Of a DNA stretch of 64,000 nt, positions 1 to 64,000 are shown piece after piece. Every line of letters starts with the position of its first letter. Position 1 is the first letter of the stretch. The DNA is from an uncultured Candidatus Saccharibacteria bacterium (GTDB lineage Bacteria > Patescibacteriota > Minisyncoccia > Phycocordibacterales > UBA9973). The translations under genes and the position numbers were made by a program. The notes beneath the pieces were generated by a model. The model worked only from the letters and a program-made list of their open reading frames with translations. It did not search any database and was not told where the DNA came from. The stretch is from NCBI GenBank assembly GCA_964474435.1, contig CAYYSI010000001.1, positions 62,647 to 126,646 of the forward strand. Reading direction: 5' to 3'.

Positions 1-1
1 A

Positions 2-298
2 GACAAGTCTACATTTGGTGAATTCATCCCAGATGACAAGATCCTTCGTCCTGACCAAGAAGCGTCACGTCGCATGCTGCAAGACGCGATCCGTGCAGTG
101 CTCGATGAAATCTCTCCTAAAGAAAAGCGAATTTTGGAAATGCGCTACGGACTCATCGATGGCGTGCAGCACACACTCGAAGAAGTAGGGAAGGAGTTTG
201 GTGTCACTCGTGAACGTATTCGACAAATCGAAGCCAAAGTTCACGAAAAGCTTCGCCAGAACGACAAGATCCAAAGACTCCGAAACTATTTTGATTAG
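2..298 (+). CDS. rpoD: RNA polymerase sigma-70 factor, C-terminal part (region 4); 5' end lies upstream of the window
   Basis: The frame is open from base 2. The translation ...TFGEFIPDDKILRPDQEASRRMLQDAIRAVLDEISPKEKRILEMRYGL...TLEEVGKEFGVTRERIRQIEAKVHEKLR is a typical sigma-70 region 4 / HTH. Confidence 0.8.
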   Translation, partial: DKSTFGEFIPDDKILRPDQEASRRMLQDAIRAVLDEISPKEKRILEMRYGLIDGVQHTLEEVGKEFGVTRERIRQIEAKVHEKLRQNDKIQRLRNYFD

Positions 299-372
299 TC
301 CGCCGAAGCAAAAGCGGAGGAGGATTAAATGAATACCTGTAAAAAGCCTTTAGAAATAAGGGCTTTTTATAT

Positions 373-401
373 TTGACATCCAGTATATTTCATGATATAG
401 T
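373..401 (+). promoter_or_regulatory. sigma-70-like promoter (TTGACA-17-TATAGT) upstream of the lipoprotein gene
   Basis: TTGACA at 373-378, a 17-nt spacer, then TATAGT at 396-401; the ATG is at 417. Confidence 0.5.
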
Positions 402-416
402 ATAAAAAAATTAATC

Positions 417-791
417 ATGAAAAGAATGCTCATTAGTACACTCATATTACTTGTTATAACAAGTTGTGTACATAAATCTAATAAATTCAAAGACATTGCT
501 TCGGTAGTTTACGTTAAGGATTCCTTTGTTAAGAATGATGATCCACGAAATCGTGCAATACTAAGAATTACCGGAGTAGATTTTGATGATGATGGAGAAG
601 CAGATGCAACCGATTCATACTATGTAACAGGTATGTCTGAAACCATCAAAAGTATGGTTGCTGATGAATTTAAGATACTCCAATTAAGGGATTCGTCACA
701 TTTCAGTAAAATCTATGTCACAGTAGAGCCTACAAAGAATACCGATGTAGTTAGAATTACTGGTATTTATTACGTTCAAAGAAATTATTGA
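417..791 (+). CDS. hypothetical lipoprotein
   Basis: N-terminus MKRMLISTLILLVITSC has a lipobox-like LVITSC. The gene has its own promoter and a downstream terminator. Confidence 0.5.
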   Translation: MKRMLISTLILLVITSCVHKSNKFKDIASVVYVKDSFVKNDDPRNRAILRITGVDFDDDGEADATDSYYVTGMSETIKSMVADEFKILQLRDSSHFSKIYVTVEPTKNTDVVRITGIYYVQRNY

Positions 792-795
792 AATT

Positions 796-830
796 AAAAA
801 GCCCCGACAATAATCGGGGCTTTCGTATTT
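796..830. terminator. bidirectional rho-independent terminator (GCCCCGA-loop-TCGGGGC)
   Basis: A 7-bp GC stem at 801-807 / 814-820 has T-runs on both strands. It sits between convergent genes ending at 791 (+) and 845 (-). Confidence 0.7.
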
Positions 831-844
831 CTAATTTTCAGAAA

Positions 845-1624
845 CTATTTAAGAAGTGAATCAATATCAGCTTTCACATCGGCCAGTGGGTATGCACCTG
901 GGATGATGACTTGCTTGCCGGTCTTGAGGTTCACTGCGATAGAGAACGGTGTGCCTTGTGCGCCGATCTTGCCAGCTTCGGTGACGTCGGCTTTGACGCG
1001 GTCGCTTGCTGTGGTGCCTGCCATACATTTCTTGAATGCTGCACTGTCGATGCCTTGTGCCGTTGCAAAGGTTGTCAGTGTTTCGTTGCTTGTTGGGTCA
1101 GGATTCAATGTGACATTGATGATCTGGTCGAGGTATTTGTTAAACGCGTTGTTGCCACCGAGCTCTGCGACACATTCGAGTGCGACTGCTTCAGTTGTTG
1201 CATTTGGGTGGAGAGAGGCGAGTGGGAAGTAGCGGTAAATCCAAACTACTTTGCCTTTGTAGTCAGTCATGATCTGCTGCAGTGTTGGGTGGAACTTCAC
1301 GCAGAATGGACAGTCAGAGTCAGAGTATTCGATGATCGCAACTTGTGCGGTTGATACATCGCCACGGATGCGATCAGTCGGGCGGATGACTGCAACGTCA
1401 GCCGGGACACTGGTGATCTCTGCAGGTTGATCTCCTGTTGTGGGCTGAGTGTTAGTTGCAGCAGTCTTTGGTCCAAAGACAAAGATAAGAGCGAGAGCAA
1501 TGATAACTGCGGCACTAATGATCGCCGCCGGCAGGCTAATAGTATTCTTTTTTGTTGATGTGGTTGTGTTTTCTTGTTCCATAGACAACAGTATAGCGCA
1601 TGTATCCCAGGAATGAAAAAGCAT
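845..1624 (-). CDS. DsbA-family thiol:disulfide oxidoreductase, membrane-anchored
   Basis: An N-terminal TM helix and Pro/Thr linker are followed by a thioredoxin fold with a DCPFC (CxxC) active site. The context ...IIEYSDSDCPFCVKFHP... is DsbA/BdbD-like. Confidence 0.75.
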   Translation of the reverse strand: MLFHSWDTCAILLSMEQENTTTSTKKNTISLPAAIISAAVIIALALIFVFGPKTAATNTQPTTGDQPAEITSVPADVAVIRPTDRIRGDVSTAQVAIIEYSDSDCPFCVKFHPTLQQIMTDYKGKVVWIYRYFPLASLHPNATTEAVALECVAELGGNNAFNKYLDQIINVTLNPDPTSNETLTTFATAQGIDSAAFKKCMAGTTASDRVKADVTEAGKIGAQGTPFSIAVNLKTGKQVIIPGAYPLADVKADIDSLLK

Positions 1625-1643
1625 TGAAAAAAAGGTCGAAAAA

Positions 1644-1652
1644 TGCTATCGT
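1644..1652 (+). promoter_or_regulatory. extended -10-like element TGCTATCGT, 6 nt upstream of ATG (leaderless-type promoter)
   Basis: TGcTATCGT at 1644-1652 and ATG at 1659. The same TGCTAT(A/C)(C/G)T architecture recurs at 13978 and 15153. Confidence 0.4.
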
Positions 1653-1658
1653 GTCGGG

Positions 1659-2900
1659 ATGAATATCGCAGAAATAGCGACCTATGCTATCACCTTTTTA
1701 GCCCTGTATGTCCAGGTTTTTTTGTTTGTAACGTACCTCGAAAAGCGAAAGGCGCTCAAAAAAGAGGCGACTGACCCATTCATCCCAAGCCGGTACCCGA
1801 CCGTGGCTGTTGTGGTGCCATGTTGGAATGAAGGCACGACCGTGCATGGCACTATCGAGAGTCTCCTTGCGCTCGACTACCCAAAGGATAAGCTCCAGGT
1901 TATTGCTGTCGATGATGGAAGTACGGACAACACGTGGGATGAAATGCTCACCTACAAAGATCATCCGCAAGTCCAAATCCTCAAGAAAGAAAATGGCGGC
2001 AAGCACACCGCAGTAAACTACGGTATCGAAAATACGACGACTGAATTTGTCAGCTGTCTCGATGCTGACTCATTTGTCGCCCCGGACGCACTCAAACGTA
2101 TCATCACTATGTTTGAGAAAAATCCCGACATGATGGCAGTTGCACCATCGATCATTATCCATAGACCCAAGACCTTTATACAAAAAGTCCAAAAGGTCGA
2201 ATACAATATGGGTATCTATGTCAAAAAGATGCTTGCGTATCTCGGCGCGATTCACGTAACGCCTGGGCCATTTTCAGTATTTCGACGTGAAGTCTTTCAG
2301 AAGCTTGGAGGATTCCGCAAGGCGCACAATACCGAAGACATGGAGATCGCGTACCGCATGCAAGAAGCGCACATGCGCATCGGACATTGTCACACAGCGC
2401 ATATATTCACTGTTGCACCTTCGACTATTCCCAAACTTTTCAAGCAGCGCGTGCGATGGATTTATGGATTTATCCAAAATACACTCGACTACAAACGACT
2501 CGTCTTTCGTCGTTCATATGGCAATTTCTCCCTCTTTACACTGCCATCTGGTATCGTGTCGATCACTGCAACGGTTTATATTTTCTTTACCATTTTGTAC
2601 AACGTCATCGTCTGGATCGTCGAAAAGGTCGTGCAGTGGAGGACGGTTGGTTTGCATGGCAATGCCTTTGCTGTTAATCTAGATTGGTTCTATATCAATG
2701 TCCAAACGATTCTTTTTATCACCATTGCGCTCTACAGTATCATCGTCATCGCGACCATCCTTGGCAGCAAAATGGCGAAGGAAAACATGAATCCATTTTA
2801 TCTGGCGGCCTATGTAGTCACGTATAGTGTCATTGCGCCGTTTTGGCTCATGAAGGCAGTATGGAGCTCGCTCACGCGACACAAGCCAAGTTGGAGATAA
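1659..2900 (+). CDS. family-2 glycosyltransferase, processive (cellulose/chitin/PNAG-synthase-like), integral membrane
   Basis: GT2 motifs are present: VVVPCWNEG, DDGSTDNT, D-x-D (LDADS) and QRVRWIYG (the Q-x-x-RW motif of processive GT2s). It has N- and C-terminal TM helices. Confidence 0.8.
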   Translation: MNIAEIATYAITFLALYVQVFLFVTYLEKRKALKKEATDPFIPSRYPTVAVVVPCWNEGTTVHGTIESLLALDYPKDKLQVIAVDDGSTDNTWDEMLTYKDHPQVQILKKENGGKHTAVNYGIENTTTEFVSCLDADSFVAPDALKRIITMFEKNPDMMAVAPSIIIHRPKTFIQKVQKVEYNMGIYVKKMLAYLGAIHVTPGPFSVFRREVFQKLGGFRKAHNTEDMEIAYRMQEAHMRIGHCHTAHIFTVAPSTIPKLFKQRVRWIYGFIQNTLDYKRLVFRRSYGNFSLFTLPSGIVSITATVYIFFTILYNVIVWIVEKVVQWRTVGLHGNAFAVNLDWFYINVQTILFITIALYSIIVIATILGSKMAKENMNPFYLAAYVVTYSVIAPFWLMKAVWSSLTRHKPSWR

Positions 2901-2907
2901 ACTCAGT

Positions 2908-3552
2908 ATGAAACATTCCACCAAATACATTCTTGCACTCATTTGTACTCTCGCGATCTTTGTAGTTGCGTGGTATACAAGTGACGCGCTCAACAAGAAA
3001 AAGTTTGCCGACCTCAAAGCGGCCCAAGACAAAATCTCGATCGACATTCTTTCATCAGAAACAGAATTTGACCTCCTCAAAGAAAGCACGTGTGACAACA
3101 GCGCAGCTTCAGTCTTTTCGCATGACCTCGCAACACTTGCCGACAAGATCAGCTACAGCGAACAAAACGTTGCAACCCCCGAAGAAATCAACAGCCTCAA
3201 AAAACAATACACCCTCCTTGAAGTCCGAGACTTTTTATTGACCAAGCGTGTGAGTGAGCGATGCAACCAAACACCTGTGAGTATCTTTTATTTCTACGGT
3301 ACCCAAGTCGGCTGTGCGGACTGTGTCAAACAAGGCTACATCCTCGACGCACTTCGCCAGGCACATCCAGAGGTGCGCGTGTATGCATTCGACTACAACC
3401 TCGATCTCTCGACCATCAAGGCACTGCGATCTATTTATAAAATAAGTGACAAACTCCCCGCACTCGTCATCAACGGCACGACATACCAAGGATTCCAGAC
3501 ATTTGATCAGTTGGAGGCATTGATTCCAAAGCAGGGAACTAAAGGCAAATAA
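2908..3552 (+). CDS. membrane-anchored thioredoxin-fold protein with CxxC (CADC)
   Basis: An N-terminal TM helix is followed by a C-terminal region with CADC and ...PALVINGTTYQGF..., resembling a DsbA/thioredoxin-like fold. The function is inferred only. Confidence 0.45.
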   Translation: MKHSTKYILALICTLAIFVVAWYTSDALNKKKFADLKAAQDKISIDILSSETEFDLLKESTCDNSAASVFSHDLATLADKISYSEQNVATPEEINSLKKQYTLLEVRDFLLTKRVSERCNQTPVSIFYFYGTQVGCADCVKQGYILDALRQAHPEVRVYAFDYNLDLSTIKALRSIYKISDKLPALVINGTTYQGFQTFDQLEALIPKQGTKGK

Positions 3553-3694
3553 AAAAACCGTCTCCAAAAAAGGCGACGGCTCCGGAGGCCTTTCAATCAA
3601 CCGTAAACGATGTATTTAAAGGCCTCCTTAAAACCAAAACTTGCGTTCTCCTCACATCATACAAAACGTCCAAATACTGTCAAATAGGGGATAC

Positions 3695-3723
3695 TTGACA
3701 ATTTACTTTACATGTGCTAAAGT
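3695..3723 (+). promoter_or_regulatory. sigma-70-like promoter TTGACA-17-TAAAGT
   Basis: TTGACA at 3695-3700, a 17-nt spacer, then TAAAGT at 3718-3723. No long ORF follows before the terminator at 3865. Confidence 0.5.
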
Positions 3724-3894
3724 GTTATTGGTCTTGTTTGTGTCGGAAACCTCAAGAAAAAAACAGGCCCCCTTCACAATTTCTTAATTTGCCGTTATTA
3801 ACCTGGCAAAAACATCAATACCTATTAAATTCTGCGTTTTCACAGTTCCCCTCAACAAATTCTTCACCCCTGACTTGGTCAGGGGCTTTTTTAT
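3724..3894 (+). ncRNA. candidate ~165-nt sRNA or terminator-containing 5' leader upstream of the zinc-ribbon gene
   Basis: The region is bounded by the promoter at 3695-3723 and a strong intrinsic terminator at 3865-3894. It has no credible ORF and contains an internal hairpin, TTGCC-N10-GGCAA. Confidence 0.3.
3865..3894 (+). terminator. rho-independent terminator CCCCTGAC-ttg-GTCAGGGG followed by T6
   Basis: An 8-bp GC-rich stem is followed by CTTTTTTATT. It lies 34 nt upstream of the ATG at 3928. Confidence 0.8.
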
Positions 3895-3927
3895 TGCTAT
3901 TTCTGCCAAAAAGTATAGAGTTCGGGT

Positions 3928-4518
3928 ATGAAAAACTTTACCGGTGGTGATCGACGAGAAGGAGGGTTCCGAGGAGGTGATCGTGGTGGCAAACCGGGCT
4001 TCAAGAAGTCATGGGACAACAAAGGTGGCTTTGATCGCCCACAAGTGATGCACAAGGCAACCTGCAGTGAATGCGGCAAGCAGTGCGAAGTCCCATTTCG
4101 TCCGGACGGGTCCAAACCTATCTTTTGTAACGACTGCTTTAACAAAAAGCGCGACCCATCCGACACTCGCGGTTCTCGATCTGACTTTGCTCCCAAGCGA
4201 GACTTCAACGACCGTTTCGCTCCTCGTGCCGAATCTCGTGACTTCCGCTCCGATGCTCGCCCTGCATTCAAATCCACTCCCGACAACACCGGCAAACAAC
4301 TCTCCGAGATCTCAATGAAACTCGATCGACTTATTGCTGCAATGGAAAAGATGACCGCACCAGCATCTGCACCAAAGGCGGCAAAAGAAATCCCCGACCT
4401 GCCTGCGCAGCCAGGATCTGCGCTCATCAAAGTATCAAAGCCAAAGGCTGAGAAGAAAGCTGTTAAGAAAAAGGTGGTTGCGAAAAAGAAGAAATCGCTT
4501 TTAATAAGTAGTTCATGA
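3928..4518 (+). CDS. CxxC-x17-CxxC zinc-ribbon protein with RGG-rich N-terminus and Lys-rich C-terminal tail (putative nucleic-acid binding)
   Basis: CSEC-(17 residues)-CNDC fits the CxxC-x17-CxxC zinc-ribbon pattern exactly. The N-terminus has GGDRREGGFRGGDRGG repeats, and the C-terminus is KAEKKAVKKKVVAKKKK. Confidence 0.6.
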   Translation: MKNFTGGDRREGGFRGGDRGGKPGFKKSWDNKGGFDRPQVMHKATCSECGKQCEVPFRPDGSKPIFCNDCFNKKRDPSDTRGSRSDFAPKRDFNDRFAPRAESRDFRSDARPAFKSTPDNTGKQLSEISMKLDRLIAAMEKMTAPASAPKAAKEIPDLPAQPGSALIKVSKPKAEKKAVKKKVVAKKKKSLLISSS

Positions 4519-4546
4519 ATTAAATATTAAGTGATTAACTTTTAAT

Positions 4547-4575
4547 TTGACTTAAAATAATTATAGGTATATAGT
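4547..4575 (+). promoter_or_regulatory. promoter TTGACT-17-TATATAGT immediately upstream of the Fic / Type I R-M operon (leaderless-type)
   Basis: TTGACT at 4547-4552 and TATAGT at 4570-4575; ATG at 4582, leaving only 6 nt between the -10 and the start codon. Confidence 0.5.
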
Positions 4576-4581
4576 CTTTCT

Positions 4582-5715
4582 ATGGCTAAATACAAGTCAG
4601 GTATCTATAAGCAAAAGGAAGGTTATAAAAGCTTTTATCCATCCCAGGTAAATGGGGTATTTGAATGGACAGATAAGCGTATTGACGTGCTTCTTGCTGA
4701 TGCAATGCGATATCTTGGCGAGCTTAACGCATTTTCAAAATTGGTCCCTGATGTGGACTTTTTCATACAGATGCATATTGCAAAGGAAGCTACGACTTCG
4801 AGCAAGATAGAGGGCACGCAAACAAAACTTGATGAGGCACTTTTACCAGAGCTCGAAATTGACCCAGAAAAAAGAAATGACTGGGAAGAAGTTCAAAATT
4901 ATGTAAAAGCAATCAATTACTCCATTGCAGAGCTCAAAAAGCTTCCGCTCTCGATGCGGCTTGTAAAAGATACGCACAAAGTCCTCCTTTCAAGTGTGCG
5001 AGGATATACGAAACTACCCGGAGAGGTTCGCCGAAGTCAAAACTGGATTGGGGGCGCAACGCTCAGAGATGCAGTATTTATTCCTCCGCATCATGAAGAA
5101 GTGGCTGAGCTACTGAGTGATCTTGAGAAATTTTGGCACAATAAAGAAATTGATATTCCTGACTTGATCAAAATCGCGATTTCTCATTATCAATTTGAAA
5201 CGATCCACCCATTTCTCGATGGAAATGGCCGTATTGGTAGATTATTGATCACACTTCATCTCGTAAGTTTGGGAATTCTACAGAAACCTACACTCTATAT
5301 CTCTGACTTTTTTGAAAAACATCGCCCGCAATACTACGATGGTCTTTCGCGTGTCCGAGAAACAAATGATATCGAGCATTGGCTCCGTTTCTTTTTGACC
5401 GGAGTATTGGAAACTGCAAAAAATTCACGAGAAACATTGGAGAAAATCATCGACCTGCGCAAGAAATATGAAACTACTATCGAAAAAGGTATGGGTATCA
5501 AACGTCAAAAGCTGGGCAAAGAACTCTTGCGCCATCTTTTCTCCAAACCGATAGTGACGATCAGAGAAATAGAAGCAATGCTTTCTGTAACATTTCCCAC
5601 TGCCTCGGCAATCGCAAAAGACTTTGAAAGTTTGGGATTGTTTTCTGAAAAGACTGGGCTCAAAAAGGATCGAATCTTTTATTTAACAGACTATATCAAT
5701 CTCTTCAACAAATAA
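4582..5715 (+). CDS. Fic-family protein (AMPylator-type) with intact HPFx(D/E)GNGR motif and N-terminal inhibitory (S/T)xxxE(G/N) motif
   Basis: [12 protein letters not shown] is the canonical Fic active-site motif. TSSKIEGT fits the class-II inhibitory-helix motif. The gene is tightly linked to hsdM, with a 1-nt gap. Confidence 0.85.
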
Positions 5716-5716
5716 T

Positions 5717-7480
5717 ATGGAAAATTTAACTCAAAAAACTGCAATGGTCGCAATGATCTGGAACATAGCTGACATTCTCCGTGGAGGGTGGAAGCAGCAC
5801 GAGTACCAGGATGTCATACTTCCACTTGTTGTATTGAAGCGATTGGACGCTATTCTTGCCGATACAAAGGCAAATGTGTTGGAGAAAAATAATGAATATA
5901 AAGGAAAGATTAATGATCTTGATCCCATTCTCAAGAGAACAGCTAGGGCGCCTTTCTACAATACTTCGGAGTATGACTTCACAAACCTTTTGGGTGACCC
6001 GAAACATCTCGCAAAGAACTTCAAACGGTACATCAATGGATACAGCAAGAACATACAAGACATATTCGAAAAATTTGATTTCAATAAACAGCTCGAGCGT
6101 CTCGAAGGTGGTGATCTTTTGTTCTATGTTATCCAAGAGTTAAATAAAGTAGATCTGCACTCATCAAAGATAGACAATCATGAGATGGGACGCATATTCG
6201 AAGAACTTCTCCGTAAGTTTTCTGAAATGTCCAACGAAACTGCTGGAGAACACTACACGCCTCGCGATGTGATTAGTACGATGGTGGAGATCCTCCTTGC
6301 GCCTGATGCAAAGGATCTCAAGAAACCTCATGTTATCAAGAAAATATACGACCCTGCCTGTGGTACGGGTGGTATGCTTTCTGTTGCCAAAGATTACATT
6401 CTCGAACATATAAATCCAAAAGCAGATATCTTCCTCTATGGCCAAGAACTCAACTCGGTGACGTACGCGATGGCCAAGTCCGATATGTTGATCAAGGGGG
6501 ATGACCCTGACCTGATCCGCGGAGGAGAAAAAGACCATTCCAGGGCCAGTACGCTCGCTAATGATCAGTTTTTTGGGGAAGTATTCGACTACGGACTTTC
6601 AAACCCTCCATACGGTGTGGACTGGAAAAAAGACAAAGATGTGGTCGAACGTGAAGCGTCTCGCGGATACGCCGGGCGATTTGGTGCAGGTACCCCACGT
6701 ATCTCGGATGGACAACTGCTTTTCCTTCAGCATCTCGTCTCAAAAATGAAGCCAGAAGCCGATGGCGGCTCACGTCTTGCCATTGTCCACAACGGCTCAC
6801 CATTATTTACCGGCGATGCCGGGAGTGGTGAGAGTGAAATCCGTCGCTGGATCCTCGAGAAAGATCTGCTGGAGACGATTGTGGCATTACCTGACCAGCT
6901 CTTCTACAACACAGGGATCAACACCTATTTGTGGTACATCACCAACCGAAAGTCCAAAGAACGCAAAGGCAAGGTACAACTGATCGACGCGCGTGGATTC
7001 TTCAAGAAAACTCGCAAGAGTTTGGGTAGTAAACGTCAAGAAATCGACCCAGACTCAAAGAAAAAGATACGTGATCTCTATACCAACTTCGAAGAAAATG
7101 AACATTCAAAAATCTTTAAGACGACTGACTTTGCATACCGCCAGATTCAAGTCGAGCGTCCACTGATGGTAGATGGCAAAGTCTCAAAAAATAAAAAAGG
7201 AGAAATCGAGATAGATAAATCTCTTCGCGACTATGAAAACGTGCCATGGGGAACTGATGTCAATGAATACTTTGAGAAAGAAGTAAAACCCTATGTGCCT
7301 GATGCATGGATCAATACGTCAGTTGTCGATCACAAGGATGGTAAGGTAGGAGTGGTAGGATATGAAATTCCTTTTACTCGGTACTTCTACAAATACGAAG
7401 CACCGCGAAGTCTGGAGGCTATTGAGGGTAATATTGAAAAGGTTGAAAATGAATTATTGGAGCTTTTGAAGCAGTTGTAA
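5717..7480 (+). CDS. hsdM: Type I restriction-modification system, N6-adenine DNA methyltransferase subunit
   Basis: It carries the SAM motif DPACGTGGML and the catalytic LSNPPYG (NPPY). The 587-aa size is typical of HsdM. Confidence 0.9.
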   Translation: MENLTQKTAMVAMIWNIADILRGGWKQHEYQDVILPLVVLKRLDAILADTKANVLEKNNEYKGKINDLDPILKRTARAPFYNTSEYDFTNLLGDPKHLAKNFKRYINGYSKNIQDIFEKFDFNKQLERLEGGDLLFYVIQELNKVDLHSSKIDNHEMGRIFEELLRKFSEMSNETAGEHYTPRDVISTMVEILLAPDAKDLKKPHVIKKIYDPACGTGGMLSVAKDYILEHINPKADIFLYGQELNSVTYAMAKSDMLIKGDDPDLIRGGEKDHSRASTLANDQFFGEVFDYGLSNPPYGVDWKKDKDVVEREASRGYAGRFGAGTPRISDGQLLFLQHLVSKMKPEADGGSRLAIVHNGSPLFTGDAGSGESEIRRWILEKDLLETIVALPDQLFYNTGINTYLWYITNRKSKERKGKVQLIDARGFFKKTRKSLGSKRQEIDPDSKKKIRDLYTNFEENEHSKIFKTTDFAYRQIQVERPLMVDGKVSKNKKGEIEIDKSLRDYENVPWGTDVNEYFEKEVKPYVPDAWINTSVVDHKDGKVGVVGYEIPFTRYFYKYEAPRSLEAIEGNIEKVENELLELLKQL

Positions 7481-7484
7481 TCTT

Positions 7485-8189
7485 ATGTGCTACCATCATT
7501 TGCCCATAATTCTTATAGAAGGATCAGCAAGAGAGGGCTCACAATTTTGGGGTGCATTTTGGGGTGCGTTCTTAGCATTTATCTTTGGATTGATCGCTTA
7601 CCGGATTACTAAACGATGGGAGCGTTTCCTTCTTCATAAAAATTCATTGGCTAAAATGGAACGGGTTTTAAATAATCATTTGAATGAACTTGGTTTTATG
7701 GAATTTATTGTTAAGGATGCAAGAAAAAATTTAACAGAACGTAAGCTTACACCTGATAGAATATTGAAATTTGATATTCCGGAAGGGGTTGATATGGAAT
7801 TTGGTAGTCTGAGATTAGTAAATGATTTCATGGACTACAGAGCTACTGTTATTCGTTTTAACTATAACTCAAGATCACTAAATCATGTACTAGATCGATT
7901 TGATGAAATGTTACTAACAAACCCTACTCTTATTGCAGGTAATGCATCGTATGCAATAGAGATGCTTCAAAAATTTGAAGAAGACATACCAAAAGTTATT
8001 GAAAGCTTTAAGGAATTTCTAATGACTATTAGAATCTATATCCATAAAACCAGACAGGTAGAAAGCTTTTTCTATGGTGTTTCAAAAAATATATGGGAAT
8101 TTCAAATTACTGAAGAAGAATTAAAAAAGGAAAAGGAAAAATTTGAAACAGAAGTAAAAATGTTGCGCGAGAAAAGAGAGAAAAAATAA
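7485..8189 (+). CDS. hypothetical membrane-anchored protein embedded between hsdM and hsdS (orfX)
   Basis: ATG lies 5 nt after the hsdM stop, and the gene ends 2 nt before the hsdS start. One N-terminal TM helix (GAFWGAFLAFIFGLIAY) is followed by a predicted cytoplasmic region with a KE-rich coiled-coil tail. No motif was recognised. Confidence 0.5.
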   Translation: MCYHHLPIILIEGSAREGSQFWGAFWGAFLAFIFGLIAYRITKRWERFLLHKNSLAKMERVLNNHLNELGFMEFIVKDARKNLTERKLTPDRILKFDIPEGVDMEFGSLRLVNDFMDYRATVIRFNYNSRSLNHVLDRFDEMLLTNPTLIAGNASYAIEMLQKFEEDIPKVIESFKEFLMTIRIYIHKTRQVESFFYGVSKNIWEFQITEEELKKEKEKFETEVKMLREKREKK

Positions 8190-8190
8190 T

Positions 8191-9489
8191 ATGCAAACAC
8201 TCAGACTAACAAAAAAATACAAAACCTATCCTGAATATAAAGATTCTGGAGTTGAGTGGCTAGGAAAGATTCCTAAAGAGTGGGAATCTCAAAAAATTGT
8301 ATCTGTGTTTGATTTTCCAAATCAGAAAGTTACAGAAACAACTCATGAGCCACTATCTGTCACATATGACGGCATAAAAAGACAGATTGAAAACGCTGCA
8401 AAAGTTGCAGAAGGTAGTCTTAGAAAACATGTAGAAATAGGAGATATAGTCATCAACGGACGCTCTGATAGAAAAGGCGCAGTAGGTATGTCTGAATATG
8501 ATGGGGGCGTGTCTCTTGTATACAATGTACTAAGGAAACGAAACAAAGAATTTGATTCAAAGTATTTCCATTACCTTTTCAGAAGTAAACTATTCTCAGA
8601 GGAGTTTTATCGCTGGGGGCGAGGTATCGTTGATGATCTTTGGACTACTCGCGAAAGCGAAATGAAGAGAATTTTTATTACTGTCCCGGAAATGACAGAT
8701 CAAACAAAAATCGCAAAATATCTCGACGAAAAAACATCACTTATTGACCAAACCATCTCAAAAAAACAAAAACTGATCGAGCTGCTGCGCGAGAAGCGGA
8801 TGGCGGTAATTAATCAGGCAGTGACAGAAGGTTTAAATCCGGATACTGAGATGATGGAGAGTGGTGTAGAGTGGATTGAGAAGATTCCTAAGGTGTGGAA
8901 GGTTCTACCTTTGAAGTATAATATTGAAATTCAAGAAGGGCCTGGAATCATGGCTGAGGATTTTAAAGAAATTGGAGTTCCTTTATTGAGAATTAAAAAT
9001 CTTAAAAACGGTTTTGTTGACCTGGAAGGTTCTAATTTCCTTGATCCTAAAAAAGTTCAAAGTAAATGGAATCATTTTAAATTACAACAAGGCGATCTGC
9101 TGATCAGCGGAAGTGCGTCTTCCGGCATAGTATCTGAAGTTACAGAAGAAGCTGTTGGTGCGATTGCATATACTGGACTAATTAGAATTTCTTCAAAAAC
9201 TCTACACAAACAATTTTTAAAAAATCTTCTAGATTCAAAATACTTTAACGAGCAAGTTGAGATACAAAAAGCGGGAACTGCAATGCAGCATTATGGACCT
9301 ACTCACCTAAAGAAAGTTGTTATCACTATTCCCTCATATGATGAACAAAAGAAGATTGCTTATTATCTTGATAAAAAGGTATCAGTTTTTAATGAAACCA
9401 TAGAGGTAATTGAGCAATCTGTTGAGTTATTACAAGAATTTAAATCGTCGCTCATTTCGAATGTGGTGACGGGAAAGGTTAAGGCATGA
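8191..9489 (+). CDS. hsdS: Type I restriction-modification system, specificity subunit (two target-recognition domains)
   Basis: The conserved repeat helices are duplicated (LDEKTSLIDQTISKKQKLIELLREKRMAV... and LDKKVSVFNETIEVIEQSVELLQEFKSSLI...), consistent with a tandem TRD architecture of 432 aa. Confidence 0.85.
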   Translation: MQTLRLTKKYKTYPEYKDSGVEWLGKIPKEWESQKIVSVFDFPNQKVTETTHEPLSVTYDGIKRQIENAAKVAEGSLRKHVEIGDIVINGRSDRKGAVGMSEYDGGVSLVYNVLRKRNKEFDSKYFHYLFRSKLFSEEFYRWGRGIVDDLWTTRESEMKRIFITVPEMTDQTKIAKYLDEKTSLIDQTISKKQKLIELLREKRMAVINQAVTEGLNPDTEMMESGVEWIEKIPKVWKVLPLKYNIEIQEGPGIMAEDFKEIGVPLLRIKNLKNGFVDLEGSNFLDPKKVQSKWNHFKLQQGDLLISGSASSGIVSEVTEEAVGAIAYTGLIRISSKTLHKQFLKNLLDSKYFNEQVEIQKAGTAMQHYGPTHLKKVVITIPSYDEQKKIAYYLDKKVSVFNETIEVIEQSVELLQEFKSSLISNVVTGKVKA

Positions 9490-10052
9490 TTAAAGAAGAA
9501 TTAATAGAATATAAACTTGATAATCTTCCTTATAGCTTTAGAAAATGGAGATATCTTGCAACATATAGAAATCAATGGGATTTTTTACCAAAAACTCTTA
9601 AAGATAGAATCGCTGAGCAGTTAATGACTGCAGATTATATAGTTACGTTAGATGAATGGTTAAAACCTGCTATTACAATAAAAGAAAGGCAAAGAGTTTT
9701 ATTGTTACAGATACTTGCATCTATTTATGAAGGCGTTTTAACTTATTTGGTTTCGGAAAAAATTAAAATTGATATTTCGGATAATAAGGCATTGAAAACA
9801 ATTTATGATAAATCAACTTTTTATGGAGAAAAAAGAACATTTAGGCCAACTTTACAATTAGCTTTTGATATGGGATTGGTTAGTGAATCTTGGAATTCAA
9901 AACTAGATAAGGTAGTTGAAATAAGAAATTGGGTTCATTTGTCAAATTCAGAAAAACCAGATATTTTACATTGGATTATGAATCGTACTTGTGAAGAACA
10001 CAGAAAAGAATTAGATTTATTTCGAGAATATATAAAAATAAAATTCGATTAA
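9486..10052 (+). CDS. hypothetical protein embedded between hsdS and hsdR (orfY); possible HEPN/Abi-like accessory
   Basis: The start overlaps the hsdS stop as ATGA. It is 188 aa and very AT-rich, with no ATPase motif. It contains R-x3-H (EIRNWVHLS), which only loosely resembles a HEPN Rx4-6H motif. It occupies the slot where PrrC-like anticodon nucleases sit in other Type I loci. Confidence 0.45.
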   Translation: MIKEELIEYKLDNLPYSFRKWRYLATYRNQWDFLPKTLKDRIAEQLMTADYIVTLDEWLKPAITIKERQRVLLLQILASIYEGVLTYLVSEKIKIDISDNKALKTIYDKSTFYGEKRTFRPTLQLAFDMGLVSESWNSKLDKVVEIRNWVHLSNSEKPDILHWIMNRTCEEHRKELDLFREYIKIKFD

Positions 10053-10053
10053 T

Positions 10054-13017
10054 ATGACCACAAAAACTAACACAAAAGAATCAGGCTTTGAGGAATTCAT
10101 CGAGCAAGAGCTCGTGAGTCTCCATGGCTACCAGTCACGCCCGGCAAGTGTGTATGACAAGAAACTCTGTATGGATACTGAGCTGGTGTTGTCATTTGTG
10201 CGAAGTACTCAGCCAGATGTGTGGGCACAGCTCGAGGAGCAGCTCGGTGAAGAAACAGAGTCGAAGTTTTTGGCACGACTTGATGAAGAAATCACTTCAC
10301 GAGGGTTGCTGTCAGTGCTACGCGAAGGAATCACTGATCGTGGGGTGCGATTTCGGCTCGCCTTTTGGAAACCACAGAATGACATGAACCCAGAAACTAT
10401 TGCGGATTATGCGGGCAATATATTGAGTGTTATACGTCAGGTCAAATATAGTGAAAAGAATGAGAACTCCATTGATATGGTGCTCTTTGTGAATGGGCTG
10501 CCAATATTTACTGTCGAACTCAAAAATCAGTTTACAGGGCAAAACGTCATTAATGCCATCCAGCAGTACAAAACTGATCGCGATCAGAAGGAGAAGTTAT
10601 TGTCGTTCAAACGCTGCTTGACTCACTTTGCTGCAGATACAGACCAGGCGTATATGACGACCAGGTTGTCGGGGCTAACGACCTATTTCTTGCCATTCAA
10701 TAAGGGTGACAAAGGTTCTGCAGGTAATCCAGTAGCACCAAAAGGAAAGTATAAAACGTACTATCTCTGGGAAGAAGTATGGGCAAAGGATAGTATGTTT
10801 GATTTGCTTGGGAATTTCATACAGGAAGTTGTAGAAGAAAAAGAAGACAAAAACGGGCGACGTCGTCGTGATGAGAAGCTGATCTTCCCTCGGTATCATC
10901 AGCTCGATACGGTGCGACGAATTGTGCAGGACGCACGAGAATATGGATCGGGTAAAAATTATTTGATTCAGCATAGTGCAGGGTCTGGTAAAAGTAACAC
11001 GATCGCATGGGTAGCGCATCGGCTCGCAGAGCTGCACACTACACAAAACCACAATGTGTTTGATGGTGTCATCGTGATTACTGATCGACGCGTATTGGAT
11101 CGCCAATTGTCAGAGACGGTGAAGAGCTTCAGTCAGACGACGGGATTAGTAAAACATGTGGAATCATCCGCTGATTTGCGGGAAGCGCTGGAAGGTGGAG
11201 TAAAGATTATTACGAGTACGCTGCAAAAATTCCCAGTGATCGTGGAAACGATTGAAAAAACGGCAGGCAAGCGATTTGCAATTATCGTAGACGAAGCACA
11301 TTCATCACAGTCGGGTGAAAGTGCGGCTGATTTGCGACAGGCACTGACGTTGGATGAGGCAACACAACAAGAAGAAAAAGAAGAGAAGCTGTTCAAGACA
11401 GTAGAAGATCAGCTCATAGAACGCATGAAGGCGCGAAAGGTTTCGTCTCCAAACTTGAGCTTCTTCGCATTCACTGCAACACCAAAACAAAAGACACTTG
11501 AATTATTTGGAACAGAGGATCTGGTATCAGGGAAATTTAATCCGTTCTCACTATACTCAATGAAGCAGGCAATTGAAGAGAAATTCATTTTGGATGTATT
11601 GAAAAACTACACGATGTACGAGACGTATTTTGGCCTATTGAAAAAGGTAGAAGATGATCCAGAATTTGATAAGAAAAAGGCACAACGACTGATGGTGGGC
11701 TATGTAGAGCGACATGAGCATGTGATCGATAAAAAGGTCGCGATAATGGTCGAGCATTTTGAAGAAAAGATTGCACGGTTGATTGATGGAAAGGCGAAAG
11801 CTATAGTGGTCACCAAATCACGCCTCCATGCAGTACGGTACAAAATCGCATTTGACAAATATCTCAAAGAAAAGGGGTATAAGCACAAATCATTAGTGGC
11901 TTTTTCTGGCACCGTTAAAGATGGTGATACAGAAGTTACTGAGGGACAGATGAATAAAGTCCCAGAAAGTCAGACCGCAGAAGAGTTCAAGAAAGATGAC
12001 TATAAATTTCTCATTGTGGCTGAAAAGTTTCAAACAGGCTTTGATCAGCCGTTGTTGTCAGTCATGTATGTTGATAAAAAATTGGGAGGAGTAAATGCGG
12101 TACAGACCCTTTCACGATTGAATCGCACGACATATGACAAGGATGAAACATTTGTGCTCGATTTCGTCAACGAGACTGACGATATTAAGGAGGCATTTCA
12201 GCCCTACTATACAACGACGATTTTGTCAGAAGCGACCAACCCAAATATTTTGCATGATCTGGAGCGTGATGTGCGAAACTTTAAATTCTTTAGCGATTTT
12301 GAAATCAATGGATTTGTAGAGGAGTATTTTGGAGGTGCGACGCCTGATAAACTCAACCATATCATTGATGGAGTTGTTGCCCGTATTCAAAATGAAAATC
12401 TCACTCAAGAAGAGATAGAAGGATTTAAATCAACTGGAAGTGATTATCTGCGAAAATATTCATTTATATCTCAAATTGTAACATTCGAAGACCCACAGCT
12501 TGAAAAGTTATATATTTTCTTGAAATTCTTGATAAAGAAGTTACCCAAATACCCTGATCCGTTGCCGTACGAAGTATTGGAAGCAGTTGATATGGAAAGT
12601 TATAAAATTGAGAAAAAAGTTGAGACAAACATTGCACTTGAAAACAAAGATGGTGAAATCGATCCAATGAGTGGAAGTGGTGATCGCAAGGGTGGTAGTG
12701 AGGAAGAGCTCGATATGCTTTCAAAAATTATTAAGGAAATAAATGAGCGCTATGGCACCAATTTCTCCGATACAGATCGAGTTATCTTGAATGATTTGAG
12801 TTTGCGACTTCTCAAAAATGAAATCTTACAGGGTTCAGTCAAAAACAATAGTAAAGATGCTGCAAAATTGAAGTTTGATCAAATGTTCCAAGACGAGCTC
12901 GTCGGCGTACTTGATAATCATTTCAGTCTTTATCAGAAATTGGATCAGAGTCCAGAACTCAAGAAGTTTGTGCAAGAAAAAGTGTTTGAGTACGTTATAA
13001 GGAAAATGGATAAATAA
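10054..13017 (+). CDS. hsdR: Type I restriction enzyme, restriction (helicase-nuclease) subunit
   Basis: An N-terminal PD-(D/E)xK nuclease motif (DMVLFVNGLPIFTVELK) is followed by Walker A QHSAGSGKSNT and a DEAH box (IIVDEAHSS). The protein is 987 aa. Confidence 0.9.
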   Translation: MTTKTNTKESGFEEFIEQELVSLHGYQSRPASVYDKKLCMDTELVLSFVRSTQPDVWAQLEEQLGEETESKFLARLDEEITSRGLLSVLREGITDRGVRFRLAFWKPQNDMNPETIADYAGNILSVIRQVKYSEKNENSIDMVLFVNGLPIFTVELKNQFTGQNVINAIQQYKTDRDQKEKLLSFKRCLTHFAADTDQAYMTTRLSGLTTYFLPFNKGDKGSAGNPVAPKGKYKTYYLWEEVWAKDSMFDLLGNFIQEVVEEKEDKNGRRRRDEKLIFPRYHQLDTVRRIVQDAREYGSGKNYLIQHSAGSGKSNTIAWVAHRLAELHTTQNHNVFDGVIVITDRRVLDRQLSETVKSFSQTTGLVKHVESSADLREALEGGVKIITSTLQKFPVIVETIEKTAGKRFAIIVDEAHSSQSGESAADLRQALTLDEATQQEEKEEKLFKTVEDQLIERMKARKVSSPNLSFFAFTATPKQKTLELFGTEDLVSGKFNPFSLYSMKQAIEEKFILDVLKNYTMYETYFGLLKKVEDDPEFDKKKAQRLMVGYVERHEHVIDKKVAIMVEHFEEKIARLIDGKAKAIVVTKSRLHAVRYKIAFDKYLKEKGYKHKSLVAFSGTVKDGDTEVTEGQMNKVPESQTAEEFKKDDYKFLIVAEKFQTGFDQPLLSVMYVDKKLGGVNAVQTLSRLNRTTYDKDETFVLDFVNETDDIKEAFQPYYTTTILSEATNPNILHDLERDVRNFKFFSDFEINGFVEEYFGGATPDKLNHIIDGVVARIQNENLTQEEIEGFKSTGSDYLRKYSFISQIVTFEDPQLEKLYIFLKFLIKKLPKYPDPLPYEVLEAVDMESYKIEKKVETNIALENKDGEIDPMSGSGDRKGGSEEELDMLSKIIKEINERYGTNFSDTDRVILNDLSLRLLKNEILQGSVKNNSKDAAKLKFDQMFQDELVGVLDNHFSLYQKLDQSPELKKFVQEKVFEYVIRKMDK

Positions 13018-13469
13018 TGAAAAAAGAAAGAACGATTATAACCGAAGATTTTGTACAACGAAGCGTTATTAGGTATCTCGAAAAGAACGGCTGGAGCAAA
13101 TCATTGAAAAGTGCTGAACTGTGGGAACAGGGAGTAGATATTAAGGTTTGTAATAACAAGTTCTCACGATATTGGCTTATTGAAGCAAAAGCCGATCCTT
13201 CAATTACAGTAAAGAGTCCTACAGGCAGTATGAGTAGTAGTTTCAATTCTGCTTTGGGTCAAATAATAACGAGGATGCACACAAAAGGTGCTAGAGGATA
13301 TAAATATCGTTATAAATATGGCATAGCTTTCCCTGTGTCATTTAAGAAAATGGTTTTGAGAAAAATTCCGTATGACGTAATGGATAAACTGAATCTTTAT
13401 TTGTTTTTCGTTAATGAAATTGGGAATATTGAGGTGTATGATTGGCGTATTGTAAGAAAATTAAAATAA
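13017..13469 (+). CDS. stand-alone PD-(D/E)xK nuclease-fold protein (HsdR-N / Mrr-like), translationally coupled to hsdR (orfZ)
   Basis: The start overlaps the hsdR stop (TAATG). The motif GVDIKV...WLIEAKAD fits a D...(D/E)xK restriction-endonuclease-like core. The protein is 150 aa. Confidence 0.5.
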   Translation: MKKERTIITEDFVQRSVIRYLEKNGWSKSLKSAELWEQGVDIKVCNNKFSRYWLIEAKADPSITVKSPTGSMSSSFNSALGQIITRMHTKGARGYKYRYKYGIAFPVSFKKMVLRKIPYDVMDKLNLYLFFVNEIGNIEVYDWRIVRKLK

Positions 13470-13957
13470 TTATGCCCCTCCATCCCGAAACAACTATTGG
13501 ACACATTCATCTCACTGTCAGCGACCTTGAGCGAGCACTTGGATTTTATCGTGACTTGCTGGGGTTTGAAGTCACGGCGAAGTATGGAGATCATGCAGTA
13601 TTTCTTTCGGCGGGAGGGTACCATCACCACATAGGGCTCAATACATGGGCAGGGAAAGGGGTGACACCGCCACCAGAGGGGCACACGGGGCTGTATCATG
13701 CAGCAATATTGTTTCCGAGCCGCAAGGCATTGGCAACAGTGCTCAAGCATCTCATGGACAACGGATACCCAATCGATGGGGCGTCTGATCATGGAGTATC
13801 AGAGGCGATATATTTGCATGATCCAGACCGAAATGGTATCGAGCTCTACTGTGACCGCCCAAAGGAAACGTGGAAGGTAAATAATGACGGACTTGTTGAG
13901 ATGGATACCAAGCCGCTCGATATCGATGACTTGCTCGCCCAGGCAGATATAGACTGA
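13442..13957 (+). CDS. VOC-family protein (glyoxalase / bleomycin-resistance / extradiol-dioxygenase fold)
   Basis: IGHIHLTVSDLERALGFYRDLLGFEV...GYHHHIGLNTW is a typical VOC/glyoxalase-I-like signature. Confidence 0.75.
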   Translation: MAYCKKIKIIMPLHPETTIGHIHLTVSDLERALGFYRDLLGFEVTAKYGDHAVFLSAGGYHHHIGLNTWAGKGVTPPPEGHTGLYHAAILFPSRKALATVLKHLMDNGYPIDGASDHGVSEAIYLHDPDRNGIELYCDRPKETWKVNNDGLVEMDTKPLDIDDLLAQADID

Positions 13958-13977
13958 AAGAGGCGCCTGTAGCTTTC

Positions 13978-13986
13978 TGCTATACT
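13978..13986 (+). promoter_or_regulatory. extended -10 TGCTATACT 8 nt upstream of ATG (leaderless-type promoter for the MFS gene)
   Basis: TGcTATACT at 13978-13986 and ATG at 13995. No room for a Shine-Dalgarno sequence. Confidence 0.45.
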
Positions 13987-13994
13987 ACACCCCT

Positions 13995-15152
13995 ATGTCC
14001 AAAACGAAGGTATTGCTGCTCATAACGGTGTTTATCGACATCATCGGGCTCGGGGTGATCATCCCGGTATTGCCATTTTATGTCCAAGGATTTGGCGTAT
14101 CTGACGCAGTGGTGACGGTGCTGTTTGCGGTGTATGCGCTTCTCTCATTTCTCTCGGCACCATTTCTCGGGTCGCTGTCGGACAAGATCGGGCGACGGCC
14201 AGTGCTCGTCGTGAGTATCGCAAGTAGTGCGGTCGGGTGGCTCGTCTTTGCATCGGCGCACAGCATTTGGGTACTCTTTCTCGGTCGTATCATCGACGGA
14301 CTTGCTGCCGGCAACATCACGAGTGCACAGAGTGCGCTTGCCGATATTGCACGAGATGACAAGGAGCGCACGGTCAACATGGGACTCTTTGGTGCACTGT
14401 TTGGTGTTGGGTTTATCGTGGGGCCGGCGATCGGAGGACTGCTTGCGCATGTGGGGACGACGGCACCATTTTGGTTTGTGGGAATACTTGCATCCCTCAA
14501 TGCAGTCTTTGCGTATTTCATGTTGCCAGAGACACATCATGCCAAGGATCATCACAAGAAACTTTCGTACAATCCATTTATACCGATCCGCGACGGTTTT
14601 CGCAAACCAGAGATGCGCAAACTCTTTGCGACATGGACTGTGTTTGGGATCGCACTGTCGCTGCAGCAAAGTAGCTTTTCGCTCTACATGGCGCGCGTCT
14701 TTGGGGTTACGGCAACGACGATTGGGATTGTGTTTGGGTTGATCGGCGTACTCATTGTCATCAACCAGCTCGTGTTGCTCAAGCGGGTATGGTTTCGGTT
14801 TGGGTCGCAGATGCAGATCGCACAGATCATGGCAGTCGTCTTTGCGATCGGTATGTTGCTGCAGTCTGCGCCACTTGTCGTCATGCTCGTCATGGGGATT
14901 ATTGCAACGACGATCGGGCAAGGTACGCTGCGCGCAGTATATGGTGGACTGATCGCGAATGCGTCTGCGGCAAAACGAGGAGAGTACATTGGTATCTCTG
15001 CATCGCTCATGTCGCTCTCGATGGTGATTGGCCCGTTCATTGCAACATTTCTCGTTGCCAAGCATCCAGGAATACCTCTTGTGATTGCGGGATTTCTCGG
15101 GCTCGTCATGTATCTCATGAATGTCAGGTGGAAGAAGTACCAGCTCGCGTAG
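13995..15152 (+). CDS. MFS transporter, DHA1 / TetA-like drug:H+ antiporter family
   Basis: About 12 TM helices. The loop 2-3 motif LSDKIGRRPVL (G-x-L-x-D-R/K-x-G-R-R) is present. GC content is clearly higher than in neighbouring genes. Confidence 0.8.
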   Translation: MSKTKVLLLITVFIDIIGLGVIIPVLPFYVQGFGVSDAVVTVLFAVYALLSFLSAPFLGSLSDKIGRRPVLVVSIASSAVGWLVFASAHSIWVLFLGRIIDGLAAGNITSAQSALADIARDDKERTVNMGLFGALFGVGFIVGPAIGGLLAHVGTTAPFWFVGILASLNAVFAYFMLPETHHAKDHHKKLSYNPFIPIRDGFRKPEMRKLFATWTVFGIALSLQQSSFSLYMARVFGVTATTIGIVFGLIGVLIVINQLVLLKRVWFRFGSQMQIAQIMAVVFAIGMLLQSAPLVVMLVMGIIATTIGQGTLRAVYGGLIANASAAKRGEYIGISASLMSLSMVIGPFIATFLVAKHPGIPLVIAGFLGLVMYLMNVRWKKYQLA

Positions 15153-15161
15153 TGCTATACT
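15153..15161 (+). promoter_or_regulatory. extended -10 TGCTATACT 6 nt upstream of ATG (leaderless-type promoter for the cupin gene)
   Basis: A 9-mer identical to the one at 13978 (TGCTATACT); ATG at 15168. Confidence 0.45.
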
Positions 15162-15167
15162 CTACAT

Positions 15168-15566
15168 ATGAAAAAAGGATTTCACACACATATCGAAAAG
15201 CTTACCAACGACAACACGGCATTTCGTCACGTGTTGTATACAGGTGCGCATATGCAGCTCGTACTCATGACACTTGGCGTTGCAGAAGAGATTGGTGCAG
15301 AAGTCCATGCGGACAATGATCAGTTTTTTCGGTTTGAGTCAGGGTTGGGCACAGTGATCATCAATGATACCGAGTATCATGTCGGCGACGGAGATGCAGT
15401 GGTTGTCCCTGCGGGCGCACAGCACAACGTCATGAACACGGGGAGTGAGCCACTGAAATTTTATACGATCTATGCACCAGCGCATCACAAAGATGGCATC
15501 GTCCGTGCTACCAAGCAGGAAGCGATGGATACTGAAGCGGAGTTTGATGGTGTAACAACTGAGTAA
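15168..15566 (+). CDS. cupin-domain protein
   Basis: The protein is small (132 aa). The His/Glu-containing stretches (G.EVHADNDQFF..., ...AQHNVMNTG) are consistent with a cupin barrel. Assigned by inference. Confidence 0.55.
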   Translation: MKKGFHTHIEKLTNDNTAFRHVLYTGAHMQLVLMTLGVAEEIGAEVHADNDQFFRFESGLGTVIINDTEYHVGDGDAVVVPAGAQHNVMNTGSEPLKFYTIYAPAHHKDGIVRATKQEAMDTEAEFDGVTTE

Positions 15567-15576
15567 TACTTATTTT

Positions 15577-16068
15577 ATGAACAAAAAACTATTTTTTAGT
15601 ATTGCCGGCATCGTTATCATTGGAGCGATTTTTGTATGGTACAAGAAAGGCTTTGCGCCCGTTGTCACCGAGGTACCATTTGCCGAAAGCCGCGCATACT
15701 GTTTCGGACGGCTCCAAGAAGCCACAGAGGATGCGCCGTATCGCGTGGAGGAGCATATGAAGCTCACGCGGGTGCGAGGAATGATCGAGGGGACGAAGTC
15801 GGGGACACAGAGTGGGCCTGATATGACGAACGGATTTGAAGGAACGATGAAAGGCGAGGCAAAGGACGGATATCTCGAGTTTACCTACAGCTACACAATC
15901 GAAGGCTCAAAGCAAAAAGAATTTGAAGTGTACACGATCGACGGATCAGACTTGGTGAAGCAACGCTACACACTCGACATGGCAAAGAAAGATGGAGAAG
16001 ATATCCTCATCCCCAATCTCACATCAAAGGCGACCCAGCTCGTCTACACATCTGAGCCGTGCAAGTAA
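15577..16068 (+). CDS. hypothetical membrane-anchored protein
   Basis: An N-terminal TM helix (FFSIAGIVIIGAIFVWY) is followed by a soluble domain. No motif was recognised. Confidence 0.45.
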   Translation: MNKKLFFSIAGIVIIGAIFVWYKKGFAPVVTEVPFAESRAYCFGRLQEATEDAPYRVEEHMKLTRVRGMIEGTKSGTQSGPDMTNGFEGTMKGEAKDGYLEFTYSYTIEGSKQKEFEVYTIDGSDLVKQRYTLDMAKKDGEDILIPNLTSKATQLVYTSEPCK

Positions 16069-16127
16069 TTGGCGTATTGTTGGTATACTAGAGAGGTAGG
16101 CGTTATTAGGTTATCTATATACTATTT

Positions 16128-16460
16128 ATGACATTCATCATTGGAATTCTATTGGGAGGAGCAGCAGTTATTTTTGCATTACAAAATGTCGGGACGATCA
16201 TGGTGACGTTCCTCGGGTGGCAGTTTGAGGGATCGATCGCACTCATTGTGATCATCAGCTTGCTTGCAGGTATTGTTATCAGCCTGTTGTTTTCGCTCTC
16301 TGCATTTATCCAAGGCATGATCAGCGAGTCCAGACTCAAGCGACACAATGAAGCATTGCGCCGCGAACTCGATGACCACAAGGCAATGCTCGACGAAGCA
16401 AACAAAAGGCTTGCCGAAACTCCACCCGTCGTCGTGGTCAATACAACTGATACACAATAA
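16128..16460 (+). CDS. LapA-like (DUF1049-type) small inner-membrane protein
   Basis: Two TM helices are followed by a basic coiled-coil tail (SESRLKRHNEALRRELDDHKAMLDEANKRL), the architecture of LapA/YciS. A -10 TATACT lies 4 nt before the ATG. Confidence 0.5.
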   Translation: MTFIIGILLGGAAVIFALQNVGTIMVTFLGWQFEGSIALIVIISLLAGIVISLLFSLSAFIQGMISESRLKRHNEALRRELDDHKAMLDEANKRLAETPPVVVVNTTDTQ

Positions 16461-16490
16461 TAATACAAATGGCACCACGCAGGTGCCATT

Positions 16491-16499
16491 TGGTATACT
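16491..16499 (+). promoter_or_regulatory. extended -10 TGGTATACT 6 nt upstream of ATG 16506 (leaderless-type)
   Basis: TGgTATACT at 16491-16499, preceded by a terminator hairpin GGCACC-acgca-GGTGCC at 16471-16487. Confidence 0.45.
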
Positions 16500-16505
16500 G
16501 GGAAC

Positions 16506-17261
16506 ATGAATACAAAATTATGGGGAGGAATAGTGGTAACGATATTGGTTATTGGAGGCATCATATGGGCACACAATCAGGCACCAGTGGACATGAATGT
16601 GCCACAAGAGGTGAAAAATGATGTGGTCTTTTATGATCAGGCAACTGGGGAGGCGGTACCGGCATCATTTGGCGCAAGTAGTGTGACATTTACCGAGGAA
16701 TCATTGGGTACTATGACATTGCCACAGGCAATGTCTGCATCCGGTGCGCGCTATGCCAATGCTGATGAGAGTATTGTGTTCTGGAACAAGGGTGATTCAG
16801 TGTTTATTACACAAAATGGCACGATCATCTTTAATGGTTCTACTAGCACACCTGCAGTATCTACAGATACTCCCAAAGGTAAGCTTCCAGCGGGCTCAAA
16901 AGCTCCTGGAGATCCAAAAGCACTCATCGGGACATGGGTGTGGGACAGGACAGTGATGCGTGATGGTAGTGTGCTTATTCCTAATAAGTCAGGAGTAGTA
17001 TTCACACTTACTCTTACAACTGATGGCAAGGTCTCAGGTAAGACTGATTGTAATGGTTTTGGGGGTGAATATAAAATTGGAAGTGATGGATTCATATCAT
17101 TTGGTCCATTTGTGTCGACACAGATGTATTGTGAAGGCTCACAAGAGAGTATATACACCAATGCTCTTTTGAAGGCGACTCGGTATGCATTTGATGCACG
17201 ACTAAACTTGGTGATCAATATTGAAGGGGGTACCAGTACGATGATATTTACCAAGAAATAA
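16506..17261 (+). CDS. secreted two-domain protein: MliC-like (lysozyme-inhibitor fold) plus META/HslJ-like domain
   Basis: A signal peptide/TM is followed by ...SGARYANADESIVFWNKGDSVFITQNG... (MliC-like), then ...LIGTWVWDRTVMRDGS...YCEGS...YAFDARLNL... (META / DUF306-like). Confidence 0.6.
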   Translation: MNTKLWGGIVVTILVIGGIIWAHNQAPVDMNVPQEVKNDVVFYDQATGEAVPASFGASSVTFTEESLGTMTLPQAMSASGARYANADESIVFWNKGDSVFITQNGTIIFNGSTSTPAVSTDTPKGKLPAGSKAPGDPKALIGTWVWDRTVMRDGSVLIPNKSGVVFTLTLTTDGKVSGKTDCNGFGGEYKIGSDGFISFGPFVSTQMYCEGSQESIYTNALLKATRYAFDARLNLVINIEGGTSTMIFTKK

Positions 17262-17356
17262 TTGCTCATTCCATATCTGGTATGGGTATGGTATAATATA
17301 CGGGACGGCGGGGGACACCCCCACAACGCCTCAGTTTAGTAATAATCAATATCATT

Positions 17357-17623
17357 ATGCCAACAGCAGCACCAAAAGCGAACTCAGCGTTCATGAAGCC
17401 AATGAAACTTAGTCCAGAACTCGAAGCAGTGGTCGGAACAGGACCAATGCCACGAAGTGAAGTGGTTAAGGCTCTCTGGGTGTACATCAAGAAGCATGAC
17501 CTTCAGGACCCAGCAAACAAGCGCAACATCAACGCCGATGACAAGCTCAAGAAAGTATTCGACGGCAAGGCAACGGTGAACATGTTCGAAATGACAAAGC
17601 TCGTTTCAAAGCATCTCTCATAA
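17357..17623 (+). CDS. SWIB/MDM2-domain protein
   Basis: PSPELEAVVGTGPMPRSEVVKALWVYIKKHDLQDPANKRNINADDKLKKVFDG is a canonical SWIB domain. A terminator follows at 17632-17663. Confidence 0.75.
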   Translation: MPTAAPKANSAFMKPMKLSPELEAVVGTGPMPRSEVVKALWVYIKKHDLQDPANKRNINADDKLKKVFDGKATVNMFEMTKLVSKHLS

Positions 17624-17631
17624 CTCTCTCA

Positions 17632-17663
17632 ATAAAAACCTCTCCATGTTGGAGAGGTTTTTA
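17632..17663 (+). terminator. rho-independent terminator CCTCTCCA-tgt-TGGAGAGG followed by T5
   Basis: An 8-bp stem is followed by TTTTTAT, directly after the SWIB gene. Confidence 0.75.
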
Positions 17664-17683
17664 TATTGGCATATACTTCGTAC

Positions 17684-18871
17684 ATGGACGACGAACCAGA
17701 GCGACAGTCGCATCGACATCATTTTGTGTTTTTCTTTTTTATCCTCGCATTTATATTCTCGATCGGCACGATCGGTCCCGAAAAGGCATTTCATATGCCA
17801 CAGTCCGCCCCCAGTGTTGCAAGTACCGAAAGTACTGTTGACATCCCGCCAGCTGAGACCATTATCAGGTCAGAGATCTCGTCACCGCATCAAGAACAAC
17901 CATATCGACTCCATGGCATATACCTCACAGGATGGAAGGCTGGTACGACATCTGGTCTTGCACATGCGCACGAGCTGATCGAGGGAGGCATCGTCAACGC
18001 AGTCATCATCGATATCAAGGACTCAACAGGCAAACTCTCGTACGAGCCACTTGATCCGATCCTTGCTGCGACAGGGGTAGGGACGAAACGTATACGAGAT
18101 CTCGCTGGAGTGATCAAAACATTCCATGATCGCGGTGTCTATGTGATCGGGCGTGTCGCAGTATTCCAAGACCCATTTTACTCACATCTGCATCCAGAGG
18201 ACGCGCTGCATGATACGCGCACGGGTGGCGTATGGACTGATTACAAAAATATCGCATGGCTGCGACCCGACAGTGTTGCGGTCTGGGACTATACGGCAGC
18301 AATCGCGCACGATGCATATACCCAAGGCTTTGACGAGATCAATCTCGACTACGTCAGGTTTCCATCTGACGGCGAATTGAAATTCATCGATATGACGCAT
18401 ATGGCAAAAAATAAGGCAGAGACAATCCAAGATTTCTTTGCGGGGATGGATGAACGAGTGAGGGCAGAGGGGGTCGGGATGTCAGCAGACGTCTTTGGGC
18501 TCACGATGAGTGCGGGAGATGATGTCGGTATTGGACAAAAGGCAGTGCTCATCGCGCCGCATGTGGACGCACTTGCACCAATGATCTATCCATCACATTT
18601 CTGGAATGGAACGTATGGGATACCAGTGCCTGCCAAAGAACCATACAAAGTTATATTTAAATCACTCTCCGATGGTATCGCAAAGCTTGCAGCTGCAGGT
18701 ATAGAAAAGGAAAAGCTCCGTCCATGGCTACAGGACTTTGATCTGCTTGGTGTTGCGTATACACCCGACATGGTGCGTGCACAGATCGAAGCGGCGCGCG
18801 ATGTCGGTATAGAGAGCTGGATGCTCTGGGATCCAAGAAACAACTATACGAAGGAAGTACTAGGACTCTAA
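17684..18871 (+). CDS. membrane-anchored putative glycoside-hydrolase-like TIM-barrel protein (DUF4015/GHL-type)
   Basis: An N-terminal TM (FVFFFFILAFIFSIG) is followed by a ~330-aa domain (GIYLTGWKAGT...DIKDSTG...DYVRFPSDGEL...) resembling uncharacterised putative glycosyl hydrolases. ATG at 17684 follows a -10 TATACT. The annotated TTG at 17666 is possible but lies upstream of the -10. Confidence 0.45.
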   Translation: MDDEPERQSHRHHFVFFFFILAFIFSIGTIGPEKAFHMPQSAPSVASTESTVDIPPAETIIRSEISSPHQEQPYRLHGIYLTGWKAGTTSGLAHAHELIEGGIVNAVIIDIKDSTGKLSYEPLDPILAATGVGTKRIRDLAGVIKTFHDRGVYVIGRVAVFQDPFYSHLHPEDALHDTRTGGVWTDYKNIAWLRPDSVAVWDYTAAIAHDAYTQGFDEINLDYVRFPSDGELKFIDMTHMAKNKAETIQDFFAGMDERVRAEGVGMSADVFGLTMSAGDDVGIGQKAVLIAPHVDALAPMIYPSHFWNGTYGIPVPAKEPYKVIFKSLSDGIAKLAAAGIEKEKLRPWLQDFDLLGVAYTPDMVRAQIEAARDVGIESWMLWDPRNNYTKEVLGL

Positions 18872-18876
18872 AACTG

Positions 18877-18949
18877 AGCCAGAAGTCGGGCTCGAACCGA
18901 CGACCACCCGTTTACAAAACGGGAGCTCTACCAACTGAGCTATTCTGGC
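18877..18949 (-). tRNA. tRNA-Thr (anticodon UGU)
   Basis: The reverse complement GCCAGAATAGCTCAGTTGGTAGAGCTCCCGTTTTGTAAACGGGTGGTCGTCGGTTCGAGCCCGACTTCTGGCT folds as a cloverleaf. The anticodon loop is TTTGTAA and the T-loop is TTCGAGC. CCA is not encoded. Confidence 0.85.
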
Positions 18950-18986
18950 GTACTACCCAACAGGCGTTGAGTAATTGGTGATACGA

Positions 18987-19370
18987 CTATATCATTTTTT
19001 GAGTTTTGGGCAAGCGTTTGTTGCCGGTTTTGCGAGGAGTAGAGATGCTTTTGAGGAAGTATGAGGATGGTCCTTGGGATAGACCAGTCATTGCATCATG
19101 CTTTGTAAATGCGGGTGCAGATTTGGGGAATACTTTCATAAAGGTAGTGCCTGCGCGCTTGGTACTCCATGAGAATACCTTTTTGGCCTGCATACCTGCA
19201 CTGTACCATCCGCGTCGAGTGAGGCGCAGGATTTGTGCCCATCGTGTTGCAAATGGTGCAGCTTCGATGAGTACGGACGGTACGCCTTGCGCGACCTTCC
19301 ATGAGACGTACATGCTATATATCCATGTACCGAGGATGAGTGTGACGAGTATGATGATCAGTACTATCAT
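18987..19370 (-). CDS. hypothetical small membrane protein, translationally coupled (ATGA overlap) to tsf
   Basis: Its ATG (19370-19368) overlaps the tsf TGA stop (19369-19367). The N-terminus MIVLIIILVTLILGTWIYSMYV is a TM helix and the C-terminus is basic. Confidence 0.45.
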   Translation of the reverse strand: MIVLIIILVTLILGTWIYSMYVSWKVAQGVPSVLIEAAPFATRWAQILRLTRRGWYSAGMQAKKVFSWSTKRAGTTFMKVFPKSAPAFTKHDAMTGLSQGPSSYFLKSISTPRKTGNKRLPKTQKMI

Positions 19371-20152
19371 GCACCTACAGTATACATCACAAACTTCTCG
19401 ACAGTTGCGCCGTTTTCAGAGGCATACTGTGCGATTGTTTTTTCAGGAGCCTTGAAGAATGGCTGCTCATCGAGTGTCTGCTCTTTGAAGTATGCGGCGA
19501 TCTTGCCTTCCATGATTTTTGCTTTCATTTCTGCGGGCTTGTCGATTGCGTCCATTTCAGATTTCAATACGTCCATCACTTGCGCCTTGTCTGCATCATT
19601 GATTTCAGATGTGTGTACATACTTTGGTTTCATTGCCGCAGTGTGCATCGCAATATCCTTTGCAACTTCAGGAGTTCCTCCGCTGAGTACAACGACGGTC
19701 GCAGTCTTGCCAGTGTGGTGTGTGTATGCGCCAACCACAGCACCTGATACTTCGTTGATAGAACCAAGTTTGATGTTCTCTCCGATTTTCAATACAACAT
19801 CGTTGATGAGTGCAGGTGCTTGTTCGCGGGCTGCAGCTTCACCACTTTCCCAAGCGATATCTGCGAGTTTGTTTGCGAGGGTTACGAAGTCATCGTTCTT
19901 TGCGACGAAGTCAGTCTCACAGTTCATGGTGAGTGTGAGCGCGCGCTTGCCGTCAGTACGCACGATGACGAGGCCGTCTGATGCATTGCGGTCTGATTTC
20001 TTTTCAGCGATTTCAGAACCCTTTTTGCGAAGGATGATCATTGCCTTGTCCATGTCGCCGTCTGCTTCCTCGAGCGCTTTGCGACATTGCATGACAGAGA
20101 CACTGGTTGCATCTCGGAGCTGTTTTACTTGTTCGGTGGTGATTGTAGACAT
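19367..20152 (-). CDS. tsf: translation elongation factor Ts
   Basis: MSTITTEQVKQLRDATSVSVMQCRKALEEADGDMDKAMIILRKKG is the EF-Ts N-terminal UBA-like region. The start was chosen at ATG 20152; the track ORF extends to 20251. Confidence 0.9.
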   Translation of the reverse strand: MSTITTEQVKQLRDATSVSVMQCRKALEEADGDMDKAMIILRKKGSEIAEKKSDRNASDGLVIVRTDGKRALTLTMNCETDFVAKNDDFVTLANKLADIAWESGEAAAREQAPALINDVVLKIGENIKLGSINEVSGAVVGAYTHHTGKTATVVVLSGGTPEVAKDIAMHTAAMKPKYVHTSEINDADKAQVMDVLKSEMDAIDKPAEMKAKIMEGKIAAYFKEQTLDEQPFFKAPEKTIAQYASENGATVEKFVMYTVGA

Positions 20153-20166
20153 GGGTATTTTTACGT

Positions 20167-20283
20167 TTCGTCTCAACGGATTATTCCTCGAAAACCGCGC
20201 GTAATTTTCTGCTGAAAATTCGCTATGCTCGGGCCAGTCGCCCTTGCGCAATGCTTTTCTCGAAACAATCCGTTTCGACTCAC
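20167..20283. repeat. structured intergenic repeat element, copy A (between rpsB and tsf)
   Basis: Imperfect ~25-bp outer inverted repeats (20167-20194 / 20256-20283) enclose a conserved core: hairpin AATTTTC-tgctg-AAAATTC plus hairpin GGGC-cagtc-GCCC. It is homologous to the copies at 51562-51678 and 62765-62873. Confidence 0.55.
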
Positions 20284-20300
20284 TGAATTAAATAATAATT

Positions 20301-20981
20301 TTACTTGTTTCCTTCGAAAGCGGCTTTTAGTATAGCAAGGATTTCAGTAATACTCGATGCTGAAGAATCATTTGCAATGATAGGGTAGGTGATACCGCGG
20401 ATAGAACAGTCAGTGTTGCCGATGGCGATCACTGGGATGTTCATCTTGCGAGCTTCGAGCACTGCAATGTGCTCTTTCTTGCTATCAACGACGATCACGA
20501 CGTCAGGCATTTTTGTCATACCAATAAGGCCAGAGAAGTATTTGTTGAGTCGTTCCATTTCACGGTTGAGGAGGAGTTGTTCCTTTTTGGTGTACTTTGC
20601 GTATTCACCTGAAACGCGTGACTCTTTCATGTCTTCGAGTTTCTGGATACGTCGCTTGATCTCGCCAAAGTTGGTGAGGATGCCGCCGATCCATCGTTCA
20701 GTCACATATGGCTGATGAAGGCTTGATGCAACATCAATGATTGCAGCGCGAGCTTCTGGCTTCACACCCACAAAGAGTGCAACCTTGCCAGCAGCACCGA
20801 GCTCTCCGAGGAATGTCGAAGCCGTCTCGAGCTGAGGCATGATTTTGTCGATATCGATAATGTCCGCACCATTTTTGCTCCCATAGAGGTATGGGGTAAC
20901 GGTAGGGTGGCGGCGAGTACGTGAGTACCCATAGTGTGCGCCGGCCTCCATGAGGCTAGCTGAGGTGATTTCTTTTTTCAT
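20301..20981 (-). CDS. rpsB: 30S ribosomal protein S2
   Basis: MKKEITSASLMEAGAHYGYSRTRRHPTVTPYLYGSKNGADIIDIDK... is a canonical uS2 N-terminus. The start was chosen at ATG 20981. Confidence 0.9.
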   Translation of the reverse strand: MKKEITSASLMEAGAHYGYSRTRRHPTVTPYLYGSKNGADIIDIDKIMPQLETASTFLGELGAAGKVALFVGVKPEARAAIIDVASSLHQPYVTERWIGGILTNFGEIKRRIQKLEDMKESRVSGEYAKYTKKEQLLLNREMERLNKYFSGLIGMTKMPDVVIVVDSKKEHIAVLEARKMNIPVIAIGNTDCSIRGITYPIIANDSSASSITEILAILKAAFEGNK

Positions 20982-21139
20982 AACAATCTGTAGCAGGAAG
21001 GGAACTGAGCCCAACCTTATTTAACTGAATAATTTCATCGAGAAGATGAGCCAAAACAATAGCATTTAGAGAGGGATATTGCAAGAGGATATATTGACAT
21101 TTATATAATATATGTTAAATTCATTTTAAATTAAATAAA

Positions 21140-21307
21140 TATGACTTATACAGCAAAAAAAGTTTTTGAAGTCGAAGAAGGTACGGTAGATGGAGGATGG
21201 CATAAAATTACTGTAAGACTTAATGGTAAATTTATTGAAGAATTTCTTAAGCCAACACAGAGAGAGGCAAGACAGGATTTTGAAGCTGCAGGCTATAAGA
21301 GAATTTG
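21140..21307 (+). CDS. small ORF (55 aa), hypothetical, with own strong terminator, directly upstream of proS
   Basis: ATG at 21140 and TGA at 21305-21307. The protein is MTYTAKKVFEVEEGTVDGGWHKITVRLNGKFIEEFLKPTQREARQDFEAAGYKRI. A TTGACA-type promoter lies at 21094 and a terminator at 21319-21352. It is below the ORF-track length cutoff. Confidence 0.4.
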
Positions 21308-21318
21308 AAATAGAGGTT

Positions 21319-21352
21319 AAAAAGCAGGTGTCCTCCCACCTGCTTTTTTTAT
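21319..21352 (+). terminator. rho-independent terminator AAGCAGGTG-tcctccc-CACCTGCTT followed by T7
   Basis: A perfect 9-bp stem is followed by TTTTTTTATT. It lies 25 nt upstream of the proS ATG. Confidence 0.85.
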
Positions 21353-21377
21353 TACCCAAAATGTGCGATTATAGGGC

Positions 21378-22631
21378 ATGCGACAGAGTCAGCTATTTAC
21401 GAAAACACGCAAGGAAGCGCCTGCTGACGAGGTGTCTAAAAATGCCGAATTGCTCATTCGGGCAGGATACGTCTACAAGGTCATGGCTGGTGTCTATGTC
21501 TATACACCACTTGGACTGCGAGTACTAGAGAACATCAAGCGAATCGTTCGTGAAGAAATGAATGCGATTGGTGGACAAGAACTCATCATGAGCTCACTTC
21601 AAAAGAAAAGCACTTGGGAAGAAACAGGACGATGGGATGACAACGTGGTTGATATTTGGTTCAAGTCAAAACTCAAAGATGATACTGAGGTTGGATTTGG
21701 TTGGTCACACGAAGAAGCAATCATTGAATTGGTAAAACAATATTTATCAAGTTACAAAGATTTGCCGATCAATGTGTATCAATTCCAAACAAAAATGCGC
21801 AACGAGCTTCGTGCCAAAAGCGGGATTATGCGCGGACGAGAATTTGTCATGAAAGATATGTACTCATGTAGTATCGATGCAACACAACACGAGGACTTTT
21901 ATCAAGCGACGATCAAGGCATACGAGCGTGTCTACGATCGCATCGGAATTGGAGCTGATACCTATATGACATTTGCGTCAGGTGGAGCGTTTACAAAATT
22001 TAGCCATGAGTTCCAAACGATCTGTGATGCGGGCGAAGACGTTATTTATTTGCACCGAGGCAAAAATATTGCGATTAATGAAGAAGTATTGAATGAAGAA
22101 ACACTTACAGACCTTGGTATTACTCGTGACGAACTTGAACAAGTAAAAACTGCTGAAGTTGGAAATATCTTTAATTTTGGTACACAAAAAAGTGAAGAAA
22201 CTAATTTTACATTCACCAACGAAGCGGGTGAGAAACAACATGTACACCTTGGATCATACGGTATCGGTATTACTCGCGTCATGGGAGTCGTTGTAGAAAA
22301 GTTTGCCGATGACAAAGGCATCGTATGGCCAGCATCAATCGCGCCGTTTAAAGTCCATCTTTTAGTTTTGGGAACTGATACACAAACACACATCGCAGCT
22401 GAGGAAGTGTACGCGCAGCTTTTGGAGAAAAATATTGAAGTGTTATTTGATGACCGACAAGGTATTGCACCAGGAGAAAAATTTGCAGATGCAGACTTGC
22501 TCGGCATGCCAGTACGAGTTGTGGTCTCGGATCGAAGTTTGGAAAAAGGCGGTGTAGAAATCAAAGAACGCACGAGTAGCGACAGTCGAATCGTGAATAC
22601 TTCTGAACTTTTCGATGTGTTAAACGCTTAG
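21378..22631 (+). CDS. proS: prolyl-tRNA synthetase, short form without the bacterial INS editing domain
   Basis: MRQSQLFTKTRKEAPADEVSKNAELLIRAGYVYK... matches the ProRS N-terminus. Class II motifs and a C-terminal anticodon-binding domain are present. Its 417 aa is much shorter than typical bacterial ProRS (~570). Confidence 0.9.
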   Translation: MRQSQLFTKTRKEAPADEVSKNAELLIRAGYVYKVMAGVYVYTPLGLRVLENIKRIVREEMNAIGGQELIMSSLQKKSTWEETGRWDDNVVDIWFKSKLKDDTEVGFGWSHEEAIIELVKQYLSSYKDLPINVYQFQTKMRNELRAKSGIMRGREFVMKDMYSCSIDATQHEDFYQATIKAYERVYDRIGIGADTYMTFASGGAFTKFSHEFQTICDAGEDVIYLHRGKNIAINEEVLNEETLTDLGITRDELEQVKTAEVGNIFNFGTQKSEETNFTFTNEAGEKQHVHLGSYGIGITRVMGVVVEKFADDKGIVWPASIAPFKVHLLVLGTDTQTHIAAEEVYAQLLEKNIEVLFDDRQGIAPGEKFADADLLGMPVRVVVSDRSLEKGGVEIKERTSSDSRIVNTSELFDVLNA

Positions 22632-22635
22632 GTCA

Positions 22636-23679
22636 ATGGTCAAATCTCTCTACCGCAGATTTTCAAATGACATCGGTATCGATCTCGGTACTGCCAACAC
22701 GCTTGTATACCTCAAGGGTCACGGGGTTATCATCAACGAGCCATCAATCGTCGCCGTGAACCAAAAGACCGGACAGATCGTCGCCGTTGGTCACGAAGCC
22801 AAAAAGATGTGGGGGAAAACTCCGACTCATATTTCTATAGTGCGTCCACTCATCGAAGGAGTCGTATCGGACTTTGATATGACGGAGGAAATGCTGGCGT
22901 ATTTTATTCGCAAAGCCGAGAAGCTTTCCAAAAAATTCTTCAGACCCCGAGTCGTGATCGGAGTGCCAAGTGGTATCACCAACGTCGAAATGCGCGCAGT
23001 GTATGATGCGGCGATTGATGCAGGTGCGCGCGAAGTATTCCTTGTGGAGGAAGCGATGGCTGCGGCGATCGGTGTGCGACTGCCAGTGCTTGAGCCCAAG
23101 GCGACGTTTATCGTCGACATTGGAGGAGGTACAACTGATATAGCACTCATTGCATTGGGAGGCGTTGTACGGTCCCTCAATCTGCGTATTGCCGGAGATC
23201 ATTTTAATGCGCGCGTGATTGAGTATTTGCGCGATGAATTCAAACTCCTCGTTGGTGAACCAACGGCAGAGTCCGTGAAGCTTGCGCTCGGGTCTGCGAT
23301 CGAGACCGAATATCAAGAAATCGAAGTACGCGGGCGTGATCTCGTCACAGGGCTCCCACGCGCACTCATGGTCACTGATGGAGATATACGCGAGGCGCTG
23401 ACACAGCCAGTTGGATTTTTGGTGTCTGGTATGCGCGAAGTGCTCGAGACTGCACCACCAGAAATGATGAGTGATGTATTGCAAAGTGGGATTATACTTA
23501 CAGGAGGTGGTGCATTGCTTCCAGGACTTGCGGCATTGCTTGAGATTGAGTTGTCACTTCCGATCAAGATTGCTGCAGATCCACTCTCGGCAGTTGCGCG
23601 CGGCACCGGCATCATATTAGAAAATTTTGAACAGTACGAAAGTGTGCTGTTGCCGCTTGATGAACATGTCATCCTTTAA
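22636..23679 (+). CDS. mreB: rod-shape-determining protein MreB (actin homologue)
   Basis: IGIDLGTANTLVY...GVPSGITNVEMRAVYDAA...DIGGGTTDIA are actin-fold phosphate motifs. The protein is 347 aa. Confidence 0.9.
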   Translation: MVKSLYRRFSNDIGIDLGTANTLVYLKGHGVIINEPSIVAVNQKTGQIVAVGHEAKKMWGKTPTHISIVRPLIEGVVSDFDMTEEMLAYFIRKAEKLSKKFFRPRVVIGVPSGITNVEMRAVYDAAIDAGAREVFLVEEAMAAAIGVRLPVLEPKATFIVDIGGGTTDIALIALGGVVRSLNLRIAGDHFNARVIEYLRDEFKLLVGEPTAESVKLALGSAIETEYQEIEVRGRDLVTGLPRALMVTDGDIREALTQPVGFLVSGMREVLETAPPEMMSDVLQSGIILTGGGALLPGLAALLEIELSLPIKIAADPLSAVARGTGIILENFEQYESVLLPLDEHVIL

Positions 23680-24421
23680 TCAAACAAAACGAAGACGAAA
23701 TGGATCACAAACTATAGTGCGTGTAGCTATGGTCGTAGTTGGTGTTGTTGTACTGTGGTTTGTGATACGTATTGTTGATAGCAACACGAGTACACATATC
23801 GCCCCTATCTCTGCGCCGACCGTCATCAACACGATGCTTCCGAAAAGTACATTGGTCAAAAAGATAAACGAACTCCAAACAACGCTCGAGAGTTATGATG
23901 CAGAACGCATTGCAAACAAAGCAACGCTTGATGAAAATGATAAACTCAAAGCCGAGCTCGGACGTACTCCGCGACCCACAGGAACACTCGCACATGTGCT
24001 CACACTCCCAAACCGCAGCTTTTATGGCACGTTCATTATCGATGCAGGCGAGGCACAGGGTGTGTATGTTGGACAGACGATTTATGCATTTGGGACGATT
24101 GCACTCGGGACAGTCACTGCCGTTGAAAACACTACTGCAACTGTGACACTCTTTAGTGCATCGGGACAGACGACGTCGGGGACTGCAGTAGGAAGTGATG
24201 TCGCAGTGACATTGCTCGGACGAGGTGGAGGAGAATACGAAGTGCGGTTGCCACGTGACGTGCATTTCGAAGTGGGCGGACTCATCACGTATCAGTCAGT
24301 CGACACCGCAGTCCTTGCAGAGATCGAACGCATTGCTACTGACCCACGTGATCCATTCCAAAAGTTATATGCAAAAGCACCGGTCAATCTCCAGGCGCTG
24401 AAATGGGTGATCGTGCGATAG
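23660..24421 (+). CDS. mreC: rod-shape-determining protein MreC
   Basis: It is immediately downstream of mreB and overlaps it by ~20 nt. An N-terminal TM is followed by a coiled coil and a beta-rich domain (GQTIYAFGTIALGTVTAV...). The start is ambiguous (23660 or 23666). Confidence 0.7.
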   Translation: MNMSSFNQTKRRRNGSQTIVRVAMVVVGVVVLWFVIRIVDSNTSTHIAPISAPTVINTMLPKSTLVKKINELQTTLESYDAERIANKATLDENDKLKAELGRTPRPTGTLAHVLTLPNRSFYGTFIIDAGEAQGVYVGQTIYAFGTIALGTVTAVENTTATVTLFSASGQTTSGTAVGSDVAVTLLGRGGGEYEVRLPRDVHFEVGGLITYQSVDTAVLAEIERIATDPRDPFQKLYAKAPVNLQALKWVIVR

Positions 24422-24456
24422 ATTTTATAGAGGTTTTGATGGTAAAATAAGGGGCG

Positions 24457-27400
24457 ATGAAATTACTAAGAAAAGTAACAGCTTTTGTGATCCTTGCTGC
24501 GATCCTCATCTTTTCTCTTGCGCCCATTCTCAGGGTTGAGGCTATTACGAGTCTCCATCCGTTCATGGGGGCGGGACAATCTGACGGCGCAACACCGTAT
24601 GGCTCTTTGTTAGAAAGTAAAGATGTACTGTACGGTACAACCAAGGATGGTGGAGCAAATGATCTCGGAACGCTCTTTTCGTATAATCCAGATACTACTG
24701 ACTACCATCTACTCTATAGTTTCGATGGTACTACAGGGTCGCATCCTACAGGTTCTATTATTTTTAATGAGGGTGTGTTCTATGGCATGACGACGATGGG
24801 CGGGACCAATGATAAGGGAGTATTGTTTTCGTACGATGAGTTGGGAAACTATACAGTGCTTCTCGAATTTGGAATAACTGATGGTGCACATCCGCATGGG
24901 ACACCCTTCTTTCTCGATAATACGCTCTATGGCCTGACACGAGAAGGGGGAACGAACGACCTTGGTTCAATTTTTTCCTACAATCTCAATACTTCCGTCT
25001 ATACAAAAATCTTTAGTTTTGGTGACGTAGGGTCTGGGGTATATCCAGAAGGTGATTTATTGTTTGACCACACTGGTCATCTCTATGGTATGACGAGCGC
25101 AGGAGGGACGAATGGCAAGGGAACTTTATTTTCTCTCGAACTATTAGAGGGCGCTGTTACAAAGCTTATTGATTTTGGCGGAGGATCTGCTACTGGTGAA
25201 TACCCATACGGCTCGCTTATCATCAATGAGAATGGGCGATTACTCTACGGTATGACGAGTGCAGGGGGGACAAGCAACTACGGAACTATTTTTTCTGTTG
25301 ACCCCGACCATATCAACACCCTTCAGACACTTCATAGTTTTGATGGTGAGCATGGCAAATACCCATATGGATCTCTTTTTGTAGCAGATGATGGAAAGTA
25401 TTATGGTACGACCATGGCGGGCGGAACGAATGACCATGGAACGCTCTTTTCGTATGATATAAATGATCCATTTCAAATACCGTTTGAATTCATACAGTCA
25501 TTTGATCGCGTATCGCACGGCGCTGCACCTCGTGGATCTCTCATTCAAAAAGGAAAAAATGGAAGTAAAATTTTTTATGGACTTGCGAGCGATGGCGGAT
25601 CGCCCCCTGAACAAGAGAATGCTAGTTTTGGAACGATATTTTCCTTTCCTGTCCCAGACAAAGCTCCCGAGCCATTTTCATTCCCTCAGGTGACTGGTGC
25701 ACAACAAAACACAGAGATAACTTCGGAACAGATTACTATAACAGGGATCAATACGCCTTCTGCAATCGCTATAGATGGGTGCAATACAGTGTGTAGATAC
25801 AGTGGTGGTACTGATGGATATGCCAATGAAGGAGACACTCTCACTATCACTATAGTATCGGGGAATGGATGTGAGACTACCAAGGGTGCCAATTTGGTTG
25901 TTGGTTCAGTGAGTGCTCAGTTTCTTGTAACAACAGCATCGTGCAGCAGTGGGGGTGGACAGGATGTCACTCGCCCCCAAGTTTCTTTTTCGCTCCCAAA
26001 TACAGGGTCGTCACTTACGGTATCTCTCACATTTTCTGCAACAGACAACGTCGGTGTTACGGGATATAAACTAACTGAAACAAATACTGCGCCATCGGCA
26101 GGAGATAGCGGCTGGAGCGCAAGTGCTCCTACAGAGTACACCTTTTCTTCGTACGGCAGTCACACACTCTACGCTTGGGCAAAAGATGCCGCAGGTAATG
26201 TGTCAGCACAAAATTCTCAATCGATCACTCTCACAGAGCCTGCTCCTGCAGATCCAGCGCCGCAGGATCCTCCCGCTCAAAATCCTCCACGCAGTCACTC
26301 AAGCAATTCTGCAGTAGCCGGCATCGGAGCCCTCCTCACACAACCTATGGCGGAGCCTCGTCCAGAACCGGAGCCAGTGCCAGCACCCGAACCTGCTCCA
26401 GAACCAAAACCAGTCGAGCGTCCCAAAGTGACGACTCCTGCAGTCAGTATTGTCGTTCTTGATTCTCCAGTGAAGCAGTTGATCCGTGAAGAGTTCACAC
26501 CGCATCAGGTAGAGGTGATTGAAGTCAGTATCAAGGCAATCATTGCAACAGTGACAACGGTTGGCGCAATCCTTGTCTTGCTCTCAGTGTTGTTCCTCAA
26601 CCCACTTGCGCGCCCAGAATTTATTTTGATCCCGATCAGACTCTGGACACTGTTGCTCACCGCGCTCGGACTCCGCAAAAAGTCGACGCCGTGGGGAGTA
26701 GTATATGACTCTGTCACCAAGCAACCGATCGATCCGGTGCGTGTCTCGCTCGTAGATATGCAAGGTGCTGTGGTTGAGTCATCGATCACGGATGCATCTG
26801 GTCGATATGGATTTGCGGCGCCAGCGGGTATTTACAAGGTCGTCCTTTCCAAGACCAACTACCTCTTTCCATCCCACGTCATTGCACAAAATGATATGCG
26901 CGATGAATTCTATGACAAGCCATACTTTGGTGACTACTTGCCATACGATCCTGCGGCACCGATCATGAAGAATATTCCGATCGATCCACTCGACTTTGAT
27001 ACCGCAGCATTTGAACAAAAAAATGGCGATCTCTCGCTCCACTATTCCAAGCGCGAGCTCGTTGCTGATAGGATTTTCAATACATTGTTCCTCACGACAT
27101 TTTTGATTGTTGCAGTGAGTCTGATCATCTATCCAGAGATGTACAATGCGATTATCTTTGTGCTCTACATTGCCGCATTTATCATTCGTCGTCACACCAA
27201 GCGCCTCAAGCATATGGGTCGTATCTATGACCTATACGGCAAGCCACTTGCAAATGTCGTCATGAAGGTTTACTCCGCAGTCGACAATACACTCGTAAAG
27301 ACGACCAAGACTACCCGTGCTGGTCGCTACTATCTCCACGTACCAAAAGGGCTCTACCATATTCGCGTCGAACGCCAGACAACCGATGGCATGTATGTGC

Positions 27401-27474
27401 CGATCTATGATTCACCCGAGCTCCTCGTTCAACACGGCACCGTCAACAAAGTGTTCAACATTGCGTATTCGTAG
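24457..27474 (+). CDS. large secreted / membrane protein (1005 aa): signal peptide, ~8 tandem GGTNDxGTLFSY repeats (GloVer / beta-propeller-like), Ig-like domain, Pro-rich linker, then two carboxypeptidase-regulatory-like (Cna-B / prealbumin-fold) domains each followed by TM helices
   Basis: The repeats LYGTTKDGGANDLGTLFSYNPDTT..., FYGMTTMGGTNDKGVLFSYDELG... and similar recur every ~45 aa. DNVGVTGYKLTE is Ig-like. The linker is PAPADPAPQDPP...EPRPEPEPVPAPEP. GVVYDSVTKQPIDPVRVSLVDMQGAVVESSITDASGRYGF and GRIYDLYGKPLANVVMKVYSAVDNTLVKTTKTTRAGRYY resemble CarboxypepD_reg domains. Confidence 0.7.
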   Translation: MKLLRKVTAFVILAAILIFSLAPILRVEAITSLHPFMGAGQSDGATPYGSLLESKDVLYGTTKDGGANDLGTLFSYNPDTTDYHLLYSFDGTTGSHPTGSIIFNEGVFYGMTTMGGTNDKGVLFSYDELGNYTVLLEFGITDGAHPHGTPFFLDNTLYGLTREGGTNDLGSIFSYNLNTSVYTKIFSFGDVGSGVYPEGDLLFDHTGHLYGMTSAGGTNGKGTLFSLELLEGAVTKLIDFGGGSATGEYPYGSLIINENGRLLYGMTSAGGTSNYGTIFSVDPDHINTLQTLHSFDGEHGKYPYGSLFVADDGKYYGTTMAGGTNDHGTLFSYDINDPFQIPFEFIQSFDRVSHGAAPRGSLIQKGKNGSKIFYGLASDGGSPPEQENASFGTIFSFPVPDKAPEPFSFPQVTGAQQNTEITSEQITITGINTPSAIAIDGCNTVCRYSGGTDGYANEGDTLTITIVSGNGCETTKGANLVVGSVSAQFLVTTASCSSGGGQDVTRPQVSFSLPNTGSSLTVSLTFSATDNVGVTGYKLTETNTAPSAGDSGWSASAPTEYTFSSYGSHTLYAWAKDAAGNVSAQNSQSITLTEPAPADPAPQDPPAQNPPRSHSSNSAVAGIGALLTQPMAEPRPEPEPVPAPEPAPEPKPVERPKVTTPAVSIVVLDSPVKQLIREEFTPHQVEVIEVSIKAIIATVTTVGAILVLLSVLFLNPLARPEFILIPIRLWTLLLTALGLRKKSTPWGVVYDSVTKQPIDPVRVSLVDMQGAVVESSITDASGRYGFAAPAGIYKVVLSKTNYLFPSHVIAQNDMRDEFYDKPYFGDYLPYDPAAPIMKNIPIDPLDFDTAAFEQKNGDLSLHYSKRELVADRIFNTLFLTTFLIVAVSLIIYPEMYNAIIFVLYIAAFIIRRHTKRLKHMGRIYDLYGKPLANVVMKVYSAVDNTLVKTTKTTRAGRYYLHVPKGLYHIRVERQTTDGMYVPIYDSPELLVQHGTVNKVFNIAYS

Positions 27475-27494
27475 ATAGGTGATACAACTAAGGT

Positions 27495-28676
27495 GTGAAA
27501 TTTACTATTGAGAAAAAATTAGACGGCACACTCGCTCGCGCAGGTGAGATCGTGACTCCAAACGGTGTGATCAAAACACCGGCATTTGTCGTGGTTGGAA
27601 CCAAGGCTACCGTGAAGTCTTTGACCGCAGAACAGATCCGCAGCCTCAATGCGCAAGTTGTATTGGCAAATACCTATCACCTCTACTTGCAGCCGGGCAC
27701 AGATATCGTGGAGAAAGCTGGAGGGTTTGGGAAGTTTATGGATTGGCATGGGCCGACGATGACTGATAGTGGAGGATTTCAGGCATTCTCACTTGGTGCG
27801 GCATTTGGTAACAATGTTTCCAAAGTTGCGACCGGTAAAGAAGTGTCTGACATTTCTGCGACCAAAGGGCAGCTCGCGATTGTGACTGACGAAGGTGTGA
27901 CATTCAAGTCCCATCTCAATGGTGATAAGCATCTCTTTACTCCAGAGTCATCAATGCTCGCACAGTGGAAGATCGGTGCAGATATGATATTTGCATTTGA
28001 TGAATGCACGAGTCCGAGTGCGCCGTATGAATACCAACAAAAATCTCTCGCTCGTACCTATGAATGGGCGAAGCGCTCGCTCGATGCACACGAAGCATTG
28101 GACACAGAAAAGAAACAAGCACTTTTTGGGGTGATCCAAGGAGGGCGGTTTCAAGATTTGCGCGAGCAGGCTGCGCGAGACCTCGGTGCACTGCCGTTTG
28201 ATGGCTACGGCATCGGAGGGTCATTTACCAAAGAAGACATTGGTACTGCAGTCGGATGGGTGAATGCAATACTTCCAGAAAATAAACCTCGTCACTTGCT
28301 CGGCATCGGAGAACCAATCGATCTGTTTGAGGGAGTACTTGCGGGGTGTGATCTCTTTGACTGTGTGCTGCCGACACGCATTGGGCGACATGGGACACTC
28401 TTTACTCATGAGGGCAAGATGCACATCAAGAACGCGCAATATGTCGATGACTTTGGGCCACTTGAGGATGGTTGTACATGCTACACCTGTACACACCATA
28501 CTCGCGCATATATCGCGCATCTCTTCCGAGCAGACGAGATGACTGCAGGAACGCTTGCAAGTATTCATAACATTCACTTCCTCTTGCGATTGGTAGAAAA
28601 GATCAGAGAGAGTATTTTGAACGATACATTTTTTGAATATAAAAAGGAGTTTGTTGGGAGGTATTATAAAAAATAA
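27495..28676 (+). CDS. tgt: queuine tRNA-ribosyltransferase (tRNA-guanine transglycosylase)
   Basis: LANTYHLYLQPG, the catalytic Asp regions, and the zinc site CTCYTCTHHTRAYIAHL are present. The start codon is GTG. Confidence 0.9.
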   Translation: MKFTIEKKLDGTLARAGEIVTPNGVIKTPAFVVVGTKATVKSLTAEQIRSLNAQVVLANTYHLYLQPGTDIVEKAGGFGKFMDWHGPTMTDSGGFQAFSLGAAFGNNVSKVATGKEVSDISATKGQLAIVTDEGVTFKSHLNGDKHLFTPESSMLAQWKIGADMIFAFDECTSPSAPYEYQQKSLARTYEWAKRSLDAHEALDTEKKQALFGVIQGGRFQDLREQAARDLGALPFDGYGIGGSFTKEDIGTAVGWVNAILPENKPRHLLGIGEPIDLFEGVLAGCDLFDCVLPTRIGRHGTLFTHEGKMHIKNAQYVDDFGPLEDGCTCYTCTHHTRAYIAHLFRADEMTAGTLASIHNIHFLLRLVEKIRESILNDTFFEYKKEFVGRYYKK

Positions 28677-29153
28677 AACTGCCTCATAAAATTGAGGCAG
28701 CTCGTCTGATTGTTCCAATTGGTGTTGATAGAAAAATATTTTAACCTTTCCTTTAGTTATTATTTTCCATTTTTTTGGCAAGTCACCTTTTTTAAATGAT
28801 GCATCCCACCACCCTTGAGGATTCTTTTCTACACAAATAACTCCCTGTAACGTAACAATAAAATTACACCCGTCTTCAATGAGGTCAAACTCATTTGAAT
28901 AATGGATCATTCTATTGAGCAATGCGAGACCATCATCCAATCTCATCACATTCATTTTTCGCTCAGGATCTGAAAGGGAATATTCCATGGTAAGAATCTT
29001 TCGATCGAGTTGCGCAATGCTATCAGTGAGAGCTTTGCGTTTGAGAGATAAGGAATGAAGATTTGGTTCCAGAACAATTACTTTGATGGGGTATTGCGCA
29101 CAAAGTGTGTAGTACCCAAGGATAGAAACAACACACATACATATTTTTTTCAT
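28221..29153 (-). CDS. hypothetical ORF with signal-peptide-like N-terminus; its 3' 455 nt is antisense to tgt (questionable)
   Basis: The N-terminal ~150 aa (MKKICMCVVSILGYYTLCAQ...) lies in an otherwise gene-free AT-rich region (28677-29153) and looks protein-like. The frame only terminates deep inside tgt on the opposite strand, and it reads through the tgt terminator hairpin. Confidence 0.25.
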   Translation of the reverse strand: MKKICMCVVSILGYYTLCAQYPIKVIVLEPNLHSLSLKRKALTDSIAQLDRKILTMEYSLSDPERKMNVMRLDDGLALLNRMIHYSNEFDLIEDGCNFIVTLQGVICVEKNPQGWWDASFKKGDLPKKWKIITKGKVKIFFYQHQLEQSDELPQFYEAVLFFIIPPNKLLFIFKKCIVQNTLSDLFYQSQEEVNVMNTCKRSCSHLVCSEEMRDICASMVCTGVACTTILKWPKVIDILRVLDVHLALMSKECPMSPNACRQHTVKEITPRKYSLKQIDWFSDAEQVTRFIFWKYCIHPSDCSTNVFFGK

Positions 29154-29462
29154 ACATTACTTTTTCAATACTATATATAAAAATATGTATTTGTCAAATA
29201 AGGTGAATTATAAAAATAAAAATCCCCTGTTTAAGGGGATTTTACACTCAAGTCCGTTTTTATTTGCGGACAAGCTCCAAACTGTCGTACTTATCGTACT
29301 CACATGGCAAACCGGGAGATCGTTTGACCAAGGTAACTGTCAAATCATCACAAAGAACTTTTTCACTCGAATCCGTTAATCGACTCTTATTTATACATTA
29401 GCATCTTATATCAAATCTGTCAAGTATCTCCAAAACCCTTATTTTTCCTATATAATCAATCT

Positions 29463-31589
29463 ATGCAATTCAAACTCTCTGGAGAATACCAACCCGCAGG
29501 GGACCAGCCCAAGGCTATCGAGAAGCTCGTGAAGGGTCTCAAAGACGGCAAGCAGATGCAGACACTGCTGGGTGCGACTGCAACTGGGAAAACATTCACG
29601 ATGGCCAATATCATAGAGACTGTTCAAAAGCCGACGCTCGTGATCGCCCACAACAAAACGCTTGCGGCTCAGCTTGCACAAGAGTTCAAGAGTTATTTCC
29701 CAGACAACGTCGTGCACTACTTCGTGTCCTACTACGACTACTACCAGCCAGAGGCGTACATGCCGATCACAGATACGTTTATTGAAAAAGATGCCCAGAT
29801 CAACAAAGAAATTGATCGTCTCCGTCATGCGACCACTCAAGCATTGCTCACGCGCAAGGATGTGATCATTGTCGCATCGGTCTCGTGTATCTACGGTCTC
29901 GGATCTCCTGTCGAGTATGAAAAGACGAATTTCAAAATTGAAAAAGGCATGAAGCTCTCGCGTACCCAAGCAATGGAGCGACTCATCTCCATTCACTTTT
30001 CTCGTACAACTGCCGACCTCTCGAGTGGGACATTTCGTGCATTGGGAAATAAAATCGACATTATGCCGGTCTCTGACACGATCATGTATCAGATCGACTT
30101 CACTGGCAACGTCGTACAAAGCATCACCAAGATCGATCCAGTGTCTTCCAAGATTTTGAACGACGAAGAATTCGTCTATATCTTCCCGGCGAAACACTTC
30201 ATCACTAATGGCGAAGAAAAGGATCGTGCAGTGCGCGACATCCAACACGAGCTCGATCAGCAGCTCAAACATTTCGAAGTAGAAGGCAAGCTCCTCGAGG
30301 CAGAACGCATCAAACGTCGTACCAACTACGACCTCGCGATGATCAAAGAAATGGGGTACTGCTCCGGTATCGAAAACTACTCTCGGCATATGTCTGGCAA
30401 AGCTGTTGGCGAACCACCAGAAACACTGCTTTCATATTTCCCACACAAAGCTGATGGGAGCGCGGACTTTATGTTATTTATTGATGAGTCACACGTAACG
30501 ATCCCACAGTTGGGAGGAATGTATGCAGGAGACGCATCACGCAAACAGACACTTGTAGAGTTTGGATTCCGTTTGCCAAGTGCCAAAGACAACCGCCCGT
30601 TGAAGTTTGAGGAATTTAAAGAACGCATTGGACAAACAATATTTGTCTCTGCAACACCGGGTGCATATGAAAAGGAACATTCAGAACAAATCGTCGAGCA
30701 GATCATTCGCCCGACTGGACTTGTGGATCCACTCGTAGAAGTGCGGCCAATTCTCGAGGGAAGTCCAATCGCATTTCATTCTGGTGAGACTGAACAGGCC
30801 TATGACAAATCTGATGCACAGGCACGCAGTGACTATCCTGGCCAAGTCCAAGACTTCATCAACGAAGCTGAAAAGGAAATCAAGAGTGGCGGACGCGTCC
30901 TTGCAACGACACTTACAAAAAAAATGGCAGAAGACTTATCTGCGTATCTCAAAGAAAGAAAAATAAAATCCGAATATCTCCACTCCGATATCAAGACGAT
31001 TGAGCGCATTCAGATCATCACAAAGTTCCGAAAAGGGGAGTTTGATATTTTGGTCGGAGTGAACTTGCTTCGAGAAGGTCTTGATATGCCAGAAGTATCA
31101 CTCATCGGTATTTTGGACGCAGACAAGGAGGGATTCTTGCGTAGCGAAGTGTCATTGATCCAGACGATCGGGCGAGCCGCACGTAATGCAAATGGTCGCG
31201 TGATCCTGTATGCCGACAACATGACTGGCTCAATGGAGCGCGCGATAGGTGAGACCAGACGACGTCGTGATGTACAGCTTGCCTACAATGCCGAGCATGG
31301 CATCACGCCAAAAACTATCTCTAAGGTTATTCGCGATATCACCGAAGGCATGGAGACTGAGCATTCCAAGGCAGTGAATGCTGAGCTCGCACTCGATCTC
31401 GAACTCTTTGCGCAGATCGAAAAGGATCAAAAGGGAAGAAAGACGAAAGGTAAAAATCCAATCGAAAAGTTAATCAAGATCAAAGAAGTTGAAATGAAAG
31501 AAGCGGTGAAGCTCCTCGACTTCGAAACAGCGGCAATATTGCGTGATGAGATTGGCGTGTTGAGAGAAAAGACGTATATAAATCCTTAA
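29463..31589 (+). CDS. uvrB: excinuclease ABC subunit B
   Basis: MQFKLSGEYQPAGDQPKAIEKLVKGL...ATGKTFTMANII is the canonical UvrB N-terminus with a helicase Walker A motif. A C-terminal UVR domain is present. A TATAAT lies 7 nt before the ATG. Confidence 0.95.
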   Translation: MQFKLSGEYQPAGDQPKAIEKLVKGLKDGKQMQTLLGATATGKTFTMANIIETVQKPTLVIAHNKTLAAQLAQEFKSYFPDNVVHYFVSYYDYYQPEAYMPITDTFIEKDAQINKEIDRLRHATTQALLTRKDVIIVASVSCIYGLGSPVEYEKTNFKIEKGMKLSRTQAMERLISIHFSRTTADLSSGTFRALGNKIDIMPVSDTIMYQIDFTGNVVQSITKIDPVSSKILNDEEFVYIFPAKHFITNGEEKDRAVRDIQHELDQQLKHFEVEGKLLEAERIKRRTNYDLAMIKEMGYCSGIENYSRHMSGKAVGEPPETLLSYFPHKADGSADFMLFIDESHVTIPQLGGMYAGDASRKQTLVEFGFRLPSAKDNRPLKFEEFKERIGQTIFVSATPGAYEKEHSEQIVEQIIRPTGLVDPLVEVRPILEGSPIAFHSGETEQAYDKSDAQARSDYPGQVQDFINEAEKEIKSGGRVLATTLTKKMAEDLSAYLKERKIKSEYLHSDIKTIERIQIITKFRKGEFDILVGVNLLREGLDMPEVSLIGILDADKEGFLRSEVSLIQTIGRAARNANGRVILYADNMTGSMERAIGETRRRRDVQLAYNAEHGITPKTISKVIRDITEGMETEHSKAVNAELALDLELFAQIEKDQKGRKTKGKNPIEKLIKIKEVEMKEAVKLLDFETAAILRDEIGVLREKTYINP

Positions 31590-32062
31590 ACCTTCCTCGG
31601 CAATGGATGCAAATGCGCAGCGATACCGATCGCAGCTGCGATGATGACGAGGTTTTTGATGATGTATTGGCCTTCGAGAGTTGGCACAAATGGGCGACTG
31701 AATGTTTCGTGTGGTAGGAAAAAGAGCGGGAGGAATGTTGTCATCATATGAAAGAGGAGAAGTGGGAGCATGATGCGCTCGGCACCCGGTATCAAAAAGA
31801 GTATTCCGATCAAACATTCAAAGAGTGCAAAGCCTATATAGAATGCATGGAATGGTACGAGCCCGAGAAGTGTTTGGTCAAAGAGTGAGTGGACGAGCGA
31901 TCCTGCAGGCGAGAGTCCGATCACTTTGAGTATGCCAAACCAGAAAAATATAACAAAGAGCGCGATGCGTGCCGCGGGCAAACTAATGCGGCGCAAAAAG
32001 TGAATGATACGCGCGTCAGTTTCTGGGATGGTTTCCATGTCATTAAGTATATCAGGTACCAC
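31586..32062 (-). CDS. DoxX-family membrane protein
   Basis: It has four TM helices with a DoxX-like pattern (ARIALFVIFFWFGILK...). It is convergent with uvrB, overlapping it by 4 nt. Confidence 0.5.
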   Translation of the reverse strand: MVPDILNDMETIPETDARIIHFLRRISLPAARIALFVIFFWFGILKVIGLSPAGSLVHSLFDQTLLGLVPFHAFYIGFALFECLIGILFLIPGAERIMLPLLLFHMMTTFLPLFFLPHETFSRPFVPTLEGQYIIKNLVIIAAAIGIAAHLHPLPRKV

Positions 32063-32265
32063 TCGTCAGTAGAAGATAGTTTCTTTCCGCAAACTCGGTG
32101 CTGCGCCCTCAAACAGTGCTACAAGAAACCATCTTCTACTGCCTCGCTCAGTGCTAGTATACGGAGCTCGCTGGAGATTGCACAGCGTGCTATAATGGTA
32201 CTGCAAAATATGATACATACCCCTATACGCGCAAGCGGAGGGGATTTGCCGCTACATACAAACAT

Positions 32266-34989
32266 ATGAAAAAGACCACAGAAAACAACAGAACAACAGA
32301 GCAACCAGGCACATCGATCGTTGTGAAGGGTGCACGCACGCACAATCTCAAAAACGTGTCAGTTGAAATGCCGCGCAATGCAATGATTGCGATCACGGGC
32401 CTTTCGGGGTCGGGCAAAAGCTCGCTTGCATTTGATACGATCTTTGCCGAAGGGCAGCGTCGATATGTCGAGAGTCTGTCGTCATATGCGCGACAGTTCT
32501 TGAACCAAATGCCAAAGCCTGATGTAGACGAGATCACCGGACTTTCGCCAGCGATCTCTATCGATCAGAAATCTCGCTCCAACAACCCACGCTCAACCGT
32601 TGCAACGATCACCGAGATCTACGACTACCTCCGCGTCCTCTATGCCCGCATCGGCAAGGCGTACTGTCCTGTGTGCGGCACACTTATCACCAAACTCTCA
32701 CCCGAAGAAATCAATGCATTCATCCTCGCCAAGATTAAAGAAGTAGGGAAGACCAATACCAAGAAGGTAATGGATGTCGGATTTAATGATACGCGTATTC
32801 AGATATTTGCGCCTATTGTTCGCGGTCGCAAAGGTGAGTACTACCAGCTGCTCTACGATCTCTTGGGTAAAGGATTCTCGACTATCCGTGTCGATGGTCA
32901 GATCAAACAACTGCGCGAGCGTATCGAACTCAAGAAAAATGACAAACACACGATTGAAGTATTGGTTGACGAGCTTGCCGTACATGAATTCAAGGATAAC
33001 CCACGTGACGCAGAGCTCCGACTCTTTGAAGCGGTAGAACGCGCGTTACTTGAGGCAGATGGGTTGGTGCAAGTTGTCATTGGCAACTCAGCAGATTTTG
33101 AAATGCAGACTGAGCCGATCCAAGAATTCCTCTTGTCAGCAAAGTTTTCATGTCCGAATGATGGATATAGTTTCCCCGAAATTGAGCCGCGACTCTTTTC
33201 ATTCAACTCGCCATATGGGGCATGTCCTGAGTGTAATGGTATCGGTACCAAGTTTTTTGGCGGCACGGAGCCGTGTCCTGTGTGTGAAGGCAAGCGTTTG
33301 CGGCCTGAAGCTTTGAATGTGTTCTTAGAAGCGGCAGTCTCCGGAAAGCAATTTCCTCGGTCCTCGGGTCGCAGTACTGCGTCTGCTCAACCAGACACTC
33401 AGAAATCACTTTCCGGATCCGCCGCTAAAATTAATATTGTGGATTTAACTTCTTTCTCTGTCGAAGAAGCATTTGATTTCTTTGGAGGACTCAAACTCTC
33501 TGCCAAGGATCGCGAGATCGGCAAGGCCATCATGAAAGAAATCGAAGATCGCCTCACCTTCCTTTTAAATGTTGGTTTGGAATACCTCGCCCTTTCGCGT
33601 ACTGCCAATACCCTCTCTGGAGGTGAAGCGCAACGCATCCGCCTAGCTTCCCAACTTGGGTCACGTCTTGTGGGCGCACTCTATGTGCTCGACGAGCCAA
33701 CGATTGGTCTGCACCAGCGCGACAACGAACGCTTGATCAAAACTCTGGAGGACTTGCGTGATCTCGGCAACACGATCATTGTCGTTGAGCATGACGAAGA
33801 CACGATCCTCGCATCCAACTATATGGTTGAGATCGGTCCGGGTGCCGGTATTCATGGAGGGAACGTCGTCGTCGCAGACAACCTTGCGAAGCTTTTGAGT
33901 GCAAAGAAAAATGATAGTGGAAGTCGCACGCTCGCATATCTGCGCAAAGAAGAAGCAATCGAAGTCCCCGAAAAGCGACGCGATACAGACAAAGGCATGC
34001 TCAAAATCGTCGGTGCAAATCTCCACAACCTCCATAACCAAAACATCGATGTACCACTCGGCAAAATGGTTGCGATCACTGGAGTTTCAGGTTCTGGAAA
34101 GAGTACGTTCCTCTACGACGTCTTGTACAAAAACTTGCAGGCAAAATTTGAGCGCAAATCCCGCAGTGCACAAATCTACAACTGCGCATCATTTACGGGT
34201 AGCGAATACCTCGCGCGCGTCATCATGATCGACCAGTCACCAATCGGTCGTACACCACGATCAAACATCGCGACATACACTGGGGCATTCACCCACATCC
34301 GAGAAATATTTGCTGCAACAGAGGAAGCACGCCTGCGTGGCTGGAAGCTCAATCGATTTTCATTCAATGTCAAAGGTGGCCGTTGCGAAGCCTGCGAAGG
34401 AAATGGTGAGATCGCAGTTGAAATGCACTTCTTGCCGACGGTGTATGTGACGTGTGATGTGTGTAATGGAAAAAGATTTGACAAGGAAACACTCACGGTG
34501 AAATACAAGCGCAAGAGTATTTATGATGTGCTCCAGCTCTCAGTTGAGGAAGCACTTGAATTCTTCCAGGATATCCCGGCGATCAGTGATCGACTCAAAA
34601 CATTGAACGACGTGGGGCTGGGGTATGTGAAGCTCGGACAAAGTGCAACCACACTTTCTGGTGGGGAAGCACAACGTGTAAAGATCGCATCAGAGCTCTA
34701 TCGTCCATATCTTGAAAAGACCATCTACCTGCTCGATGAACCCACTGTCGGACTCCACTATGACGATGTCAAAAATCTCATCGGTGTATTAAATAGACTT
34801 GTTGCAAAAGGAAATACCGTCGTCGTTATCGAACACAACCTCGACCTGATCAAATGTGCCGACTACCTTATCGACTTTGGTCCCGAAGGCGGTGTTGCCG
34901 GCGGCAAGATCATTGCAAAAGGAACCCCCGAGGACGTGGCGAACAATAAACATAGCTTCACGGGTCAATACCTCAAGAAAATTTTGTAA
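32266..34989 (+). CDS. uvrA: excinuclease ABC subunit A
   Basis: It has two ABC ATPase modules (GLSGSGKSSLAFDTIFAEGQRRYVESLS..., GVSGSGKSTF...), ABC signatures LSGGEAQR twice, and zinc fingers CPVC...CPEC and CEAC...CDVC. Confidence 0.95.
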   Translation: MKKTTENNRTTEQPGTSIVVKGARTHNLKNVSVEMPRNAMIAITGLSGSGKSSLAFDTIFAEGQRRYVESLSSYARQFLNQMPKPDVDEITGLSPAISIDQKSRSNNPRSTVATITEIYDYLRVLYARIGKAYCPVCGTLITKLSPEEINAFILAKIKEVGKTNTKKVMDVGFNDTRIQIFAPIVRGRKGEYYQLLYDLLGKGFSTIRVDGQIKQLRERIELKKNDKHTIEVLVDELAVHEFKDNPRDAELRLFEAVERALLEADGLVQVVIGNSADFEMQTEPIQEFLLSAKFSCPNDGYSFPEIEPRLFSFNSPYGACPECNGIGTKFFGGTEPCPVCEGKRLRPEALNVFLEAAVSGKQFPRSSGRSTASAQPDTQKSLSGSAAKINIVDLTSFSVEEAFDFFGGLKLSAKDREIGKAIMKEIEDRLTFLLNVGLEYLALSRTANTLSGGEAQRIRLASQLGSRLVGALYVLDEPTIGLHQRDNERLIKTLEDLRDLGNTIIVVEHDEDTILASNYMVEIGPGAGIHGGNVVVADNLAKLLSAKKNDSGSRTLAYLRKEEAIEVPEKRRDTDKGMLKIVGANLHNLHNQNIDVPLGKMVAITGVSGSGKSTFLYDVLYKNLQAKFERKSRSAQIYNCASFTGSEYLARVIMIDQSPIGRTPRSNIATYTGAFTHIREIFAATEEARLRGWKLNRFSFNVKGGRCEACEGNGEIAVEMHFLPTVYVTCDVCNGKRFDKETLTVKYKRKSIYDVLQLSVEEALEFFQDIPAISDRLKTLNDVGLGYVKLGQSATTLSGGEAQRVKIASELYRPYLEKTIYLLDEPTVGLHYDDVKNLIGVLNRLVAKGNTVVVIEHNLDLIKCADYLIDFGPEGGVAGGKIIAKGTPEDVANNKHSFTGQYLKKIL

Positions 34990-35040
34990 TAAAAAAGATC
35001 ACATGTTACATGTGATCTTTTGCAATTTTTCAGGAATCAA

Positions 35041-36033
35041 TTAAGACGTAGATTCATCTGATTGAGGAATTGGAGTATCGTCTTCAACTTCATCAGCGCT
35101 TTGAATGAGTTCCATCTGTATTGCTTTGTTAATAATCCTTTTCTTCTTTTCTTCCGGAGTGTCAAAATACTTGTAGCCTGTAATCTTTGTTTGTTTTGCA
35201 AGCTCACTTAGTTTTTTCTTTTCTGAAGTAGTGGTAGTAGTATTTACTGCACCACTTTTTTCTTCCTCAGGAATTGTCTTTTCAACTGCCGGCGTTAAAG
35301 TGATGGTTTGAATCGCATACCCTTCAGTTTTTAGAGTTCTCGAAAAATAGTAAATATCATTTTTGCTAAAAATCGAAGTATTCACTACTAAAAGTTTCAA
35401 GTCAGAATCTTTCATTGCCTTCGCCAATTCTATATCCATAGTATTGACGTTGTCACCAGTAATGATTTTCGTGCCCGGCTTCTCCTTAGTGATTACCTTG
35501 GCGCACTCATCAGCATCTTTTCCGGAAACAAAAAATACCACCTTTTGGTTCTCATCTGTTACCTCAGTAAACTGAGAAGATTCTATTGTAATAGAAGAGT
35601 ATCCATATCGAGGGGCATATTCAATTATGAACGTTTCCTCAACATCTTTTAAATCTTCCGCAGATAATGAGTTTTTTGCTAAAACCATTAACTCTGTCGG
35701 TTTGGCGAGTGCTGCATGAACGGCTACTAAAAGTTTTTTTGATTTTGCGTTTTCAAACCTGGGCCGATCAAAATCAGGGCTTAGGTTTTCTTTCTTTTCA
35801 TCGAGGAATTCAACTGCCCATTTTCCTCTCTGGATAATTTCCTTAAGTTCCGGGTTCATAGTTTCTCCTGGTTTTGGATAGTCCATAGCAGAAGGAGTAA
35901 TGCTTATAAATTTCCCTTCACCTAGATCTAGTGAGAGATATTTGTTTAAAATCTCTATTCCATCAGGAGTAGTAATGAGTAGTCTTGACATATATATTTT
36001 TTTAAAATGTGAAAGTAAAATTTTTCTTGACAC
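35041..36033 (-). CDS. hypothetical protein (330 aa) with acidic C-terminal tail
   Basis: GTG start with a GAGGTG Shine-Dalgarno 10 nt upstream; no motif recognised. The C-terminus is ...EVEDDTPIPQSDESTS. Confidence 0.45.
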   Translation of the reverse strand: MSRKILLSHFKKIYMSRLLITTPDGIEILNKYLSLDLGEGKFISITPSAMDYPKPGETMNPELKEIIQRGKWAVEFLDEKKENLSPDFDRPRFENAKSKKLLVAVHAALAKPTELMVLAKNSLSAEDLKDVEETFIIEYAPRYGYSSITIESSQFTEVTDENQKVVFFVSGKDADECAKVITKEKPGTKIITGDNVNTMDIELAKAMKDSDLKLLVVNTSIFSKNDIYYFSRTLKTEGYAIQTITLTPAVEKTIPEEEKSGAVNTTTTTSEKKKLSELAKQTKITGYKYFDTPEEKKKRIINKAIQMELIQSADEVEDDTPIPQSDESTS

Positions 36034-36059
36034 TACTATAAAACACCTCTTTTGTCAAT

Positions 36060-36090
36060 AAATAAAGAACCTTCTTATGGGGAAGGTTCT
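36060..36090 (-). terminator. rho-independent terminator GAACCTTC-loop-GAAGGTTC (stop codon of the 36075 gene lies in the loop)
   Basis: A perfect 8-bp stem at 36067-36074 / 36082-36089 is followed on the minus strand by a T-rich tract. Confidence 0.6.
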
Positions 36091-36365
36091 GACCAGGCAA
36101 TGGTGCCAAAAAGGAAGATGGTGAACGATACATGGAGCATAATCGCAGAAATACCGACTCCGGGAACTGCGACCCAATAGAGCCATACACAAAACAGAGT
36201 TCCAATAAGGAGAAAGATGGTACTACTGGTATTGCGGTCTTTGTTTGGATATCGCAGGGCAAACAGAATGGCAATACAACTGATCCCGATACATATACCA
36301 AAGAGAATTTGAGGATCAATTGGTCTAGCCAACAAATCCTCGCGAGGCGTGAATTTGTGGGGCAT
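36075..36365 (-). CDS. hypothetical small membrane protein (2 TM)
   Basis: Two clear hydrophobic helices (ILFGICIGISCIAILFAL and IFLLIGTLFCVWLYWVAVPGVGISAIMLHV). Confidence 0.45.
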   Translation of the reverse strand: MPHKFTPREDLLARPIDPQILFGICIGISCIAILFALRYPNKDRNTSSTIFLLIGTLFCVWLYWVAVPGVGISAIMLHVSFTIFLFGTIAWSEPSP

Positions 36366-36438
36366 AGTATTTTTCTTTCATCCTACGTGATGGAAAGTTT
36401 CTGTCAATTTTATACCCCCGCACATGGCGGGGGTTTTA

Positions 36439-36666
36439 TTATTTGATGTATTTGTTTTTGAAATATTCCTCAAGAGTGATACGGTCTCGGGTGCCTTTAT
36501 TTGTAAAGGTGACAATCATATCAGAGGAATGGTCTGGATAAAGCCGCACAGTTGGGTGCGCAGGCAATACTTTTGATGTTTGTTCTGGAGGTACCAGAAG
36601 CGCTGCAAGGAAACCGAATACAATTACCGAGCAGCAGATGACAGATAGTGCTTGGAGTTTTTTCAT
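36439..36666 (-). CDS. hypothetical small secreted / membrane-anchored protein (75 aa)
   Basis: It has an N-terminal signal/TM (LSVICCSVIVFGFLAALLV) and is divergent from the nth-like gene. Confidence 0.4.
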   Translation of the reverse strand: MKKLQALSVICCSVIVFGFLAALLVPPEQTSKVLPAHPTVRLYPDHSSDMIVTFTNKGTRDRITLEEYFKNKYIK

Positions 36667-36700
36667 GTTTCGGGGTTTTCTTATATGATACTCTTCTTAT

Positions 36701-37348
36701 ATGACGAGTCAACAATTGGCAAAATCCAAGGATATCTGGCAGAAAATTGGACCCACGCTCCTCAAGCAGTATCGCCGCGACGAGACCTTTTTGGACTACC
36801 AGAATCCATGGCAGCTCACCGTGGCCGTGACACTCTCTGCGCAAACTACTGATATCGGAGTAAACAAAGTCACACCATTATTGTTCAAGACATTTCCAAC
36901 TCCTGAATCATTGGCCAAAGCTCCGCTTCCAAAGATTGAGAAAATCATCGGCAGTCTTGGCTTTTATCGATCCAAGGCAAAGTATATAAAAGCTGCGGCA
37001 GATGTTGTGGTAAAGGAATTCAAAGGCGTGATACCCCATGATCCAGAACTCATTCAAAAGATGCCGGGCATTGGCCGCAAGGGTGCGATCGCAGTCATAT
37101 CGAATGCATATCCCAAATACGCCAACATCGGCATCCCAGTCGACACACATGTGATCAGATTTGTAAAAAGATTTAAGCTAACCAATGCAACTGATCCATC
37201 CAAGATAGAGCAAGATTTGCTCCAGATTATTCCGCAAAAGGATTGGAAACGCGCCGGCTATGCCATCAAAGAATACGGCCGCAAAGAAGGGAAGGCGAGA
37301 GGGTATAAGCAAGAGGAAGATCCGTTGGTACAAATTTTGAAGAAATAA
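36701..37348 (+). CDS. HhH-GPD DNA glycosylase, endonuclease III-like, but lacking the C-terminal [4Fe-4S] cysteine cluster
   Basis: The HhH-GPD core is present: QLTVAVTLSAQTTDIGVNKVT..., the hairpin PGIGRKGAIAVISNAY, and the catalytic VDTHVIR. There are no cysteines in the C-terminal 40 aa. Confidence 0.7.
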   Translation: MTSQQLAKSKDIWQKIGPTLLKQYRRDETFLDYQNPWQLTVAVTLSAQTTDIGVNKVTPLLFKTFPTPESLAKAPLPKIEKIIGSLGFYRSKAKYIKAAADVVVKEFKGVIPHDPELIQKMPGIGRKGAIAVISNAYPKYANIGIPVDTHVIRFVKRFKLTNATDPSKIEQDLLQIIPQKDWKRAGYAIKEYGRKEGKARGYKQEEDPLVQILKK

Positions 37349-37354
37349 AACACA

Positions 37355-37609
37355 CTATAAAAGTGTGTCATCATCCGTACGTTTCCATCTGCTCGTTATT
37401 ATGCAAACCCATATCAGCAACCAGAGATAAGTTACGAAGATACTGGCGCCTGCGACTATTAAGATCGGGTAATGTACTGTGTTGAAATTTATTACATAGA
37501 GTACAACAAAACTCAAAGCTAACTTTTTCAGAGTACTACCTGGGGCATAATATATTGCTGATCCGGCAACAGTTAATATAAAGAGCGTGTGCATTAAAAA
37601 ACTTTTCAT
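37355..37609 (-). CDS. hypothetical small membrane protein (84 aa, 3 TM)
   Basis: Strongly hydrophobic, with W/R flanking residues; no motif. Confidence 0.4.
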   Translation of the reverse strand: MKSFLMHTLFILTVAGSAIYYAPGSTLKKLALSFVVLYVINFNTVHYPILIVAGASIFVTYLWLLIWVCIITSRWKRTDDDTLL

Positions 37610-37644
37610 ATTCTTAATTTTTATGTTACATTAGAACATATTTT

Positions 37645-38892
37645 ATGATTCGTCAAGATTTAGACCAATTTGAATTGCCGGGGGAGCCGGGTGTGTATTT
37701 CTTCCGCGATAACGCGGGCAAGATTTTGTATATTGGCAAGGCGACAAGTCTGCGCGATCGCGTGCGCTCATACTTTGGTGCGGACTTGATCAAGACACGC
37801 GGCCCGAGACTTGTTGATATGGTATTCAAGGCAACGGCTGTCACCTGGCAACAAACGCCGAGTGTCCTCGAAGCATTGATCCTCGAAGCAAACCTAATCA
37901 AGAAATATCAGCCGCACTACAACCGCCAAGAAAAAGACGACAAGTCCTTTAACTGCGTCGTGATCACCAAAGAAGAATTCCCACGAATACTTCTCGCGCG
38001 CCAAAAGGATATCGATACCCGCGAAAAGCTCCTGACTCTACCCAAGCAAAAAGGCACCAAAGTAAAGTACGATGCGGTCTTTGGTCCGTATCCATCTGGT
38101 GCCTCCCTTCGCGAAGCACTTGCGATCATCAGACGCATTTTCCCATACCGCGATCGTGTGAGTGCGATGAAGGACAAAGAAGCATTCTATCGACAGATCC
38201 ATCTCTCACCCGACGTGACAAATGCCGAGGCGGCAAAAGTCTATCGCAAAAACATCGGCCATATCAAAAAGATTTTCCAAGGCAAACTGCAGACATTGAT
38301 CAACGAACTCAAAGTAGATATGAACAAAGCCGCCGCTGCTATGAAGTTCGAAGAGGCGAATGAGCTCAAACACAAGGTCTTTGCGCTCGAGCATGTGCAG
38401 GATGTGTCACTCATCAAACGCGACCTGATCCAGTCACGCGACGAGACGACGATCAGATTTGAGGCGTATGACATTGCGCATCTGTCGGGGACACAGATGG
38501 TGGGTGTCATGACAGTTGTCGAAAACAGTGCCGTACAAAAAGACGACTATCGCAAGTTCATCATCAGAGGATTCGACAAGGCAAATGATGCAGGTGCGCT
38601 GCGTGAAGTGCTCGTTCGCAGACTTGCACATACTGAATGGCCGTATCCAACAGCGATCGTTGTGGACGGCAATGCGATCCAAGTCAACGCCGCAAACAAA
38701 GTCTTGCGCGATCTCGACCTCTCGATCCCCATCATTGCAGTCACCAAAGACGAACGACACAAACCCAAGTCTATCTCAGGTCCAACTGAGCTCATTGACG
38801 CACACAAATTTGCGATATTGCTCGCAAATAATGAAGCACATCGCTACGCAATTGCATTCCACAAAGACAGAAGGAGAAAGGTGATGATTTGA
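37645..38892 (+). CDS. uvrC: excinuclease ABC subunit C, short form (GIY-YIG plus RNase-H-like endonuclease domain, no C-terminal HhH2)
   Basis: GIY-YIG: GVYFFRDNAGKILYIGKATSLRDRVRSYF...EALILEANLIKKYQPHYN. C-terminal half: FEAYDIAHLSGTQMVGVMTVV...DDYRKF...DGNAIQVNAA is the UvrC endonuclease V-like domain. It ends at 415 aa without HhH. Confidence 0.75.
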   Translation: MIRQDLDQFELPGEPGVYFFRDNAGKILYIGKATSLRDRVRSYFGADLIKTRGPRLVDMVFKATAVTWQQTPSVLEALILEANLIKKYQPHYNRQEKDDKSFNCVVITKEEFPRILLARQKDIDTREKLLTLPKQKGTKVKYDAVFGPYPSGASLREALAIIRRIFPYRDRVSAMKDKEAFYRQIHLSPDVTNAEAAKVYRKNIGHIKKIFQGKLQTLINELKVDMNKAAAAMKFEEANELKHKVFALEHVQDVSLIKRDLIQSRDETTIRFEAYDIAHLSGTQMVGVMTVVENSAVQKDDYRKFIIRGFDKANDAGALREVLVRRLAHTEWPYPTAIVVDGNAIQVNAANKVLRDLDLSIPIIAVTKDERHKPKSISGPTELIDAHKFAILLANNEAHRYAIAFHKDRRRKVMI

Positions 38893-38933
38893 CAAAATTA
38901 TACAATAAAGTATAATATAGAAAACTTAAAACA

Positions 38934-39212
38934 ATGTACGAAATTTATGTTTGGCTCAATGCGGTACCCGCAGTATTTGCCTGTATAGCTTTTGCAGCAA
39001 ATTGTGAATATTCAGAACAAAGTAAATTCGCTCCATTTAATTGGGAATACAAAAAGCCATTAAAAAGTTTTTGGGTTGGAATAATAGGTGTGCTATCTAT
39101 TACCCTCATTAGTTTTTTAATGGTGTTCTTCTGGCTATGGTTTCTTGAAACCGGGTTGAAGAAAAATAATGTATTCACGAGAAAATACTTTTTTCTGTAT
39201 GGATCAAAATAA
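38934..39212 (+). CDS. hypothetical small membrane protein (92 aa)
   Basis: It has two hydrophobic segments and is AT-rich. Weak call. Confidence 0.3.
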   Translation: MYEIYVWLNAVPAVFACIAFAANCEYSEQSKFAPFNWEYKKPLKSFWVGIIGVLSITLISFLMVFFWLWFLETGLKKNNVFTRKYFFLYGSK

Positions 39213-39266
39213 TGTATTAATTACTTCCTATTACTTTAATAGGAAGTTTTTTGTTATAATTTCTCT

Positions 39267-40220
39267 ATGCAAAAAATCGGAGTACTCCGCGGGGGTCCTG
39301 GAGACGAATATCATTTGTCGCTTGAAAGTGGCGCGCGCATTTCTGCCGCACTTCGTGCCGAAGGCTATGACGTACTCGACATGCTCGTCGATCGCGAGGG
39401 CATTCTCCATATCAAAGGTATCCCGGCAGCTATCGAGGAGATCCCTCAACACGTCGACATGGTGTGGAATGCGCTGCATGGTGCCGGTGGCGAAGACGGC
39501 GTGATACAGCGCATGCTCGAAGAAATCGGTATACCATACAGTGGCTCTGGCATCGATGCCTCTGAAGCAACGATCAACAAACTCACTGCCAAAGAACGTG
39601 CAAAAGAATTGGGACTTAAAACTCCCGAGTCCATACTTGTCATGCCCGAAGGAGGCGAGTCCGTATCAGAGATCACCCAAAATATTTATAAGCGCATGTC
39701 ACCACCGTGGGTACTCAAGCCATTGACGGGTGGCGCATCAATCAATACCTACTTTGCATTCACGCCGCTCGAACTCGCGCACTTTGTCGAAGAAAGCGTT
39801 TCGAACGGACAGCCATTCATTGTCGAGCAATACATATACGGCAGGGAAGCATCAGTCGGTGTGATCGATAACTTTCGTGGACAGGACAAATATGTGCTGC
39901 CAGTGGTTGAGCTCAAGTCCACAAATCGCGGCGTACTCACACACGACGCCCGCAAAGGAGACGAGCATGCAGTTGTGGGTGGATCATTCCGAAGTGATGA
40001 ACGAGAAATGCTCTCCAAGCTCGGGCGAGATTTGCACGAACACCTCGGTGCGAATGATTATTCTCAAAGTGAGTTCATCGTCGATAAGTATGGCAAAATT
40101 TGGTATATCGAAACTGACACCTCGCCACACATGGGTGAGCACAATGCATTTGCAAAGGCACTCAAGCATGTTGGGTCGTCATTGGGAGAATTCGTAAAGT
40201 CAGTAATCGGCAGGAAATAA
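39267..40220 (+). CDS. ddl: D-alanine--D-alanine ligase (ATP-grasp)
   Basis: The N-terminus MQKIGVLRGGPGDEYHLSLESGARISAALRAEGYDV is Ddl-like. An ATP-grasp central domain and a C-terminal ...EFIVD...YIETDTSPHMGEHNAF are present. Confidence 0.7.
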   Translation: MQKIGVLRGGPGDEYHLSLESGARISAALRAEGYDVLDMLVDREGILHIKGIPAAIEEIPQHVDMVWNALHGAGGEDGVIQRMLEEIGIPYSGSGIDASEATINKLTAKERAKELGLKTPESILVMPEGGESVSEITQNIYKRMSPPWVLKPLTGGASINTYFAFTPLELAHFVEESVSNGQPFIVEQYIYGREASVGVIDNFRGQDKYVLPVVELKSTNRGVLTHDARKGDEHAVVGGSFRSDEREMLSKLGRDLHEHLGANDYSQSEFIVDKYGKIWYIETDTSPHMGEHNAFAKALKHVGSSLGEFVKSVIGRK

Positions 40221-40250
40221 AAAACCACTCAGATGAGTGGTTTTTTATTT
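40219..40250. terminator. bidirectional rho-independent terminator AACCACTC-agat-GAGTGGTT flanked by A5 / T6
   Basis: A perfect 8-bp stem with A-run and T-run flanks lies between convergent genes ending at 40220 (+) and 40258 (-). Confidence 0.8.
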
Positions 40251-40257
40251 AGAAATA

Positions 40258-40518
40258 TTATTCGTCAGTGTCTACTTTGTCATGCTCCACTGTTTCTTTG
40301 ACGACGTCAGAGAAATGTTCTTCTTGAGCCTCGACAACTTTTTCGAGAGCTTCTGTTGTATCTCCGCCATTTTCTTTGGCTTCCGCATAAGCTTCTTTGG
40401 CCTCATCTACTTTTTGTGCTGAATCGTCAGCATTAGACGAGTCTCCAAGGGCATCCGCAATCAATCCATCAAAGAATCGAAATACTGCCTCGAATGGGTT
40501 TTGTAACGCTATTGCATA
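40258..40518 (-). CDS. hypothetical small acidic protein (86 aa)
   Basis: The start was chosen at ATG 40518 (MYAIALQNPFEAVFRFFDGL...). The longer track ORF would overlap the divergent gene at 40574. The C-terminal half is acidic and Ala/Glu-rich. Confidence 0.3.
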   Translation of the reverse strand, partial: YAIALQNPFEAVFRFFDGLIADALGDSSNADDSAQKVDEAKEAYAEAKENGGDTTEALEKVVEAQEEHFSDVVKETVEHDKVDTDE

Positions 40519-40573
40519 CATAGATATATCCTCGTTTGGCTTATAAGGGACCTGTATATAGTATACTCCTAGT

Positions 40574-41578
40574 ATGGAACAAAAAAAAATCACACCATTA
40601 TTCTTCTTTTTGTCATTAGGAACCGTCGTGACGCTGATCGCAAGCGTGTCGGCATTTTTAAACCTTATATTTGAAACACTCAATCATGCATTGCCCGACG
40701 TGCTGACCGATGCGTATACCTATGGATACGCAAACTATAGTTATGAAAACGTTCGTAGTGCACTCGCGCTTCTCATCATCATATTCCCAGTATTCTTGGT
40801 GCTCGAACATTTCTGGTCAAAGCAGGCGCGTGCATCAGACCTCTCGTCATGGAATGCAACACTTCGCAAATGGGCAATCTATCTCATTTTGTTCCTCGCA
40901 AGTATCACGATCATCACTGACCTCGTCATACTCGTGCGGTATTTTGTTTCTGGTGAAATAACCACACGCTTTATTTTGAAAATCGCGCTCACGCTCCTCG
41001 TCGCAGGCAAGGTCGGGTATTACTACATCCGCAAACTCCTCAACAAGACTTCTCGCACATGGAGCAATCTCTATCTCGGTGGCAGTATCCTCCTTGTACT
41101 CGCAGGCATCATCTGGAGCTTCTCGGTGATCGGCTCACCTATGAATCAACGCAAACTCCGCATGGATGATCGTCGCATCAATGATCTGCAGTCCATCCAG
41201 TGGCAGGTGATCAGTTATTGGCAGCAAAAGGAGAAATTGCCAGCAACACTCACCGAGCTATCAAACCCAATCTCGAGCTACATGGTGCCGACTGATCCAG
41301 AATTCCAAAAAGGAAAGATGTATGAATATGCAAAAACAGGGGACAAATCATTTGAACTCTGTGCAACATTCGACCTGCCTATGCCCAAAGGCTGGGTCCC
41401 AGGTACAGGAGGCGGTATTGCGTACCCAATGACGGCTACACGTGACGCTGCGGTCTCGATGCCATATCCTGGCGCAATAGGGAGCGATAGTTGGGATCAC
41501 GAAGGCGGCCGCGCATGCTTCACTCGCACCATTGATCCAGATCTGTATCCTCCGTATCCAAAGCCAGTGAAAGGGTAA
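40574..41578 (+). CDS. hypothetical polytopic membrane protein with C-terminal extracytoplasmic domain
   Basis: About 5 TM helices in the N-terminal 200 aa are followed by a ~130-aa domain (…QWQVISYWQQKEKLPATLTELSNP…). No motif recognised. Confidence 0.45.
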   Translation: MEQKKITPLFFFLSLGTVVTLIASVSAFLNLIFETLNHALPDVLTDAYTYGYANYSYENVRSALALLIIIFPVFLVLEHFWSKQARASDLSSWNATLRKWAIYLILFLASITIITDLVILVRYFVSGEITTRFILKIALTLLVAGKVGYYYIRKLLNKTSRTWSNLYLGGSILLVLAGIIWSFSVIGSPMNQRKLRMDDRRINDLQSIQWQVISYWQQKEKLPATLTELSNPISSYMVPTDPEFQKGKMYEYAKTGDKSFELCATFDLPMPKGWVPGTGGGIAYPMTATRDAAVSMPYPGAIGSDSWDHEGGRACFTRTIDPDLYPPYPKPVKG

Positions 41579-41624
41579 TTGCGTTTCTGGTACTAAATTA
41601 GTATTATGATGCAAATTATTATTT

Positions 41625-41783
41625 ATGGCAGTAGCAACTTCGGAAGAAATGATACAAAGTGCTAGTATCGTTAATTATGATATGGAAGCTTATGAAATAA
41701 AAATGAGGAAACTTGGGTACTCATTTGAATCAGAAGAAGAGGGTAAATCTTCTTCTGCGGTAGAAGAAAGCACTAAAGATTAA
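41625..41783 (+). CDS. small acidic ORF (52 aa) with own terminator, directly upstream of leuS
   Basis: MAVATSEEMIQSASIVNYDMEAYEIKMRKLGYSFESEEEGKSSSAVEESTKD, with a terminator at 41798-41830. It is below the ORF-track cutoff. Confidence 0.35.
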   Translation: MAVATSEEMIQSASIVNYDMEAYEIKMRKLGYSFESEEEGKSSSAVEESTKD

Positions 41784-41797
41784 TAGGAAATAACCCA

Positions 41798-41830
41798 GAC
41801 TCCCAGTGTTACCACTGGGAGTTTTCATTT
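41798..41830 (+). terminator. rho-independent terminator CTCCCAGTG-ttac-CACTGGGAG followed by T4
   Basis: A perfect 9-bp stem is followed by TTTTCATTT. It lies 36 nt upstream of the leuS ATG (41866). Confidence 0.8.
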
Positions 41831-41865
41831 GCTAAATACCCCATTTTGTGGAAAAATCGTTATAC

Positions 41866-44385
41866 ATGAAAGCCTACGACCACAAGGATATTGAAGCAAA
41901 ATGGCAGAAAGAGTGGGAAAGTGCTGCAACCTACAAAACGACAGAAGATAGTACGAAGCCGAAGCAATATGTCTTGGATATGTTTCCGTATCCTTCCGGA
42001 GAAGGACTCCATGTAGGACATCCTCGGGGATACATCGCAACCGACGTCTACAGTCGTAAAAAAAGAATGGAAGGATTTAACGTGCTGCATCCAATGGGAT
42101 GGGATGCATTTGGATTGCCAGCAGAAAACTATGCCATCAAAAACCAGGTACATCCGCGTGTTGCAGTAGAAAAAAATGTCGCACGATTTAAAGAGCAGCT
42201 CTCATTGATCGGACTCGACTATGATTGGTCACGCGAGATCAATACGACTGATCCGGCGTTTTACAAATGGACGCAATGGATATTTTTGCAGATGCTCAAA
42301 AAAGGTCTTGCCTATGAATCAAATGAGCCAGTGAACTGGTGTCCCACTGACAAGACTGTGCTTGCAAACGAAGATGTTGAGCCAGATGGTACCTGCGAAC
42401 GTTGCGGTACTAAGGTCGAAAAGAAGGCAATGCGACAGTGGGTGCTCAAGATCACTGACTATGCAGATCGCATGCTCGAAGATTTAGACAAGCTTCCAAA
42501 ATGGCCAGAAGGTGTAAAGGAAGCACAACGCAACTGGATTGGACGAAATGAAGGAAGTGAAATTGATTTCCCAATAGAAGGACAACCAGAGCATCCGATC
42601 AAGGTATTTACGACACGTGCTGACACATTGTTCGGTGTGACGTTTATTGCTGTCTCTGCAGGCCTTGCAAAGAAGTGGATTGATATGGGATGGAAAGCAT
42701 CGCCAGATGTTCAAGTCTATATTGAACAGGCGCTTGCACAAGAATCAGTTCGTGATTTCAAAGAAAAAGAAAAGACTGGTATCCCGGCTGGCTTTGATGC
42801 CATCAATCCTGGTACCAAAGAAAAAGTTCCTATCTGGATCACGAACTATGTCATGAGTGATGTCGGCACTGGCGCGATCATGGGTGTACCCGCGCATGAT
42901 GAGAGAGATTTTGAATTTGCACTTAAATACAATCTGAAAATAATAGATGTTGTGGATCCTAATCCTAAACTCATTGATGAATACTACAAAAAGATTGGGT
43001 ACGACAAAAGATGTTACACAGGTTCTGGAGTTTTAATTAATTCCAATCAATTCAACGGTCTCACCTCAGAAGAAGCTCGCACAAAAATCACTGAATTTGT
43101 TGGAGGAAAAATGATAAGTACCTATCGCATCAAGGATTGGGTGTTTTCTCGGCAGAGATATTGGGGAGAACCAATCCCAGTTATTCACTGTGAAAAATGC
43201 GGAGTAGTACCGGTACCCGAGGATCAACTGCCCGTGCTTTTGCCGGAGGTTACCAAATATGAACCAACTGGCAGAGGAGAAAGCCCGCTTGCAGATATTG
43301 CAGAATGGGTGAACACACCATGTCCGACGTGTGGAGGTGCCGCAAAACGCGAGACAAACACCATGCCGCAATGGGCAGGATCATCTTGGTATTATTTGCG
43401 CTATATTGATCCGAACAATGGTGAGGCGCTTATTAATCCAACCAAAGAAAAGCAGTGGATGCCAGTCGATGTCTATGTCGGCGGGGATCATGCAACACGG
43501 CACCTTATATATGCACGTTTTTGGCATAAGTTTCTCTTTGATATTGGAGTGGTAACAACCGAAGAACCATTTCCTCGTCTTGAATTTCTCGGATTTATTT
43601 TGGCAGAAGATGGCCGCAAAATGTCCAAGCGCTGGGGAAATATCGTCAATCCTGATGACGTCATAAAGCAATTTGGAGCAGATGCATTTCGACTCTATGA
43701 AATGTTTATTGGTCCATTTGAAGGGACTGTTCCCTGGAGCACCAATGGACTCGTCGGCACGCGTCGCTTTGTTGAAAAAGTATGGCGTTATGTAAAAGAT
43801 AAAACAGTAGAAAGGTTTATTGAAGATGGAGGTAAAGAGAGATTAGATGGTTATAGAAATGGAGACGTAATGTCTTCATATAATGATAAAAGATTACAAA
43901 TAAAAATTCATAAATGTATAAAAAAAGTTAGTGAAGATATCGAATCATTTAAGTTTAATACAGCAATATCAGAATTAATGATTATTTTCAATGAACTTTT
44001 ACAAGAAAGTAAATCTGGGTATATGTCAGAAAGTTTAACCACTGGAATTCCTTATAAAGACCTCTCTAGTTTATTGAGAATTCTCGCCCCATTTGCCCCT
44101 CACATGACCGAAGAGTTGTGGCATGAGCTTGGAGAGACATCTTCTATTCACTTGAGTGAATGGCCAAAGGCAGATGAAGCGTTGCTTGTGGATGATACAG
44201 TCACGATCGGGGTACAGATCAATGGCAAGGTTCGTGATGAGCTCACGATTGCAGTATCTGCAACTAAACAAGAAATAGAACATGCGGCGCGCGAGCTCCC
44301 TCGTATCAAAGAATATACAGAAGGGAAGTCGATCAAAAACGTCATCGTTGTTCCAGGCCGCATTATCAACATCCTCACCGAGTAG
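41866..44385 (+). CDS. leuS: leucyl-tRNA synthetase
   Basis: HIGH motif HVGHPRGY, the editing CP1 domain and KMSKRWGN (KMSKS) are present. The N-terminus MKAYDHKDIEAKWQKEW is typical. The track ORF starts at GTG 41848. Confidence 0.95.
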   Translation: MKAYDHKDIEAKWQKEWESAATYKTTEDSTKPKQYVLDMFPYPSGEGLHVGHPRGYIATDVYSRKKRMEGFNVLHPMGWDAFGLPAENYAIKNQVHPRVAVEKNVARFKEQLSLIGLDYDWSREINTTDPAFYKWTQWIFLQMLKKGLAYESNEPVNWCPTDKTVLANEDVEPDGTCERCGTKVEKKAMRQWVLKITDYADRMLEDLDKLPKWPEGVKEAQRNWIGRNEGSEIDFPIEGQPEHPIKVFTTRADTLFGVTFIAVSAGLAKKWIDMGWKASPDVQVYIEQALAQESVRDFKEKEKTGIPAGFDAINPGTKEKVPIWITNYVMSDVGTGAIMGVPAHDERDFEFALKYNLKIIDVVDPNPKLIDEYYKKIGYDKRCYTGSGVLINSNQFNGLTSEEARTKITEFVGGKMISTYRIKDWVFSRQRYWGEPIPVIHCEKCGVVPVPEDQLPVLLPEVTKYEPTGRGESPLADIAEWVNTPCPTCGGAAKRETNTMPQWAGSSWYYLRYIDPNNGEALINPTKEKQWMPVDVYVGGDHATRHLIYARFWHKFLFDIGVVTTEEPFPRLEFLGFILAEDGRKMSKRWGNIVNPDDVIKQFGADAFRLYEMFIGPFEGTVPWSTNGLVGTRRFVEKVWRYVKDKTVERFIEDGGKERLDGYRNGDVMSSYNDKRLQIKIHKCIKKVSEDIESFKFNTAISELMIIFNELLQESKSGYMSESLTTGIPYKDLSSLLRILAPFAPHMTEELWHELGETSSIHLSEWPKADEALLVDDTVTIGVQINGKVRDELTIAVSATKQEIEHAARELPRIKEYTEGKSIKNVIVVPGRIINILTE

Positions 44386-44400
44386 CCACCGAGGCTACAT

Positions 44401-46713
44401 GTGCGCTATTATATAGACATTATGTACCAAACATTCATCAAAAAGTTCAGCAATATTTCGTTTACCATTCTCATGATCGTCTGTGCACTCCTGCCAGTCT
44501 TTTTCTTGCCGGCGACGTGGGGTGGGATCGGGGCAGTCAAAGGGGTCATTTTGTATATTGGTGTCTTTTTGGCATTTTCGTTTTGGCTCTTGGCGCAGTT
44601 TGTCGAAGGTACGCTGCACATCCCAAAGCACAAGGCATTTCTTGCACTTGCGGCATGGGTCGTCTTTGCACTCGTCAGTGCACTGACATCCAAGAATGTT
44701 GCAGTATCACTCTGGGGCCGAGGATTTGTGATTGATTCTTTTGCGACCGTACTCGTCATCGCACTTCTCACATTTCTCGTTGCGACATTTGCGCGTGAGC
44801 AAAAGCGACTCGTGAAGCTGTTCTTGGCGACATTTGTCGGGTCAGTTGCAACAGTGTTGCTCCAAGTCATCCTCTATGTCTCTCAAAAGATTCCGTTTGT
44901 CGCAAATCATCTCGCACATGTTGCAAACCAAGGAACACTCGTCGGGACATGGGTCGACTTTGCACACTTTGTGACGTTTACATTCCTGCTCTCACTTCTC
45001 ATGTACGAAGTATTGATGCCAAAAGGCTTTTTCAAGAAGCTTTCACTGTTTGCCATGATCCTTTCGATCATCGTCCTCATATTCCTCAACTTCAAAGTTG
45101 CATGGATCGTGACGATCATCTCTGCCCTTCTGGTATTCGTCTACAAATCATCAGTTGAGCGATCAGTTGCCAAGTTTTTCCCATACCAATCAGTCGACAT
45201 CGATACTGATCCAGCCGAAGCTGCTAAAGAACTCACACCCAAGTTTCCTATCATGTCATTTGGGGCACTCCTCATTGGACTCTTCTTTTTCCTTAGTAGT
45301 GGATCGATCGGGGCACAGCTCTCGGCACGTGCAGGCATTGCATTCAATGACATCAGACCGTCATTTAGTGCAACGACGCATGTGATGCGGGCAACACTCA
45401 TTCATGACCCAGTCTTTGGAGCAGGTGCGGGACGATTTGGAGACGTATGGAATCTCTATCATCCACTCTCGATCAATCAGACACAGTTTTGGAATACGAC
45501 ATTTGACGGAGGATTTAGCATGTTTGAAACGATCATCACAACCAACGGTATTCTTGCAGCGATCGCACTCATCGCACTCCTTGCGTTTTCAATGATTCAC
45601 GGATTCCGACTCTTCAATTATCAATTCCCAGATCGGTTTAGCCGGTTCATCGCAGTGGCATCGCTCATCATGTTCATCGCCTTTGTGTCACTCTTCCTCT
45701 TTTCTTCACCTGGTATCGTACTCGTCGTCTTTGGGTTTATGTACCTCGCGCTCTTGCTCGGCGTATCAAGTATGGTTGGGCGAATACCTGTGATGGAGAT
45801 CAACTATTTGCGTGATCCACGACTTTCGTTCTTTGCGATCCTCATCCTCGTGCTCGCAACAATGGCAGGATTTACCTCTGCATATTTCTCCGGCAATCGT
45901 TTTGCAAGTATCCGCATGTACAATCGCGCACTCACAGCCCCTGACATTGCAACGGCATCAACACGTCTCGATCGCGCACTCTCTCTTTCACAAAATGATA
46001 TTTATTGGAGAACGCGTGCGGCACTGTATAGTCGCCAATTTACGGATACTGCAGCAGCCCAGAATCCTGACAAGACAGTGCTCCAAGGATACTTCACCCA
46101 AGCAGAGCAGAGCGCACGTGCCGCAGTCGCATGGGATACAACGAGTACGAGCAACTGGCTCGGGCTCAGTCAGATCTATCAGCTCCTCGCAGGCAGCAAT
46201 GCAGAAGACGCATATGCCAATGCAAAGCAAGCCGCAGACGAAGCGCAAACACGCAGTCCGATCAACCCTATCCTTCTCCTCAACCAAGCACAACTTGCGC
46301 TTACTAAACAAGACACCACTACTGCACTCGACTATATCAAACAAGCCCTCGTGCTCAAGGCAGACTATCTCGATGCATTTGTATTGCGTGCTCAGATCCG
46401 CAGCGCACAAGGTGACACGAGTGCGCCCAAGGATGAGCTGATCAAATATCTCTCAGTCGCGCCCTACGATACCCAAGGCTACATGTTGCTGGGGCAGGCA
46501 AATCTGGCGATCAAGGACTATCAAGAAGCGCTCGCAGCATATGCCACAGCAGCCAAACTAAATCCAAATGATCCAAATGCACCACTTGCAACGATCAACA
46601 CACTCATTGCCATGGGTCAGAAAGACAAGGCAATCGAAGCATTGCGCGCATTCAAAACATCGTTCCCTGGTGTTAGTGGTGTCGATGAAAAAATCAACGA
46701 GCTTCAGTATTAA
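44401..46713 (+). CDS. large polytopic membrane protein (about 12 TM, Wzy/O-antigen-ligase-like) with C-terminal TPR repeats
   Basis: The N-terminal 500 aa are highly hydrophobic with a large extracytoplasmic loop. The C-terminal 250 aa have TPR-like helices (…AYANAKQAADEAQ…LALTKQDTTTALDYIKQALVLKADYLDAFVLRAQI…). Confidence 0.55.
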   Translation: MRYYIDIMYQTFIKKFSNISFTILMIVCALLPVFFLPATWGGIGAVKGVILYIGVFLAFSFWLLAQFVEGTLHIPKHKAFLALAAWVVFALVSALTSKNVAVSLWGRGFVIDSFATVLVIALLTFLVATFAREQKRLVKLFLATFVGSVATVLLQVILYVSQKIPFVANHLAHVANQGTLVGTWVDFAHFVTFTFLLSLLMYEVLMPKGFFKKLSLFAMILSIIVLIFLNFKVAWIVTIISALLVFVYKSSVERSVAKFFPYQSVDIDTDPAEAAKELTPKFPIMSFGALLIGLFFFLSSGSIGAQLSARAGIAFNDIRPSFSATTHVMRATLIHDPVFGAGAGRFGDVWNLYHPLSINQTQFWNTTFDGGFSMFETIITTNGILAAIALIALLAFSMIHGFRLFNYQFPDRFSRFIAVASLIMFIAFVSLFLFSSPGIVLVVFGFMYLALLLGVSSMVGRIPVMEINYLRDPRLSFFAILILVLATMAGFTSAYFSGNRFASIRMYNRALTAPDIATASTRLDRALSLSQNDIYWRTRAALYSRQFTDTAAAQNPDKTVLQGYFTQAEQSARAAVAWDTTSTSNWLGLSQIYQLLAGSNAEDAYANAKQAADEAQTRSPINPILLLNQAQLALTKQDTTTALDYIKQALVLKADYLDAFVLRAQIRSAQGDTSAPKDELIKYLSVAPYDTQGYMLLGQANLAIKDYQEALAAYATAAKLNPNDPNAPLATINTLIAMGQKDKAIEALRAFKTSFPGVSGVDEKINELQY

Positions 46714-46768
46714 GTGTTAGTGCATGGTCCCTCGATTCCTCAAATTCCTCAACCGCGACGTGGCGACC

Positions 46769-48424
46769 ATGAACCAGGCAGCGCTTGTGCTTGCAGTGTT
46801 CTCGATCGGCTCACAACTCTTTGGGCTGGTGCGCGACCGCATGCTTGCGTCTCTTGTGGGACCATCGACCGCGCTCGATGTGTACTATGCAGCGTTTCGT
46901 ATTCCTGACTTTATCTACAACTCGTTTGGCGTACTCTTTTCTCTCACGGTTCTGATTCCATTTATCACGCAGTACCTCGAAGAAGAAAAGGCAGGCAAGA
47001 CACTTGCACTCAAACGATTCCTCAACAGTGTCTTTACGGTCTTTGCGATTGGGATCATCTTTGTCTGCGTCATCGTTGTGATCCTCATGCCGTGGCTCAC
47101 CCATATCACAGCTCCCGGCTTTGATGCAGTCGCGCGTGCAGATCTCATACTGTATTCACGTATCATGCTCGTCTCGCCCATACTGTTTGGGGTGTCGAGC
47201 CTGCTTTCATCATTTGCACAAGTTCAAAAGAAATTCTTTTCATTTGCGATTGCACCACTCCTCTACAACATCGGCATCTTGCTCGGCATCGTACTGTTGC
47301 GGCCGATGTGGGGTATGCTTGGAGTTGTGTTTGGGGTTGTCATCGGTGCGCTCTTGTATTTCTTGATCCAGATCCCCACACTTGTCGCACTCAAGCGCAT
47401 ACCCCAGTTTGATCTCGACATTGACTGGACACTCATCAAGCGTGTCATGACACTCTCGCTCCCGCGCACACTTGGCTCGTCACTGACCAATCTTACATTC
47501 ATCGCCATGAGCGCTATCGCATCGCTGTTGGCAGTGGGATCTATCTCTATATTTCAGCTCTCATACAATATCGAAAACACGCCACTCCTGATCATCGGAG
47601 TGTCGTACGCAGTTGCTGCATTCCCAACGATGAGCAGACTCTTTAGTGAAGGCAATCCCAAAGAGCTCCTCGCAGTGCTCTATAGTGCGGCGCGCAACAT
47701 GTTTTTCCTTGCGATTCCGGCGTCACTGCTGATCATTATATTGCGGGCGCATGTGGTGCGTGTACTGCTCGGAGCAGGAGCATTTTCGTGGAATGACACA
47801 CGACTTGTGGCTGCAGCAGTTGCGCTGTTTTCAGTATCAGTTGCCGCACAGTGCATGGTACTGCTCTTGGTTCGGGCATTTTATGCAATAGGGAACACTA
47901 GGACCGCGCTTCGTATCAATATCATCGCTACTATCATCACTATTGCTTCAAGTGTTGGACTACTTGTGTTGTACCGAGATGTCATATTCTTTAGACATTT
48001 CATGGACAGCTTGCTGCGTATCGATGGGGTAGAAGGTGCAACGGTCATCATGTTGCCCCTCGGATTTTCGATCGGGCAGATCGCAAACGCACTCATGCTT
48101 TGGCACACATTCCACAAGACTCTCCATGGCACCAAGGCCGAGAACCGCAGCCTCGCTCGGACGATCTCGCATATGCTCGCAGCTGGGATTATTGCCGCAG
48201 CATCAGCATATGCAACACTCGCGGTCCTGGGTACAAGCGTCGACCAAAGCCGGTTTTGGGGCATACTCGCACAGGCGGGGATTGCAGGCATCATTGGCCT
48301 CGTCATGTACGCAGTAGTGCTCAGGGCACTGGGGAACGAAGACATCAGTCTGTTCATCACAACACTGCGATCCAAGTTCTGGAAAGCCCGCCCAACTGTC
48401 GTCCCTCAGCAGCCTGATCTCTAA
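46769..48424 (+). CDS. murJ: lipid II flippase MurJ (MviN)
   Basis: MNQAALVLAVFSIGSQLFGLVRDRMLASLVGPSTALDVYYAAFRIPDFIYN is a canonical MurJ N-terminus. It has 14 TM helices. The start was chosen at ATG 46769. Confidence 0.8.
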   Translation: MNQAALVLAVFSIGSQLFGLVRDRMLASLVGPSTALDVYYAAFRIPDFIYNSFGVLFSLTVLIPFITQYLEEEKAGKTLALKRFLNSVFTVFAIGIIFVCVIVVILMPWLTHITAPGFDAVARADLILYSRIMLVSPILFGVSSLLSSFAQVQKKFFSFAIAPLLYNIGILLGIVLLRPMWGMLGVVFGVVIGALLYFLIQIPTLVALKRIPQFDLDIDWTLIKRVMTLSLPRTLGSSLTNLTFIAMSAIASLLAVGSISIFQLSYNIENTPLLIIGVSYAVAAFPTMSRLFSEGNPKELLAVLYSAARNMFFLAIPASLLIIILRAHVVRVLLGAGAFSWNDTRLVAAAVALFSVSVAAQCMVLLLVRAFYAIGNTRTALRINIIATIITIASSVGLLVLYRDVIFFRHFMDSLLRIDGVEGATVIMLPLGFSIGQIANALMLWHTFHKTLHGTKAENRSLARTISHMLAAGIIAAASAYATLAVLGTSVDQSRFWGILAQAGIAGIIGLVMYAVVLRALGNEDISLFITTLRSKFWKARPTVVPQQPDL

Positions 48425-48475
48425 TATATTGACAATTTCATAAAATTACAGTATTTTTTAGAAAAATCACTGTAT

Positions 48476-48868
48476 ATGAAAGAATATAAAAAATATGAAT
48501 TACTCGTTAGGGTGTTACGAGAAATAATAGATGAGTATAAATCTTCTTTTAAAACCCAACTCGAAGTATCAGATGAAATACTTACATCTTTTTCTAAAGA
48601 CTATGAAAAGTACATGGTAGTTTGTAATACAAATCAAATAAGTATATATTCAGAAATCGTTAAAGAAACTTTTCCCTATAACGAAGGAACTCCTGAAATA
48701 TATGAAGAACTTATTATGTGTATGAACGAACTAACGTACTTTCGAATCGATATTGCTGATGTTTTTTTAATTATGTCGATAGGTCTTGAAAAAAATTTAG
48801 AATTGCTTAGTCCGGCAACTGTACAGATTGCAAAAGGAGTGAGAGAAAGATTTAACAGAGTAAAATGA
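48476..48868 (+). CDS. hypothetical protein (130 aa)
   Basis: AT-rich, soluble, no motif. Confidence 0.35.
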   Translation: MKEYKKYELLVRVLREIIDEYKSSFKTQLEVSDEILTSFSKDYEKYMVVCNTNQISIYSEIVKETFPYNEGTPEIYEELIMCMNELTYFRIDIADVFLIMSIGLEKNLELLSPATVQIAKGVRERFNRVK

Positions 48869-48980
48869 AAATTATGAAGAGGTCTAATAATTATGACCTC
48901 TTTTTCTTTTCCCAAAAACGGGTTTTTCTGGTATAGTTTTCGCACCCTCCTCCGCTGAAGCTTCGGCGGGCAAAGCATCT

Positions 48981-50774
48981 ATGGACCAGAAAAACATCCG
49001 CAATTTCAGCATTATCGCCCATATCGACCACGGCAAATCTACCCTTGCCGACCGCATGCTTGAAGTCACCGGTACTATCGAAGCACGCAAAATGCGCGAG
49101 CAGGTGCTCGACTCCATGGAGCTTGAACGCGAGCGCGGCATCACGATCAAAATGCAGCCGGTCAGGATGAAGTACAAGCACGGTGGCAATGACTACATGC
49201 TCAACCTCATTGACACCCCAGGCCACATCGACTTTTCATACGAAGTATCACGGGCGCTCAAAGCTGTCGAAGGCTCACTGCTCCTGGTCGACGCAACACA
49301 AGGTGTCCAGGCGCAAACACTCACGACACTCGAAATGGCACGCGAAAGTGGACTCGTCATCATCCCAGTCATCACCAAAGTCGACTCACAACTTGCTCGT
49401 CCTGACGATATCAAGCTCGAGCTCGCAGAACTCCTCGACTGTGACCCATCGACCGTGATCGCAGTATCGGGCCGCACAGGAGATGGCGTTGCAGAGCTCC
49501 TTGCTGCCATCATCGAACGCATCCCGCCGCCAACTATCACCACTGATGCCGAGACTCCACAAGGACTTATATTCGACTTTTCATACAGCAACCACAAAGG
49601 TGTGATTATTTTTACTCGTCTCTATCAGGGCATGGTCAAGAAAGGTGACGAGCTCATCTTTGCTGCATCGAAACAAAAGTTCACCGCACTCGAAGTTGGC
49701 GTATTCACACCAGAAGCAACTCCAACCGATACACTCACTGCAGGCTCAATCGGGTACATCGTGACGGGTATCAAACAGCCTGGTATTGCAGCAGTCGGGG
49801 ACACGATTACGAGCTTCAAGAATCCACTCCCTGCACTTGGTGGCTACGAACAACCACGACCAGTGGTATGGGCATCGATCTATCCAGAAAGTCAGGATGA
49901 CTTTGATGAGCTCAAACTCGCACTTGGCAAGCTACGCCTTTCTGACTCATCATTTTCATACGAAGAAGAAGTCTCTGGTGCACTCGGACGTGGGTACCGC
50001 TGTGGATTCCTCGGCATGCTGCACCTCGAGATTATTACGGAGCGTTTGCGACGTGAGTTTAACCTCGAGCTCATTGTGACGATCCCGTCGACGACATACA
50101 TGGTGACCGTACGAGGTGGCAAAGAAATCACGGTCTACTCACCACACCTCTTTCCAGATGATGGGACTGTGCAGTCAGTGCGTGAGCCATGGGTTCGCGC
50201 ACAGGTCATTGTGCCACTTACCCAAGTTGGGGCGATCATGCCATTCCTCTATGAGCACGAAGCAGAAGTGAATGATGTATCAAACTTTGCACACGATCGA
50301 TCAAACGTCACCTGTCTCATGCCGTTGCGTGAGATGATGCGAAATTTCTTTGACGATCTCAAAAGTATTACGAGTGGTTACGGATCAGTCTCATACGAGA
50401 TCGTCGAGTATCGCGATGCAGATGTGACGCGTATGGATATGATTATTGGCGACGAAGTACAGCCGGCATTTACACGTATCATTTCTCGTCGACGTGTTGA
50501 AGAAGATGCAAATACATTTGTTGATAAATTGGAAAAGCTCATGCCGCGTCAGCAAGTCGTGATGAAGATTCAAGCAAAGGCATTTGGGCGCATTATAGCG
50601 AGTCGCACGATGAAGGCATTCCGCAAGGACGTGACGGGGCACCTCTACGGTGGGGACGTCAGCCGCAAAAATAAACTCCTGGATAAGCAAAAGAAAGGTA
50701 AGAAAAAGATGCGCGAGCACGCAACGGTCAACATCCCGCACGACGTCTTTATCAACGTCATGAAGGAAAAATAG
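48981..50774 (+). CDS. lepA: translation elongation factor 4 (LepA)
   Basis: IRNFSIIAHIDHGKSTLADRML...DTPGHIDF... (GTPase G1-G3 motifs) and a LepA-specific C-terminal domain; 597 aa. Confidence 0.95.
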   Translation: MDQKNIRNFSIIAHIDHGKSTLADRMLEVTGTIEARKMREQVLDSMELERERGITIKMQPVRMKYKHGGNDYMLNLIDTPGHIDFSYEVSRALKAVEGSLLLVDATQGVQAQTLTTLEMARESGLVIIPVITKVDSQLARPDDIKLELAELLDCDPSTVIAVSGRTGDGVAELLAAIIERIPPPTITTDAETPQGLIFDFSYSNHKGVIIFTRLYQGMVKKGDELIFAASKQKFTALEVGVFTPEATPTDTLTAGSIGYIVTGIKQPGIAAVGDTITSFKNPLPALGGYEQPRPVVWASIYPESQDDFDELKLALGKLRLSDSSFSYEEEVSGALGRGYRCGFLGMLHLEIITERLRREFNLELIVTIPSTTYMVTVRGGKEITVYSPHLFPDDGTVQSVREPWVRAQVIVPLTQVGAIMPFLYEHEAEVNDVSNFAHDRSNVTCLMPLREMMRNFFDDLKSITSGYGSVSYEIVEYRDADVTRMDMIIGDEVQPAFTRIISRRRVEEDANTFVDKLEKLMPRQQVVMKIQAKAFGRIIASRTMKAFRKDVTGHLYGGDVSRKNKLLDKQKKGKKKMREHATVNIPHDVFINVMKEK

Positions 50775-50904
50775 AAACTAGTTGAGGAGTGGGGCGAGAG
50801 TGAAAATAAGCATGCTCAAAATGACGAAAATCCCAAAGACTTTGAGCCACATGTTTGCTCGTTTTCTGTTATGATTAAATAGCATAGCTACATCCTAGCA
50901 AAGT

Positions 50905-51303
50905 ATGGCAAAAACGCAATTTACTGAAAAAAAGCAGCGACTCTCGTACAAGCGCCTCCTTGGTGCACTCATTGCCCTCGTGCTTGCGTTCCTCCTCCTC
51001 ACATCAGTAGTCTCGGTTGCGAGCAAATATTTCGCGATCAAGCGTCATATCAAGGAGCTCAACCAAGAACAAGCAACCCTTGCTGCCAAACATGAATCAT
51101 TGGAGAAAAAAAATGCATACCTCGCAACTCCCGCCGGCCAAGAACAGGCGCTCCGTGACAAATACAACGTCGTGAAGCCTGGTGAGGGTATGATCGTCAT
51201 TGTGCCGCCAGATGTCAGCAGGGAACCCGAGGACAAACCTTCGGCAGTATCGAGGTGGTGGAGTGCCATAATTGCAGGTTTGGGCATCGGCCGTGACAAG
51301 TGA
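50905..51303 (+). CDS. septum-formation initiator family protein (FtsB / DivIC-like)
   Basis: A single TM (LLGALIALVLAFLLLTSVV) is followed by a coiled coil (IKELNQEQATLAAKHESLEKKNAYL), typical of FtsB/DivIC. Confidence 0.55.
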   Translation: MAKTQFTEKKQRLSYKRLLGALIALVLAFLLLTSVVSVASKYFAIKRHIKELNQEQATLAAKHESLEKKNAYLATPAGQEQALRDKYNVVKPGEGMIVIVPPDVSREPEDKPSAVSRWWSAIIAGLGIGRDK

Positions 51304-51317
51304 TATACTGAGCCTAT

Positions 51318-51554
51318 ATGAAGGAAATCACGATCTACAGCACACCCGTATGTCATTATTGCAACCTTGCCAAGGAATTCTTCAAGGCCAATAATATTGC
51401 GTATACCGAATACAACGTTGCGGCTGATGCGGACAAGCGTGCAGAAATGATTGATCTGACCGGACAGCTCGGAGTGCCAGTCATCAGAGTAGGAGACGAC
51501 GTTATGGTAGGGTTCCAAGAGTCTCATATGAGGCAGGTCTTGGGCATGGCGTAG
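51318..51554 (+). CDS. glutaredoxin-like protein (NrdH/YruB-type, CxxC)
   Basis: MKEITIYSTPVCHYCNLAKEFF...VPVIRVGD... has a glutaredoxin fold with a CHYC active site. Confidence 0.75.
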   Translation: MKEITIYSTPVCHYCNLAKEFFKANNIAYTEYNVAADADKRAEMIDLTGQLGVPVIRVGDDVMVGFQESHMRQVLGMA

Positions 51555-51561
51555 TATTTTT

Positions 51562-51678
51562 CTCGCAGGCAAAAGTACATTTCTCGAAATACACGAAAAT
51601 ATTCTGCTGAATATTTTCTCCTTCCGGCGCCAGTCGCGCCTCCAGAGGCATTTCTCAAAAAATACTTTTGCCTGCTCG
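51562..51678. repeat. structured intergenic repeat element, copy C (between the glutaredoxin-like gene and tRNA-Arg)
   Basis: A 13-bp outer stem GCAGGCAAAAGTA / TACTTTTGCCTGC encloses hairpin GAAAATATTC-tgct-GAATATTTTC plus hairpin GGCGC-cagtc-GCGCC, the same architecture as copies A and B. Confidence 0.55.
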
Positions 51679-51686
51679 AAGTGTAT

Positions 51687-51758
51687 GCCCTCATAGTTTA
51701 ATGGATAGAACAGTCCCGTCCTAAGGGATTGATGTGCGTTCGATTCGTGCTGAGGGCA
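51687..51758 (+). tRNA. tRNA-Arg (anticodon CCU)
   Basis: GCCCTCATAGTTTAATGGATAGAACAGTCCCGTCCTAAGGGATTGATGTGCGTTCGATTCGTGCTGAGGGCA has a 7-bp acceptor stem, anticodon loop GTCCTAA, and T-loop TTCGATT. The isotype is less certain than the tRNA call itself. Confidence 0.7.
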
Positions 51759-51778
51759 CTTTTTGGTATACTTAGTGT

Positions 51779-52036
51779 ATGGAACAAGAACTCGATACAC
51801 GCCTCAAAGCGATGGAAAAGAAAATCGATGACATGAACAATGTCGTCTCAAAAATGCATCGTTCACAGCGCAACGCCCGCAATCGCAAGATGCTGTATTG
51901 GGCAGTCATTATTGTGCTCTCTATCATCTCGTACTACTCGATCAAGCCGTATCTGACAGAACTCAAAAATGCGTATGGAGTAGGCGAGGAATCAACCTCA
52001 AACTATGCTGATTTGCTGAAATCGATCAACGAATAA
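51779..52036 (+). CDS. hypothetical small protein with C-terminal TM helix
   Basis: An N-terminal coiled coil is followed by a TM (MLYWAVIIVLSIISYY). Confidence 0.4.
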   Translation: MEQELDTRLKAMEKKIDDMNNVVSKMHRSQRNARNRKMLYWAVIIVLSIISYYSIKPYLTELKNAYGVGEESTSNYADLLKSINE

Positions 52037-52080
52037 GGTTGCCGAAACGCCGTTTTTCGGGTATAACATATGCACCAAAT

Positions 52081-52153
52081 GCTCAGGTAGCTCAGTTGGT
52101 AGAGCGCTCCCCTGAAGAGGGAGATGTCACCAGTTCAAGTCTGGTCCTGAGCA
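52081..52153 (+). tRNA. tRNA-Phe (anticodon GAA)
   Basis: GCTCAGGTAGCTCAGTTGGTAGAGCGCTCCCCTGAAGAGGGAGATGTCACCAGTTCAAGTCTGGTCCTGAGCA; anticodon loop CTGAAGA; canonical D and T arms. Confidence 0.9.
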
Positions 52154-52160
52154 CAAATAA

Positions 52161-52197
52161 CAAAAATACCACCTCGATATAAGGTGGTATTTTTGTA
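52161..52197. terminator. bidirectional rho-independent terminator ATACCACCT-cgatata-AGGTGGTAT
   Basis: A perfect 9-bp stem has A5 upstream and T4 downstream. It sits between tRNA-Phe (+) and the hsp20 stop (-). Confidence 0.8.
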
Positions 52198-52713
52198 TTA
52201 GATCGATTTAATCTTGAGATGTGCCCGGCGACGTTTGTCGACTTTTGGCATTTTGATGATGAGCATGCCGTGTCGCTCGATGGCCTCAGCGGCGTCGATC
52301 TCGACTTCTTCGGGGAGGTTCACCACGCGCTCAAATGATCCCCAGTAGAGCTCGCGGATGTGATATGCGTCGTTGGGAATACCTTTGCTTTCTTCGCGCT
52401 TACCAGAGATCTTGACCACGTCACGAGTGATGTCGATCGAGAGGTGTTCGGGCATGACGCCTGCGATGAGTGTCTGAATGATGAGTTCGTTGGGAGTTTC
52501 GTACACGTCGACAGGGAGCTCGCCGACTTCTTCGGGAGCTGTTGGGACAACTGAATGTTCAGCGTCTTTGTTGATCGGGACGTCGCGTCGTTCAGTGTGA
52601 GATGAACGCTTGTCGTCTTTCTTTACCTCGTGCTCTTTGAGCTCGATTTCTTCATCGGTATCGTCAAAGCGCAGGTTGCCTGCTAAACGTTCAAAAAATG
52701 AGGGCTTTTTCAT
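52198..52713 (-). CDS. Hsp20 / alpha-crystallin family small heat-shock protein
   Basis: The alpha-crystallin domain is ...VDVYETPNELIIQTLIAGVMPEHLSIDITRDVVKISGKRE...RSFRL-like. The start was chosen at ATG 52713, abutting the stop of the upstream gene. Confidence 0.8.
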   Translation of the reverse strand: MKKPSFFERLAGNLRFDDTDEEIELKEHEVKKDDKRSSHTERRDVPINKDAEHSVVPTAPEEVGELPVDVYETPNELIIQTLIAGVMPEHLSIDITRDVVKISGKREESKGIPNDAYHIRELYWGSFERVVNLPEEVEIDAAEAIERHGMLIIKMPKVDKRRRAHLKIKSI

Positions 52714-53408
52714 AATGGGGCCAACGTCCTGGGAGGGATGCGTCGGAATTTTTCGAGAATGACGTGACTGATAATCGCAACGATCCACAAGTAGCCGTAT
52801 ATCTGAAGGAAGCTTGCGGTGTCGTTCTTTAGTATAAAAAAGTTAAACGTACTATGCAAGAAAATAGCACCCGCAATGCCGATCACGATGCCCATACTGC
52901 GTATCGCACGAGGGGTGAGCGTGATCACAATACCGATGAAACATGATGCGATCGCATGCAGCAGTGTGGATCCAAAGAATCGGAGGCCACCAGTGAGCAA
53001 GCTTGCGGTGATATTGAAACTCAGTCCAGGCTTGAGGATATAAAAGATATTTTCAAGGGCAGCAAAGCCGAGTGCAACGGCGATCAAGTACATTGCCGGG
53101 TCGAGCGCGTCATCATCGTACGTGCTTTTGTACGCAACGATATAAAAGACTACGAATTTCAGGGTTTCTTCGATGCCTGCCCACACTGCAATGCGGGTCG
53201 TAGGGTCAGTGACCATATCTTTGAATCCTTGTTGGAGGAATGTGGCAAGGAAGACACTTGCAGCACCGAGGAGGAAACAGAGTAATACAAGCCCCATTGG
53301 TTCACGGCCACGCTTCACCAAATGTCTCCAGAAGACCAACCACAACAGTGATGGAGAAAGTCCTATGATAACTGCCCAGGCAGTAGGAGAGATTACGATG
53401 TTGGCCAT
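52710..53408 (-). CDS. PrsW / CPBP-family intramembrane metalloprotease
   Basis: A polytopic membrane protein with GIEETLKF (EExxK), FGSTLLHAIAS (FxxxH) and FLHSTFNF (HxxxN) motifs. It is in an operon with hsp20. Confidence 0.6.
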   Translation of the reverse strand: MANIVISPTAWAVIIGLSPSLLWLVFWRHLVKRGREPMGLVLLCFLLGAASVFLATFLQQGFKDMVTDPTTRIAVWAGIEETLKFVVFYIVAYKSTYDDDALDPAMYLIAVALGFAALENIFYILKPGLSFNITASLLTGGLRFFGSTLLHAIASCFIGIVITLTPRAIRSMGIVIGIAGAIFLHSTFNFFILKNDTASFLQIYGYLWIVAIISHVILEKFRRIPPRTLAPL

Positions 53409-55576
53409 GGTGTGATCATGAGGAGGTCTTTGTCAGTATCGGGCAAGAGTTCCCAGATTGCTTCGGTGACAAATGGCATGAATGGGTGCAGTGTCGTGAT
53501 AGTTTCTCTGAGAAGGTGATTGAGGAGTTTCTGGCGAGAATGTTTTGTTGCTGCATCTTCACTTGCAAGGAGAGGCTTACTTTCTTCGATAATCTTGTCT
53601 GCAAATACAGTCCAAATGTATTGGTAGATTTTTTCTGCGGCCAAGTGCAAACGATAGGTGTCGATATCGGTTGTAATGCTACTCAATTCATTTCTCCACG
53701 CCTCATACACAACGCTATCTTCTTCGGAGAGGTCGGCATCGAGTGGCATGTCACTAACGCTTGTTAGTACAAACCGTGCGATATTCCAAAGTTTATTTGC
53801 AAAAAGTTTCTGACCTTTGATCTTGTCTTCGGAAAGCTTCATGTCTGTCCCTGGGGCCGTTCCAAATATAAGTGCCATTCGTCCCGCATCTGAACCAAAC
53901 TTTGCTGCAACATCAAGTGGGTCGATCCCGTTACCAAGCGATTTTGAGAACTTGCGTCCCTGGTTGTCGCGAACAATACCCGTGAGAAATACGTTTTCAA
54001 ACGGAATAGTGCCAAGTGTGTATTCTGTCATGAGGATCATTCGCGCGATCCAGTGAAAAAGGATTTCGTATGCGGGCACAATAACTGAGGTTGGGTGATA
54101 GGTGGCGAGGTCTTGCGTTTGTTTTGGCCAGCCAAGGGTCGAGAATGACCACAGGCCTGATGAGAACCATGTGTCGAGAGTATCAGGATCTTGTTCCCAG
54201 TCATCTCCCTCAGGTGCCTCTATACCACAATATACTTCGTCACCTTTGTACCACACAGGGATGCGATGTCCGTACCAGATCTGTCGAGAGATGCACCAGT
54301 CCCTCAAGTTGTCGATCCAATGGAAATACGTCTTGCCAAAATAATCCGGGTGGATCGAAATACTTCCATCTGCAACTGGTTCGCGCATGAGTTCCTTCAA
54401 TGTTTTGTCATTACGTATCGCGACAGATTTATTGACGTTAATAAACCACTGCAGTTTGGGTAAGGGTTCGATAATACCACTCGTGCGTTCAGCCATTGAA
54501 ACATTTTGATCAATCATTTCTTCTTTCTCCAAAAGATTTTCTTCTCGCAACCACGCAACTATTACCTCCCGTGCATCTGTCGTCTTTTTATTCAAAATTC
54601 GCTCGTCACCAATAGTCATCTTGGCATATTCATTGATTACTTGCGGGCGAGGTAGGTCATGACGATCGGCGATCTCCCAGTCAGTCATACTATGTGCCGG
54701 AGTCACACCCAGTGCGCCCGTACCAAAGTCTTTGTCGACTTCTTTGTCCGCAATGACTTTGATATGAAGAGGTACTCCACAAAATTCTAGGTCATATTCT
54801 TTGCCCACAAATCCTGCATAGCGAGTATCCTCTGGATGTACGGCAACAGCAACGTCGCCAACTTTGGTTTCGGGGCGAGTGGTAGAGATCGCGATAGGGA
54901 AGTCTTTACTATATTTGAAAGTATACATCGTCGCCTTGCGGGCTTCGTGTACAACTTCATCATCAGAGACTGTAGTCTGACCTTTGGGATCCCAGTTGAC
55001 GATACGATGTCCACGATAGATGAGTCCGTCGTCATACATTGATTTAAAAATAGTACGAACTGCAAAGTTGCGCTCTTGGTCGAGTGTAAATGCTTCTCGA
55101 CTCCAATCACATGAAAACCCAAGTGCCTTGATCTGGCTCACCATCGTGTCATGGCTGTTTTGCGCAAATGCATCAACGCGCTTGAGCATTTCTTCACGTC
55201 CCAAATCGTGACGAGAAAGACCTTCTTCCTTTTTAATAATTCCTTCAACTTTGGATTGTGTTGCTATCGCTGCGTGATCTGTGCCCGGGATCCATAGTGT
55301 ACGAAATCCTTGCATGCGCTTGTATCGAATCAAAATATCTTGAACTGTGCCGCCGAGCGCATGCCCCATGTGGAGTGTGCCAGTGACGTTGGGTGGGGGA
55401 AGGACGATAGTAAATGGTTTGGCATCAGGTGCAGTGTGCCCATCCTTGATCATGTTTTCAGGATTGAAATAGCCAGAGTCTTCCCATTTCTTGTACAGGC
55501 GAGATTCTTCGTCCACAGGGTTGTACGGCTTCAAAAGCTTCTCGGGGATCGAGGGAGTAGAGGATTCCATAGGCAA
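53393..55576 (-). CDS. valS: valyl-tRNA synthetase (short form, 727 aa)
   Basis: PPPNVTGTLHMGHA (the ValRS HIGH region) and KFSKSLGNGIDP (KMSKS) are present. The editing domain region is present but the C-terminal coiled coil is absent. Confidence 0.9.
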   Translation of the reverse strand: MPMESSTPSIPEKLLKPYNPVDEESRLYKKWEDSGYFNPENMIKDGHTAPDAKPFTIVLPPPNVTGTLHMGHALGGTVQDILIRYKRMQGFRTLWIPGTDHAAIATQSKVEGIIKKEEGLSRHDLGREEMLKRVDAFAQNSHDTMVSQIKALGFSCDWSREAFTLDQERNFAVRTIFKSMYDDGLIYRGHRIVNWDPKGQTTVSDDEVVHEARKATMYTFKYSKDFPIAISTTRPETKVGDVAVAVHPEDTRYAGFVGKEYDLEFCGVPLHIKVIADKEVDKDFGTGALGVTPAHSMTDWEIADRHDLPRPQVINEYAKMTIGDERILNKKTTDAREVIVAWLREENLLEKEEMIDQNVSMAERTSGIIEPLPKLQWFINVNKSVAIRNDKTLKELMREPVADGSISIHPDYFGKTYFHWIDNLRDWCISRQIWYGHRIPVWYKGDEVYCGIEAPEGDDWEQDPDTLDTWFSSGLWSFSTLGWPKQTQDLATYHPTSVIVPAYEILFHWIARMILMTEYTLGTIPFENVFLTGIVRDNQGRKFSKSLGNGIDPLDVAAKFGSDAGRMALIFGTAPGTDMKLSEDKIKGQKLFANKLWNIARFVLTSVSDMPLDADLSEEDSVVYEAWRNELSSITTDIDTYRLHLAAEKIYQYIWTVFADKIIEESKPLLASEDAATKHSRQKLLNHLLRETITTLHPFMPFVTEAIWELLPDTDKDLLMITPWPTS

Positions 55577-55659
55577 ATAATAGCAATTTTAAGGCGTTTT
55601 GGGGAGAGGGGTTGACAATATATAAATTCTATCTTATTATATTTAAAAATTAAAAAATC

Positions 55660-55968
55660 ATGTTTACAAATACTGATAAAGAAATCTATTACACTGAAAA
55701 AGTAACTGAACAGGAATGGATAGAAATTGCTTCAGAAACAAATGGAAACAAGAGAATTGCTAAAGCTATTGAGTCTTACCTCAATATGCAAATAGAAAAA
55801 ATTCCGCAACCAGCGAGCGCGGGACAAATTAAGGAAATTCTTATGCGAAAATTTGAAGAGCTTGCATATCCAAATAAGGATATAATTTTATCTGTTGAAA
55901 TCCTCGGTTATCCTATCATCAGTGGAATTGTAAAAAACCCCATTGATAATTCAGAAATTTCTTTCTAA
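55660..55968 (+). CDS. hypothetical protein (102 aa)
   Basis: AT-rich, soluble, no motif. Confidence 0.35.
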   Translation: MFTNTDKEIYYTEKVTEQEWIEIASETNGNKRIAKAIESYLNMQIEKIPQPASAGQIKEILMRKFEELAYPNKDIILSVEILGYPIISGIVKNPIDNSEISF

Positions 55969-55970
55969 TT

Positions 55971-57146
55971 TTACAAACTTAAATTACCGTCAGCTTTCAG
56001 GTCACCTGGGTCGGCGGTTTTTATTTGCCCGCTTATTACTTGGAGCATTGCTGCCAACCCAATCATGACAGCATTGTCAGTGGCAAGCCATTGTTCGGGG
56101 AATAGTACGATGGTGTCGGGAAGTTTCTTTGAGACGGCTTTGGTGAGTTGTGCGCGGAGGTATGTATTGCCGGCAACACCGCCACCGACGATGATGGTCG
56201 GAGTATTGTGTTCAGTTGCTGCATCAATTGTCTTTTTTATAAGTACTTCTATTGCGGCGTCTTCGAATGCGCATGCGAGTGCCATTTTTTCATCATCAGT
56301 GAGTTCGCGCGTATTGCCTTGGGTCAGATCACGGATCGCATAGAGTGTCGCAGTTTTGATACCAGAAAATGAAAAGTCATAGTCGCCAGAGTGAAGCATG
56401 GGACGAGGGAGTACGAATTGGTTCACGATATTGGTTTCTCTGAACTGTGCGGCGAGTTTGGACACTGCAGGTCCGCCTGGGTATGGGAGCCCGAGCATGC
56501 GAGCGACTTTGTCAAAGGCTTCACCAACTGCATCGTCGCGTGTCTGACCGAGCTTTTCATACTCACTAAATGCGCGCGCAATGACGAGTTCGGTGTGACC
56601 ACCAGAGACGAGGAGTGAGAGGACGGGGAATGCGAGGTTGCTAAATGTGTATTCTTGCTCAGCGACTTTTTCGATCGCTGCAGTGACGATGTGGCCTTCC
56701 ATGTGATTGATCGGGATGATCGGGATGTCCCATGCGACAGAGAGTGCACGAGCGGCGTTGATACCCACCCAGAGTGCTGGCTCAAGTCCTGGGCCGACAG
56801 TGACTGCGATGTAGTCGATATCTGGCTTTTGATAAAAGGCGAGGAATGGCGCAAGGTGTTCTTTGAGGGTGGTTTCTTTGTCATCGAGAAATGAGAGATC
56901 GGGCAGGGGTTGTTCTGCATCGACGGCATCGAGCATGTAGGCTTCATCGAGGGCGGTTTGGACCAACAGTGTGATTTTCTCGGCATGGGCACGTTTGGCC
57001 ATGGCAGGGAATACCCCACCGTACTGCGCATGGAGCTCGATCTGGGACGCGAGGGCATTCCCGAGGAGGCGAATGGTGTCGCCATCGCGCTCGAGCACGC
57101 AAATGCCCGTTTCGTCGCAGCTGGTCTCGATAGACAGGATTTTCAT
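55971..57146 (-). CDS. tsaD: tRNA N6-adenosine threonylcarbamoyltransferase TsaD (Kae1/Gcp family)
   Basis: MKILSIETSCDETGICVLE...HMEGH...GGGVAGN are the canonical TsaD metal-binding and ASKHA motifs. Confidence 0.85.
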   Translation of the reverse strand: MKILSIETSCDETGICVLERDGDTIRLLGNALASQIELHAQYGGVFPAMAKRAHAEKITLLVQTALDEAYMLDAVDAEQPLPDLSFLDDKETTLKEHLAPFLAFYQKPDIDYIAVTVGPGLEPALWVGINAARALSVAWDIPIIPINHMEGHIVTAAIEKVAEQEYTFSNLAFPVLSLLVSGGHTELVIARAFSEYEKLGQTRDDAVGEAFDKVARMLGLPYPGGPAVSKLAAQFRETNIVNQFVLPRPMLHSGDYDFSFSGIKTATLYAIRDLTQGNTRELTDDEKMALACAFEDAAIEVLIKKTIDAATEHNTPTIIVGGGVAGNTYLRAQLTKAVSKKLPDTIVLFPEQWLATDNAVMIGLAAMLQVISGQIKTADPGDLKADGNLSL

Positions 57147-57214
57147 ACCCGACACTATACCAATAGATTGTGTTTTCTGGAAGGTGTGGTAAGGTTTAGC
57201 AAAACTTTTAACTC

Positions 57215-57532
57215 ATGTACAATTTTGAAATTCACTACACGTTAAACTTTCCCGGTATAGAAAAGATTTCTCATTATGATGATAAGGCTGAAACTATCGG
57301 TACTACAACTGCCGTTAAAATAGGTAAAGCTTTATGGAAAAAATTTTCTTCTAACCAAAAGAAAATATTGCCTACCTTAGTGGTATCAAATGAGGATATT
57401 AAAAGTGTTTCCGAAATTTCAATACGAAAGAATAAAGAGACATTTTTGGATACGCAGAATACTGATCCACTTTCATGGGAAATAGCAAACTATCTTTTTG
57501 AAGAAATTAAAAAACCCATAAAATCCCCTTAG
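57215..57532 (+). CDS. hypothetical protein (105 aa)
   Basis: No motif; AT-rich. Confidence 0.35.
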   Translation: MYNFEIHYTLNFPGIEKISHYDDKAETIGTTTAVKIGKALWKKFSSNQKKILPTLVVSNEDIKSVSEISIRKNKETFLDTQNTDPLSWEIANYLFEEIKKPIKSP

Positions 57533-57557
57533 GGATTTTTTTTGTTACAATATATTC

Positions 57558-57797
57558 ATGCAAACCTCATGGCAAGAAAAAAATAACACACTCATTCGAG
57601 AGTTCACCTTCCCGACATTTGTAGACACGATCGCATTTATCAACAAAGTTGCAGGAGTTGCCGCAGAGCTTAATCATCATCCAGAAATTTGGAATGTATA
57701 CAATAAAGTAACACTCACTCTTTCGACACATGATGCGGGGGACATAGTGACTGACAAAGATCGAGAGCTCGCCGAAAAAATAGATATGCTACTATAG
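57558..57797 (+). CDS. pterin-4a-carbinolamine dehydratase (PCD/DCoH)
   Basis: ...FVDTIAFINKVAGVAAELNHHPEIWNVYNKVTLTLSTHDAGDIVTDKDRELAEKID is a PCD fold with the E-x-HHP motif. Confidence 0.8.
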   Translation: MQTSWQEKNNTLIREFTFPTFVDTIAFINKVAGVAAELNHHPEIWNVYNKVTLTLSTHDAGDIVTDKDRELAEKIDMLL

Positions 57798-57804
57798 GGG
57801 TACT

Positions 57805-58422
57805 ATGGACGCCATCGTGCAAACCATCATTCCGTTTGTCCTCATGTACAAATACTGGGCGCTCTTTTTGATTACATTTCTGACTGCGATGGCGCTCCCG
57901 ATCCCGCCAGGGACACTTATCATGGTATCGTCTGCATTTGCGTACAAAGGATATTTCGTCTTTGGGTTCGTGCTCATGGCGGCAATTGCAGGAAACATCC
58001 TGGGGGACACGGCGTCGTATTGGATTGCGCGTCATTATGGTGCGCGTATTCTCAACAAGATCGGTTTTGGCAAGCTTATGCATTCTCGCCGGTACAAGAT
58101 CGTTGAACGAGCGATCAGGAAACGCCCCGGACTCATTATCTTTGTTAGTCGGTTTGAAGTTGTGACGAACCTCTCGGTCAATCTCATCTCAGGGCTCAGC
58201 AGACTCCCGTATGGCAAATATTTGCTCTATAGCGGCATCGGCGAAATATTCCAAGTGACCCTCTACAGTACGATCGGCTATGTCTTTGCCAATAGCTGGA
58301 GTCAGGTGAACTCACTCATCGGCAAGATCCTCTTCCTTGTTGCAGTTGTTGCCGTATTGATCGTCGCGTTGTTTTGGAAGAAAATCAAAGCCAATATGGC
58401 CGAGGATATTGCAGCGTCATGA
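57805..58422 (+). CDS. DedA-family (VTT-domain) membrane protein
   Basis: The DedA signature GTLIMVSSAFAYKGYFVFGFVLMAAIAGNILGDTASYWIARHYG is present. Confidence 0.75.
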   Translation: MDAIVQTIIPFVLMYKYWALFLITFLTAMALPIPPGTLIMVSSAFAYKGYFVFGFVLMAAIAGNILGDTASYWIARHYGARILNKIGFGKLMHSRRYKIVERAIRKRPGLIIFVSRFEVVTNLSVNLISGLSRLPYGKYLLYSGIGEIFQVTLYSTIGYVFANSWSQVNSLIGKILFLVAVVAVLIVALFWKKIKANMAEDIAAS

Positions 58423-59135
58423 GTAGTGCTATACTTCCAAGAAAAATTATGAAACCAAAGAACATACTCATTACCGGTGCTACCGGAGATATCGGAACAG
58501 CCCTTATAAAACAGCTCGCACATACTGACCACCAGATCTATGCACCTGTCAGGAATGCTCAGAAAGCACAGGAACGTTTTGGTACACAAACCAACATTCA
58601 TGCCCAAGAATGTATTCTCGAAGACTACAAGTCTATGCTCGACTATAGTACAAAGCTTGCAAACGAGGGTATTGGTTTTGATATCGTGATTTTGCTCGCA
58701 GGTATCTTTAAACTCGACAAAACATTTCTCGGAGATACTTCTATAGAAAAAGAAAAAACATCTATTGAAGCTCATATGCGATCGAATGTCCTCACAGCTG
58801 AAACAACTGTGGAAGGGCTCATCAAGGCATATGGTGAGCGTTTGGAACACACAATACTTGTACCCGTCGCAACACATGCGGTAGATTTTCCAGTAGGGCA
58901 TAGTTTTCGGATTAATGAAGAAGGATATGTTCAATCAAAAATCTGCCTTGTAGAACGTGCGGGCGAATGGGACATGCTTGGCACTTTTGGTAAGGTTATA
59001 GTTGAAAAACCCGGATTGATCGATAGTGAAATGACACGGGAGACTATTCCGGAAGTCCTGGCAGACCCAAGTGTTCCTCGAATCACACCTGACCAATATG
59101 CTTCTGATTTGATCCAACGATTAGGTCTTTTATAA
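58419..59135 (+). CDS. SDR-family NAD(P)-dependent oxidoreductase
   Basis: The Rossmann motif ILITGATGDIGTALIKQLA is present. The start was chosen at ATG 58419, an ATGA overlap with the dedA stop. Confidence 0.65.
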   Translation: MSSAILPRKIMKPKNILITGATGDIGTALIKQLAHTDHQIYAPVRNAQKAQERFGTQTNIHAQECILEDYKSMLDYSTKLANEGIGFDIVILLAGIFKLDKTFLGDTSIEKEKTSIEAHMRSNVLTAETTVEGLIKAYGERLEHTILVPVATHAVDFPVGHSFRINEEGYVQSKICLVERAGEWDMLGTFGKVIVEKPGLIDSEMTRETIPEVLADPSVPRITPDQYASDLIQRLGLL

Positions 59136-59144
59136 GAAGAAATC

Positions 59145-59168
59145 ACGAGCCAATTGGCTCGTTTTTTA
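59145..59168 (+). terminator. rho-independent terminator ACGAGCC-aatt-GGCTCGT followed by T6
   Basis: A perfect 7-bp stem is followed by TTTTTTAGT. It follows the SDR gene. Confidence 0.75.
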
Positions 59169-59249
59169 GTGGAAAAGGGGTAGTATTGACAAAAAATGAT
59201 AATGCTGTAATATAAGGAAAAATCTTTTTATACTAAATAATAATCGAAT

Positions 59250-59675
59250 ATGCAAAAAACAGAACTACAAGCTTCTGCTCCTACTCCCGCAAAAACATTG
59301 AAGAAAAAGCATTTTTTCTATAAACAATGCCTCACTTTTGGATATCTCGTATTCTTTTTTCTTGTCGAATGGTATTTATTCAAAGACGCTTCTTTGTGGG
59401 TACAAAACTCTTTGTACTTCATAACATTTGGTATCTTTTGTATTCGGATAAAGGGTATACGCCATGATCAATGGAAATACCTCAATCCCGGACACTTTGA
59501 AAAAGTCCAATCAAAGACCATGCAAGGGACTCTCCAATATCTTGCAATGAAAGAACAACAAGACAAACAAAAAGCAGAAGAAGAAATGCGAAAGGCACAG
59601 ACAAAAAAAGTAGCAGTAGAAATGCCCGCCGAGCCAGAACTTGCTGAAGTAAATTCAGCCGCTCTCCTTAACTAA
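59250..59675 (+). CDS. hypothetical membrane protein (141 aa)
   Basis: Promoter TTGACA-N17-TAATAT at 59187-59215. Two TM helices and a KQ-rich C-terminus. Confidence 0.4.
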   Translation: MQKTELQASAPTPAKTLKKKHFFYKQCLTFGYLVFFFLVEWYLFKDASLWVQNSLYFITFGIFCIRIKGIRHDQWKYLNPGHFEKVQSKTMQGTLQYLAMKEQQDKQKAEEEMRKAQTKKVAVEMPAEPELAEVNSAALLN

Positions 59676-59736
59676 AATATTCATCATTAGAGCCGCGCTA
59701 TCCAATAGTGCGGTTTTCATTTGCTACAATAACCCT

Positions 59737-59982
59737 ATGCACCAAAAACTATGGTTCAAGAGGAAGTCATATGGATGGGGATGGGTACCTGTAACATGGC
59801 AGGGGTGGATAGCTACAGCAGTTTATATTGCTGGAGTATTACTTTTCGCATTTGGAAGAGGAGAAGATAGCAATCTGCTTATATTTGCAGTCCCCACGAT
59901 CATGTGGACCGCGCTCCTGATCTATATTTGTTACAAGAAAGGTGAGAAGCCGAGGTGGCAGTGGGTGAGGGATCGTGAGTAA
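59737..59982 (+). CDS. hypothetical small membrane protein (81 aa), Trp-rich
   Basis: GWGWVPVTWQGW, with two TM helices. Confidence 0.4.
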   Translation: MHQKLWFKRKSYGWGWVPVTWQGWIATAVYIAGVLLFAFGRGEDSNLLIFAVPTIMWTALLIYICYKKGEKPRWQWVRDRE

Positions 59983-60055
59983 GTTTTGACAATTTGGGTA
60001 TTGATGCTATAGTTGTAAGGAATCCTCTTTTACTCACCTCCAAAAACTGTGTACC

Positions 60056-60388
60056 ATGACAAAGACTGTATTATTTCTACTCGGCTCAAATCTAAACCTC
60101 ATTCGGTATCAAAAAATCTCAGAGAAACTTAAAAGAAAAGATATTGTAGTTTCTACTGAAATTATCGAAAAAAGCTCTGAAGATGCTGTAGAAAATGAAC
60201 GTCACTATGTTGGAAATAGCCTTATGCGTCCAAATCAAATCATTTTTTACGAGCAGGGCTATAGATGGTTTGGTCTTGAAAATTCACATTGCGGCATGCA
60301 CACCCTTAGCAAGAAAACATCAGCTGGTTTTATCATTACTAAAACAAATATGATACCACAAAAGACAGCTGAAGCTTCTGCCGCTTAA
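60056..60388 (+). CDS. hypothetical protein (110 aa)
   Basis: No motif. Confidence 0.35.
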   Translation: MTKTVLFLLGSNLNLIRYQKISEKLKRKDIVVSTEIIEKSSEDAVENERHYVGNSLMRPNQIIFYEQGYRWFGLENSHCGMHTLSKKTSAGFIITKTNMIPQKTAEASAA

Positions 60389-60434
60389 ACAACGGTTAAA
60401 ACCCTATTCTTTATACAGAGAATAGGGTTTTTAT

Positions 60435-60566
60435 GTGCACGGTAGAGGGATCTCCCGCGACTCTCAGACGTTGTCTTCGGTCTGGGCACCGCCTCGCGGC
60501 CTGCGGCAACGCTCCGGCGTTCTCTCCCTCACGCATGCAAAGCAGTTTGCATGCTTACCGTGCACC
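60435..60566. other. GC-rich, highly structured ~130-nt element adjacent to tRNA-Val. It begins with an 18-nt direct repeat of the tRNA-Val 3' end and is closed by a 10-bp inverted repeat.
   Basis: GTGCACGGTAGAGGGATC at 60436-60453 equals 60608-60625, the 3' part of tRNA-Val. TGTGCACGGTA at 60435-60445 pairs with TACCGTGCAC at 60555-60564. Internal hairpins include GCATGCAAA-gcag-TTTGCATGC (a perfect 9-bp stem at 60532-60553), AACGC-cggag-GCGTT and CCGC-ctc-GCGG. Confidence 0.4.
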
Positions 60567-60608
60567 CAATAAAAATGGCCTGTATGAACAGGCTCGTTTT
60601 TAAAGGGG

Positions 60609-60682
60609 TGCACGGTAGAGGGATCGAACCTCTCACCTCAGCAATGTCAATGCTGCGCTCTAACCATATGAGCTAACCGCGC
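60609..60682 (-). tRNA. tRNA-Val (anticodon GAC)
   Basis: The reverse complement GCGCGGTTAGCTCATATGGTTAGAGCGCAGCATTGACATTGCTGAGGTGAGAGGTTCGATCCCTCTACCGTGCA folds as a cloverleaf with anticodon loop TTGACAT. Confidence 0.8.
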
Positions 60683-60800
60683 GGGTTTTGTAGGGGAAAT
60701 ATAACATATTGTGGTGTAATTGGCGAAGATGGTTGCTTTTTTATAGGAATATGGTATAAATATAGAAACTAATTCATTAACTTCAAAAATTACTTTTATC

Positions 60801-61274
60801 ATGAACTACAAGCAAGCGTCTGTTGTTATTTTTACAATCCCTACAGTGGTACAGATATTTACAAAAGATTTGTTCGGAGGGTGGACATTCATTCCTCTTT
60901 GGGTGTTGAAACAGGTAAAACTTTTTTTAAAAAAAGTACCTATTCATATTAAGCAACTACAAACCGGCACTGATGGAGAAAGTATCAATGTTGAAAGAGA
61001 AGTCATAGTGTTACCATACTTCAATGGATATTATGAAGATATGATGGGGGAAAAGTTCAAATGGAAAGACCCTATTCATCTTTTTGTAAATGATGTTGAT
61101 CAGGAAATATTGCAAAAAACAGATGCTGTGGTATGGGTTTTTACCAGCCAGAAAAACGCCAAGCATATGCTGGAGTTTTTCCAAAGCATAACAACTGAAG
61201 TTTGCATATATAATGACATCGGTGAACATGACACTCACGCAGTCATCAGTCTTCCTATGGAGATTGCAGTGTAA
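60801..61274 (+). CDS. hypothetical protein (157 aa)
   Basis: An N-terminal hydrophobic segment; no motif. It lies between tRNA-Val and tRNA-Glu. Confidence 0.4.
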   Translation: MNYKQASVVIFTIPTVVQIFTKDLFGGWTFIPLWVLKQVKLFLKKVPIHIKQLQTGTDGESINVEREVIVLPYFNGYYEDMMGEKFKWKDPIHLFVNDVDQEILQKTDAVVWVFTSQKNAKHMLEFFQSITTEVCIYNDIGEHDTHAVISLPMEIAV

Positions 61275-61350
61275 GCATTTTTTAATGAGCCAAACCTAAA
61301 AGTTGGCTCATTTGATTTTTATACGAAAATTTGTACAATAGTACGCACAT

Positions 61351-61425
61351 GGCCCTATCGTCTAACGGTTAGGACGCCGGCTTTTCAAGCCGTTAATCGG
61401 GGTTCGATTCCCCGTAGGGTCACCA
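61351..61425 (+). tRNA. tRNA-Glu (anticodon UUC), CCA encoded
   Basis: GGCCCTATCGTCTAACGGTTAGGACGCCGGCTTTTCAAGCCGTTAATCGGGGTTCGATTCCCCGTAGGGTCACCA; anticodon loop TTTTCAA; T-loop TTCGATT. Confidence 0.9.
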
Positions 61426-61429
61426 CGAC

Positions 61430-61460
61430 AAAACATCCCCATCTGCATGGGGTGTTTTGC
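61430..61460. terminator. hairpin CCCCAT-ctgc-ATGGGG with flanking A/T runs (bidirectional terminator after tRNA-Glu)
   Basis: AAAACATCCCCATCTGCATGGGGTGTTTTGC. Confidence 0.6.
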
Positions 61461-61617
61461 TACGTGGTGAAGGCGTAAGCGATGTCGAAGACAAGCGCGC
61501 CGGGGTCGCGAGTACTTAGTCCACGCAGTGCACGAAGTGCATGAGTAGACTTAGTAACTCGTGACACAAACAAATCGCAGTCCCTGGAAGGGGGTCACAA
61601 ATACAAATAAAAAAACC
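61461..61617. ncRNA. candidate structured ncRNA: GC-rich ~155-nt non-coding island bounded by terminator-like hairpins
   Basis: It has no ORF and its GC content is well above that of the flanks. Local hairpins include TGCAC-gaa-GTGCA and CACGCAGTG, a closing pairing CGCGAGT...ACTCGTG, and a CCCTGGAAGGGGG hairpin. Strand and identity are unknown. Confidence 0.25.
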
Positions 61618-61682
61618 TTAGAAAATATCTAAGGTTTCAAAGGTGTGTCGTCCTGTAAAAATACTATTAAATAAAAAACTAA

Positions 61683-61750
61683 AAAGGGTGCCCTAATGCA
61701 TATGAGTCCCTTGCCTTCATATCCTTAGAAGGAACACCCTTTCTTTTATC
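61683..61750 (-). terminator. trxB terminator: long hairpin AAAGGGTG...CACCCTTT with internal CCTTC/GAAGG helix, followed by a T-run on the minus strand
   Basis: On the minus strand, the 8-bp closing stem plus inner stem is followed by TTTTTAGTTTTTTATTT. Confidence 0.5.
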
Positions 61751-61797
61751 CTGTATAAACCTAATGACACTTTAGCACCCTTTACAAATTTGTCAAA

Positions 61798-62739
61798 CTA
61801 TTTACCAGTTTTTAACCAAACGTACAAGTCCTCGATAGCTTTGACAGCATCACCAGCTGCGATGTTGTTTTGGTGGTAGAGACCATTGGTGCAATCACCA
61901 GCTGCCCAGATGCCGAGTTGTTTGGTGCGTTGGTTTATTGGGTCGACGAATATTTTGCCGTCTTGGGTGGGTGGCACGAGGTCTTTGACGAATGCAGTGG
62001 CAGGGATCTGGCCGATCTCGACAAAGAGTCCACTGATAGGGAGCTCTGTTGGTTCTGCAGCGTCTTTTTCGCGGTATACGACAGACGAGACAAATTTGTC
62101 ACCTTTGATTTCCATAAGCTCGATATTTTTCAAAAGGGTGACATTTGGAAGTTTGGAGACATTGTCGACTGTGATTTGGTCAGCACGATATGAGTCGCTG
62201 CGATGGAGGAGAGTGACGTGTGAGGCATACTGTGAGAGCTGCAAAACTGCCTCAAGCGCCGCGTTTCCGCCTCCTGCTACAGCAACGGGCATGCCGCTAA
62301 AGAGTGGGCCGTCACAGGTCGCACAGTACATGATGCCTTTGTGATCAAATTTGTCTGCGCCCAGGACTTCGAGTTTGCGGTGACTTGAGCCAGTAGCTAT
62401 GAGGACACTCTTTGAAGTGATCGTCTCTGTTTCGCCATCGATCGTTGTGACAAATGCATCAGTTACATCTTTGGTAATATTTGAAACTCGTTTGCCAAGC
62501 TTGAGTGTGAGTGTGTGTTCAGGCTTTGCGTATTCTTCGATATGAGTTTTCAGGTTCTTTGCGAGGTCAGAGCCGCTGATTGATGGAGTACCGATCCAGT
62601 TGAAAATAGTGTCAGAGACTGATGACTGACCACCAACTTCTTCTGCGATGAGAAGGGTAGTGATGCGCTTGCGTGCGGCATAGACTGCCGCCGCACATGC
62701 TGCTGGGCCTCCACCGATGATGACGAGTTCGTATTGCAT
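61798..62739 (-). CDS. trxB: thioredoxin-disulfide reductase
   Basis: FAD motif IIGGGPAACAAAVYAAR, redox-active CATCDG and the NADPH motif GGGNAALEAV are present. Confidence 0.9.
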   Translation of the reverse strand: MQYELVIIGGGPAACAAAVYAARKRITTLLIAEEVGGQSSVSDTIFNWIGTPSISGSDLAKNLKTHIEEYAKPEHTLTLKLGKRVSNITKDVTDAFVTTIDGETETITSKSVLIATGSSHRKLEVLGADKFDHKGIMYCATCDGPLFSGMPVAVAGGGNAALEAVLQLSQYASHVTLLHRSDSYRADQITVDNVSKLPNVTLLKNIELMEIKGDKFVSSVVYREKDAAEPTELPISGLFVEIGQIPATAFVKDLVPPTQDGKIFVDPINQRTKQLGIWAAGDCTNGLYHQNNIAAGDAVKAIEDLYVWLKTGK

Positions 62740-62764
62740 AGGACTGCATTATACAGGAGCCTCA

Positions 62765-62873
62765 CAAAAAAGAAAAAGAGGTATTTGCCGTCGCGTAATT
62801 TCCTGCTGGAAATTCGCTGATACTCGGACCAGGTCGTCCTGCGTAACACGGCAAATACCTCTTTTTCTTTTTG
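62765..62873. repeat. structured intergenic repeat element, copy B (between ftsZ and trxB); best-preserved copy
   Basis: An outer inverted repeat of ~24 bp (AAAGAAAAAGAGGTATTTGCCG / CGGCAAATACCTCTTTTTCTTT) encloses hairpin GCGTAATTTCC-tgct-GGAAATTCGC plus hairpin GGAC-caggtc-GTCC. Confidence 0.6.
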
Positions 62874-62886
62874 TTTGCTTCAGAGA

Positions 62887-64000
62887 CTACTTCTTATTTC
62901 TTCGGAGAAAGGCAGGGATTGCGCCAAAGTTGTCGAGGTCGTCTTCGACGCCTTCGGTATCGGCAAGCTCTGCATCTGCTGGCTTGATCTCAGGCTTCTG
63001 GACCATTGGACGAACTTCTTGGTCAGCTTGCTGGGCTGCGAGTTCTTGTCGGTTAAAGAGGTCGCGACCACTTGGACTAAAGAGTGTGCCTTTCTTGCCG
63101 CTCTCACTTGGGAAGCCTGTCGCGATGACGGTGATCTTCATTTCGCCTTTTTTGATGCGTTCGTCGAGGATGGTACCGATGATGACACGTGCATCTTTAT
63201 CAATTGATTCGGTGATGACCTTTGCAGCGTCTTGGAACTCTGCCATCGTGAGGTCATCGTTACTAGAGATTGCAAACAACACCCCTTTTGCACCGTTGAT
63301 AGAAATGTCGAGGAGTGGAGAGTTGATCGCCTGGATCGCAGCCTTTTCTGCACGGCCGTCGCCACTTGCAAAGCCAACACCCATGAGTGCAGTACCAGCG
63401 TCTGTGAGGACTGATTTCATATCGGCGAAGTCGACGTTGATGATACCAGGAGAGGCGATGAGCTCGGATATTCCTTCAACCGCTTGTCGGAGAACTTCAT
63501 CACATTTTGCAAATGCGTCTTTGAATGTCGTGTCCTTGCCAGCGATTGCGAGGAGTCGATCGTTAGGAATGACGATAATTGCATCAACTTCCTTTTCGAG
63601 CTCTGCAATACCTTGTTCTGCAATGCGCATGCGCTGATTGCCTTCAAAGAAGAATGGCTTGGTGACGACGGCAACGGTGAGGATGCCTTGTTCTTTTGCA
63701 GCACGAGCAACAACTGCAGCAGCGCCTGTTCCAGTTCCGCCTCCCATTCCACACGCGATAAAGACCATGTCCGCACCTTTGACTGCATCCTGGATCTCAG
63801 CTTTTGTTTCTTCTGCAGCGCGAGCACCGAGCTCTGGGTTCATGCCGGCTCCGAGACCTTTGGTCAAGTTTTTGCCGAGGTGGATTTTCTTTTCGGCGAG
63901 AGAGTTGTGCAGATCCTGGACATCGGTGTTCATGGCAACGAATTCAACCGCACGGACTTTGTTTTCCATCATGTGGTTCAAGGCGTTTTTACCAGACCCA
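62887..64000 (-). CDS. ftsZ: cell-division GTPase FtsZ; the N-terminus continues beyond the window end
   Basis: GGGTGTGAAAVVA is the tubulin signature. ...NALNHMMENKVRAVEFVAMNTD aligns with FtsZ GGGGNAVNRMIE...VEFIAANTD. The reading frame is open to base 64000. Confidence 0.9.
   Translation of the reverse strand, partial: GSGKNALNHMMENKVRAVEFVAMNTDVQDLHNSLAEKKIHLGKNLTKGLGAGMNPELGARAAEETKAEIQDAVKGADMVFIACGMGGGTGTGAAAVVARAAKEQGILTVAVVTKPFFFEGNQRMRIAEQGIAELEKEVDAIIVIPNDRLLAIAGKDTTFKDAFAKCDEVLRQAVEGISELIASPGIINVDFADMKSVLTDAGTALMGVGFASGDGRAEKAAIQAINSPLLDISINGAKGVLFAISSNDDLTMAEFQDAAKVITESIDKDARVIIGTILDERIKKGEMKITVIATGFPSESGKKGTLFSPSGRDLFNRQELAAQQADQEVRPMVQKPEIKPADAELADTEGVEDDLDNFGAIPAFLRRNKK

Follow-up and report, generated by a model that had tools for sequence, protein, structure and literature searches.

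The window, the whole 64,000-nucleotide stretch from an uncultured Candidatus Saccharibacteria bacterium that was analyzed here, contains a Type I restriction-modification (R-M) operon that is led by a SoFic-like gene and carries the additional genes orfX, orfY and orfZ. We consider it reasonably probable that this functional-looking operon has a backbone that circulates in Patescibacteria-type genomes and slots that hold exchangeable cassettes, and that these parts together provide layered immunity. An earlier note on this DNA had described seven tightly spaced ORFs, and we found all seven on the plus strand, packed over 4582-13469 with every gap or overlap at 4 nt or less. The features are as follows.

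4547-4575, plus strand: putative sigma-70-like promoter, TTGACT-17-TATAGT (consensus match)
4582-5715, plus strand: class II Fic AMP-transferase, SoFic-like, 377 aa (Pfam, PADLOC, motifs)
5717-7480, plus strand: hsdM, Type I N6-adenine methyltransferase, 587 aa (profiles, NPPY)
7485-8189, plus strand: orfX, cargo of the slot between hsdM and hsdS, no named family (hydropathy, homologue alignment)
8191-9489, plus strand: hsdS, specificity subunit with two target-recognition domains, 432 aa (profiles)
9486-10052, plus strand: orfY, cargo of the slot between hsdS and hsdR, predicted small all-helical HEPN-fold protein, 188 aa (model, fold comparison)
10054-13017, plus strand: hsdR, Type I restriction/translocase subunit, 987 aa (profiles, motifs)
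13017-13469, plus strand: orfZ, cargo after hsdR, predicted stand-alone PD-(D/E)xK nuclease, 150 aa (fold model, conserved triad)

The spacers along the operon are 1 nt between Fic and hsdM, 4 nt between hsdM and orfX, and 1 nt both between orfX and hsdS and between orfY and hsdR. The hsdS/orfY junction is a 4-nt ATGA overlap, and the hsdR/orfZ junction is a 1-nt TAATG overlap in which the start of orfZ overlaps the stop of hsdR. At 13472, 2 nt past the orfZ stop, a GC-rich glyoxalase/VOC gene begins, and therefore spacing alone sets no operon boundary. The VOC gene is of a housekeeping type, and the close spacing runs on into it. At the other end, the putative promoter sits in the sole real intergenic gap, with its -10 element ending 6 nt upstream of the Fic ATG. 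It was the top-scoring promoter-like site (10/12) on the plus strand between 4000 and 14200. Because the total of such sites in the region barely exceeds that in shuffled sequences (32 compared with 25 +/- 4.7), we read it as a consensus match and not as proof. Its geometry is of the leaderless type, as proposed earlier.

The Fic, HsdM, HsdS and HsdR proteins are canonical with intact motifs, and from their sequences we predict methylation and ATP-dependent restriction. Fic matched Pfam Fic_N (5e-25) and Fic (2e-17) as well as the PADLOC SoFic model (4e-116). Against the NCBIfam SoFic equivalog it scored 171.4 bits, under the 550-bit cut-off, which places it in the same family but not as an equivalog. 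The same chain carries both the 12-residue Fic motif (pattern HxFx(D/E)GNGRxxR; residue 209) and the inhibitory motif of class II, SSKIEG (pattern (S/T)xxxE(G/N); residue 73), bearing out the assignment as a class II Fic with an intact motif. SoFic has been reported as an abortive-infection AMPylating toxin (PMC12249575). The window protein resembles it in the PADLOC match and both motifs, and differs in its sub-threshold equivalog score and in being a fixed part of an R-M backbone; there is no small AS1-like gene downstream of it because hsdM starts at the 1-nt spacing given above. HsdM matched N6_Mtase (5e-59), HsdM_N (6e-25) and PADLOC MTase_I (3e-246) and carries NPPY at residue 296. HsdS matched Methylase_S in two stretches and PADLOC Specificity_I (1e-111) over residues 10-431, and its gene contains an internal 37-nt repeat at 8247/8862. 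HsdR contains HSDR_N, SWI2_SNF2, ResIII and T1R_D3-like domains by Pfam, an ELK nuclease motif at 155 and a DEAH box at 413; its match to TIGR00348 hsdR (4e-59, 200.8 bits) falls under the 284.55-bit cut-off of that subfamily model.

We found the Fic/HsdM/HsdR backbone again in six further loci. In five of these (L004, L006, L009, L060 and L071) Fic is paired with hsdM and the three proteins are 58-90% identical, and the sixth is an HsdR fragment with 73% identity. HsdS, by comparison, is just 30-38% identical between otherwise close operons. The five loci readable at the slots each hold different cargo, the contents being DUF2130, SduA_C (the Shedu nuclease domain), an AAA_15/21 ATPase, DUF4357 or nothing. 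The reverse was also observed, in that unrelated backbones, of Type I and even of Type III, share a cargo: L005 has an orfX homologue that is 67% identical beside an HsdM that is 24% identical, and L001 has an orfZ homologue that is 77% identical beside an HsdR that is 22% identical. Because close backbones differ in cargo and unrelated backbones share it, we conclude from these sequence comparisons that the operon is a stack of independently exchangeable cassettes and not the co-evolving seven-gene composite system that the earlier note had proposed. Near-identical backbones with different cargo illustrate cleanly how cassettes are exchanged slot by slot within an operon in nature, and no recombinase or repeat is in sight.

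The earlier note had tied its defence proposal to the conservation and context of orfX, orfY and orfZ, and both were found; nothing came up that the note had listed as refuting it. Each of the three is conserved as a coding gene (dN/dS about 0.05-0.08, or dS saturated), and homologues recur within or right after R-M operons, in 5/8 contexts, 6/8 contexts and 20/45 loci, respectively. For orfX, dN/dS was 0.06-0.08, indicating strong purifying selection, and 18 homologue clusters share 28 invariant columns. The protein was said to be membrane-anchored, and hydropathy agrees, placing one N-terminal transmembrane helix at residues 21-39 (hydropathy 1.76), followed by KRWER and a helical domain of ~190 aa. 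No match was detected in Pfam, PADLOC, NCBIfam or PHROG. Homologues of orfX lie in either slot of the Type I operons L060, L005, L069 and L071, and three of the eight distinct contexts are outside R-M.

The model of orfY is a single helical domain that fits the HEPN helical-bundle fold, with a Foldseek E of ~0.3 that is not significant. This is the kind of RNase-toxin fold that the idea of a toxin module in the PrrC slot had anticipated. The candidate motif, R147-N-W-V-H151, is an Rx3H, which falls one residue short of the canonical Rx4-6H; conservation of its R and H is at least 90%, with N after R, and E82 is invariant among 41 representatives. The gene is under strong purifying selection. 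In L004, L006, L009 and L068 the homologue sits between hsdS and hsdR, and in L063/L064 it separates Mod from Res of a Type III system. Six of eight informative contexts are embedded in R-M operons, and relatives outside R-M occur in L066 and L067. Searches of Pfam and NCBIfam gave no match, to an ATPase, a P-loop family or otherwise, and none was found in PADLOC v2.0.0. From the model and the conserved motif, we predict that orfY represents a new HEPN-fold family of metal-independent RNase toxins or effectors.

For orfZ, the modeled fold agrees with the proposed stand-alone PD-(D/E)xK protein: it is restriction-endonuclease-like, alpha/beta, with an invariant D/ExK, and its nearest fold is XisH (PDB 2OKF), the fdxN element excision controlling factor. 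Membership in the XisH family (PF08814) was rejected, as none of 26 members gave a Pfam match even at E <= 5; the window also differs in having no xisI/xisF partner, and orfZ adjoins R-M operons. The best PADLOC v2.0.0 match was PDC-M02B at a non-significant E of 0.02. The family is unnamed, under strong purifying selection and very conserved (67-84% identity over >270 clusters from many lineages). We found it in 45 loci among 185,579 species genomes, a rarity that makes it accessory rather than core. In 20 of the 45 loci an R-M gene is found on the same strand no more than 10 kb away, and R-M genes make up ~40% of upstream neighbors. The earlier note had coupled orfZ to Type I, and this specificity was not upheld: the gene is found behind Type III Res and M-S fusion genes just as often as behind Type I genes, and 25/45 loci have no R-M gene. 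In L033 a homologue is embedded between hsdS and hsdR. No conserved synteny was found on the downstream side, where 3/43 neighbors are recombinases. Some orfZ neighbors are housekeeping genes. Beside restriction enzymes that are themselves ~22% identical, orfZ is ~75% identical, which hints that it has a conserved accessory role alongside enzymes of Types I and III. The fold model and the recurrence suggest that orfZ is a new family, predicted to be DNases, found 3' of ATP-dependent Type I/III R-M operons.

The base composition of the operon also bears on its origin. The block is AT-rich relative to the flanks, as proposed (GC 0.391 compared with 0.460 in the remainder of the window), but the bias is a mosaic and not uniform. 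GC3 is 0.16 for orfY, 0.26 for orfX, 0.30 for hsdS, 0.31 for orfZ, 0.38 for Fic, 0.42 for hsdR and 0.47 for hsdM, compared with 0.49-0.64 in flanking genes; the cargo genes are consistently AT-richer than the backbone genes. Horizontal acquisition, also suggested earlier, is supported by composition, by the differing genomic contexts of the backbone and by an integrase that adjoins it in L071. Around the window block itself no recombinase, integrase or flanking repeat was found.

Embedding is commoner than the earlier view, with hsdR/M/S as the sole content of canonical loci, allows. Most genes nested in Type I R-M are defence genes or candidates for that role (Payne et al. 2024, 10.1101/2024.01.29.577857), and links to R-M systems are described for 16 or more HEPN clades, in some cases alongside Fic/Doc (Anantharaman et al. 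2013, PMC3710099). The prr locus (hsdM-hsdS-prrC-hsdR, EcoprrI) likewise has a HEPN-type nuclease gene between hsdS and hsdR, the nuclease domain of PrrC being itself HEPN, and prr-type operons often have a further link to Fic/Doc toxins (PMC3710099, PMC2610378), as Fic heads the operon here. Unlike PrrC and RloC, orfY is 188 aa long, lacks the N-terminal ABC-type NTPase domain, has an RNxxH motif and showed no sequence similarity to either family. The TgvAB genes of the Vibrio cholerae VPI-2 Type I R-M system are similarly embedded and co-oriented; they are an experimentally validated embedded defence, and embedded genes can be autonomous (PMC11411939). The HEC/PDC candidates of PADLOC, defined through guilt by embedding, are extra genes nested co-oriented in Type I operons, many of them nucleases or RNases, and the closest solved structure to HEC-08 (HEPN) is SO_3166/5YEP, as it is for orfY (10.1101/2024.01.29.577857). 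In contrast to these candidates, orfX, orfY and orfZ match no PADLOC v2.0.0 model; the survey of Payne et al. covered RefSeq v209, whereas all our finds of the three families came from metagenome assemblies and MAGs. The criterion of guilt by embedding, as published, makes defence candidates of three uncatalogued families, namely an Rx3H HEPN variant, a highly conserved small PD-(D/E)xK nuclease and a helical protein with a membrane anchor, from Patescibacteria-type MAG lineages that RefSeq-based surveys largely miss. Novelty is lower because defence-gene embedding in R-M operons is already established. Stacked defences are known from PrrC and from HEPN and Fic in R-M operons, and the families described here are new parts of a known pattern that extend current concepts without changing them.

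In the layered reading that we favor, the three junctions (between hsdM and hsdS, between hsdS and hsdR, and after hsdR) would be slots for single-gene accessory cassettes, each exchanged independently. The R-M enzyme would cut unmodified incoming DNA as the first layer, and Fic, orfY, orfZ and probably orfX would act as separate second-line modules of a toxin or abortive-infection type, presumably co-transcribed on a single transcript, co-inherited and co-mobilized with the R-M genes. The RNase and DNase activities, the anti-phage function, the single transcript and the triggers of the modules are what we infer. Several observations count against this reading: the short Rx3H motif and non-significant Foldseek match of orfY, the absence of a visible antitoxin or regulator for orfY or orfZ, the members of each family outside R-M, an orfX whose topology is the sole clue to its function, the lack of PADLOC matches for all three, and the close spacing that runs on into the VOC gene. 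An alternative that we hold possible but unlikely is that orfY, perhaps with orfX or orfZ, is kept latent on HsdRMS and freed to act as a suicide RNase once R-M is disabled by an anti-restriction protein of a phage. The PrrC slot and HEPN fold, the embedding of orfY in most informative contexts and the lack of a visible separate antitoxin gene, such that some partner must restrain a toxin, fit this idea. The missing NTPase domain does not, nor do relatives in the Type III system L063 and outside R-M, and close backbones that fill the slot with SduA_C or an AAA ATPase argue against a specific HsdR/M/S interface.

It is improbable that the genes serve selfish maintenance or mobility in place of immunity, with Fic, orfY and orfZ as addiction toxins stabilizing the island, or orfZ as an XisH-like excision/directionality factor in element movement: the window block lacks the recombinase, integrase or flanking repeat noted above, orfZ has no XisH Pfam match at E = 5, and recombinases are rare downstream of it compared with the R-M genes upstream. 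Equally doubtful is a reading of orfZ, possibly with orfX, as a conserved nuclease or membrane protein of the cell that merely neighbors an R-M insertion hotspot and is functionally unconnected to the operon. The high identity of orfZ over many clusters, the loci with no R-M gene, the housekeeping neighbors and the generally tight spacing here, as with the VOC gene, are compatible with this. Against it, the GC3 of orfZ is island-like (compared with 0.64 in the gene next door), its start overlaps the hsdR stop, synteny is not conserved on its other side, and it is embedded in L033. Its association with R-M in 20/45 loci is also well above the few per cent of a rough, uncomputed estimate for a ~1 Mb genome with one or two systems.

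We find it very improbable that Fic and orfY form a split control pair like MntA/HepT within the R-M operon, with orfZ as a partner nuclease for Type I/III translocating enzymes. By analogy with MNT and HepT, AMPylation by Fic may silence the orfY HEPN RNase, and phage interference with the R-M/Fic module may free it, giving a minimal NTPase-free analogue of PrrC. Compared with the HepT/MntA (HEPN-MNT) type VII toxin-antitoxin systems (SO_3166, 5YEP; 7AE2; 8XDJ), no MNT nucleotidyltransferase partner lies beside orfY, which also has an extra N-terminal ~60 aa, the Rx3H spacing and 12-18% sequence identity. A partner nuclease independent of R-M type would explain why orfZ is far more conserved than its partners.

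Seven co-oriented genes fill the block at 4582-13469, just as the earlier note had described, and two host-type genes follow them.

4582-5715, + strand, Fic
5717-7480, + strand, hsdM
7485-8189, + strand, orfX
8191-9489, + strand, hsdS
9486-10052, + strand, orfY
10054-13017, + strand, hsdR
13017-13469, + strand, orfZ
13472-13957, glyoxalase/VOC gene, the next gene
13995-15152, MFS transporter, after the VOC gene

The block junctions consist of spacers of 1, 4, 1 and 1 nt, an ATGA overlap between hsdS and orfY, and a TAATG overlap between hsdR and orfZ. The sole real intergenic gap upstream (4519-4581) contains TTGACT-17-TATAGT at 4547-4575, the top + strand promoter-like site of the region, with its 3' end 6 nt before the Fic ATG. 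The single promoter proposed in the earlier note is present as a best-scoring site, but promoter-like sites as a class were not above shuffled expectation (32 vs 25 +/- 4.7), nor were terminator-like sites (8 vs 7.6). Because of this, we reasonably infer co-transcription from the geometry of the block, and do not count it as a result. The VOC gene starts 2 nt past the orfZ stop, and thus tight spacing alone sets no end to the unit. Its end is marked instead by composition, with GC3 rising from 0.31 in orfZ to 0.64 in VOC. No terminator was found between the orfZ stop and the VOC gene at 13472, and transcription of the operon may read through into VOC and then MFS. At the borders of the block we found neither flanking direct repeats nor tRNA genes nor recombinases, and the flanks are ordinary cellular genes encoding DsbA-like, GT2 glycosyltransferase, treble-clef zinc-finger, VOC and MFS proteins. 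The zinc-finger gene, directly upstream at 3928-4518, encodes a Gly/Arg-rich protein with a zf_Tbcl_2 domain (3e-16), a domain that one downstream neighbour of an orfZ relative also carries.

HsdM, HsdS and HsdR gave strong matches to their Pfam, PADLOC and NCBIfam models, and the Hsd proteins retain NPPY, the ELK nuclease motif and the DEAH box. The first gene is indeed a class II Fic with an intact [12 protein letters not shown], and it also carries the N-terminal inhibitory motif SSKIEG. It matched the PADLOC SoFic model at 4e-116 and fell under the NCBIfam SoFic equivalog cut-off (171 vs 550 bits). Sofic is reported to be an AMPylating abortive-infection toxin (PMC12249575).

The three accessory genes (hereafter cargo) had no significant family in Pfam, NCBIfam, PADLOC or PHROGs. 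When every member of each family was also scanned singly at lax thresholds, nothing appeared beyond lone weak DUF4145, Mrr_cat and NOV_C matches, and profile searches of PDB sequences found no meaningful relatives. All three were absent from PLSDB plasmids; among IMG/VR viral contigs, orfX and orfY were absent and orfZ occurred once, itself near R-M genes. The cargo genes are real genes under constraint: dN/dS against the nearest relatives was ~0.05-0.08 for orfX and orfY, and for orfZ dN was 0.14-0.24 with synonymous sites saturated. Some homologues of each also lie in R-M neighbourhoods, those of orfX in Type I loci and those of orfY and orfZ in both Type I and Type III loci.

Gene orders at loci carrying relatives of block genes (L numbers are our handles for these loci; M, S and R are the hsd genes)
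L060: Fic, M, orfX, S, SduA_C, R
L071: integrase ... Fic, M, orfX, S, AAA_15/21, R
L005: M, NYN, S, orfX, DUF3800, R
L069: GmrSD, M, 277 aa, S, orfX, SMODS-AGS_C, SLATT_4, R
L063/L064 (Type III): Mod, SduA_C, orfY-like, AHJR-like, Res
L001: M, Abi_alpha, S, Bro-N, R, YgjP, RadC, orfZ

The orfX family comprises 18 homologue clusters, in whose alignment 28 columns are invariant. The protein has one hydrophobic helix (residues 21-39) followed by KRWER, which suggests that its helical domain of ~190 aa would be cytoplasmic. Its profile matched coronavirus S2 heptad repeats among PDB sequences, which we treat as an artefact of helical composition, and kinship with orfY was ruled out by hhalign against the orfY family (prob 3%). 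Three orfX contexts lacked R-M genes: an island between two serine recombinases, a position beside SocA_Panacea, and an ordinary neighbourhood. In L069 (615-11680), a Type I operon with a GmrSD_N gene upstream, the hsdS-hsdR gap holds the orfX relative together with a SMODS/AGS_C cyclase and SLATT_4, a CBASS-like pair nested in an R-M operon.

The orfY family is small, with 8 clusters in a word-indexed search and 49 at E <= 1e-3 among 1.84 billion representatives. An AlphaFold model built from 8 sequences is all-helical (pLDDT 80, pTM 0.78), and in Foldseek HepT/MntA-type HEPN toxins ranked first (prob up to 0.99), at a non-significant E of ~0.3. Y51 and E82 do not vary among the 41 representatives, and conservation reaches 90% or more at D50, R147 and H151, with R-N-x-[IVL]-H as the family motif. 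This agrees with the HEPN active site in the polar residue after R and the upstream acidic residue (PMC3710099), whereas the spacing is Rx3H rather than Rx4-6H. We conclude that orfY belongs to the HEPN fold class, with a motif that only nearly matches. Weak matches of its profiles to eIF3c and a plant NRG1 CC-R bundle among PDB sequences are treated as helical-composition artefacts. Relatives of orfY occupy the hsdS-hsdR slot in L004, L006/7/8, L009 and L068; L066 and L067 show no R-M genes, and L010 and L065 are too short for a context call. Within the Type III system of L063 (325-6983; L064 is alike), three genes are nested, coding for a Shedu SduA_C protein, a relative of orfY at 42% identity and an AHJR-like nuclease of 99 aa.

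In orfZ, D41, E56 and K58 are invariant, as are 59 of 150 columns across 26 sequences, and the family is very conserved (67-84% identity over >270 clusters). Named sources of its relatives are Nomurabacteria, Paceibacterota, Gracilibacteria, Colwellbacteria and Saccharibacteria; at lower identity, other phyla and one DPANN archaeon are represented. Source names of this kind on close homologues are what place the window, by inference, in Patescibacteria. Relatives at 46-78% identity also occur in MAGs labelled Gammaproteobacteria, Acidobacteriaceae, Methylomirabilota and Pacearchaeota (L024, L034, L036, L039, L040, L042-L044, L049, L050, L054 and L056), reflecting either wide horizontal spread or doubtful labels. 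Type I or III genes lie within 10 kb of orfZ at 20 of 45 genome loci, all on the orfZ strand, upstream of it in 17 of these 20 and directly adjacent in 9. At the other 25 loci no R-M gene was seen, and the neighbours include some housekeeping genes. ResIII-type R subunits or M-S fusions account for most of the genes tightly coupled upstream. In the pooled Pfam counts at positions -1 and -2, R-M domains predominate, and Shedu, GmrSD, OLD-type or RT genes turn up occasionally. The nearest fold of orfZ is XisH, and a scan of all 26 aligned sequences gave no XisH match even at E <= 5. Large serine recombinases (447-456 aa) lie convergently 2-9 nt after orfZ relatives at L026:692-2059, L030:2948-4288 and L032:10463-11812, pairs that recall XisH/XisF given that fold match; in L026 and L030, Type I R-M genes lie just past the recombinase. 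A core housekeeping role for orfZ was ruled out by its rarity among species genomes, its lack of conserved synteny and its island-like composition.

We compared loci by percent identity to the window proteins, and listed what each carries in the three junction slots.

Backbone identity (%) and cargo at related loci (slots in the order M-S; S-R; after R)
L006: Fic 90, HsdM 82, HsdR 81; cargo DUF2130; 146 aa + orfY; DUF4357
L060: Fic 82, HsdM 81, HsdR 79; cargo orfX; SduA_C; none
L071: Fic 83, HsdM 68, HsdR 81; cargo orfX (40%); AAA ATPase
L004: Fic 61, HsdM 77, HsdR 72; cargo DUF2130 + 104 aa; orfY; distant orfZ-like (36%)
L009: Fic 58, HsdM 84, HsdR at contig end; cargo none; orfY

The converse was seen in L005, where orfX is 67% identical to the window copy and HsdM 24%, and in L001, where orfZ is 77% identical and HsdR 22%. 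In L071 (5400-6098), orfX occupies the same slot of the same backbone at 40% identity, compared with 83% for Fic and 81% for HsdR; in L068 the orfY relative (964-1554) is 27% identical and the HsdR fragment 73%. Such cargo has either evolved much faster than the backbone or been replaced by distant alleles. Cargo and hsdS are more AT-rich than Fic, HsdM and HsdR in every genome examined (window, L060, L071, L005), whatever the backbone GC; in L060, GC is 0.35-0.38 vs 0.49-0.50. The picture is of an R-M backbone that moves horizontally, with junctions serving as exchange points for independent single-gene modules, presumably through recombination in conserved flanking hsd sequence. Because cargo is swapped, a single system in which all seven genes co-evolve is ruled out. 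The composite defence system proposed earlier holds as a set of embedded candidate defence genes, but their integration into a single unit was overstated.

The reading best supported, and one we consider fairly probable, is layered defence. Restriction by HsdRMS would act first, and autonomous toxin-type modules (the Fic AMPylase, the putative HEPN RNase orfY, the putative PD-(D/E)xK DNase orfZ and the membrane protein orfX) would back it, with restriction genes and modules expressed and inherited together. That orfY instead guards restriction as PrrC does seems unlikely. Its position, shared with PrrC, and its fold fit such a role, but it has no NTPase domain, which rules out membership in PrrC/RloC; moreover, its relatives also occur in Type III and non-R-M contexts, and unrelated genes replace it in the slot.

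Two further alternatives are less probable still. A role in mobility or addiction, including XisH-like excision for orfZ, would draw on the fold match and on the recombinases adjoining orfZ in three loci, but it does not fit the window and we consider it very unlikely. That orfZ is a mere neighbour of the operon is similarly improbable: its base composition speaks against this, as do an overlap with the hsdR stop, the small number of species genomes that have it and the enrichment of R-M genes around it.

A 2013 catalogue listed HEPN genes that lie inside R-M operons, in some cases alongside Fic/Doc toxins; it tied 16 or more HEPN clades to R-M and put forward multi-pronged defence on the model of PrrC (PMC3710099). 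Payne et al. found embedded genes to be common in BREX, DISARM and Type I R-M operons, reporting 3,231 families and 145 curated candidates, several of them validated, among which is a HEPN protein that, like orfY, has 5YEP as its nearest structure (10.1101/2024.01.29.577857). TgvAB is a Type I-embedded system with experimental proof (PMC11411939). Given these precedents, the window locus is a further instance of a known pattern, and the earlier interpretation, largely right, claimed too much novelty for the block as well as too much integration. What is new is three families with no entry in Pfam, NCBIfam, PHROGs or PADLOC v2.0.0, clear evidence that nearly identical backbones exchange cargo slot by slot, and a highly conserved small predicted nuclease (orfZ) trailing Type I and Type III enzymes.

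A 24-nt inverted repeat (7491-7514 / 10772-10795, 88% complementary) pairs the start of orfX with the interior of hsdR, probably by chance. Two more 1-kb segments of low GC (0.36) lie in the window at ~28500-29500 and ~35000-36000. The ORF at 35041-36033 (- strand) has no PDB relative, and the gene at 27495-28676 encodes a tRNA-guanine transglycosylase.

Follow-up and report, generated by a model that had tools for sequence, protein, structure and literature searches.

Organisation of the host operon

The window, meaning the whole stretch of 64,000 nucleotides that was analysed, contains an operon of seven genes in the order SoFic, HsdM, orfX, HsdS, a HEPN-like ORF, HsdR and a PD-(D/E)xK-like ORF, with spacers that range from -4 to +4 nt across the seven genes. 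The coordinates of the genes and of the orfX features are given in Table 1. The SoFic gene opens the operon and is separated from hsdM by 1 nt, while the terminal gene, orf150, overlaps the hsdR stop by 1 nt. A search for an internal terminator within the operon gave no convincing candidate. The gene that precedes the operon is closed by a terminator-like hairpin (3867-3885). An internal TRD-flank repeat was located in hsdS at 8247/8862. For the other two cargo genes, the fold search of orf188 returned matches to HEPN toxins, and orf150 had no family matches in Pfam, PADLOC, NCBIfam or PHROGs.

The gene under study, orfX, lies on the same strand as the Type I restriction-modification (R-M) core genes and between them (window order M-X-S-orf188-R), which is the arrangement that defines an embedded gene. 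The sequence-only reading had placed a 234-aa ORF between hsdM and hsdS, and it was found exactly where described, with an ATG start. That reading had also given spacers of 5 and 2 nt. The near-contiguous spacing stands, with corrected values of 4 nt (tctt, 7481-7484) and 1 nt (t, 8190); the discrepancy is trivial.

Table 1. Positions of the operon genes and of the orfX features in the window.
Feature	Position	Strand	Description
Sigma-70-like promoter match	4547..4575	+	TTGACT-17-TATAGT, 10/12; shortly before the operon's first gene; weak evidence
SoFic-type Fic/DOC protein	4582..5715	+	Pfam Fic_N 5e-25, Fic 2e-17; PADLOC SoFic 4e-116
hsdM (Type I methyltransferase subunit)	5717..7480	+	HsdM_N 6e-25, N6_Mtase 5e-59; PADLOC MTase_I 3e-246
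orfX	7485..8189	+	ATG start, 234 aa; member of an unnamed family, predicted membrane-anchored all-helical protein
orfX N-terminal tail, residues 1-20	7485..7544	+	Short, disordered, His/Tyr-rich; predicted extracytoplasmic
orfX single TM helix, residues 21-39	7545..7601	+	Ridge G23xxxG27xxxA31xxxG35; repeat GAF-x-GAF-x-AF-x-F
orfX juxtamembrane K/R cluster (TKRWERF..HKN) and predicted cytoplasmic antiparallel helical bundle, residues 42-200	7608..8084	+	
orfX terminal helix, residues 210-233	8112..8183	+	Glu/Lys-rich; conserved E216 and E223, spaced 7 residues
hsdS (specificity subunit)	8191..9489	+	Methylase_S 5e-13; PADLOC Specificity_I 1e-111
orf188, second embedded cargo gene	9486..10052	+	HEPN-like fold; invariant EIRNWVHLxN motif
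hsdR (restriction/translocase subunit)	10054..13017	+	Pfam and PADLOC matches
orf150, terminal cargo gene	13017..13469	+	D41...E56-x-K58 motif, PD-(D/E)xK-like, read by eye

Coding status and composition of orfX

orfX is a real gene under purifying selection, because it has hundreds of full-length homologues and its pN (0.21, window against L005) is far below its pS (0.77). An identical locus was found in two more independent assemblies. A spurious ORF in the hsdM-hsdS spacer was considered, given the low GC content of orfX (32.5%) and the lack of an obvious Shine-Dalgarno sequence upstream of it. The homologue and selection data effectively refute this reading, and both the start position, which is kept throughout the alignment of close homologues, and the confident AF2 fold (pLDDT 83.5, pTM 0.73) speak against it as well, leaving it practically no chance of being correct. 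Neither a lack of homologues with non-coding statistics nor recognisable housekeeping relatives, the outcomes that the sequence-only reading had named as fatal to its proposal, were found for orfX.

The GC content of hsdS is 36.6% and that of orf188 27.0%; hsdM and hsdR reach 42-44%, and the window as a whole 45%. The composition of orfX is foreign, which was counted in favour of a mobile accessory gene.

Predicted membrane topology and structure

A single N-terminal TM helix had been proposed from the sequence, and the hydropathy profile (Kyte-Doolittle, 19-residue window) agrees with this prediction, with a peak of 1.76 over residues 21-39 (FWGAFWGAFLAFIFGLIAY) as the sole segment above 1.0. 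The segment is invariant or nearly so among 18 homologues, and its residues are at least 80-90% conserved across 51 diverse members. When 157 family members were surveyed, 103 had a single TM helix, and the median K/R count was 4 over the 15 residues that follow the TM helix and 1 ahead of it. By the positive-inside rule, orfX would be a bitopic protein of N-out/C-in orientation, and its C-terminal domain should be cytoplasmic because the K/R cluster follows the TM helix. A 2-TM subfamily carries an extra helix at the N-terminus, an addition that fits an inside location of the C-terminal domain. Residues 1-16 had a pLDDT below 50 in the AF2 model; the tail follows a MYxHHxxH-like consensus in the close subfamily, which is absent from the wider family.

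The AF2 model presented a helical bundle ending in the Glu/Lys-rich helix at residues 210-233. The Lys/Glu-rich C-terminus read earlier was recovered, with 10 Glu and 9 Lys within the last 35 residues. Calling it a coiled coil appears to be an over-simplification, as the model suggests a helical bundle with a charged terminal helix and not a long coiled coil. The polar residues R47, H51, N63, N113, N126, N153 and R183 are conserved family-wide, and the conserved Asn, Arg and Glu residues could be purely structural. No catalytic motif was present in orfX.

Two other assignments of the protein were rejected. A signal peptide or lipoprotein was discarded since neither a lipobox nor a cleavage site was seen by eye, and a HEPN RNase was discarded on motif spacing, the sole conserved Arg/His pair being the juxtamembrane R47-x3-H51. 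HEPN structures were absent from the orfX fold matches.

A new family in uncultured bacteria

Eighteen close homologues of equal length share 37-69% identity with orfX. The profile search retrieved 477, 235 and 40 cluster representatives at E ≤ 1e-3, 1e-10 and 1e-30, respectively, almost all of them full-length (220-285 aa) and matched end to end; the clusters were defined at 50% identity and 477 is a lower bound for the family. The family was found only in metagenomes and MAGs of uncultured bacteria. Its named sources are Paceibacterota, Saccharibacteria and Peribacteria, together with one MAG labelled Chlamydiae.

The statement of the sequence-only reading that no known motif could be recognised was borne out by the profile databases. 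orfX had no match above noise in Pfam, NCBIfam, PADLOC or PHROGs, where noise denotes a score below the curated cut-off, or E ≥ 0.004 and a match unshared between members. Pfam gave no match over 51 diverse family members, and PADLOC v2, with its PDC/HEC candidates included, gave only four single matches to unrelated coiled-coil proteins over the same number of members (E 0.004-0.01). None of the Type I R-M core domains (N6_Mtase/HsdM_N, Methylase_S, HSDR_N/ResIII/SWI2_SNF2) was detected in orfX by Pfam and PADLOC. In PHROGs, which includes holin and exclusion families, the best match was a virion structural coiled coil at E 0.016, and the sequence-profile search of the PDB returned generic coiled-coil noise only.

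The structural check that had been suggested, AlphaFold followed by Foldseek, revealed no significant relative. No match of the AF2 model in the PDB and BFVD reached E <0.03 or a TM-score >0.38 (PDB) or >0.40 (BFVD), and the matches obtained were generic long helices, at best E 0.03 with TM-score ≤ 0.34, from axonemal filament proteins, tape-measure proteins and designed bundles. Nothing was found by tblastn against INPHARED phages (50,697 records) and PLSDB plasmids, or by a pattern scan of IMG/VR. Phages of uncultured lineages are poorly sampled, so the absence of orfX from phage collections is weak evidence. The orfX family is a new, unnamed family within a known kind, that of defence candidates embedded in R-M operons.

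Genomic contexts and mobility

The genomic context of orfX was examined at about 24 non-redundant loci, a sample that is biased to relatives retrievable by word or pattern searches; locus scans with the close-subfamily alignment gave 7 + 11 loci and covered the contexts of closer relatives. A search for homologues at the same place in other genomes had been recommended, and it showed that orfX homologues do occur inside Type I R-M operons elsewhere, in 7 of the 24 contexts and on four unrelated backbones, between which HsdM identity is only 29-45%. The window, L005 and L013 share the order Fic-M-X-S-cargo-R. The other three backbones carried M-NYN-S-X-DUF3800-R (L006), GmrSD_N-M-277aa-S-X-SMODS/AGS_C-SLATT_4-R (L007), and M-X... 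(L028) or M-3 ORFs-X-S (L025). orfX abuts hsdS in six of the seven: it precedes hsdS in the window, L005, L013 and L025 and follows it in L006 and L007. In one further context it was located 2 kb downstream of a Type I R-M operon.

Association with R-M loci is not obligatory for the family: in at least nine contexts that extend several kb to each side of orfX, hsdM, hsdS and hsdR were all absent (L001, L011, L015, L017, L019, L020, L021, L022 and L034). Genes co-embedded with orfX belong to known defence modules, namely SoFic, SduA_C, an AAA_15/21 ATPase, NYN, DUF3800, SMODS+SLATT and GmrSD. Outside Type I loci, orfX lies in regions that are variable or related to defence; one context held a HinP1I R-M system with Vsr, PDDEXK_3 and a PycTM-like gene, and others held Mrr_cat or SocA_Panacea. 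Further homologues were located in islands that are flanked by large serine recombinases or carry Xre regulators, with an Xre regulator, ParB_N, a Dam-like methylase and a Sf6-terminase-small-subunit-like gene among the island cargo.

About one third of the contexts (e.g. L015, L021, L032 and L038) had no recognisable defence or mobility gene nearby. tRNA_bind adjoins orfX in L011, L015 and L017, aminoacyl-tRNA synthetases are found in L021, and the L032 neighbours are DUF347, an ice-binding-like protein and a sortase. The neighbours of orfX are often unannotated, and a 'defence island' is not properly scorable. Across the sampled contexts there was neither a conserved partner gene beside orfX nor an orfX paralogue among the neighbouring genes, and orfX would therefore act alone or with host factors. 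Alignment by hhalign showed no relation of the family to a neighbouring DUF4760-like protein or to the L034 PycTM-like protein (probability 0.2).

Comparison of loci revealed that the similarity of orfX is decoupled from that of its backbone. Between the window and L006, orfX is 66% identical where HsdM and HsdR are 29% and 28% identical, and between the window and L013 the values are 40%, 84% and 81%, respectively. The orfX genes of L009 and L001 are 90% identical; one of these two copies adjoins a Type I R-M operon, and a serine-recombinase island harbours the second. This decoupling points to a mobile stand-alone cassette. orfX is, as judged from these sequence comparisons, a horizontally mobile stand-alone accessory gene that has been inserted beside hsdS, in the variable central part of a Type I R-M operon.

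Comparison with known systems

The adjacency of hsdM and hsdS had been described as almost universal, which overstates the rarity of the present arrangement, as genes embedded in Type I R-M are documented and common (Payne et al. 2024, bioRxiv 10.1101/2024.01.29.577857; TgvAB, PMC11411939). 'Guilt by embedding', applied to RefSeq genomes, predicted seven defence systems that were then experimentally confirmed; the embedded candidates (HEC/PDC) come from Type I R-M, BREX, DISARM and Hma loci, and the embedding of PrrC is almost exclusively in Type I R-M loci (Payne et al. 2024, bioRxiv 10.1101/2024.01.29.577857). Other examples are TgvAB, which lies within the Type I R-M locus of Vibrio cholerae VPI-2 (PMC11411939), and the Campylobacter jejuni rlo genes, as cited there (Miller et al. 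2005, cited in PMC11411939). Like these candidates, orfX is co-directional between Type I R-M core genes, is accompanied by other embedded defence modules, and recurs both embedded (seven contexts on four backbones) and solo (at least nine long contexts). It differs from them in that its family matches no PADLOC v2 model, PDC/HEC included, beyond noise, is confined to metagenomes and MAGs, and, when embedded, characteristically sits between hsdM and hsdS or against hsdS.

PrrC and RloC are anticodon nucleases that act as guards linked to Type I R-M. orfX resembles them in being one accessory gene carried within a Type I R-M operon, where it could form a second line backing up restriction; unlike them, it lacks ATPase and nuclease domains as well as the HEPN Rx4-6H motif, is predicted to be membrane-anchored and often has no R-M neighbour. 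With the membrane-disrupting Abi effectors (SLATT, Pycsar PycTM, CBASS 2TM/Cap15-type, RexB and AbiZ) it shares its small size, its TM nature and its occurrence in defence islands, as well as a conserved TM helix suited to self-association, and depolarisation is a plausible output. However, it shows no sequence or profile similarity to SLATT or PycTM effectors (Pfam including SLATT_1-6, PycTM models), it combines one TM helix with a helical bundle of ~190 residues where the SLATT core is typically 2-TM, and no cognate signal-producing enzyme is conserved beside it.

The lactococcal Sie2009 and HK97 gp15 are superinfection-exclusion membrane proteins of temperate phages. orfX is likewise short, bitopic by prediction and a cargo of integrative elements, but it has no homology to them, is absent from phage collections and has a large domain that is predicted to be cytoplasmic. 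Tar, NarQ and HAMP-type modules were among the weak structural matches and share with orfX a TM helix that is continuous with a long antiparallel bundle. These matches do not rise above noise (E 0.07-0.9, TM-score ≤ 0.38), and orfX has no second TM helix, periplasmic domain, or kinase or MCP output.

Proposed function and alternative explanations

From context and architecture, we infer that the TM helix oligomerises, that orfX is active in defence and that it acts by damaging the membrane. Our tentative preference, held at somewhat less than an even chance, is that orfX encodes an R-M-independent membrane protein of the abortive-infection type that is directed against phages and other mobile genetic elements. 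The product would be an inner-membrane protein with a short outside tail, a TM helix with a glycine-zipper-like ridge and a cytoplasmic bundle of ~190 residues that ends in a charged helix. The bundle may serve as a sensor or latch. Upon triggering, the TM helices would pack through their small-residue faces into an oligomer, and the membrane would be depolarised or permeabilised. Against the effector model, glycine-zipper-like TM helices occur in non-lytic membrane proteins too, and against the defence reading, orfX has no homology to any proven effector.

The main competitor, unlikely yet deserving serious weight, is that orfX has no defence role and is a membrane protein particular to its lineage, with a function in envelope stress, division, MGE maintenance or another process, that hitch-hikes in recombination-prone regions including the hsdM-hsdR interval. 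The breadth of the family (477 clusters), the absence of an enzymatic motif and several contexts with only housekeeping or unannotated neighbours (L011, L015, L017, L021 and L032) are in keeping with this. Chance, however, poorly explains a co-directional, translationally coupled embedding on four independent backbones, or 7 of 24 contexts embedded when <0.5% of the genes of a small genome would lie between hsdM and hsdR (an uncomputed, order-of-magnitude assumption). The rapid turnover of orfX alleles on a conserved backbone (40% vs 84% identity) is moreover typical of arms-race genes. The same fast evolution, similar to that of hsdS when hsdM and hsdR remain at ~80% identity, can also be read as the mark of an accessory factor of the Type I enzyme, which we regard as improbable. 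Such a factor could tether the M2S or R2M2S complex to the membrane at the DNA entry site, or be a PrrC-like guard that the R-M complex keeps latent and that fires once an anti-restriction protein disables the complex. Membrane association has been reported for EcoKI, and PrrC provides a precedent for a guard embedded in R-M; the translational coupling of orfX in its place between hsdM and hsdS, and its position directly against hsdS in most embedded contexts, also count in favour of such a factor. Adjacency to hsdS is nevertheless also expected if the hsdM-hsdR interval is a recombination-prone cassette site, and a specific partnership across all four of the divergent backbones that host orfX is unlikely. 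The contexts without Type I R-M genes and the 90%-identical pair, of which only one member lies beside a Type I R-M operon, argue in the same direction.

Distinctly improbable is a superinfection-exclusion or entry-blocking protein that would stop phage DNA injection, or pilus or competence DNA uptake, without killing the cell. A small, predicted single-pass membrane protein carried by islands bounded by large serine recombinases would suit this role, as would the predicted external His/Tyr-rich tail that is conserved in the close subfamily. Yet no relative was found in INPHARED, PLSDB or IMG/VR, no fold match in BFVD and no PHROG match at E <0.01, and only ~20 poorly conserved residues are predicted to face outward, the bulk of the protein being cytoplasmic. 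A bolder reading, which we consider a long shot, would make orfX a new class of single-gene membrane effector, found specifically in ultra-small uncultured bacteria of the CPR/Patescibacteria type and linked to Type I restriction as a membrane analogue of the PrrC guard. Its bundle would bind either the conserved HsdS helices or the M2S complex; phage anti-restriction proteins that disable or displace the enzyme would release orfX, which would then oligomerise through its glycine-zipper TM helix and collapse the membrane potential. The solo copies would in that case guard other systems.

Significance of the orfX family

Context and architecture make the orfX family a plausible new anti-phage defence gene. 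Its placement against hsdS on unrelated backbones allows two readings: the hsdM-hsdR interval may simply be a hotspot for cassette exchange, or there may be a functional link between the cargo and the specificity subunit. Should orfX have no part in defence, the finding is of less value and amounts to the annotation of a family of unknown function and to a warning about guilt-by-embedding. If it is a defence gene, the immune repertoire would gain a widespread family of at least 477 clusters (50% identity) to which no known effector is detectably related. The named sources of this family are Patescibacteria/CPR MAGs; the embedding screen of Payne et al. 2024 covered RefSeq genomes, and none of the PADLOC models, their candidates included, matches the family. 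With 234 aa and one TM helix, orfX would then offer a compact test case of a minimal sensor-effector that couples a cytoplasmic signal to the membrane.

Operon organization

The ORF under study, orfX (234 aa, membrane-anchored), is one of seven co-directional genes separated by spacers of -4 to +4 nt (4582-13469, + strand). It was present exactly where the sequence-only reading had placed it, and its tight fit between hsdM and hsdS was confirmed, although 4 nt separate orfX from the hsdM stop and 1 nt from the hsdS start, where 5 and 2 nt had been given. A terminator-like hairpin was found at the end of the gene preceding fic. The Fic-HsdM arrangement was seen again, at ~80% identity, in two other loci with orfX homologues (L005 and L013). 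The hsdS gene contains a 37-nt direct repeat (78% identity, copies 615 nt apart), which we take to be the duplicated conserved region preceding each target-recognition domain.

Features of the window operon and of other loci (L handles) carrying orfX homologues
Locus	Feature	Position	Strand	Remark
window	promoter-like site	4547-4575		directly upstream of fic
window	SoFic-type Fic protein	4582-5715	+	PADLOC SoFic 4e-116; first operon gene, 1 nt before hsdM
window	hsdM	5717-7480	+	
window	orfX	7485-8189	+	
window	His/Tyr-rich tail of orfX	7485-7544		columns 1-25 of the alignment of 18 close homologues (A1)
window	hsdS	8191-9489	+	
window	hsdS direct repeat	8247-8283, 8862-8898		
window	orf188 (188 aa)	9486-10052	+	between hsdS and hsdR; 4-nt overlap with hsdS
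window	hsdR	10054-13017	+	
window	orf150 (150 aa)	13017-13469	+	1-nt overlap with hsdR stop codon
window	sharp GC troughs	7001-10000, 12001-13000		over cargo genes
L001	serine-recombinase-bounded island	2878-11088		holds orfX homologue
L017	serine-recombinase-bounded island	5503-14899		holds orfX homologue
L019	serine-recombinase-bounded island	13384-16269		holds orfX homologue
L007	Type I R-M operon	2615-13680		four extra modules
L034	second membrane-protein family	7137-7808		weak PycTM match
L022	second membrane-protein family	11646-12230		

The orfX protein family

A word-indexed search returned 18 homologues of near-identical length (37-69% identity), and when 1.84 billion cluster representatives were searched with a HMMER profile, the family reached 477 proteins at E <= 1e-3, with 235 of these at 1e-10 or below and 40 at 1e-30 or below; nearly all are of 220-285 aa and aligned end to end. 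Between orfX and its syntenic orthologue in L005, non-synonymous divergence was 0.21 and synonymous divergence 0.77. This low ratio and the homologue family exclude a spurious ORF. The locus, the only copy of orfX within the window, was also recovered by independent assembly in two other sequencing runs.

Nothing above noise was obtained for orfX in Pfam, NCBIfam, PHROGs or PADLOC, and 51 diverse family members gave scattered coiled-coil noise only against Pfam and PADLOC. The PDB sequence-profile search likewise yielded noise, while Foldseek searches of the predicted model against PDB and BFVD retrieved only generic long-helix proteins with low TM-scores (E at least 0.03). Relatives were absent from INPHARED phages, PLSDB plasmids and IMG/VR; all members found were of metagenome or MAG origin, with Paceibacterota, Saccharibacteria, Peribacteria and one MAG labelled Chlamydiae as named sources. 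orfX belongs to no described family: the one it represents is new, carries no annotation and differs in architecture from known membrane effectors.

Predicted topology and structure

The hydropathy profile showed one peak (1.76) at residues 21-39, FWGAFWGAFLAFIFGLIAY, and this TM helix is the best-conserved part of the family. The close set shows no variation at F21, W22, G23, F25, G27, A28, F29, A31, F32, F34 and G35, and the GAF-x-GA-x-x-AF-x-F core is at least 80-90% conserved across the 51 diverse members. G23, G27, A31 and G35 share one helical face, forming a ridge of the GxxxG or glycine-zipper type; such ridges mediate tight helix-helix packing in other membrane proteins. The helix is followed directly by TKRWERF..HKN, and across 157 family members the 15 residues following the TM helix contain a median of 4 K/R, against 1 before it. 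A subfamily of 270-285 aa has one additional N-terminal TM helix with Lys/Arg ahead of it. Given this charge bias and the Lys/Arg-preceded extra helix, the C-terminal domain is predicted to be cytoplasmic.

The AlphaFold2 model built from the 18-sequence alignment (mean pLDDT 83.5, pTM 0.73) has 16 disordered N-terminal residues, a helix (16-84) in which the TM segment runs on into the cytoplasm, further helices at 109-145, 147-191 and 194-200, and a Glu/Lys-rich helix at 210-233. For the "coiled-coil C-terminus" of the sequence-only reading, a helical bundle ending in a charged helix is thus the more fitting description. Polar residues conserved across the family (R47, H51, N63, N113, N126, N153, R183, E216 and E223) contain no recognised catalytic signature, and their pattern would fit contacts between helices or a small binding site. 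The close subfamily carries a His/Tyr-rich, MYxHHxxH-like N-terminal tail, predicted to be extracytoplasmic and disordered, that is not present in the wider family.

Genomic contexts

orfX was located inside a Type I R-M operon in seven of 24 non-redundant contexts, including the window, which demonstrates recurrent embedding in other genomes, and it adjoins hsdS directly in six of the seven. With M, X, S and R for hsdM, orfX, hsdS and hsdR, the gene orders were Fic-M-X-S-cargo-R in the window, L005 and L013 (cargo being orf188, SduA_C or an AAA_15/21 ATPase), M-NYN-S-X-DUF3800-R in L006, GmrSD_N-M-277aa-S-X-SMODS/AGS_C-SLATT_4-R in L007, M-X-... in L028, and M-three ORFs-X-probable HsdS in L025. 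The extra modules of the single L007 operon are an upstream GmrSD_N, an unknown ORF of 277 aa separating hsdM from hsdS, the orfX homologue and, before hsdR, a SMODS/AGS_C nucleotidyltransferase and SLATT_4 membrane effector pair.

Elsewhere, the L009 copy lies 2 kb downstream of a Type I operon, three copies (L001, L017, L019) lie in islands with large serine recombinases at their borders, and several of these islands contain Xre regulators. L034 combines HinP1I-type R-M and Vsr with PDDEXK_3 and a PycTM-like gene; neighbours include Mrr (L035) and SocA_Panacea (L011), and in about eight contexts they are housekeeping or unannotated. An all-against-all comparison of neighbours revealed no conserved partner gene, and profile searching of the retrieved loci turned up no orfX paralogue among neighbouring genes. 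In L019, a greedy longest-ORF call gave one 961-aa frame joining a recombinase-like N-terminal part to a complete MnmA-like tRNA methyltransferase, which may reflect either two neighbouring genes or mnmA with an insertion. A second membrane-protein family, unrelated to orfX by hhalign, occurs within ~1 kb of distant homologues in two unrelated loci (L034, L022).

Mobility of orfX and other cargo

HsdM identity among the four R-M backbones hosting orfX is only 29-45%. The window and L006 share 66% identity in orfX against 29% in HsdM and 28% in HsdR, with different insertion positions; the window and L013 share 84% in HsdM and 81% in HsdR, and only 40% in orfX. The L009 copy, beside an R-M operon, is 90% identical to the L001 copy in its recombinase island. 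orfX is mobile in its own right, independent of the operon that hosts it. The window cargo genes are of foreign composition (GC 32.5% in orfX, 36.6% in hsdS, 27.0% in orf188 and 34.0% in orf150, versus 42-44% in hsdM and hsdR and 45% in the window), and the GC troughs suggest cassette acquisition between conserved core genes. Because orfX and backbone identities are decoupled and the cargo GC is foreign, we regard the hsdM-hsdR interval as an exchangeable cassette site, with orfX as one recurrent cassette.

The small family of orf188 (8 homologues) shares an invariant EIRNWVHLxN motif. Among the first 16 Foldseek PDB matches of the orf188 AF2 model (pLDDT 79.9), 14 were HEPN toxins (HepT/SO_3166), with probability 0.75-0.99 and target TM-score 0.54-0.65 but weak E-values (0.27-1.2); the R-to-H spacing of orf188 is Rx3H versus the canonical Rx4-6H. 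We consider orf188 a probable HEPN-like RNase and the second effector embedded in this operon. orf150 carries a PD-(D/E)xK-like nuclease motif recognised by eye (D41...E56-A-K58); it had no match in Pfam, NCBIfam or PHROG, and in PADLOC only PDC-M02B (E ~0.02).

Functional interpretation

Embedding in multi-gene defence systems defines a recognised gene class, from which "guilt by embedding" predicted seven defence systems that were then confirmed; embedded genes are argued to be mostly neither mobilome nor housekeeping (Payne et al., bioRxiv 10.1101/2024.01.29.577857). For TgvAB, which lies inside the Type I R-M operon of Vibrio cholerae, defence has been proven experimentally (PMC11411939). 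orfX falls into this class by its operational criteria, and no PADLOC model matches it. We are highly confident in the descriptive claims on orfX, and a defence-related role of some kind is somewhat more likely than not. Since it combines a single conserved TM helix of self-association type with a helical domain predicted to be cytoplasmic, and has neither an enzymatic motif nor a partner gene, the leading model for orfX is a one-protein sensor-effector that would oligomerise in the membrane upon infection and dissipate membrane integrity or potential. This abortive-infection model is tentative, falling a little short of even chances. The sequence-only interpretation is partly supported: the embedding does recur, but the Abi-like role, drawn from context and architecture, is putative.

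That orfX is instead a membrane protein without a defence role, carried along in variable regions as a hitch-hiker, has a small but appreciable probability, as about one third of its contexts are uninformative. Its position beside hsdS and the translational coupling would suit a role within the Type I enzyme as accessory or guard subunit, which the many contexts without R-M and the diversity of backbones make improbable. Its occurrence as island cargo would agree with a protein by which integrative elements exclude superinfection or block entry, but the bulk of orfX is predicted to be cytoplasmic and phage collections lack it, leaving this role quite improbable. That Type I R-M operons carry embedded cargo is already known; orfX is conceptually no surprise, and it is a good candidate for defence screens.

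Follow-up and report, generated by a model that had tools for sequence, protein, structure and literature searches.

In the EcoprrI (prr) type Ic restriction-modification (R-M) locus, the gene for PrrC lies between those for the specificity and restriction subunits, in the order hsdS-prrC-hsdR. PrrC, a protein of ~400 aa, carries an N-terminal ABC-type NTPase that regulates its C-terminal nuclease, a HEPN domain with a canonical motif, and this RNase is latent in the R-M enzyme and freed when a phage disables restriction. HEPN domains (Pfam clan CL0291) form a superfamily defined by an Rx4-6H motif, i.e., 4 to 6 residues between the arginine and the histidine, which are located at the end of helix 3, with a variable insert between helices 2 and 3; helix 2 contains a further conserved acidic residue, usually as part of Ex3[K/R], that lies close to the motif in space (Anantharaman et al. 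2013). Not all HEPN domains are catalytic: some act as binding modules, and such non-catalytic domains typically lack the motif.

HEPN RNases in R-M operons have been a known theme of back-up defence since 2013: no fewer than 16 clades of HEPN proteins are associated with R-M, specifically with nuclease/helicase subunits, and neighbourhoods of R-M, HEPN, and DOC/Fic genes have been described (Anantharaman et al. 2013). The R-M-embedded solo HEPN families comprise Abi2/AbiD/AbiF, AbiU2, AbiJ solos, Ymh, ApeA, DUF4145, and EC042_2821/DUF3644 (Anantharaman et al. 2013), while the embedded HEPN protein HEC-08, which matches the structure 5YEP, loses its defence activity when the motif histidine is mutated (Payne et al. 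2024). An RNase-based back-up defence has been proposed or shown for such solo proteins (Anantharaman et al. 2013; Payne et al. 2024), which are small or single-domain and encoded in R-M, BREX, or Hma operons near nuclease/helicase subunits. HepT/DUF86 toxins (Shewanella SO_3166, PDB 5YEP; 7BXO; 7AE8) are likewise small, single-domain proteins; their RNxxxHxY motif (GLRNIAVHDY) has 4 residues between R and H, and its tyrosine is AMPylated by an adjacent MNT antitoxin.

The window, i.e., the whole stretch of 64,000 nucleotides analysed here, contains an R-M island of a Patescibacteria genome, in which orfY, a gene for a small protein that most likely belongs to an unnamed, previously unclassified, HEPN-like family, occupies the same slot as PrrC. 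The island is larger than hsdMSR and consists of 7 genes (4582-13469) with intergenic gaps of ≤4 nt, in the order Fic, hsdM, a 234-aa ORF, hsdS, orfY, hsdR, and a 150-aa ORF, so that orfY is the fifth gene:

4547..4575, plus strand: best promoter candidate, TTGACT-17-TATAGT, a 10/12 match to a sigma-70-like consensus just upstream of Fic
4582..5715, plus strand: Fic/DOC-family gene of the SoFic type, first in the operon (Pfam Fic_N and Fic; PADLOC SoFic, 4.4e-116)
5717..7480, plus strand: hsdM, methyltransferase subunit, 587 aa (HsdM_N and N6_Mtase domains)
7485..8189, plus strand: 234-aa ORF between hsdM and hsdS, its translation having a stretch of hydrophobic residues at the N-terminus
8191..9489, plus strand: hsdS, specificity subunit, 432 aa (Methylase_S, 5e-13)
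9486..9489, plus strand: ATGA overlap of the orfY start and the hsdS stop, read from the sequence
9486..10052, plus strand: orfY CDS with ATG start, 188 aa, from the ORF list and translation
9729..9731, plus strand: codon of E82 (in SIYEGV), acidic and invariant, within predicted helix 2
9918..9947, plus strand: motif codons E145-N154 (EIRNWVHLSN) with the invariant R147-[N/D]148-x-x-H151, the putative catalytic motif
10054..13017, plus strand: hsdR, helicase-nuclease restriction subunit, 987 aa (HSDR_N, SWI2_SNF2, ResIII, and T1R_D3-like domains)
13017..13469, plus strand: 150-aa ORF with a D..ExK (PD-(D/E)xK-like) motif, which overlaps the hsdR stop and closes the operon

The sigma-70-like match at 4547..4575 is likely the operon promoter. 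The Fic protein contains both the catalytic motif HPFLDGNGR and an inhibitory motif of its own, SSKIEG. No family match was obtained for the 234-aa ORF in Pfam, PADLOC, NCBIfam, or PHROG-type scans, and the 150-aa ORF, which shares 36% identity with the tail gene at a related locus (L002), had no Pfam or PDB match.

A reading of the sequence alone had placed orfY in the hsdS-hsdR slot, the position of PrrC in prr-type loci, and the Pfam domains of the flanking genes confirm this type I arrangement. The gene junctions also agree with that reading: at the hsdS/orfY junction (...AAG GCA TGA), the orfY ATG (9486-9488) overlaps the hsdS TGA (9487-9489), while the orfY TAA (10050-10052) is followed by one T and the hsdR ATG at 10054. 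The ATGA overlap suggests translational coupling of hsdS and orfY, and the same 4-nt overlap was found in 3 related loci (L008, L009, and L011); orfY is probably co-transcribed with hsdS and hsdR as well as translationally coupled. With homologues of similar length at 22-85% identity, and an ORF of 188 codons being improbable by chance in DNA of 27% G+C, orfY is a genuine gene and not a chance ORF. Its G+C content is the lowest within the operon, as is that of its counterparts in most related operons. A search for repeats around orfY, as marks of cassette insertion or of an RNA antitoxin, revealed only short AT-rich chance matches, and Rfam identified only tRNAs, located elsewhere in the window.

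Despite the shared slot, OrfY and PrrC have no detectable sequence similarity. The translation of 188 aa lacks a Walker A/P-loop, as the sequence-only reading had stated, and no NTPase domain was matched, whereas PrrC/RloC proteins have an N-terminal ABC/Rad50-like one fused to the HEPN nuclease; moreover, the canonical motif of PrrC contrasts with an Rx3H in OrfY. The segment EIRNWVHLS, which had been pointed out in the same reading for its R-x3-H, corresponds to residues 145-153 (nt 9918-9944), with R147 encoded at 9924-9926 and H151 at 9936-9938. A survey of homologues, which that reading had proposed as a check, revealed strict conservation of both residues: each of the 45 family sequences covering this position has R[ND]xxH, always with exactly 3 residues between R and H, and none of the 45 has Rx4-6H here. 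In an alignment of 41 sequences reaching down to 22% identity, Y51, E82, R147, and H151 do not vary at all, and position 148 is almost as constant as N/D, with N as the usual residue and D in one subclade.

The family is rare, comprising ~35 clusters in 1.84 billion representatives. It extends to a homologue on a Vibrio plasmid (hhalign probability 96.5, E 8e-10), which retains SIYEAV and ARNAIH. No relative of orfY was found on the scanned contigs of GTDB species representatives or on viral contigs, and tblastn against a phage collection gave no match. Two candidates were not accepted as members: a 397-aa repeat protein (P0043, E 6e-4), which is a false positive, and a 181-aa ORF at locus L017, which bears a canonical Rx5H motif.

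Sequence and profile searches did not connect the family to described HEPN proteins at significant levels. Neither OrfY nor its 30-41 relatives had a significant match in Pfam, NCBIfam, PADLOC, or PHROG, including the Pfam and PADLOC models of the solo HEPN families, all of which have Rx4-6H in contrast to the Rx3H of OrfY. Weak matches in the direction of HEPN came from single members each (DUF4145, 0.013; HEPN_RiboL-PSP, 0.077; Csx1/Csm6, 0.02), along with a weak profile match to PDB HepN (0.9); for the R-M-linked family DUF4145 (PF13643), this was 1 of 30 members at E 0.013, short of the cut-off, and the protein encoded in the window had no match. Two profile searches of a 5.8-billion-protein set, one of them at E≤10, did not reach any Pfam-annotated protein, and no profile search bridged to an annotated HEPN protein. 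A comparison with a HEPN family profile, the kind of check that the sequence-only reading had called for, did not reach significance: hhalign against a DUF86/HepT alignment gave a probability of 1.4%, P 0.038, and a score of 18.06, which 2 of 200 column-shuffled controls reached. The local alignment is nevertheless in register, since R147/N148 pair with the R/N of DUF86 and, after just one gap of one residue, H151 pairs with the DUF86 histidine. A classical HEPN protein encoded on a Meiothermus plasmid yielded no match with hhalign. None of the searches placed OrfY in an unrelated non-nuclease family, an outcome that the same reading had named as speaking against its HEPN idea. Matches to eIF3c (PDB search, E 0.003, from a local W..L..IK.W.L pattern), to ferritin (PDB search, weak and inconsistent), and to the SecA scaffold motif (W..HL....LR.GIHL; for one member also the Pfam model SecA_SW, 0.005) were judged to be due to chance, and Cas6b_C (0.078) and SdhE (0.052) were considered noise.

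An AlphaFold model built from 30 sequences (pLDDT 90.1, pTM 0.86) is an all-helical bundle with predicted helices at residues 24-30, 36-59 (H1), 63-97 (H2), 134-150 (H3), and 158-165 plus 169-187 (H4). Between H2 and H3, 2 poorly conserved insert helices (101-109 and 119-128) are predicted at lower confidence (101-128). The N-terminal segment of ~35 aa, which is extra in comparison to HepT, is conserved. Foldseek searches of the PDB with 2 independent AlphaFold models both placed HepT/HEPN toxins at the top of the list (7bxo, 6m6u, 5yep, 8xeh, and 7ae8, as well as HI0074 and YutE; target TM 0.54-0.65), with HepT/DUF86 being the best structural match of both models. The best of these HEPN-toxin matches have probabilities of 0.96-0.99 (0.9-0.99 over the top matches of both searches), yet E values of ~0.25 or worse and an rmsd of 5-7 Å, and no fold match in the PDB reached E≤1e-3 with either model. 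Non-HEPN helical bundles did not exceed a probability of 0.35, and neither did any match in a viral structure library.

In the model, R147 and N148 form the last turn of helix 134-150, while H151 is the first residue of the following loop. This predicted anatomy agrees with HEPN domains as published: helix 3 ends in R/H, helix 2 has an invariant glutamate, and a variable insert lies between these helices. The helical bundle expected of a HEPN domain is present in the predicted structure. We consider a HEPN-like fold of OrfY probable. The details deviate: the residue 4 positions past E82 is not K/R, so that there is no Ex3[K/R] around E82, and the spacing of 3 is outside the 4-6 residues that define HEPN. 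None of the papers searched describes an Rx3H HEPN protein. The HEPN proposal of the sequence-only reading is partly supported, by the fold matches and by the positions of motif, glutamate, and insert, but not by any significant profile link, and the fixed Rx3H runs counter to it. OrfY differs from HepT in that its RNxxH is followed by L-S, without a tyrosine at H+2, and there is no neighbouring MNT gene; in fact, no nucleotidyltransferase gene was adjacent to orfY homologues at any of the examined loci.

The genomic context resembles that of the solo HEPN families and HEC-08, to which OrfY is alike in being small and encoded near a helicase-nuclease subunit. Seven distinct homologues are located in or adjoining a type I operon, 5 of them immediately upstream of hsdR and 4 of these within full hsdM-hsdS-orfY-hsdR operons; the contigs of L003 and L006 show hsdS upstream, and the hsdS-hsdR slot is shared by the homologues of L002, L003, L008, L009, L011, and L109. 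Two further homologues are found upstream of a type III Res gene. The orfY gene is therefore tied to the gene of the helicase-nuclease subunit across type I and type III operons. At L015, the gap between mod and res contains a homologue together with 2 nucleases, one Shedu-type and the other AHJR-like. Other homologues have no R-M genes nearby, namely those in a prophage-like region (L007), on the Vibrio plasmid (L099), and after a Translin-family gene (L107/L108). The slot is occupied in a related HsdR lineage by cassettes of DUF4433 plus a macro domain or of AAA plus DUF4276, and closely related HsdR lineages occur without any gene in the slot.

Taken together, the best explanation in our view, held with about as much confidence as doubt, is that OrfY represents a new HEPN-like putative RNase effector of an R-M operon that serves as a second-line abortive defence. 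In this scheme, for which we infer dimerisation, RNase activity, toxicity, and R-M gating, OrfY would work in the manner of HEPN toxins: in a homodimer, R147, N148, H151, and E82 would together make up a composite endoribonuclease site that needs no metal, and the RNA cleaved there would come from the cell or the phage (tRNA, rRNA, or mRNA). By shutting down translation, this cleavage would provide an abortive defence where DNA restriction has not sufficed. With Fic heading the operon, the targets of the island would be DNA (R-M), RNA (OrfY), and proteins (Fic). The favoured sub-mechanism takes PrrC as its model: the RNase would be kept latent by the restriction complex or the R subunit and freed when a phage disables restriction. 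This logic is favoured because orfY accompanies the gene of the helicase-nuclease subunit in operons of both type I and type III; however, physical gating by the R-M complex is not demanded by the data, as homologues lie outside R-M loci and unrelated cassettes occupy the slot. Accepting OrfY as an RNase defence effector is close to an even call, while its gating by the R subunit is a tentative suggestion. A role of OrfY as a Class I Fic antitoxin ((S/T)xxxE(G/N)) was also considered and rejected: the only candidate, SIYEG, has the wrong spacing, the position 4 before E82 is A/G/C/V in the family, and the Fic protein of the island has an inhibitory motif of its own. Furthermore, such an antitoxin must co-occur with Fic, yet orfY homologues are also found in operons without Fic.

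The loci without R-M neighbours and the other contents of the slot, including the L015 gap with its 2 nucleases, would be readily understood if orfY were a HEPN-like gene for abortive infection or a toxin that acts autonomously, senses infection alone or via a partner, and does not depend on the R-M complex, with the slot serving as a hot-spot in which defence cassettes become embedded and are co-expressed. The low G+C content of orfY points in the same direction, and the embedded systems TgvAB and HEC-08 act by themselves. However, the association is old and stable, as orfY has diverged in step with HsdR and HsdM, its identity tracking theirs across loci from 85% down to 27%, and orfY precedes the R/Res gene directly every time, with overlapping or abutting codons. 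Furthermore, neither an antitoxin nor a sensor domain is evident, and a HEPN protein of 188 aa that lacks a sensor domain and a conserved antitoxin requires some restraint. We therefore regard full autonomy as rather unlikely. The missing antitoxin could also be explained if OrfY were no toxin but a non-catalytic accessory subunit, HEPN-like or otherwise helical, that serves in assembly, in regulation, or in the binding of nucleic acids or nucleotides and modulates HsdR/Res (e.g., restriction alleviation or translocation control). Its tight coupling to hsdS/hsdR, its place next to an SF2 helicase-nuclease subunit in 2 R-M types, the existence of non-catalytic HEPN binding modules, and an Rx3H spacing outside the range of known active HEPN RNases are all in line with such a role. 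Nonetheless, the constellation of R, N/D, H, and E is strictly invariant over 22-85% identity, which is the pattern of a catalytic site, and it is the motif that non-catalytic HEPN domains typically lose; moreover, closely related HsdR lineages function with an empty slot, and some homologues have no R-M system to modulate. This renders an accessory subunit improbable.

A relationship to HEPN proteins might itself be illusory, with OrfY being a generic up-and-down bundle that carries a chance motif, e.g., an immunity protein or another enzyme. The poor E values and rmsd of the fold matches, together with the non-significance of every sequence or profile link to HEPN, would allow for this, and weak local matches of other kinds (SecA scaffold motif, eIF3c, ferritin) do occur. 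It is, however, HEPN toxins that top the searches with both independent models, far above the probabilities of other bundles, and the positions of motif, acidic residue, and variable insert coincide with the HEPN description in a context that is classic for HEPN. We thus consider it hardly probable that OrfY is unrelated to HEPN. Within the favoured reading of OrfY as a restrained RNase, the most specific version is a minimal guard RNase, sensor-less and antitoxin-less, with an Rx3H site and gated by the SF2 helicase-nuclease subunit of type I/III systems; in this complete form, we regard it as unlikely. If it were true, the HEPN active site would tolerate Rx3H, restriction subunits could serve as an antitoxin, and a PrrC-type second line of defence could exist without an ABC ATPase.

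The orfY family probably adds a new member to the HEPN-in-R-M theme. It is detected by none of Pfam, NCBIfam, PADLOC, and PHROGs, and since it escapes these domain and defence databases, annotation pipelines miss orfY. Furthermore, the island of R-M, HEPN-like, and Fic genes would extend the three-target arrangement to a new lineage. Should OrfY prove active, the sequence definition by which HEPN nucleases are searched for would have to become wider to include its invariant Rx3H. With a link to the helicase-nuclease subunit that holds across 2 R-M types, the orfY locus of this small Patescibacteria (CPR) genome offers a very small test case for the restraint of a toxin by an R-M system.

The gene orfY, which lies between hsdS and hsdR, is a genuine gene, and its position and length of 188 aa are as first read from the sequence. 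The junctions described in the sequence-only reading were borne out as well: hsdS ends in AAG GCA TGA, so that its stop and the orfY ATG (9486-9488) share a 4-nt ATGA, and a single T separates the orfY TAA (10050-10052) from the hsdR ATG. The translation contains EIRNWVHLS at residues 145-153 and no P-loop, in agreement with the lack of an ATPase motif noted before. By their domain content, the neighbors are true subunits of a type I restriction-modification (R-M) system, which belong to an operon larger than originally delineated:

4582-5715, + strand: Fic/SoFic, first gene of the operon, Fic/DOC protein of the SoFic defense type (PADLOC SoFic, 4e-116)
5717-7480: hsdM, with HsdM_N and N6_Mtase domains
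7485-8189, + strand: 234-aa ORF without family match, between hsdM and hsdS
8191-9489: hsdS, with a Methylase_S domain
9486-10052, + strand: orfY, ATG start, 188 aa
10054-13017: hsdR, with HSDR_N, SWI2_SNF2, ResIII and T1R_D3-like domains
13017-13469, + strand: 150-aa ORF, overlapping the hsdR stop by one base, end of the operon

These genes overlap or lie at most 4 nt apart, and the best promoter-like site (4547-4575) is located immediately 5' of Fic. The Fic protein carries the catalytic motif HPFLDGNGR and its own inhibitory motif, SSKIEG; for this reason, and because the SIYEG of orfY does not fit the spacing of (S/T)xxxE(G/N) and orfY also occurs in operons without Fic, a role of orfY as a Fic antitoxin was rejected. 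The 234-aa ORF has a hydrophobic stretch at its N-terminus, FWGAFWGAFLAFIFGLIAY, and matched nothing in any family library searched. Since a DUF2130 protein takes its place in the related operons L002 and L003, the hsdM-hsdS slot represents a second variable accessory slot. The 150-aa tail ORF shows a PD-(D/E)xK nuclease-like pattern (GVDIKV...WLIEAK, D...ExK) and 36% identity to the gene behind hsdR in L002, with no Pfam match and no PDB sequence match. The whole R-M island (4500-13500) has a G+C content of 27-44%, below the 45-53% of the host genes on either side; the minimum is found in orfY, with 27% (hsdR, 42%), and its homologs are likewise the lowest-G+C gene of most related operons. 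No repeats or RNA elements were found flanking orfY. Immediately 5' of the island, a 196-aa protein of host-like G+C (3928-4518, + strand) combines a Gly/Arg-rich N-terminus with a segment resembling a zinc ribbon (CxxC...CxxC) and a tail rich in Lys. The host itself is a Patescibacteria (CPR) bacterium of the Paceibacteria/Nomurabacteria type, as MAGs with that label encode proteins 83-89% identical to a 907-aa protein of housekeeping size from the window.

A word-indexed search revealed 8 relatives of orfY, and when 1.84 billion cluster representatives were searched exhaustively with HMMER, 36 were found at E ≤ 1e-3, although one of these, P0043, was rejected as a repeat-protein false positive. 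Profile searching brought in P0044-P0047, a divergent subclade with RDEVH, and the most remote member, linked by hhalign (probability 96.5, E 8e-10), is a protein from a Vibrio alginolyticus plasmid. The family is therefore real and rare; it is also unnamed, as orfY and its relatives were matched by no model of Pfam, NCBIfam, PADLOC or PHROG. The Vibrio protein (WP_213986513.1; L099 5707-6375, plasmid NZ_CP082309.1), annotated as "hypothetical protein", retains SIYEAV and ARNAIH; no other member was found in an organism that is both cultured and annotated, and with IYE and RNAIH kept in a cultured host it is a handy candidate for experiments. Two features stand out at another locus (L017, 639-1184 and 4509-6140): a family gene that a DDE_3 transposase divides into P0049 and P0048, and, near this split gene and beside an IS-interrupted ResIII gene, a separate 181-aa ORF with a canonical HEPN-type RNMSTGH (Rx5H) and no Pfam family match.

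In an alignment of 41 family sequences, reaching down to 22% identity, Y51, E82, R147 and H151 are invariant, one subclade has D instead of N at position 148, and D50, Y27, F33, L59 and F179 are nearly invariant. By regular expression, all 45 sequences that extend over the homologous site have R-[N/D]-x-x-H there, and none has 4-6 spacer residues. The R and H residues in which a loose resemblance to the HEPN RNase motif had been seen are thus clearly conserved, with their spacing fixed at three, so that the first refuting outcome named in the sequence-only reading, a lack of such conservation among homologs, did not occur.

The AlphaFold2 model of orfY reached a pLDDT of 90.1 and a pTM of 0.86 with a 30-sequence alignment (79.9 and 0.78 with 8 sequences). 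It is all-helical, with a short N-terminal segment followed by helices 36-59, 63-97, 134-150, 158-165 and 169-187; 2 further helices (101-109 and 119-128) are less confident and poorly conserved. HEPN proteins are defined as having a polar residue (N, D or H) after the R and a second conserved acidic residue in helix 2. In the model, R147 and N148 end helix 134-150 and H151 starts the loop, E82 lies within the second long helix, and the least conserved segment is the insert 101-128, which is longer still in the Vibrio homolog. The predicted structure therefore fits most of the HEPN anatomy; E82 corresponds in position to the helix-2 acidic residue, although no K/R follows it four residues on, and the one clear departure is the R-H spacer of three residues instead of four to six. 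No mention of an Rx3H HEPN was found in the papers searched.

At the sequence level, the link to HEPN families is weak. Single family members gave sub-threshold matches to DUF4145 (0.013), RiboL-PSP-HEPN (0.077), Csx1/Csm6 (0.02) and the PDB HepN toxin (0.9), accompanied by other, unrelated noise. An hhalign comparison of the family with DUF86/HepT, represented by a small alignment built from annotated plasmid genes, was not significant (probability 1.4%, P 0.038), and with one classical HEPN protein there was no match. In the best local alignment with DUF86, which also pairs the flanking helices, exactly one gap is needed to bring R147/N148 onto R/N and H151 onto the His (eiRN-xIHlsk against GfRNiavHdY); the score of this alignment, 18.06, was reached by 2 of 200 column-shuffled DUF86 profiles (mean 11.7, sd 2.3). 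Matches to the SecA scaffold, eIF3c, ferritin and Cas6b_C were rejected as local and non-significant. With neither a Pfam model match nor a significant DUF86 comparison, no significant profile link to established HEPN families was found. The HEPN assignment proposed in the sequence-only reading is therefore supported in part, by the predicted structure, the anatomy of the motif and the genomic context. Since neither an Rx4-6H spacer nor significant similarity of profiles was found when looked for, we do not class orfY among the canonical members, but consider it most likely that it works like a HEPN nuclease.

Close relatives (70-85% identity) share the order Fic, hsdM, variable gene (DUF2130 or unknown), hsdS, orfY, hsdR and small tail gene, sometimes with a further variable gene between hsdS and orfY. 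The distant relatives P0047 and P0044 (27-29% identity) occur as hsdM-hsdS-orfY-hsdR with the same hsdS-stop overlap and without Fic. Pairwise identities for orfY, HsdR and HsdM, respectively, between the window and related loci (L002: 85%, 72%, 77%; L003: 73%, 81%, 72%; L008: 27%, 49%, 57%; L011: 29%, 46%, 57%) and between L008 and L011 (59%, 54%, 63%) show that the three co-diverge; orfY is therefore long established in this R-M lineage and was not inserted recently. Furthermore, a 42%-identical homolog is part of a type III R-M operon (L015 325-6986, metagenome contig Ga0265592_1000967), in which three genes are inserted between mod (N6_N4_Mtase and TypeIII_RM_meth) and res: a Shedu-type SduA_C nuclease, the orfY homolog and a 99-aa AHJR-like nuclease. 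Another relative, P0042, lies immediately 5' of a gene for a ResIII helicase of 892 aa that carries an endonuclease domain at its C-terminus.

Among HsdR relatives of about 44% identity, the hsdS-hsdR slot is empty in Bacillus and Hymenobacter and holds unrelated cassettes in Meiothermus (DUF4433 and macro, DarTG-like; AAA and DUF4276; L111 3333-6941, Meiothermus taiwanensis plasmid NZ_CP021131.1), pointing to a general docking site for defense cassettes. On a Synechococcus sp. PCC 7502 plasmid (NC_019691.1, L105 1-847), a canonical MNT-DUF86 (HepT) pair directly 3' of hsdS provides a comparison case, a textbook HEPN gene beside a type I R-M system.

Read most economically, orfY would be a metal-independent endoribonuclease of HEPN-like type. 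If it resembles other HEPN enzymes in its chemistry, it would work as a dimer, with the His as the general base, stabilization of the transition state by Arg and Asn, and help from the helix-2 Glu; it would be deployed behind restriction as a second line of defense. Anantharaman et al. linked at least 16 HEPN clades to R-M systems, through nuclease, helicase or ATPase subunits and not methylases, and described neighborhoods with an additional DOC/Fic toxin as three-level defense acting on DNA, RNA and protein; the operon in the window, with Fic, R-M and orfY, reproduces this pattern described in 2013. Moreover, Payne et al. reported that the embedded HEPN protein HEC-08 gives defense that is lost upon mutation of the motif His, and the HEC-08 model matches the HepT-type PDB entry 5YEP, as the orfY models do.

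Since no sensor domain and no conserved antitoxin were found for orfY, and the family is linked to R/Res genes in two R-M types, we tentatively favor gating by the restriction subunit, similar to that of the anticodon nuclease PrrC, along the lines of the R-M-controlled toxin suggested before. Nearly as likely, if still doubtful, orfY could be an autonomous embedded toxin, because independently acting embedded systems such as TgvAB provide a precedent and homologs occur outside R-M systems: P0045, in a prophage-like region, has a LexA-like repressor and a methyltransferase as neighbors, and the Vibrio copy sits among plasmid cargo genes. P0040 lies 4 nt 3' of a 230-aa Translin-family gene (PF01997, 34.6 bits; L107 220-1459, L108 328-1567) on very short contigs with no visible R-M context; as Translin proteins bind RNA or ssDNA, this neighbor is a possible RNA-related partner. 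Overall, the analysis establishes the gene, its conservation, its predicted fold and its surroundings, whereas dimerization, RNase activity, toxicity and gating are inferred.

While HEPN-type effectors embedded in R-M operons are a well-known theme, orfY is new as a database-invisible variant, and its compressed invariant motif, its association with restriction subunits of both type I and type III systems and its minimal architecture make it well suited to experiments.
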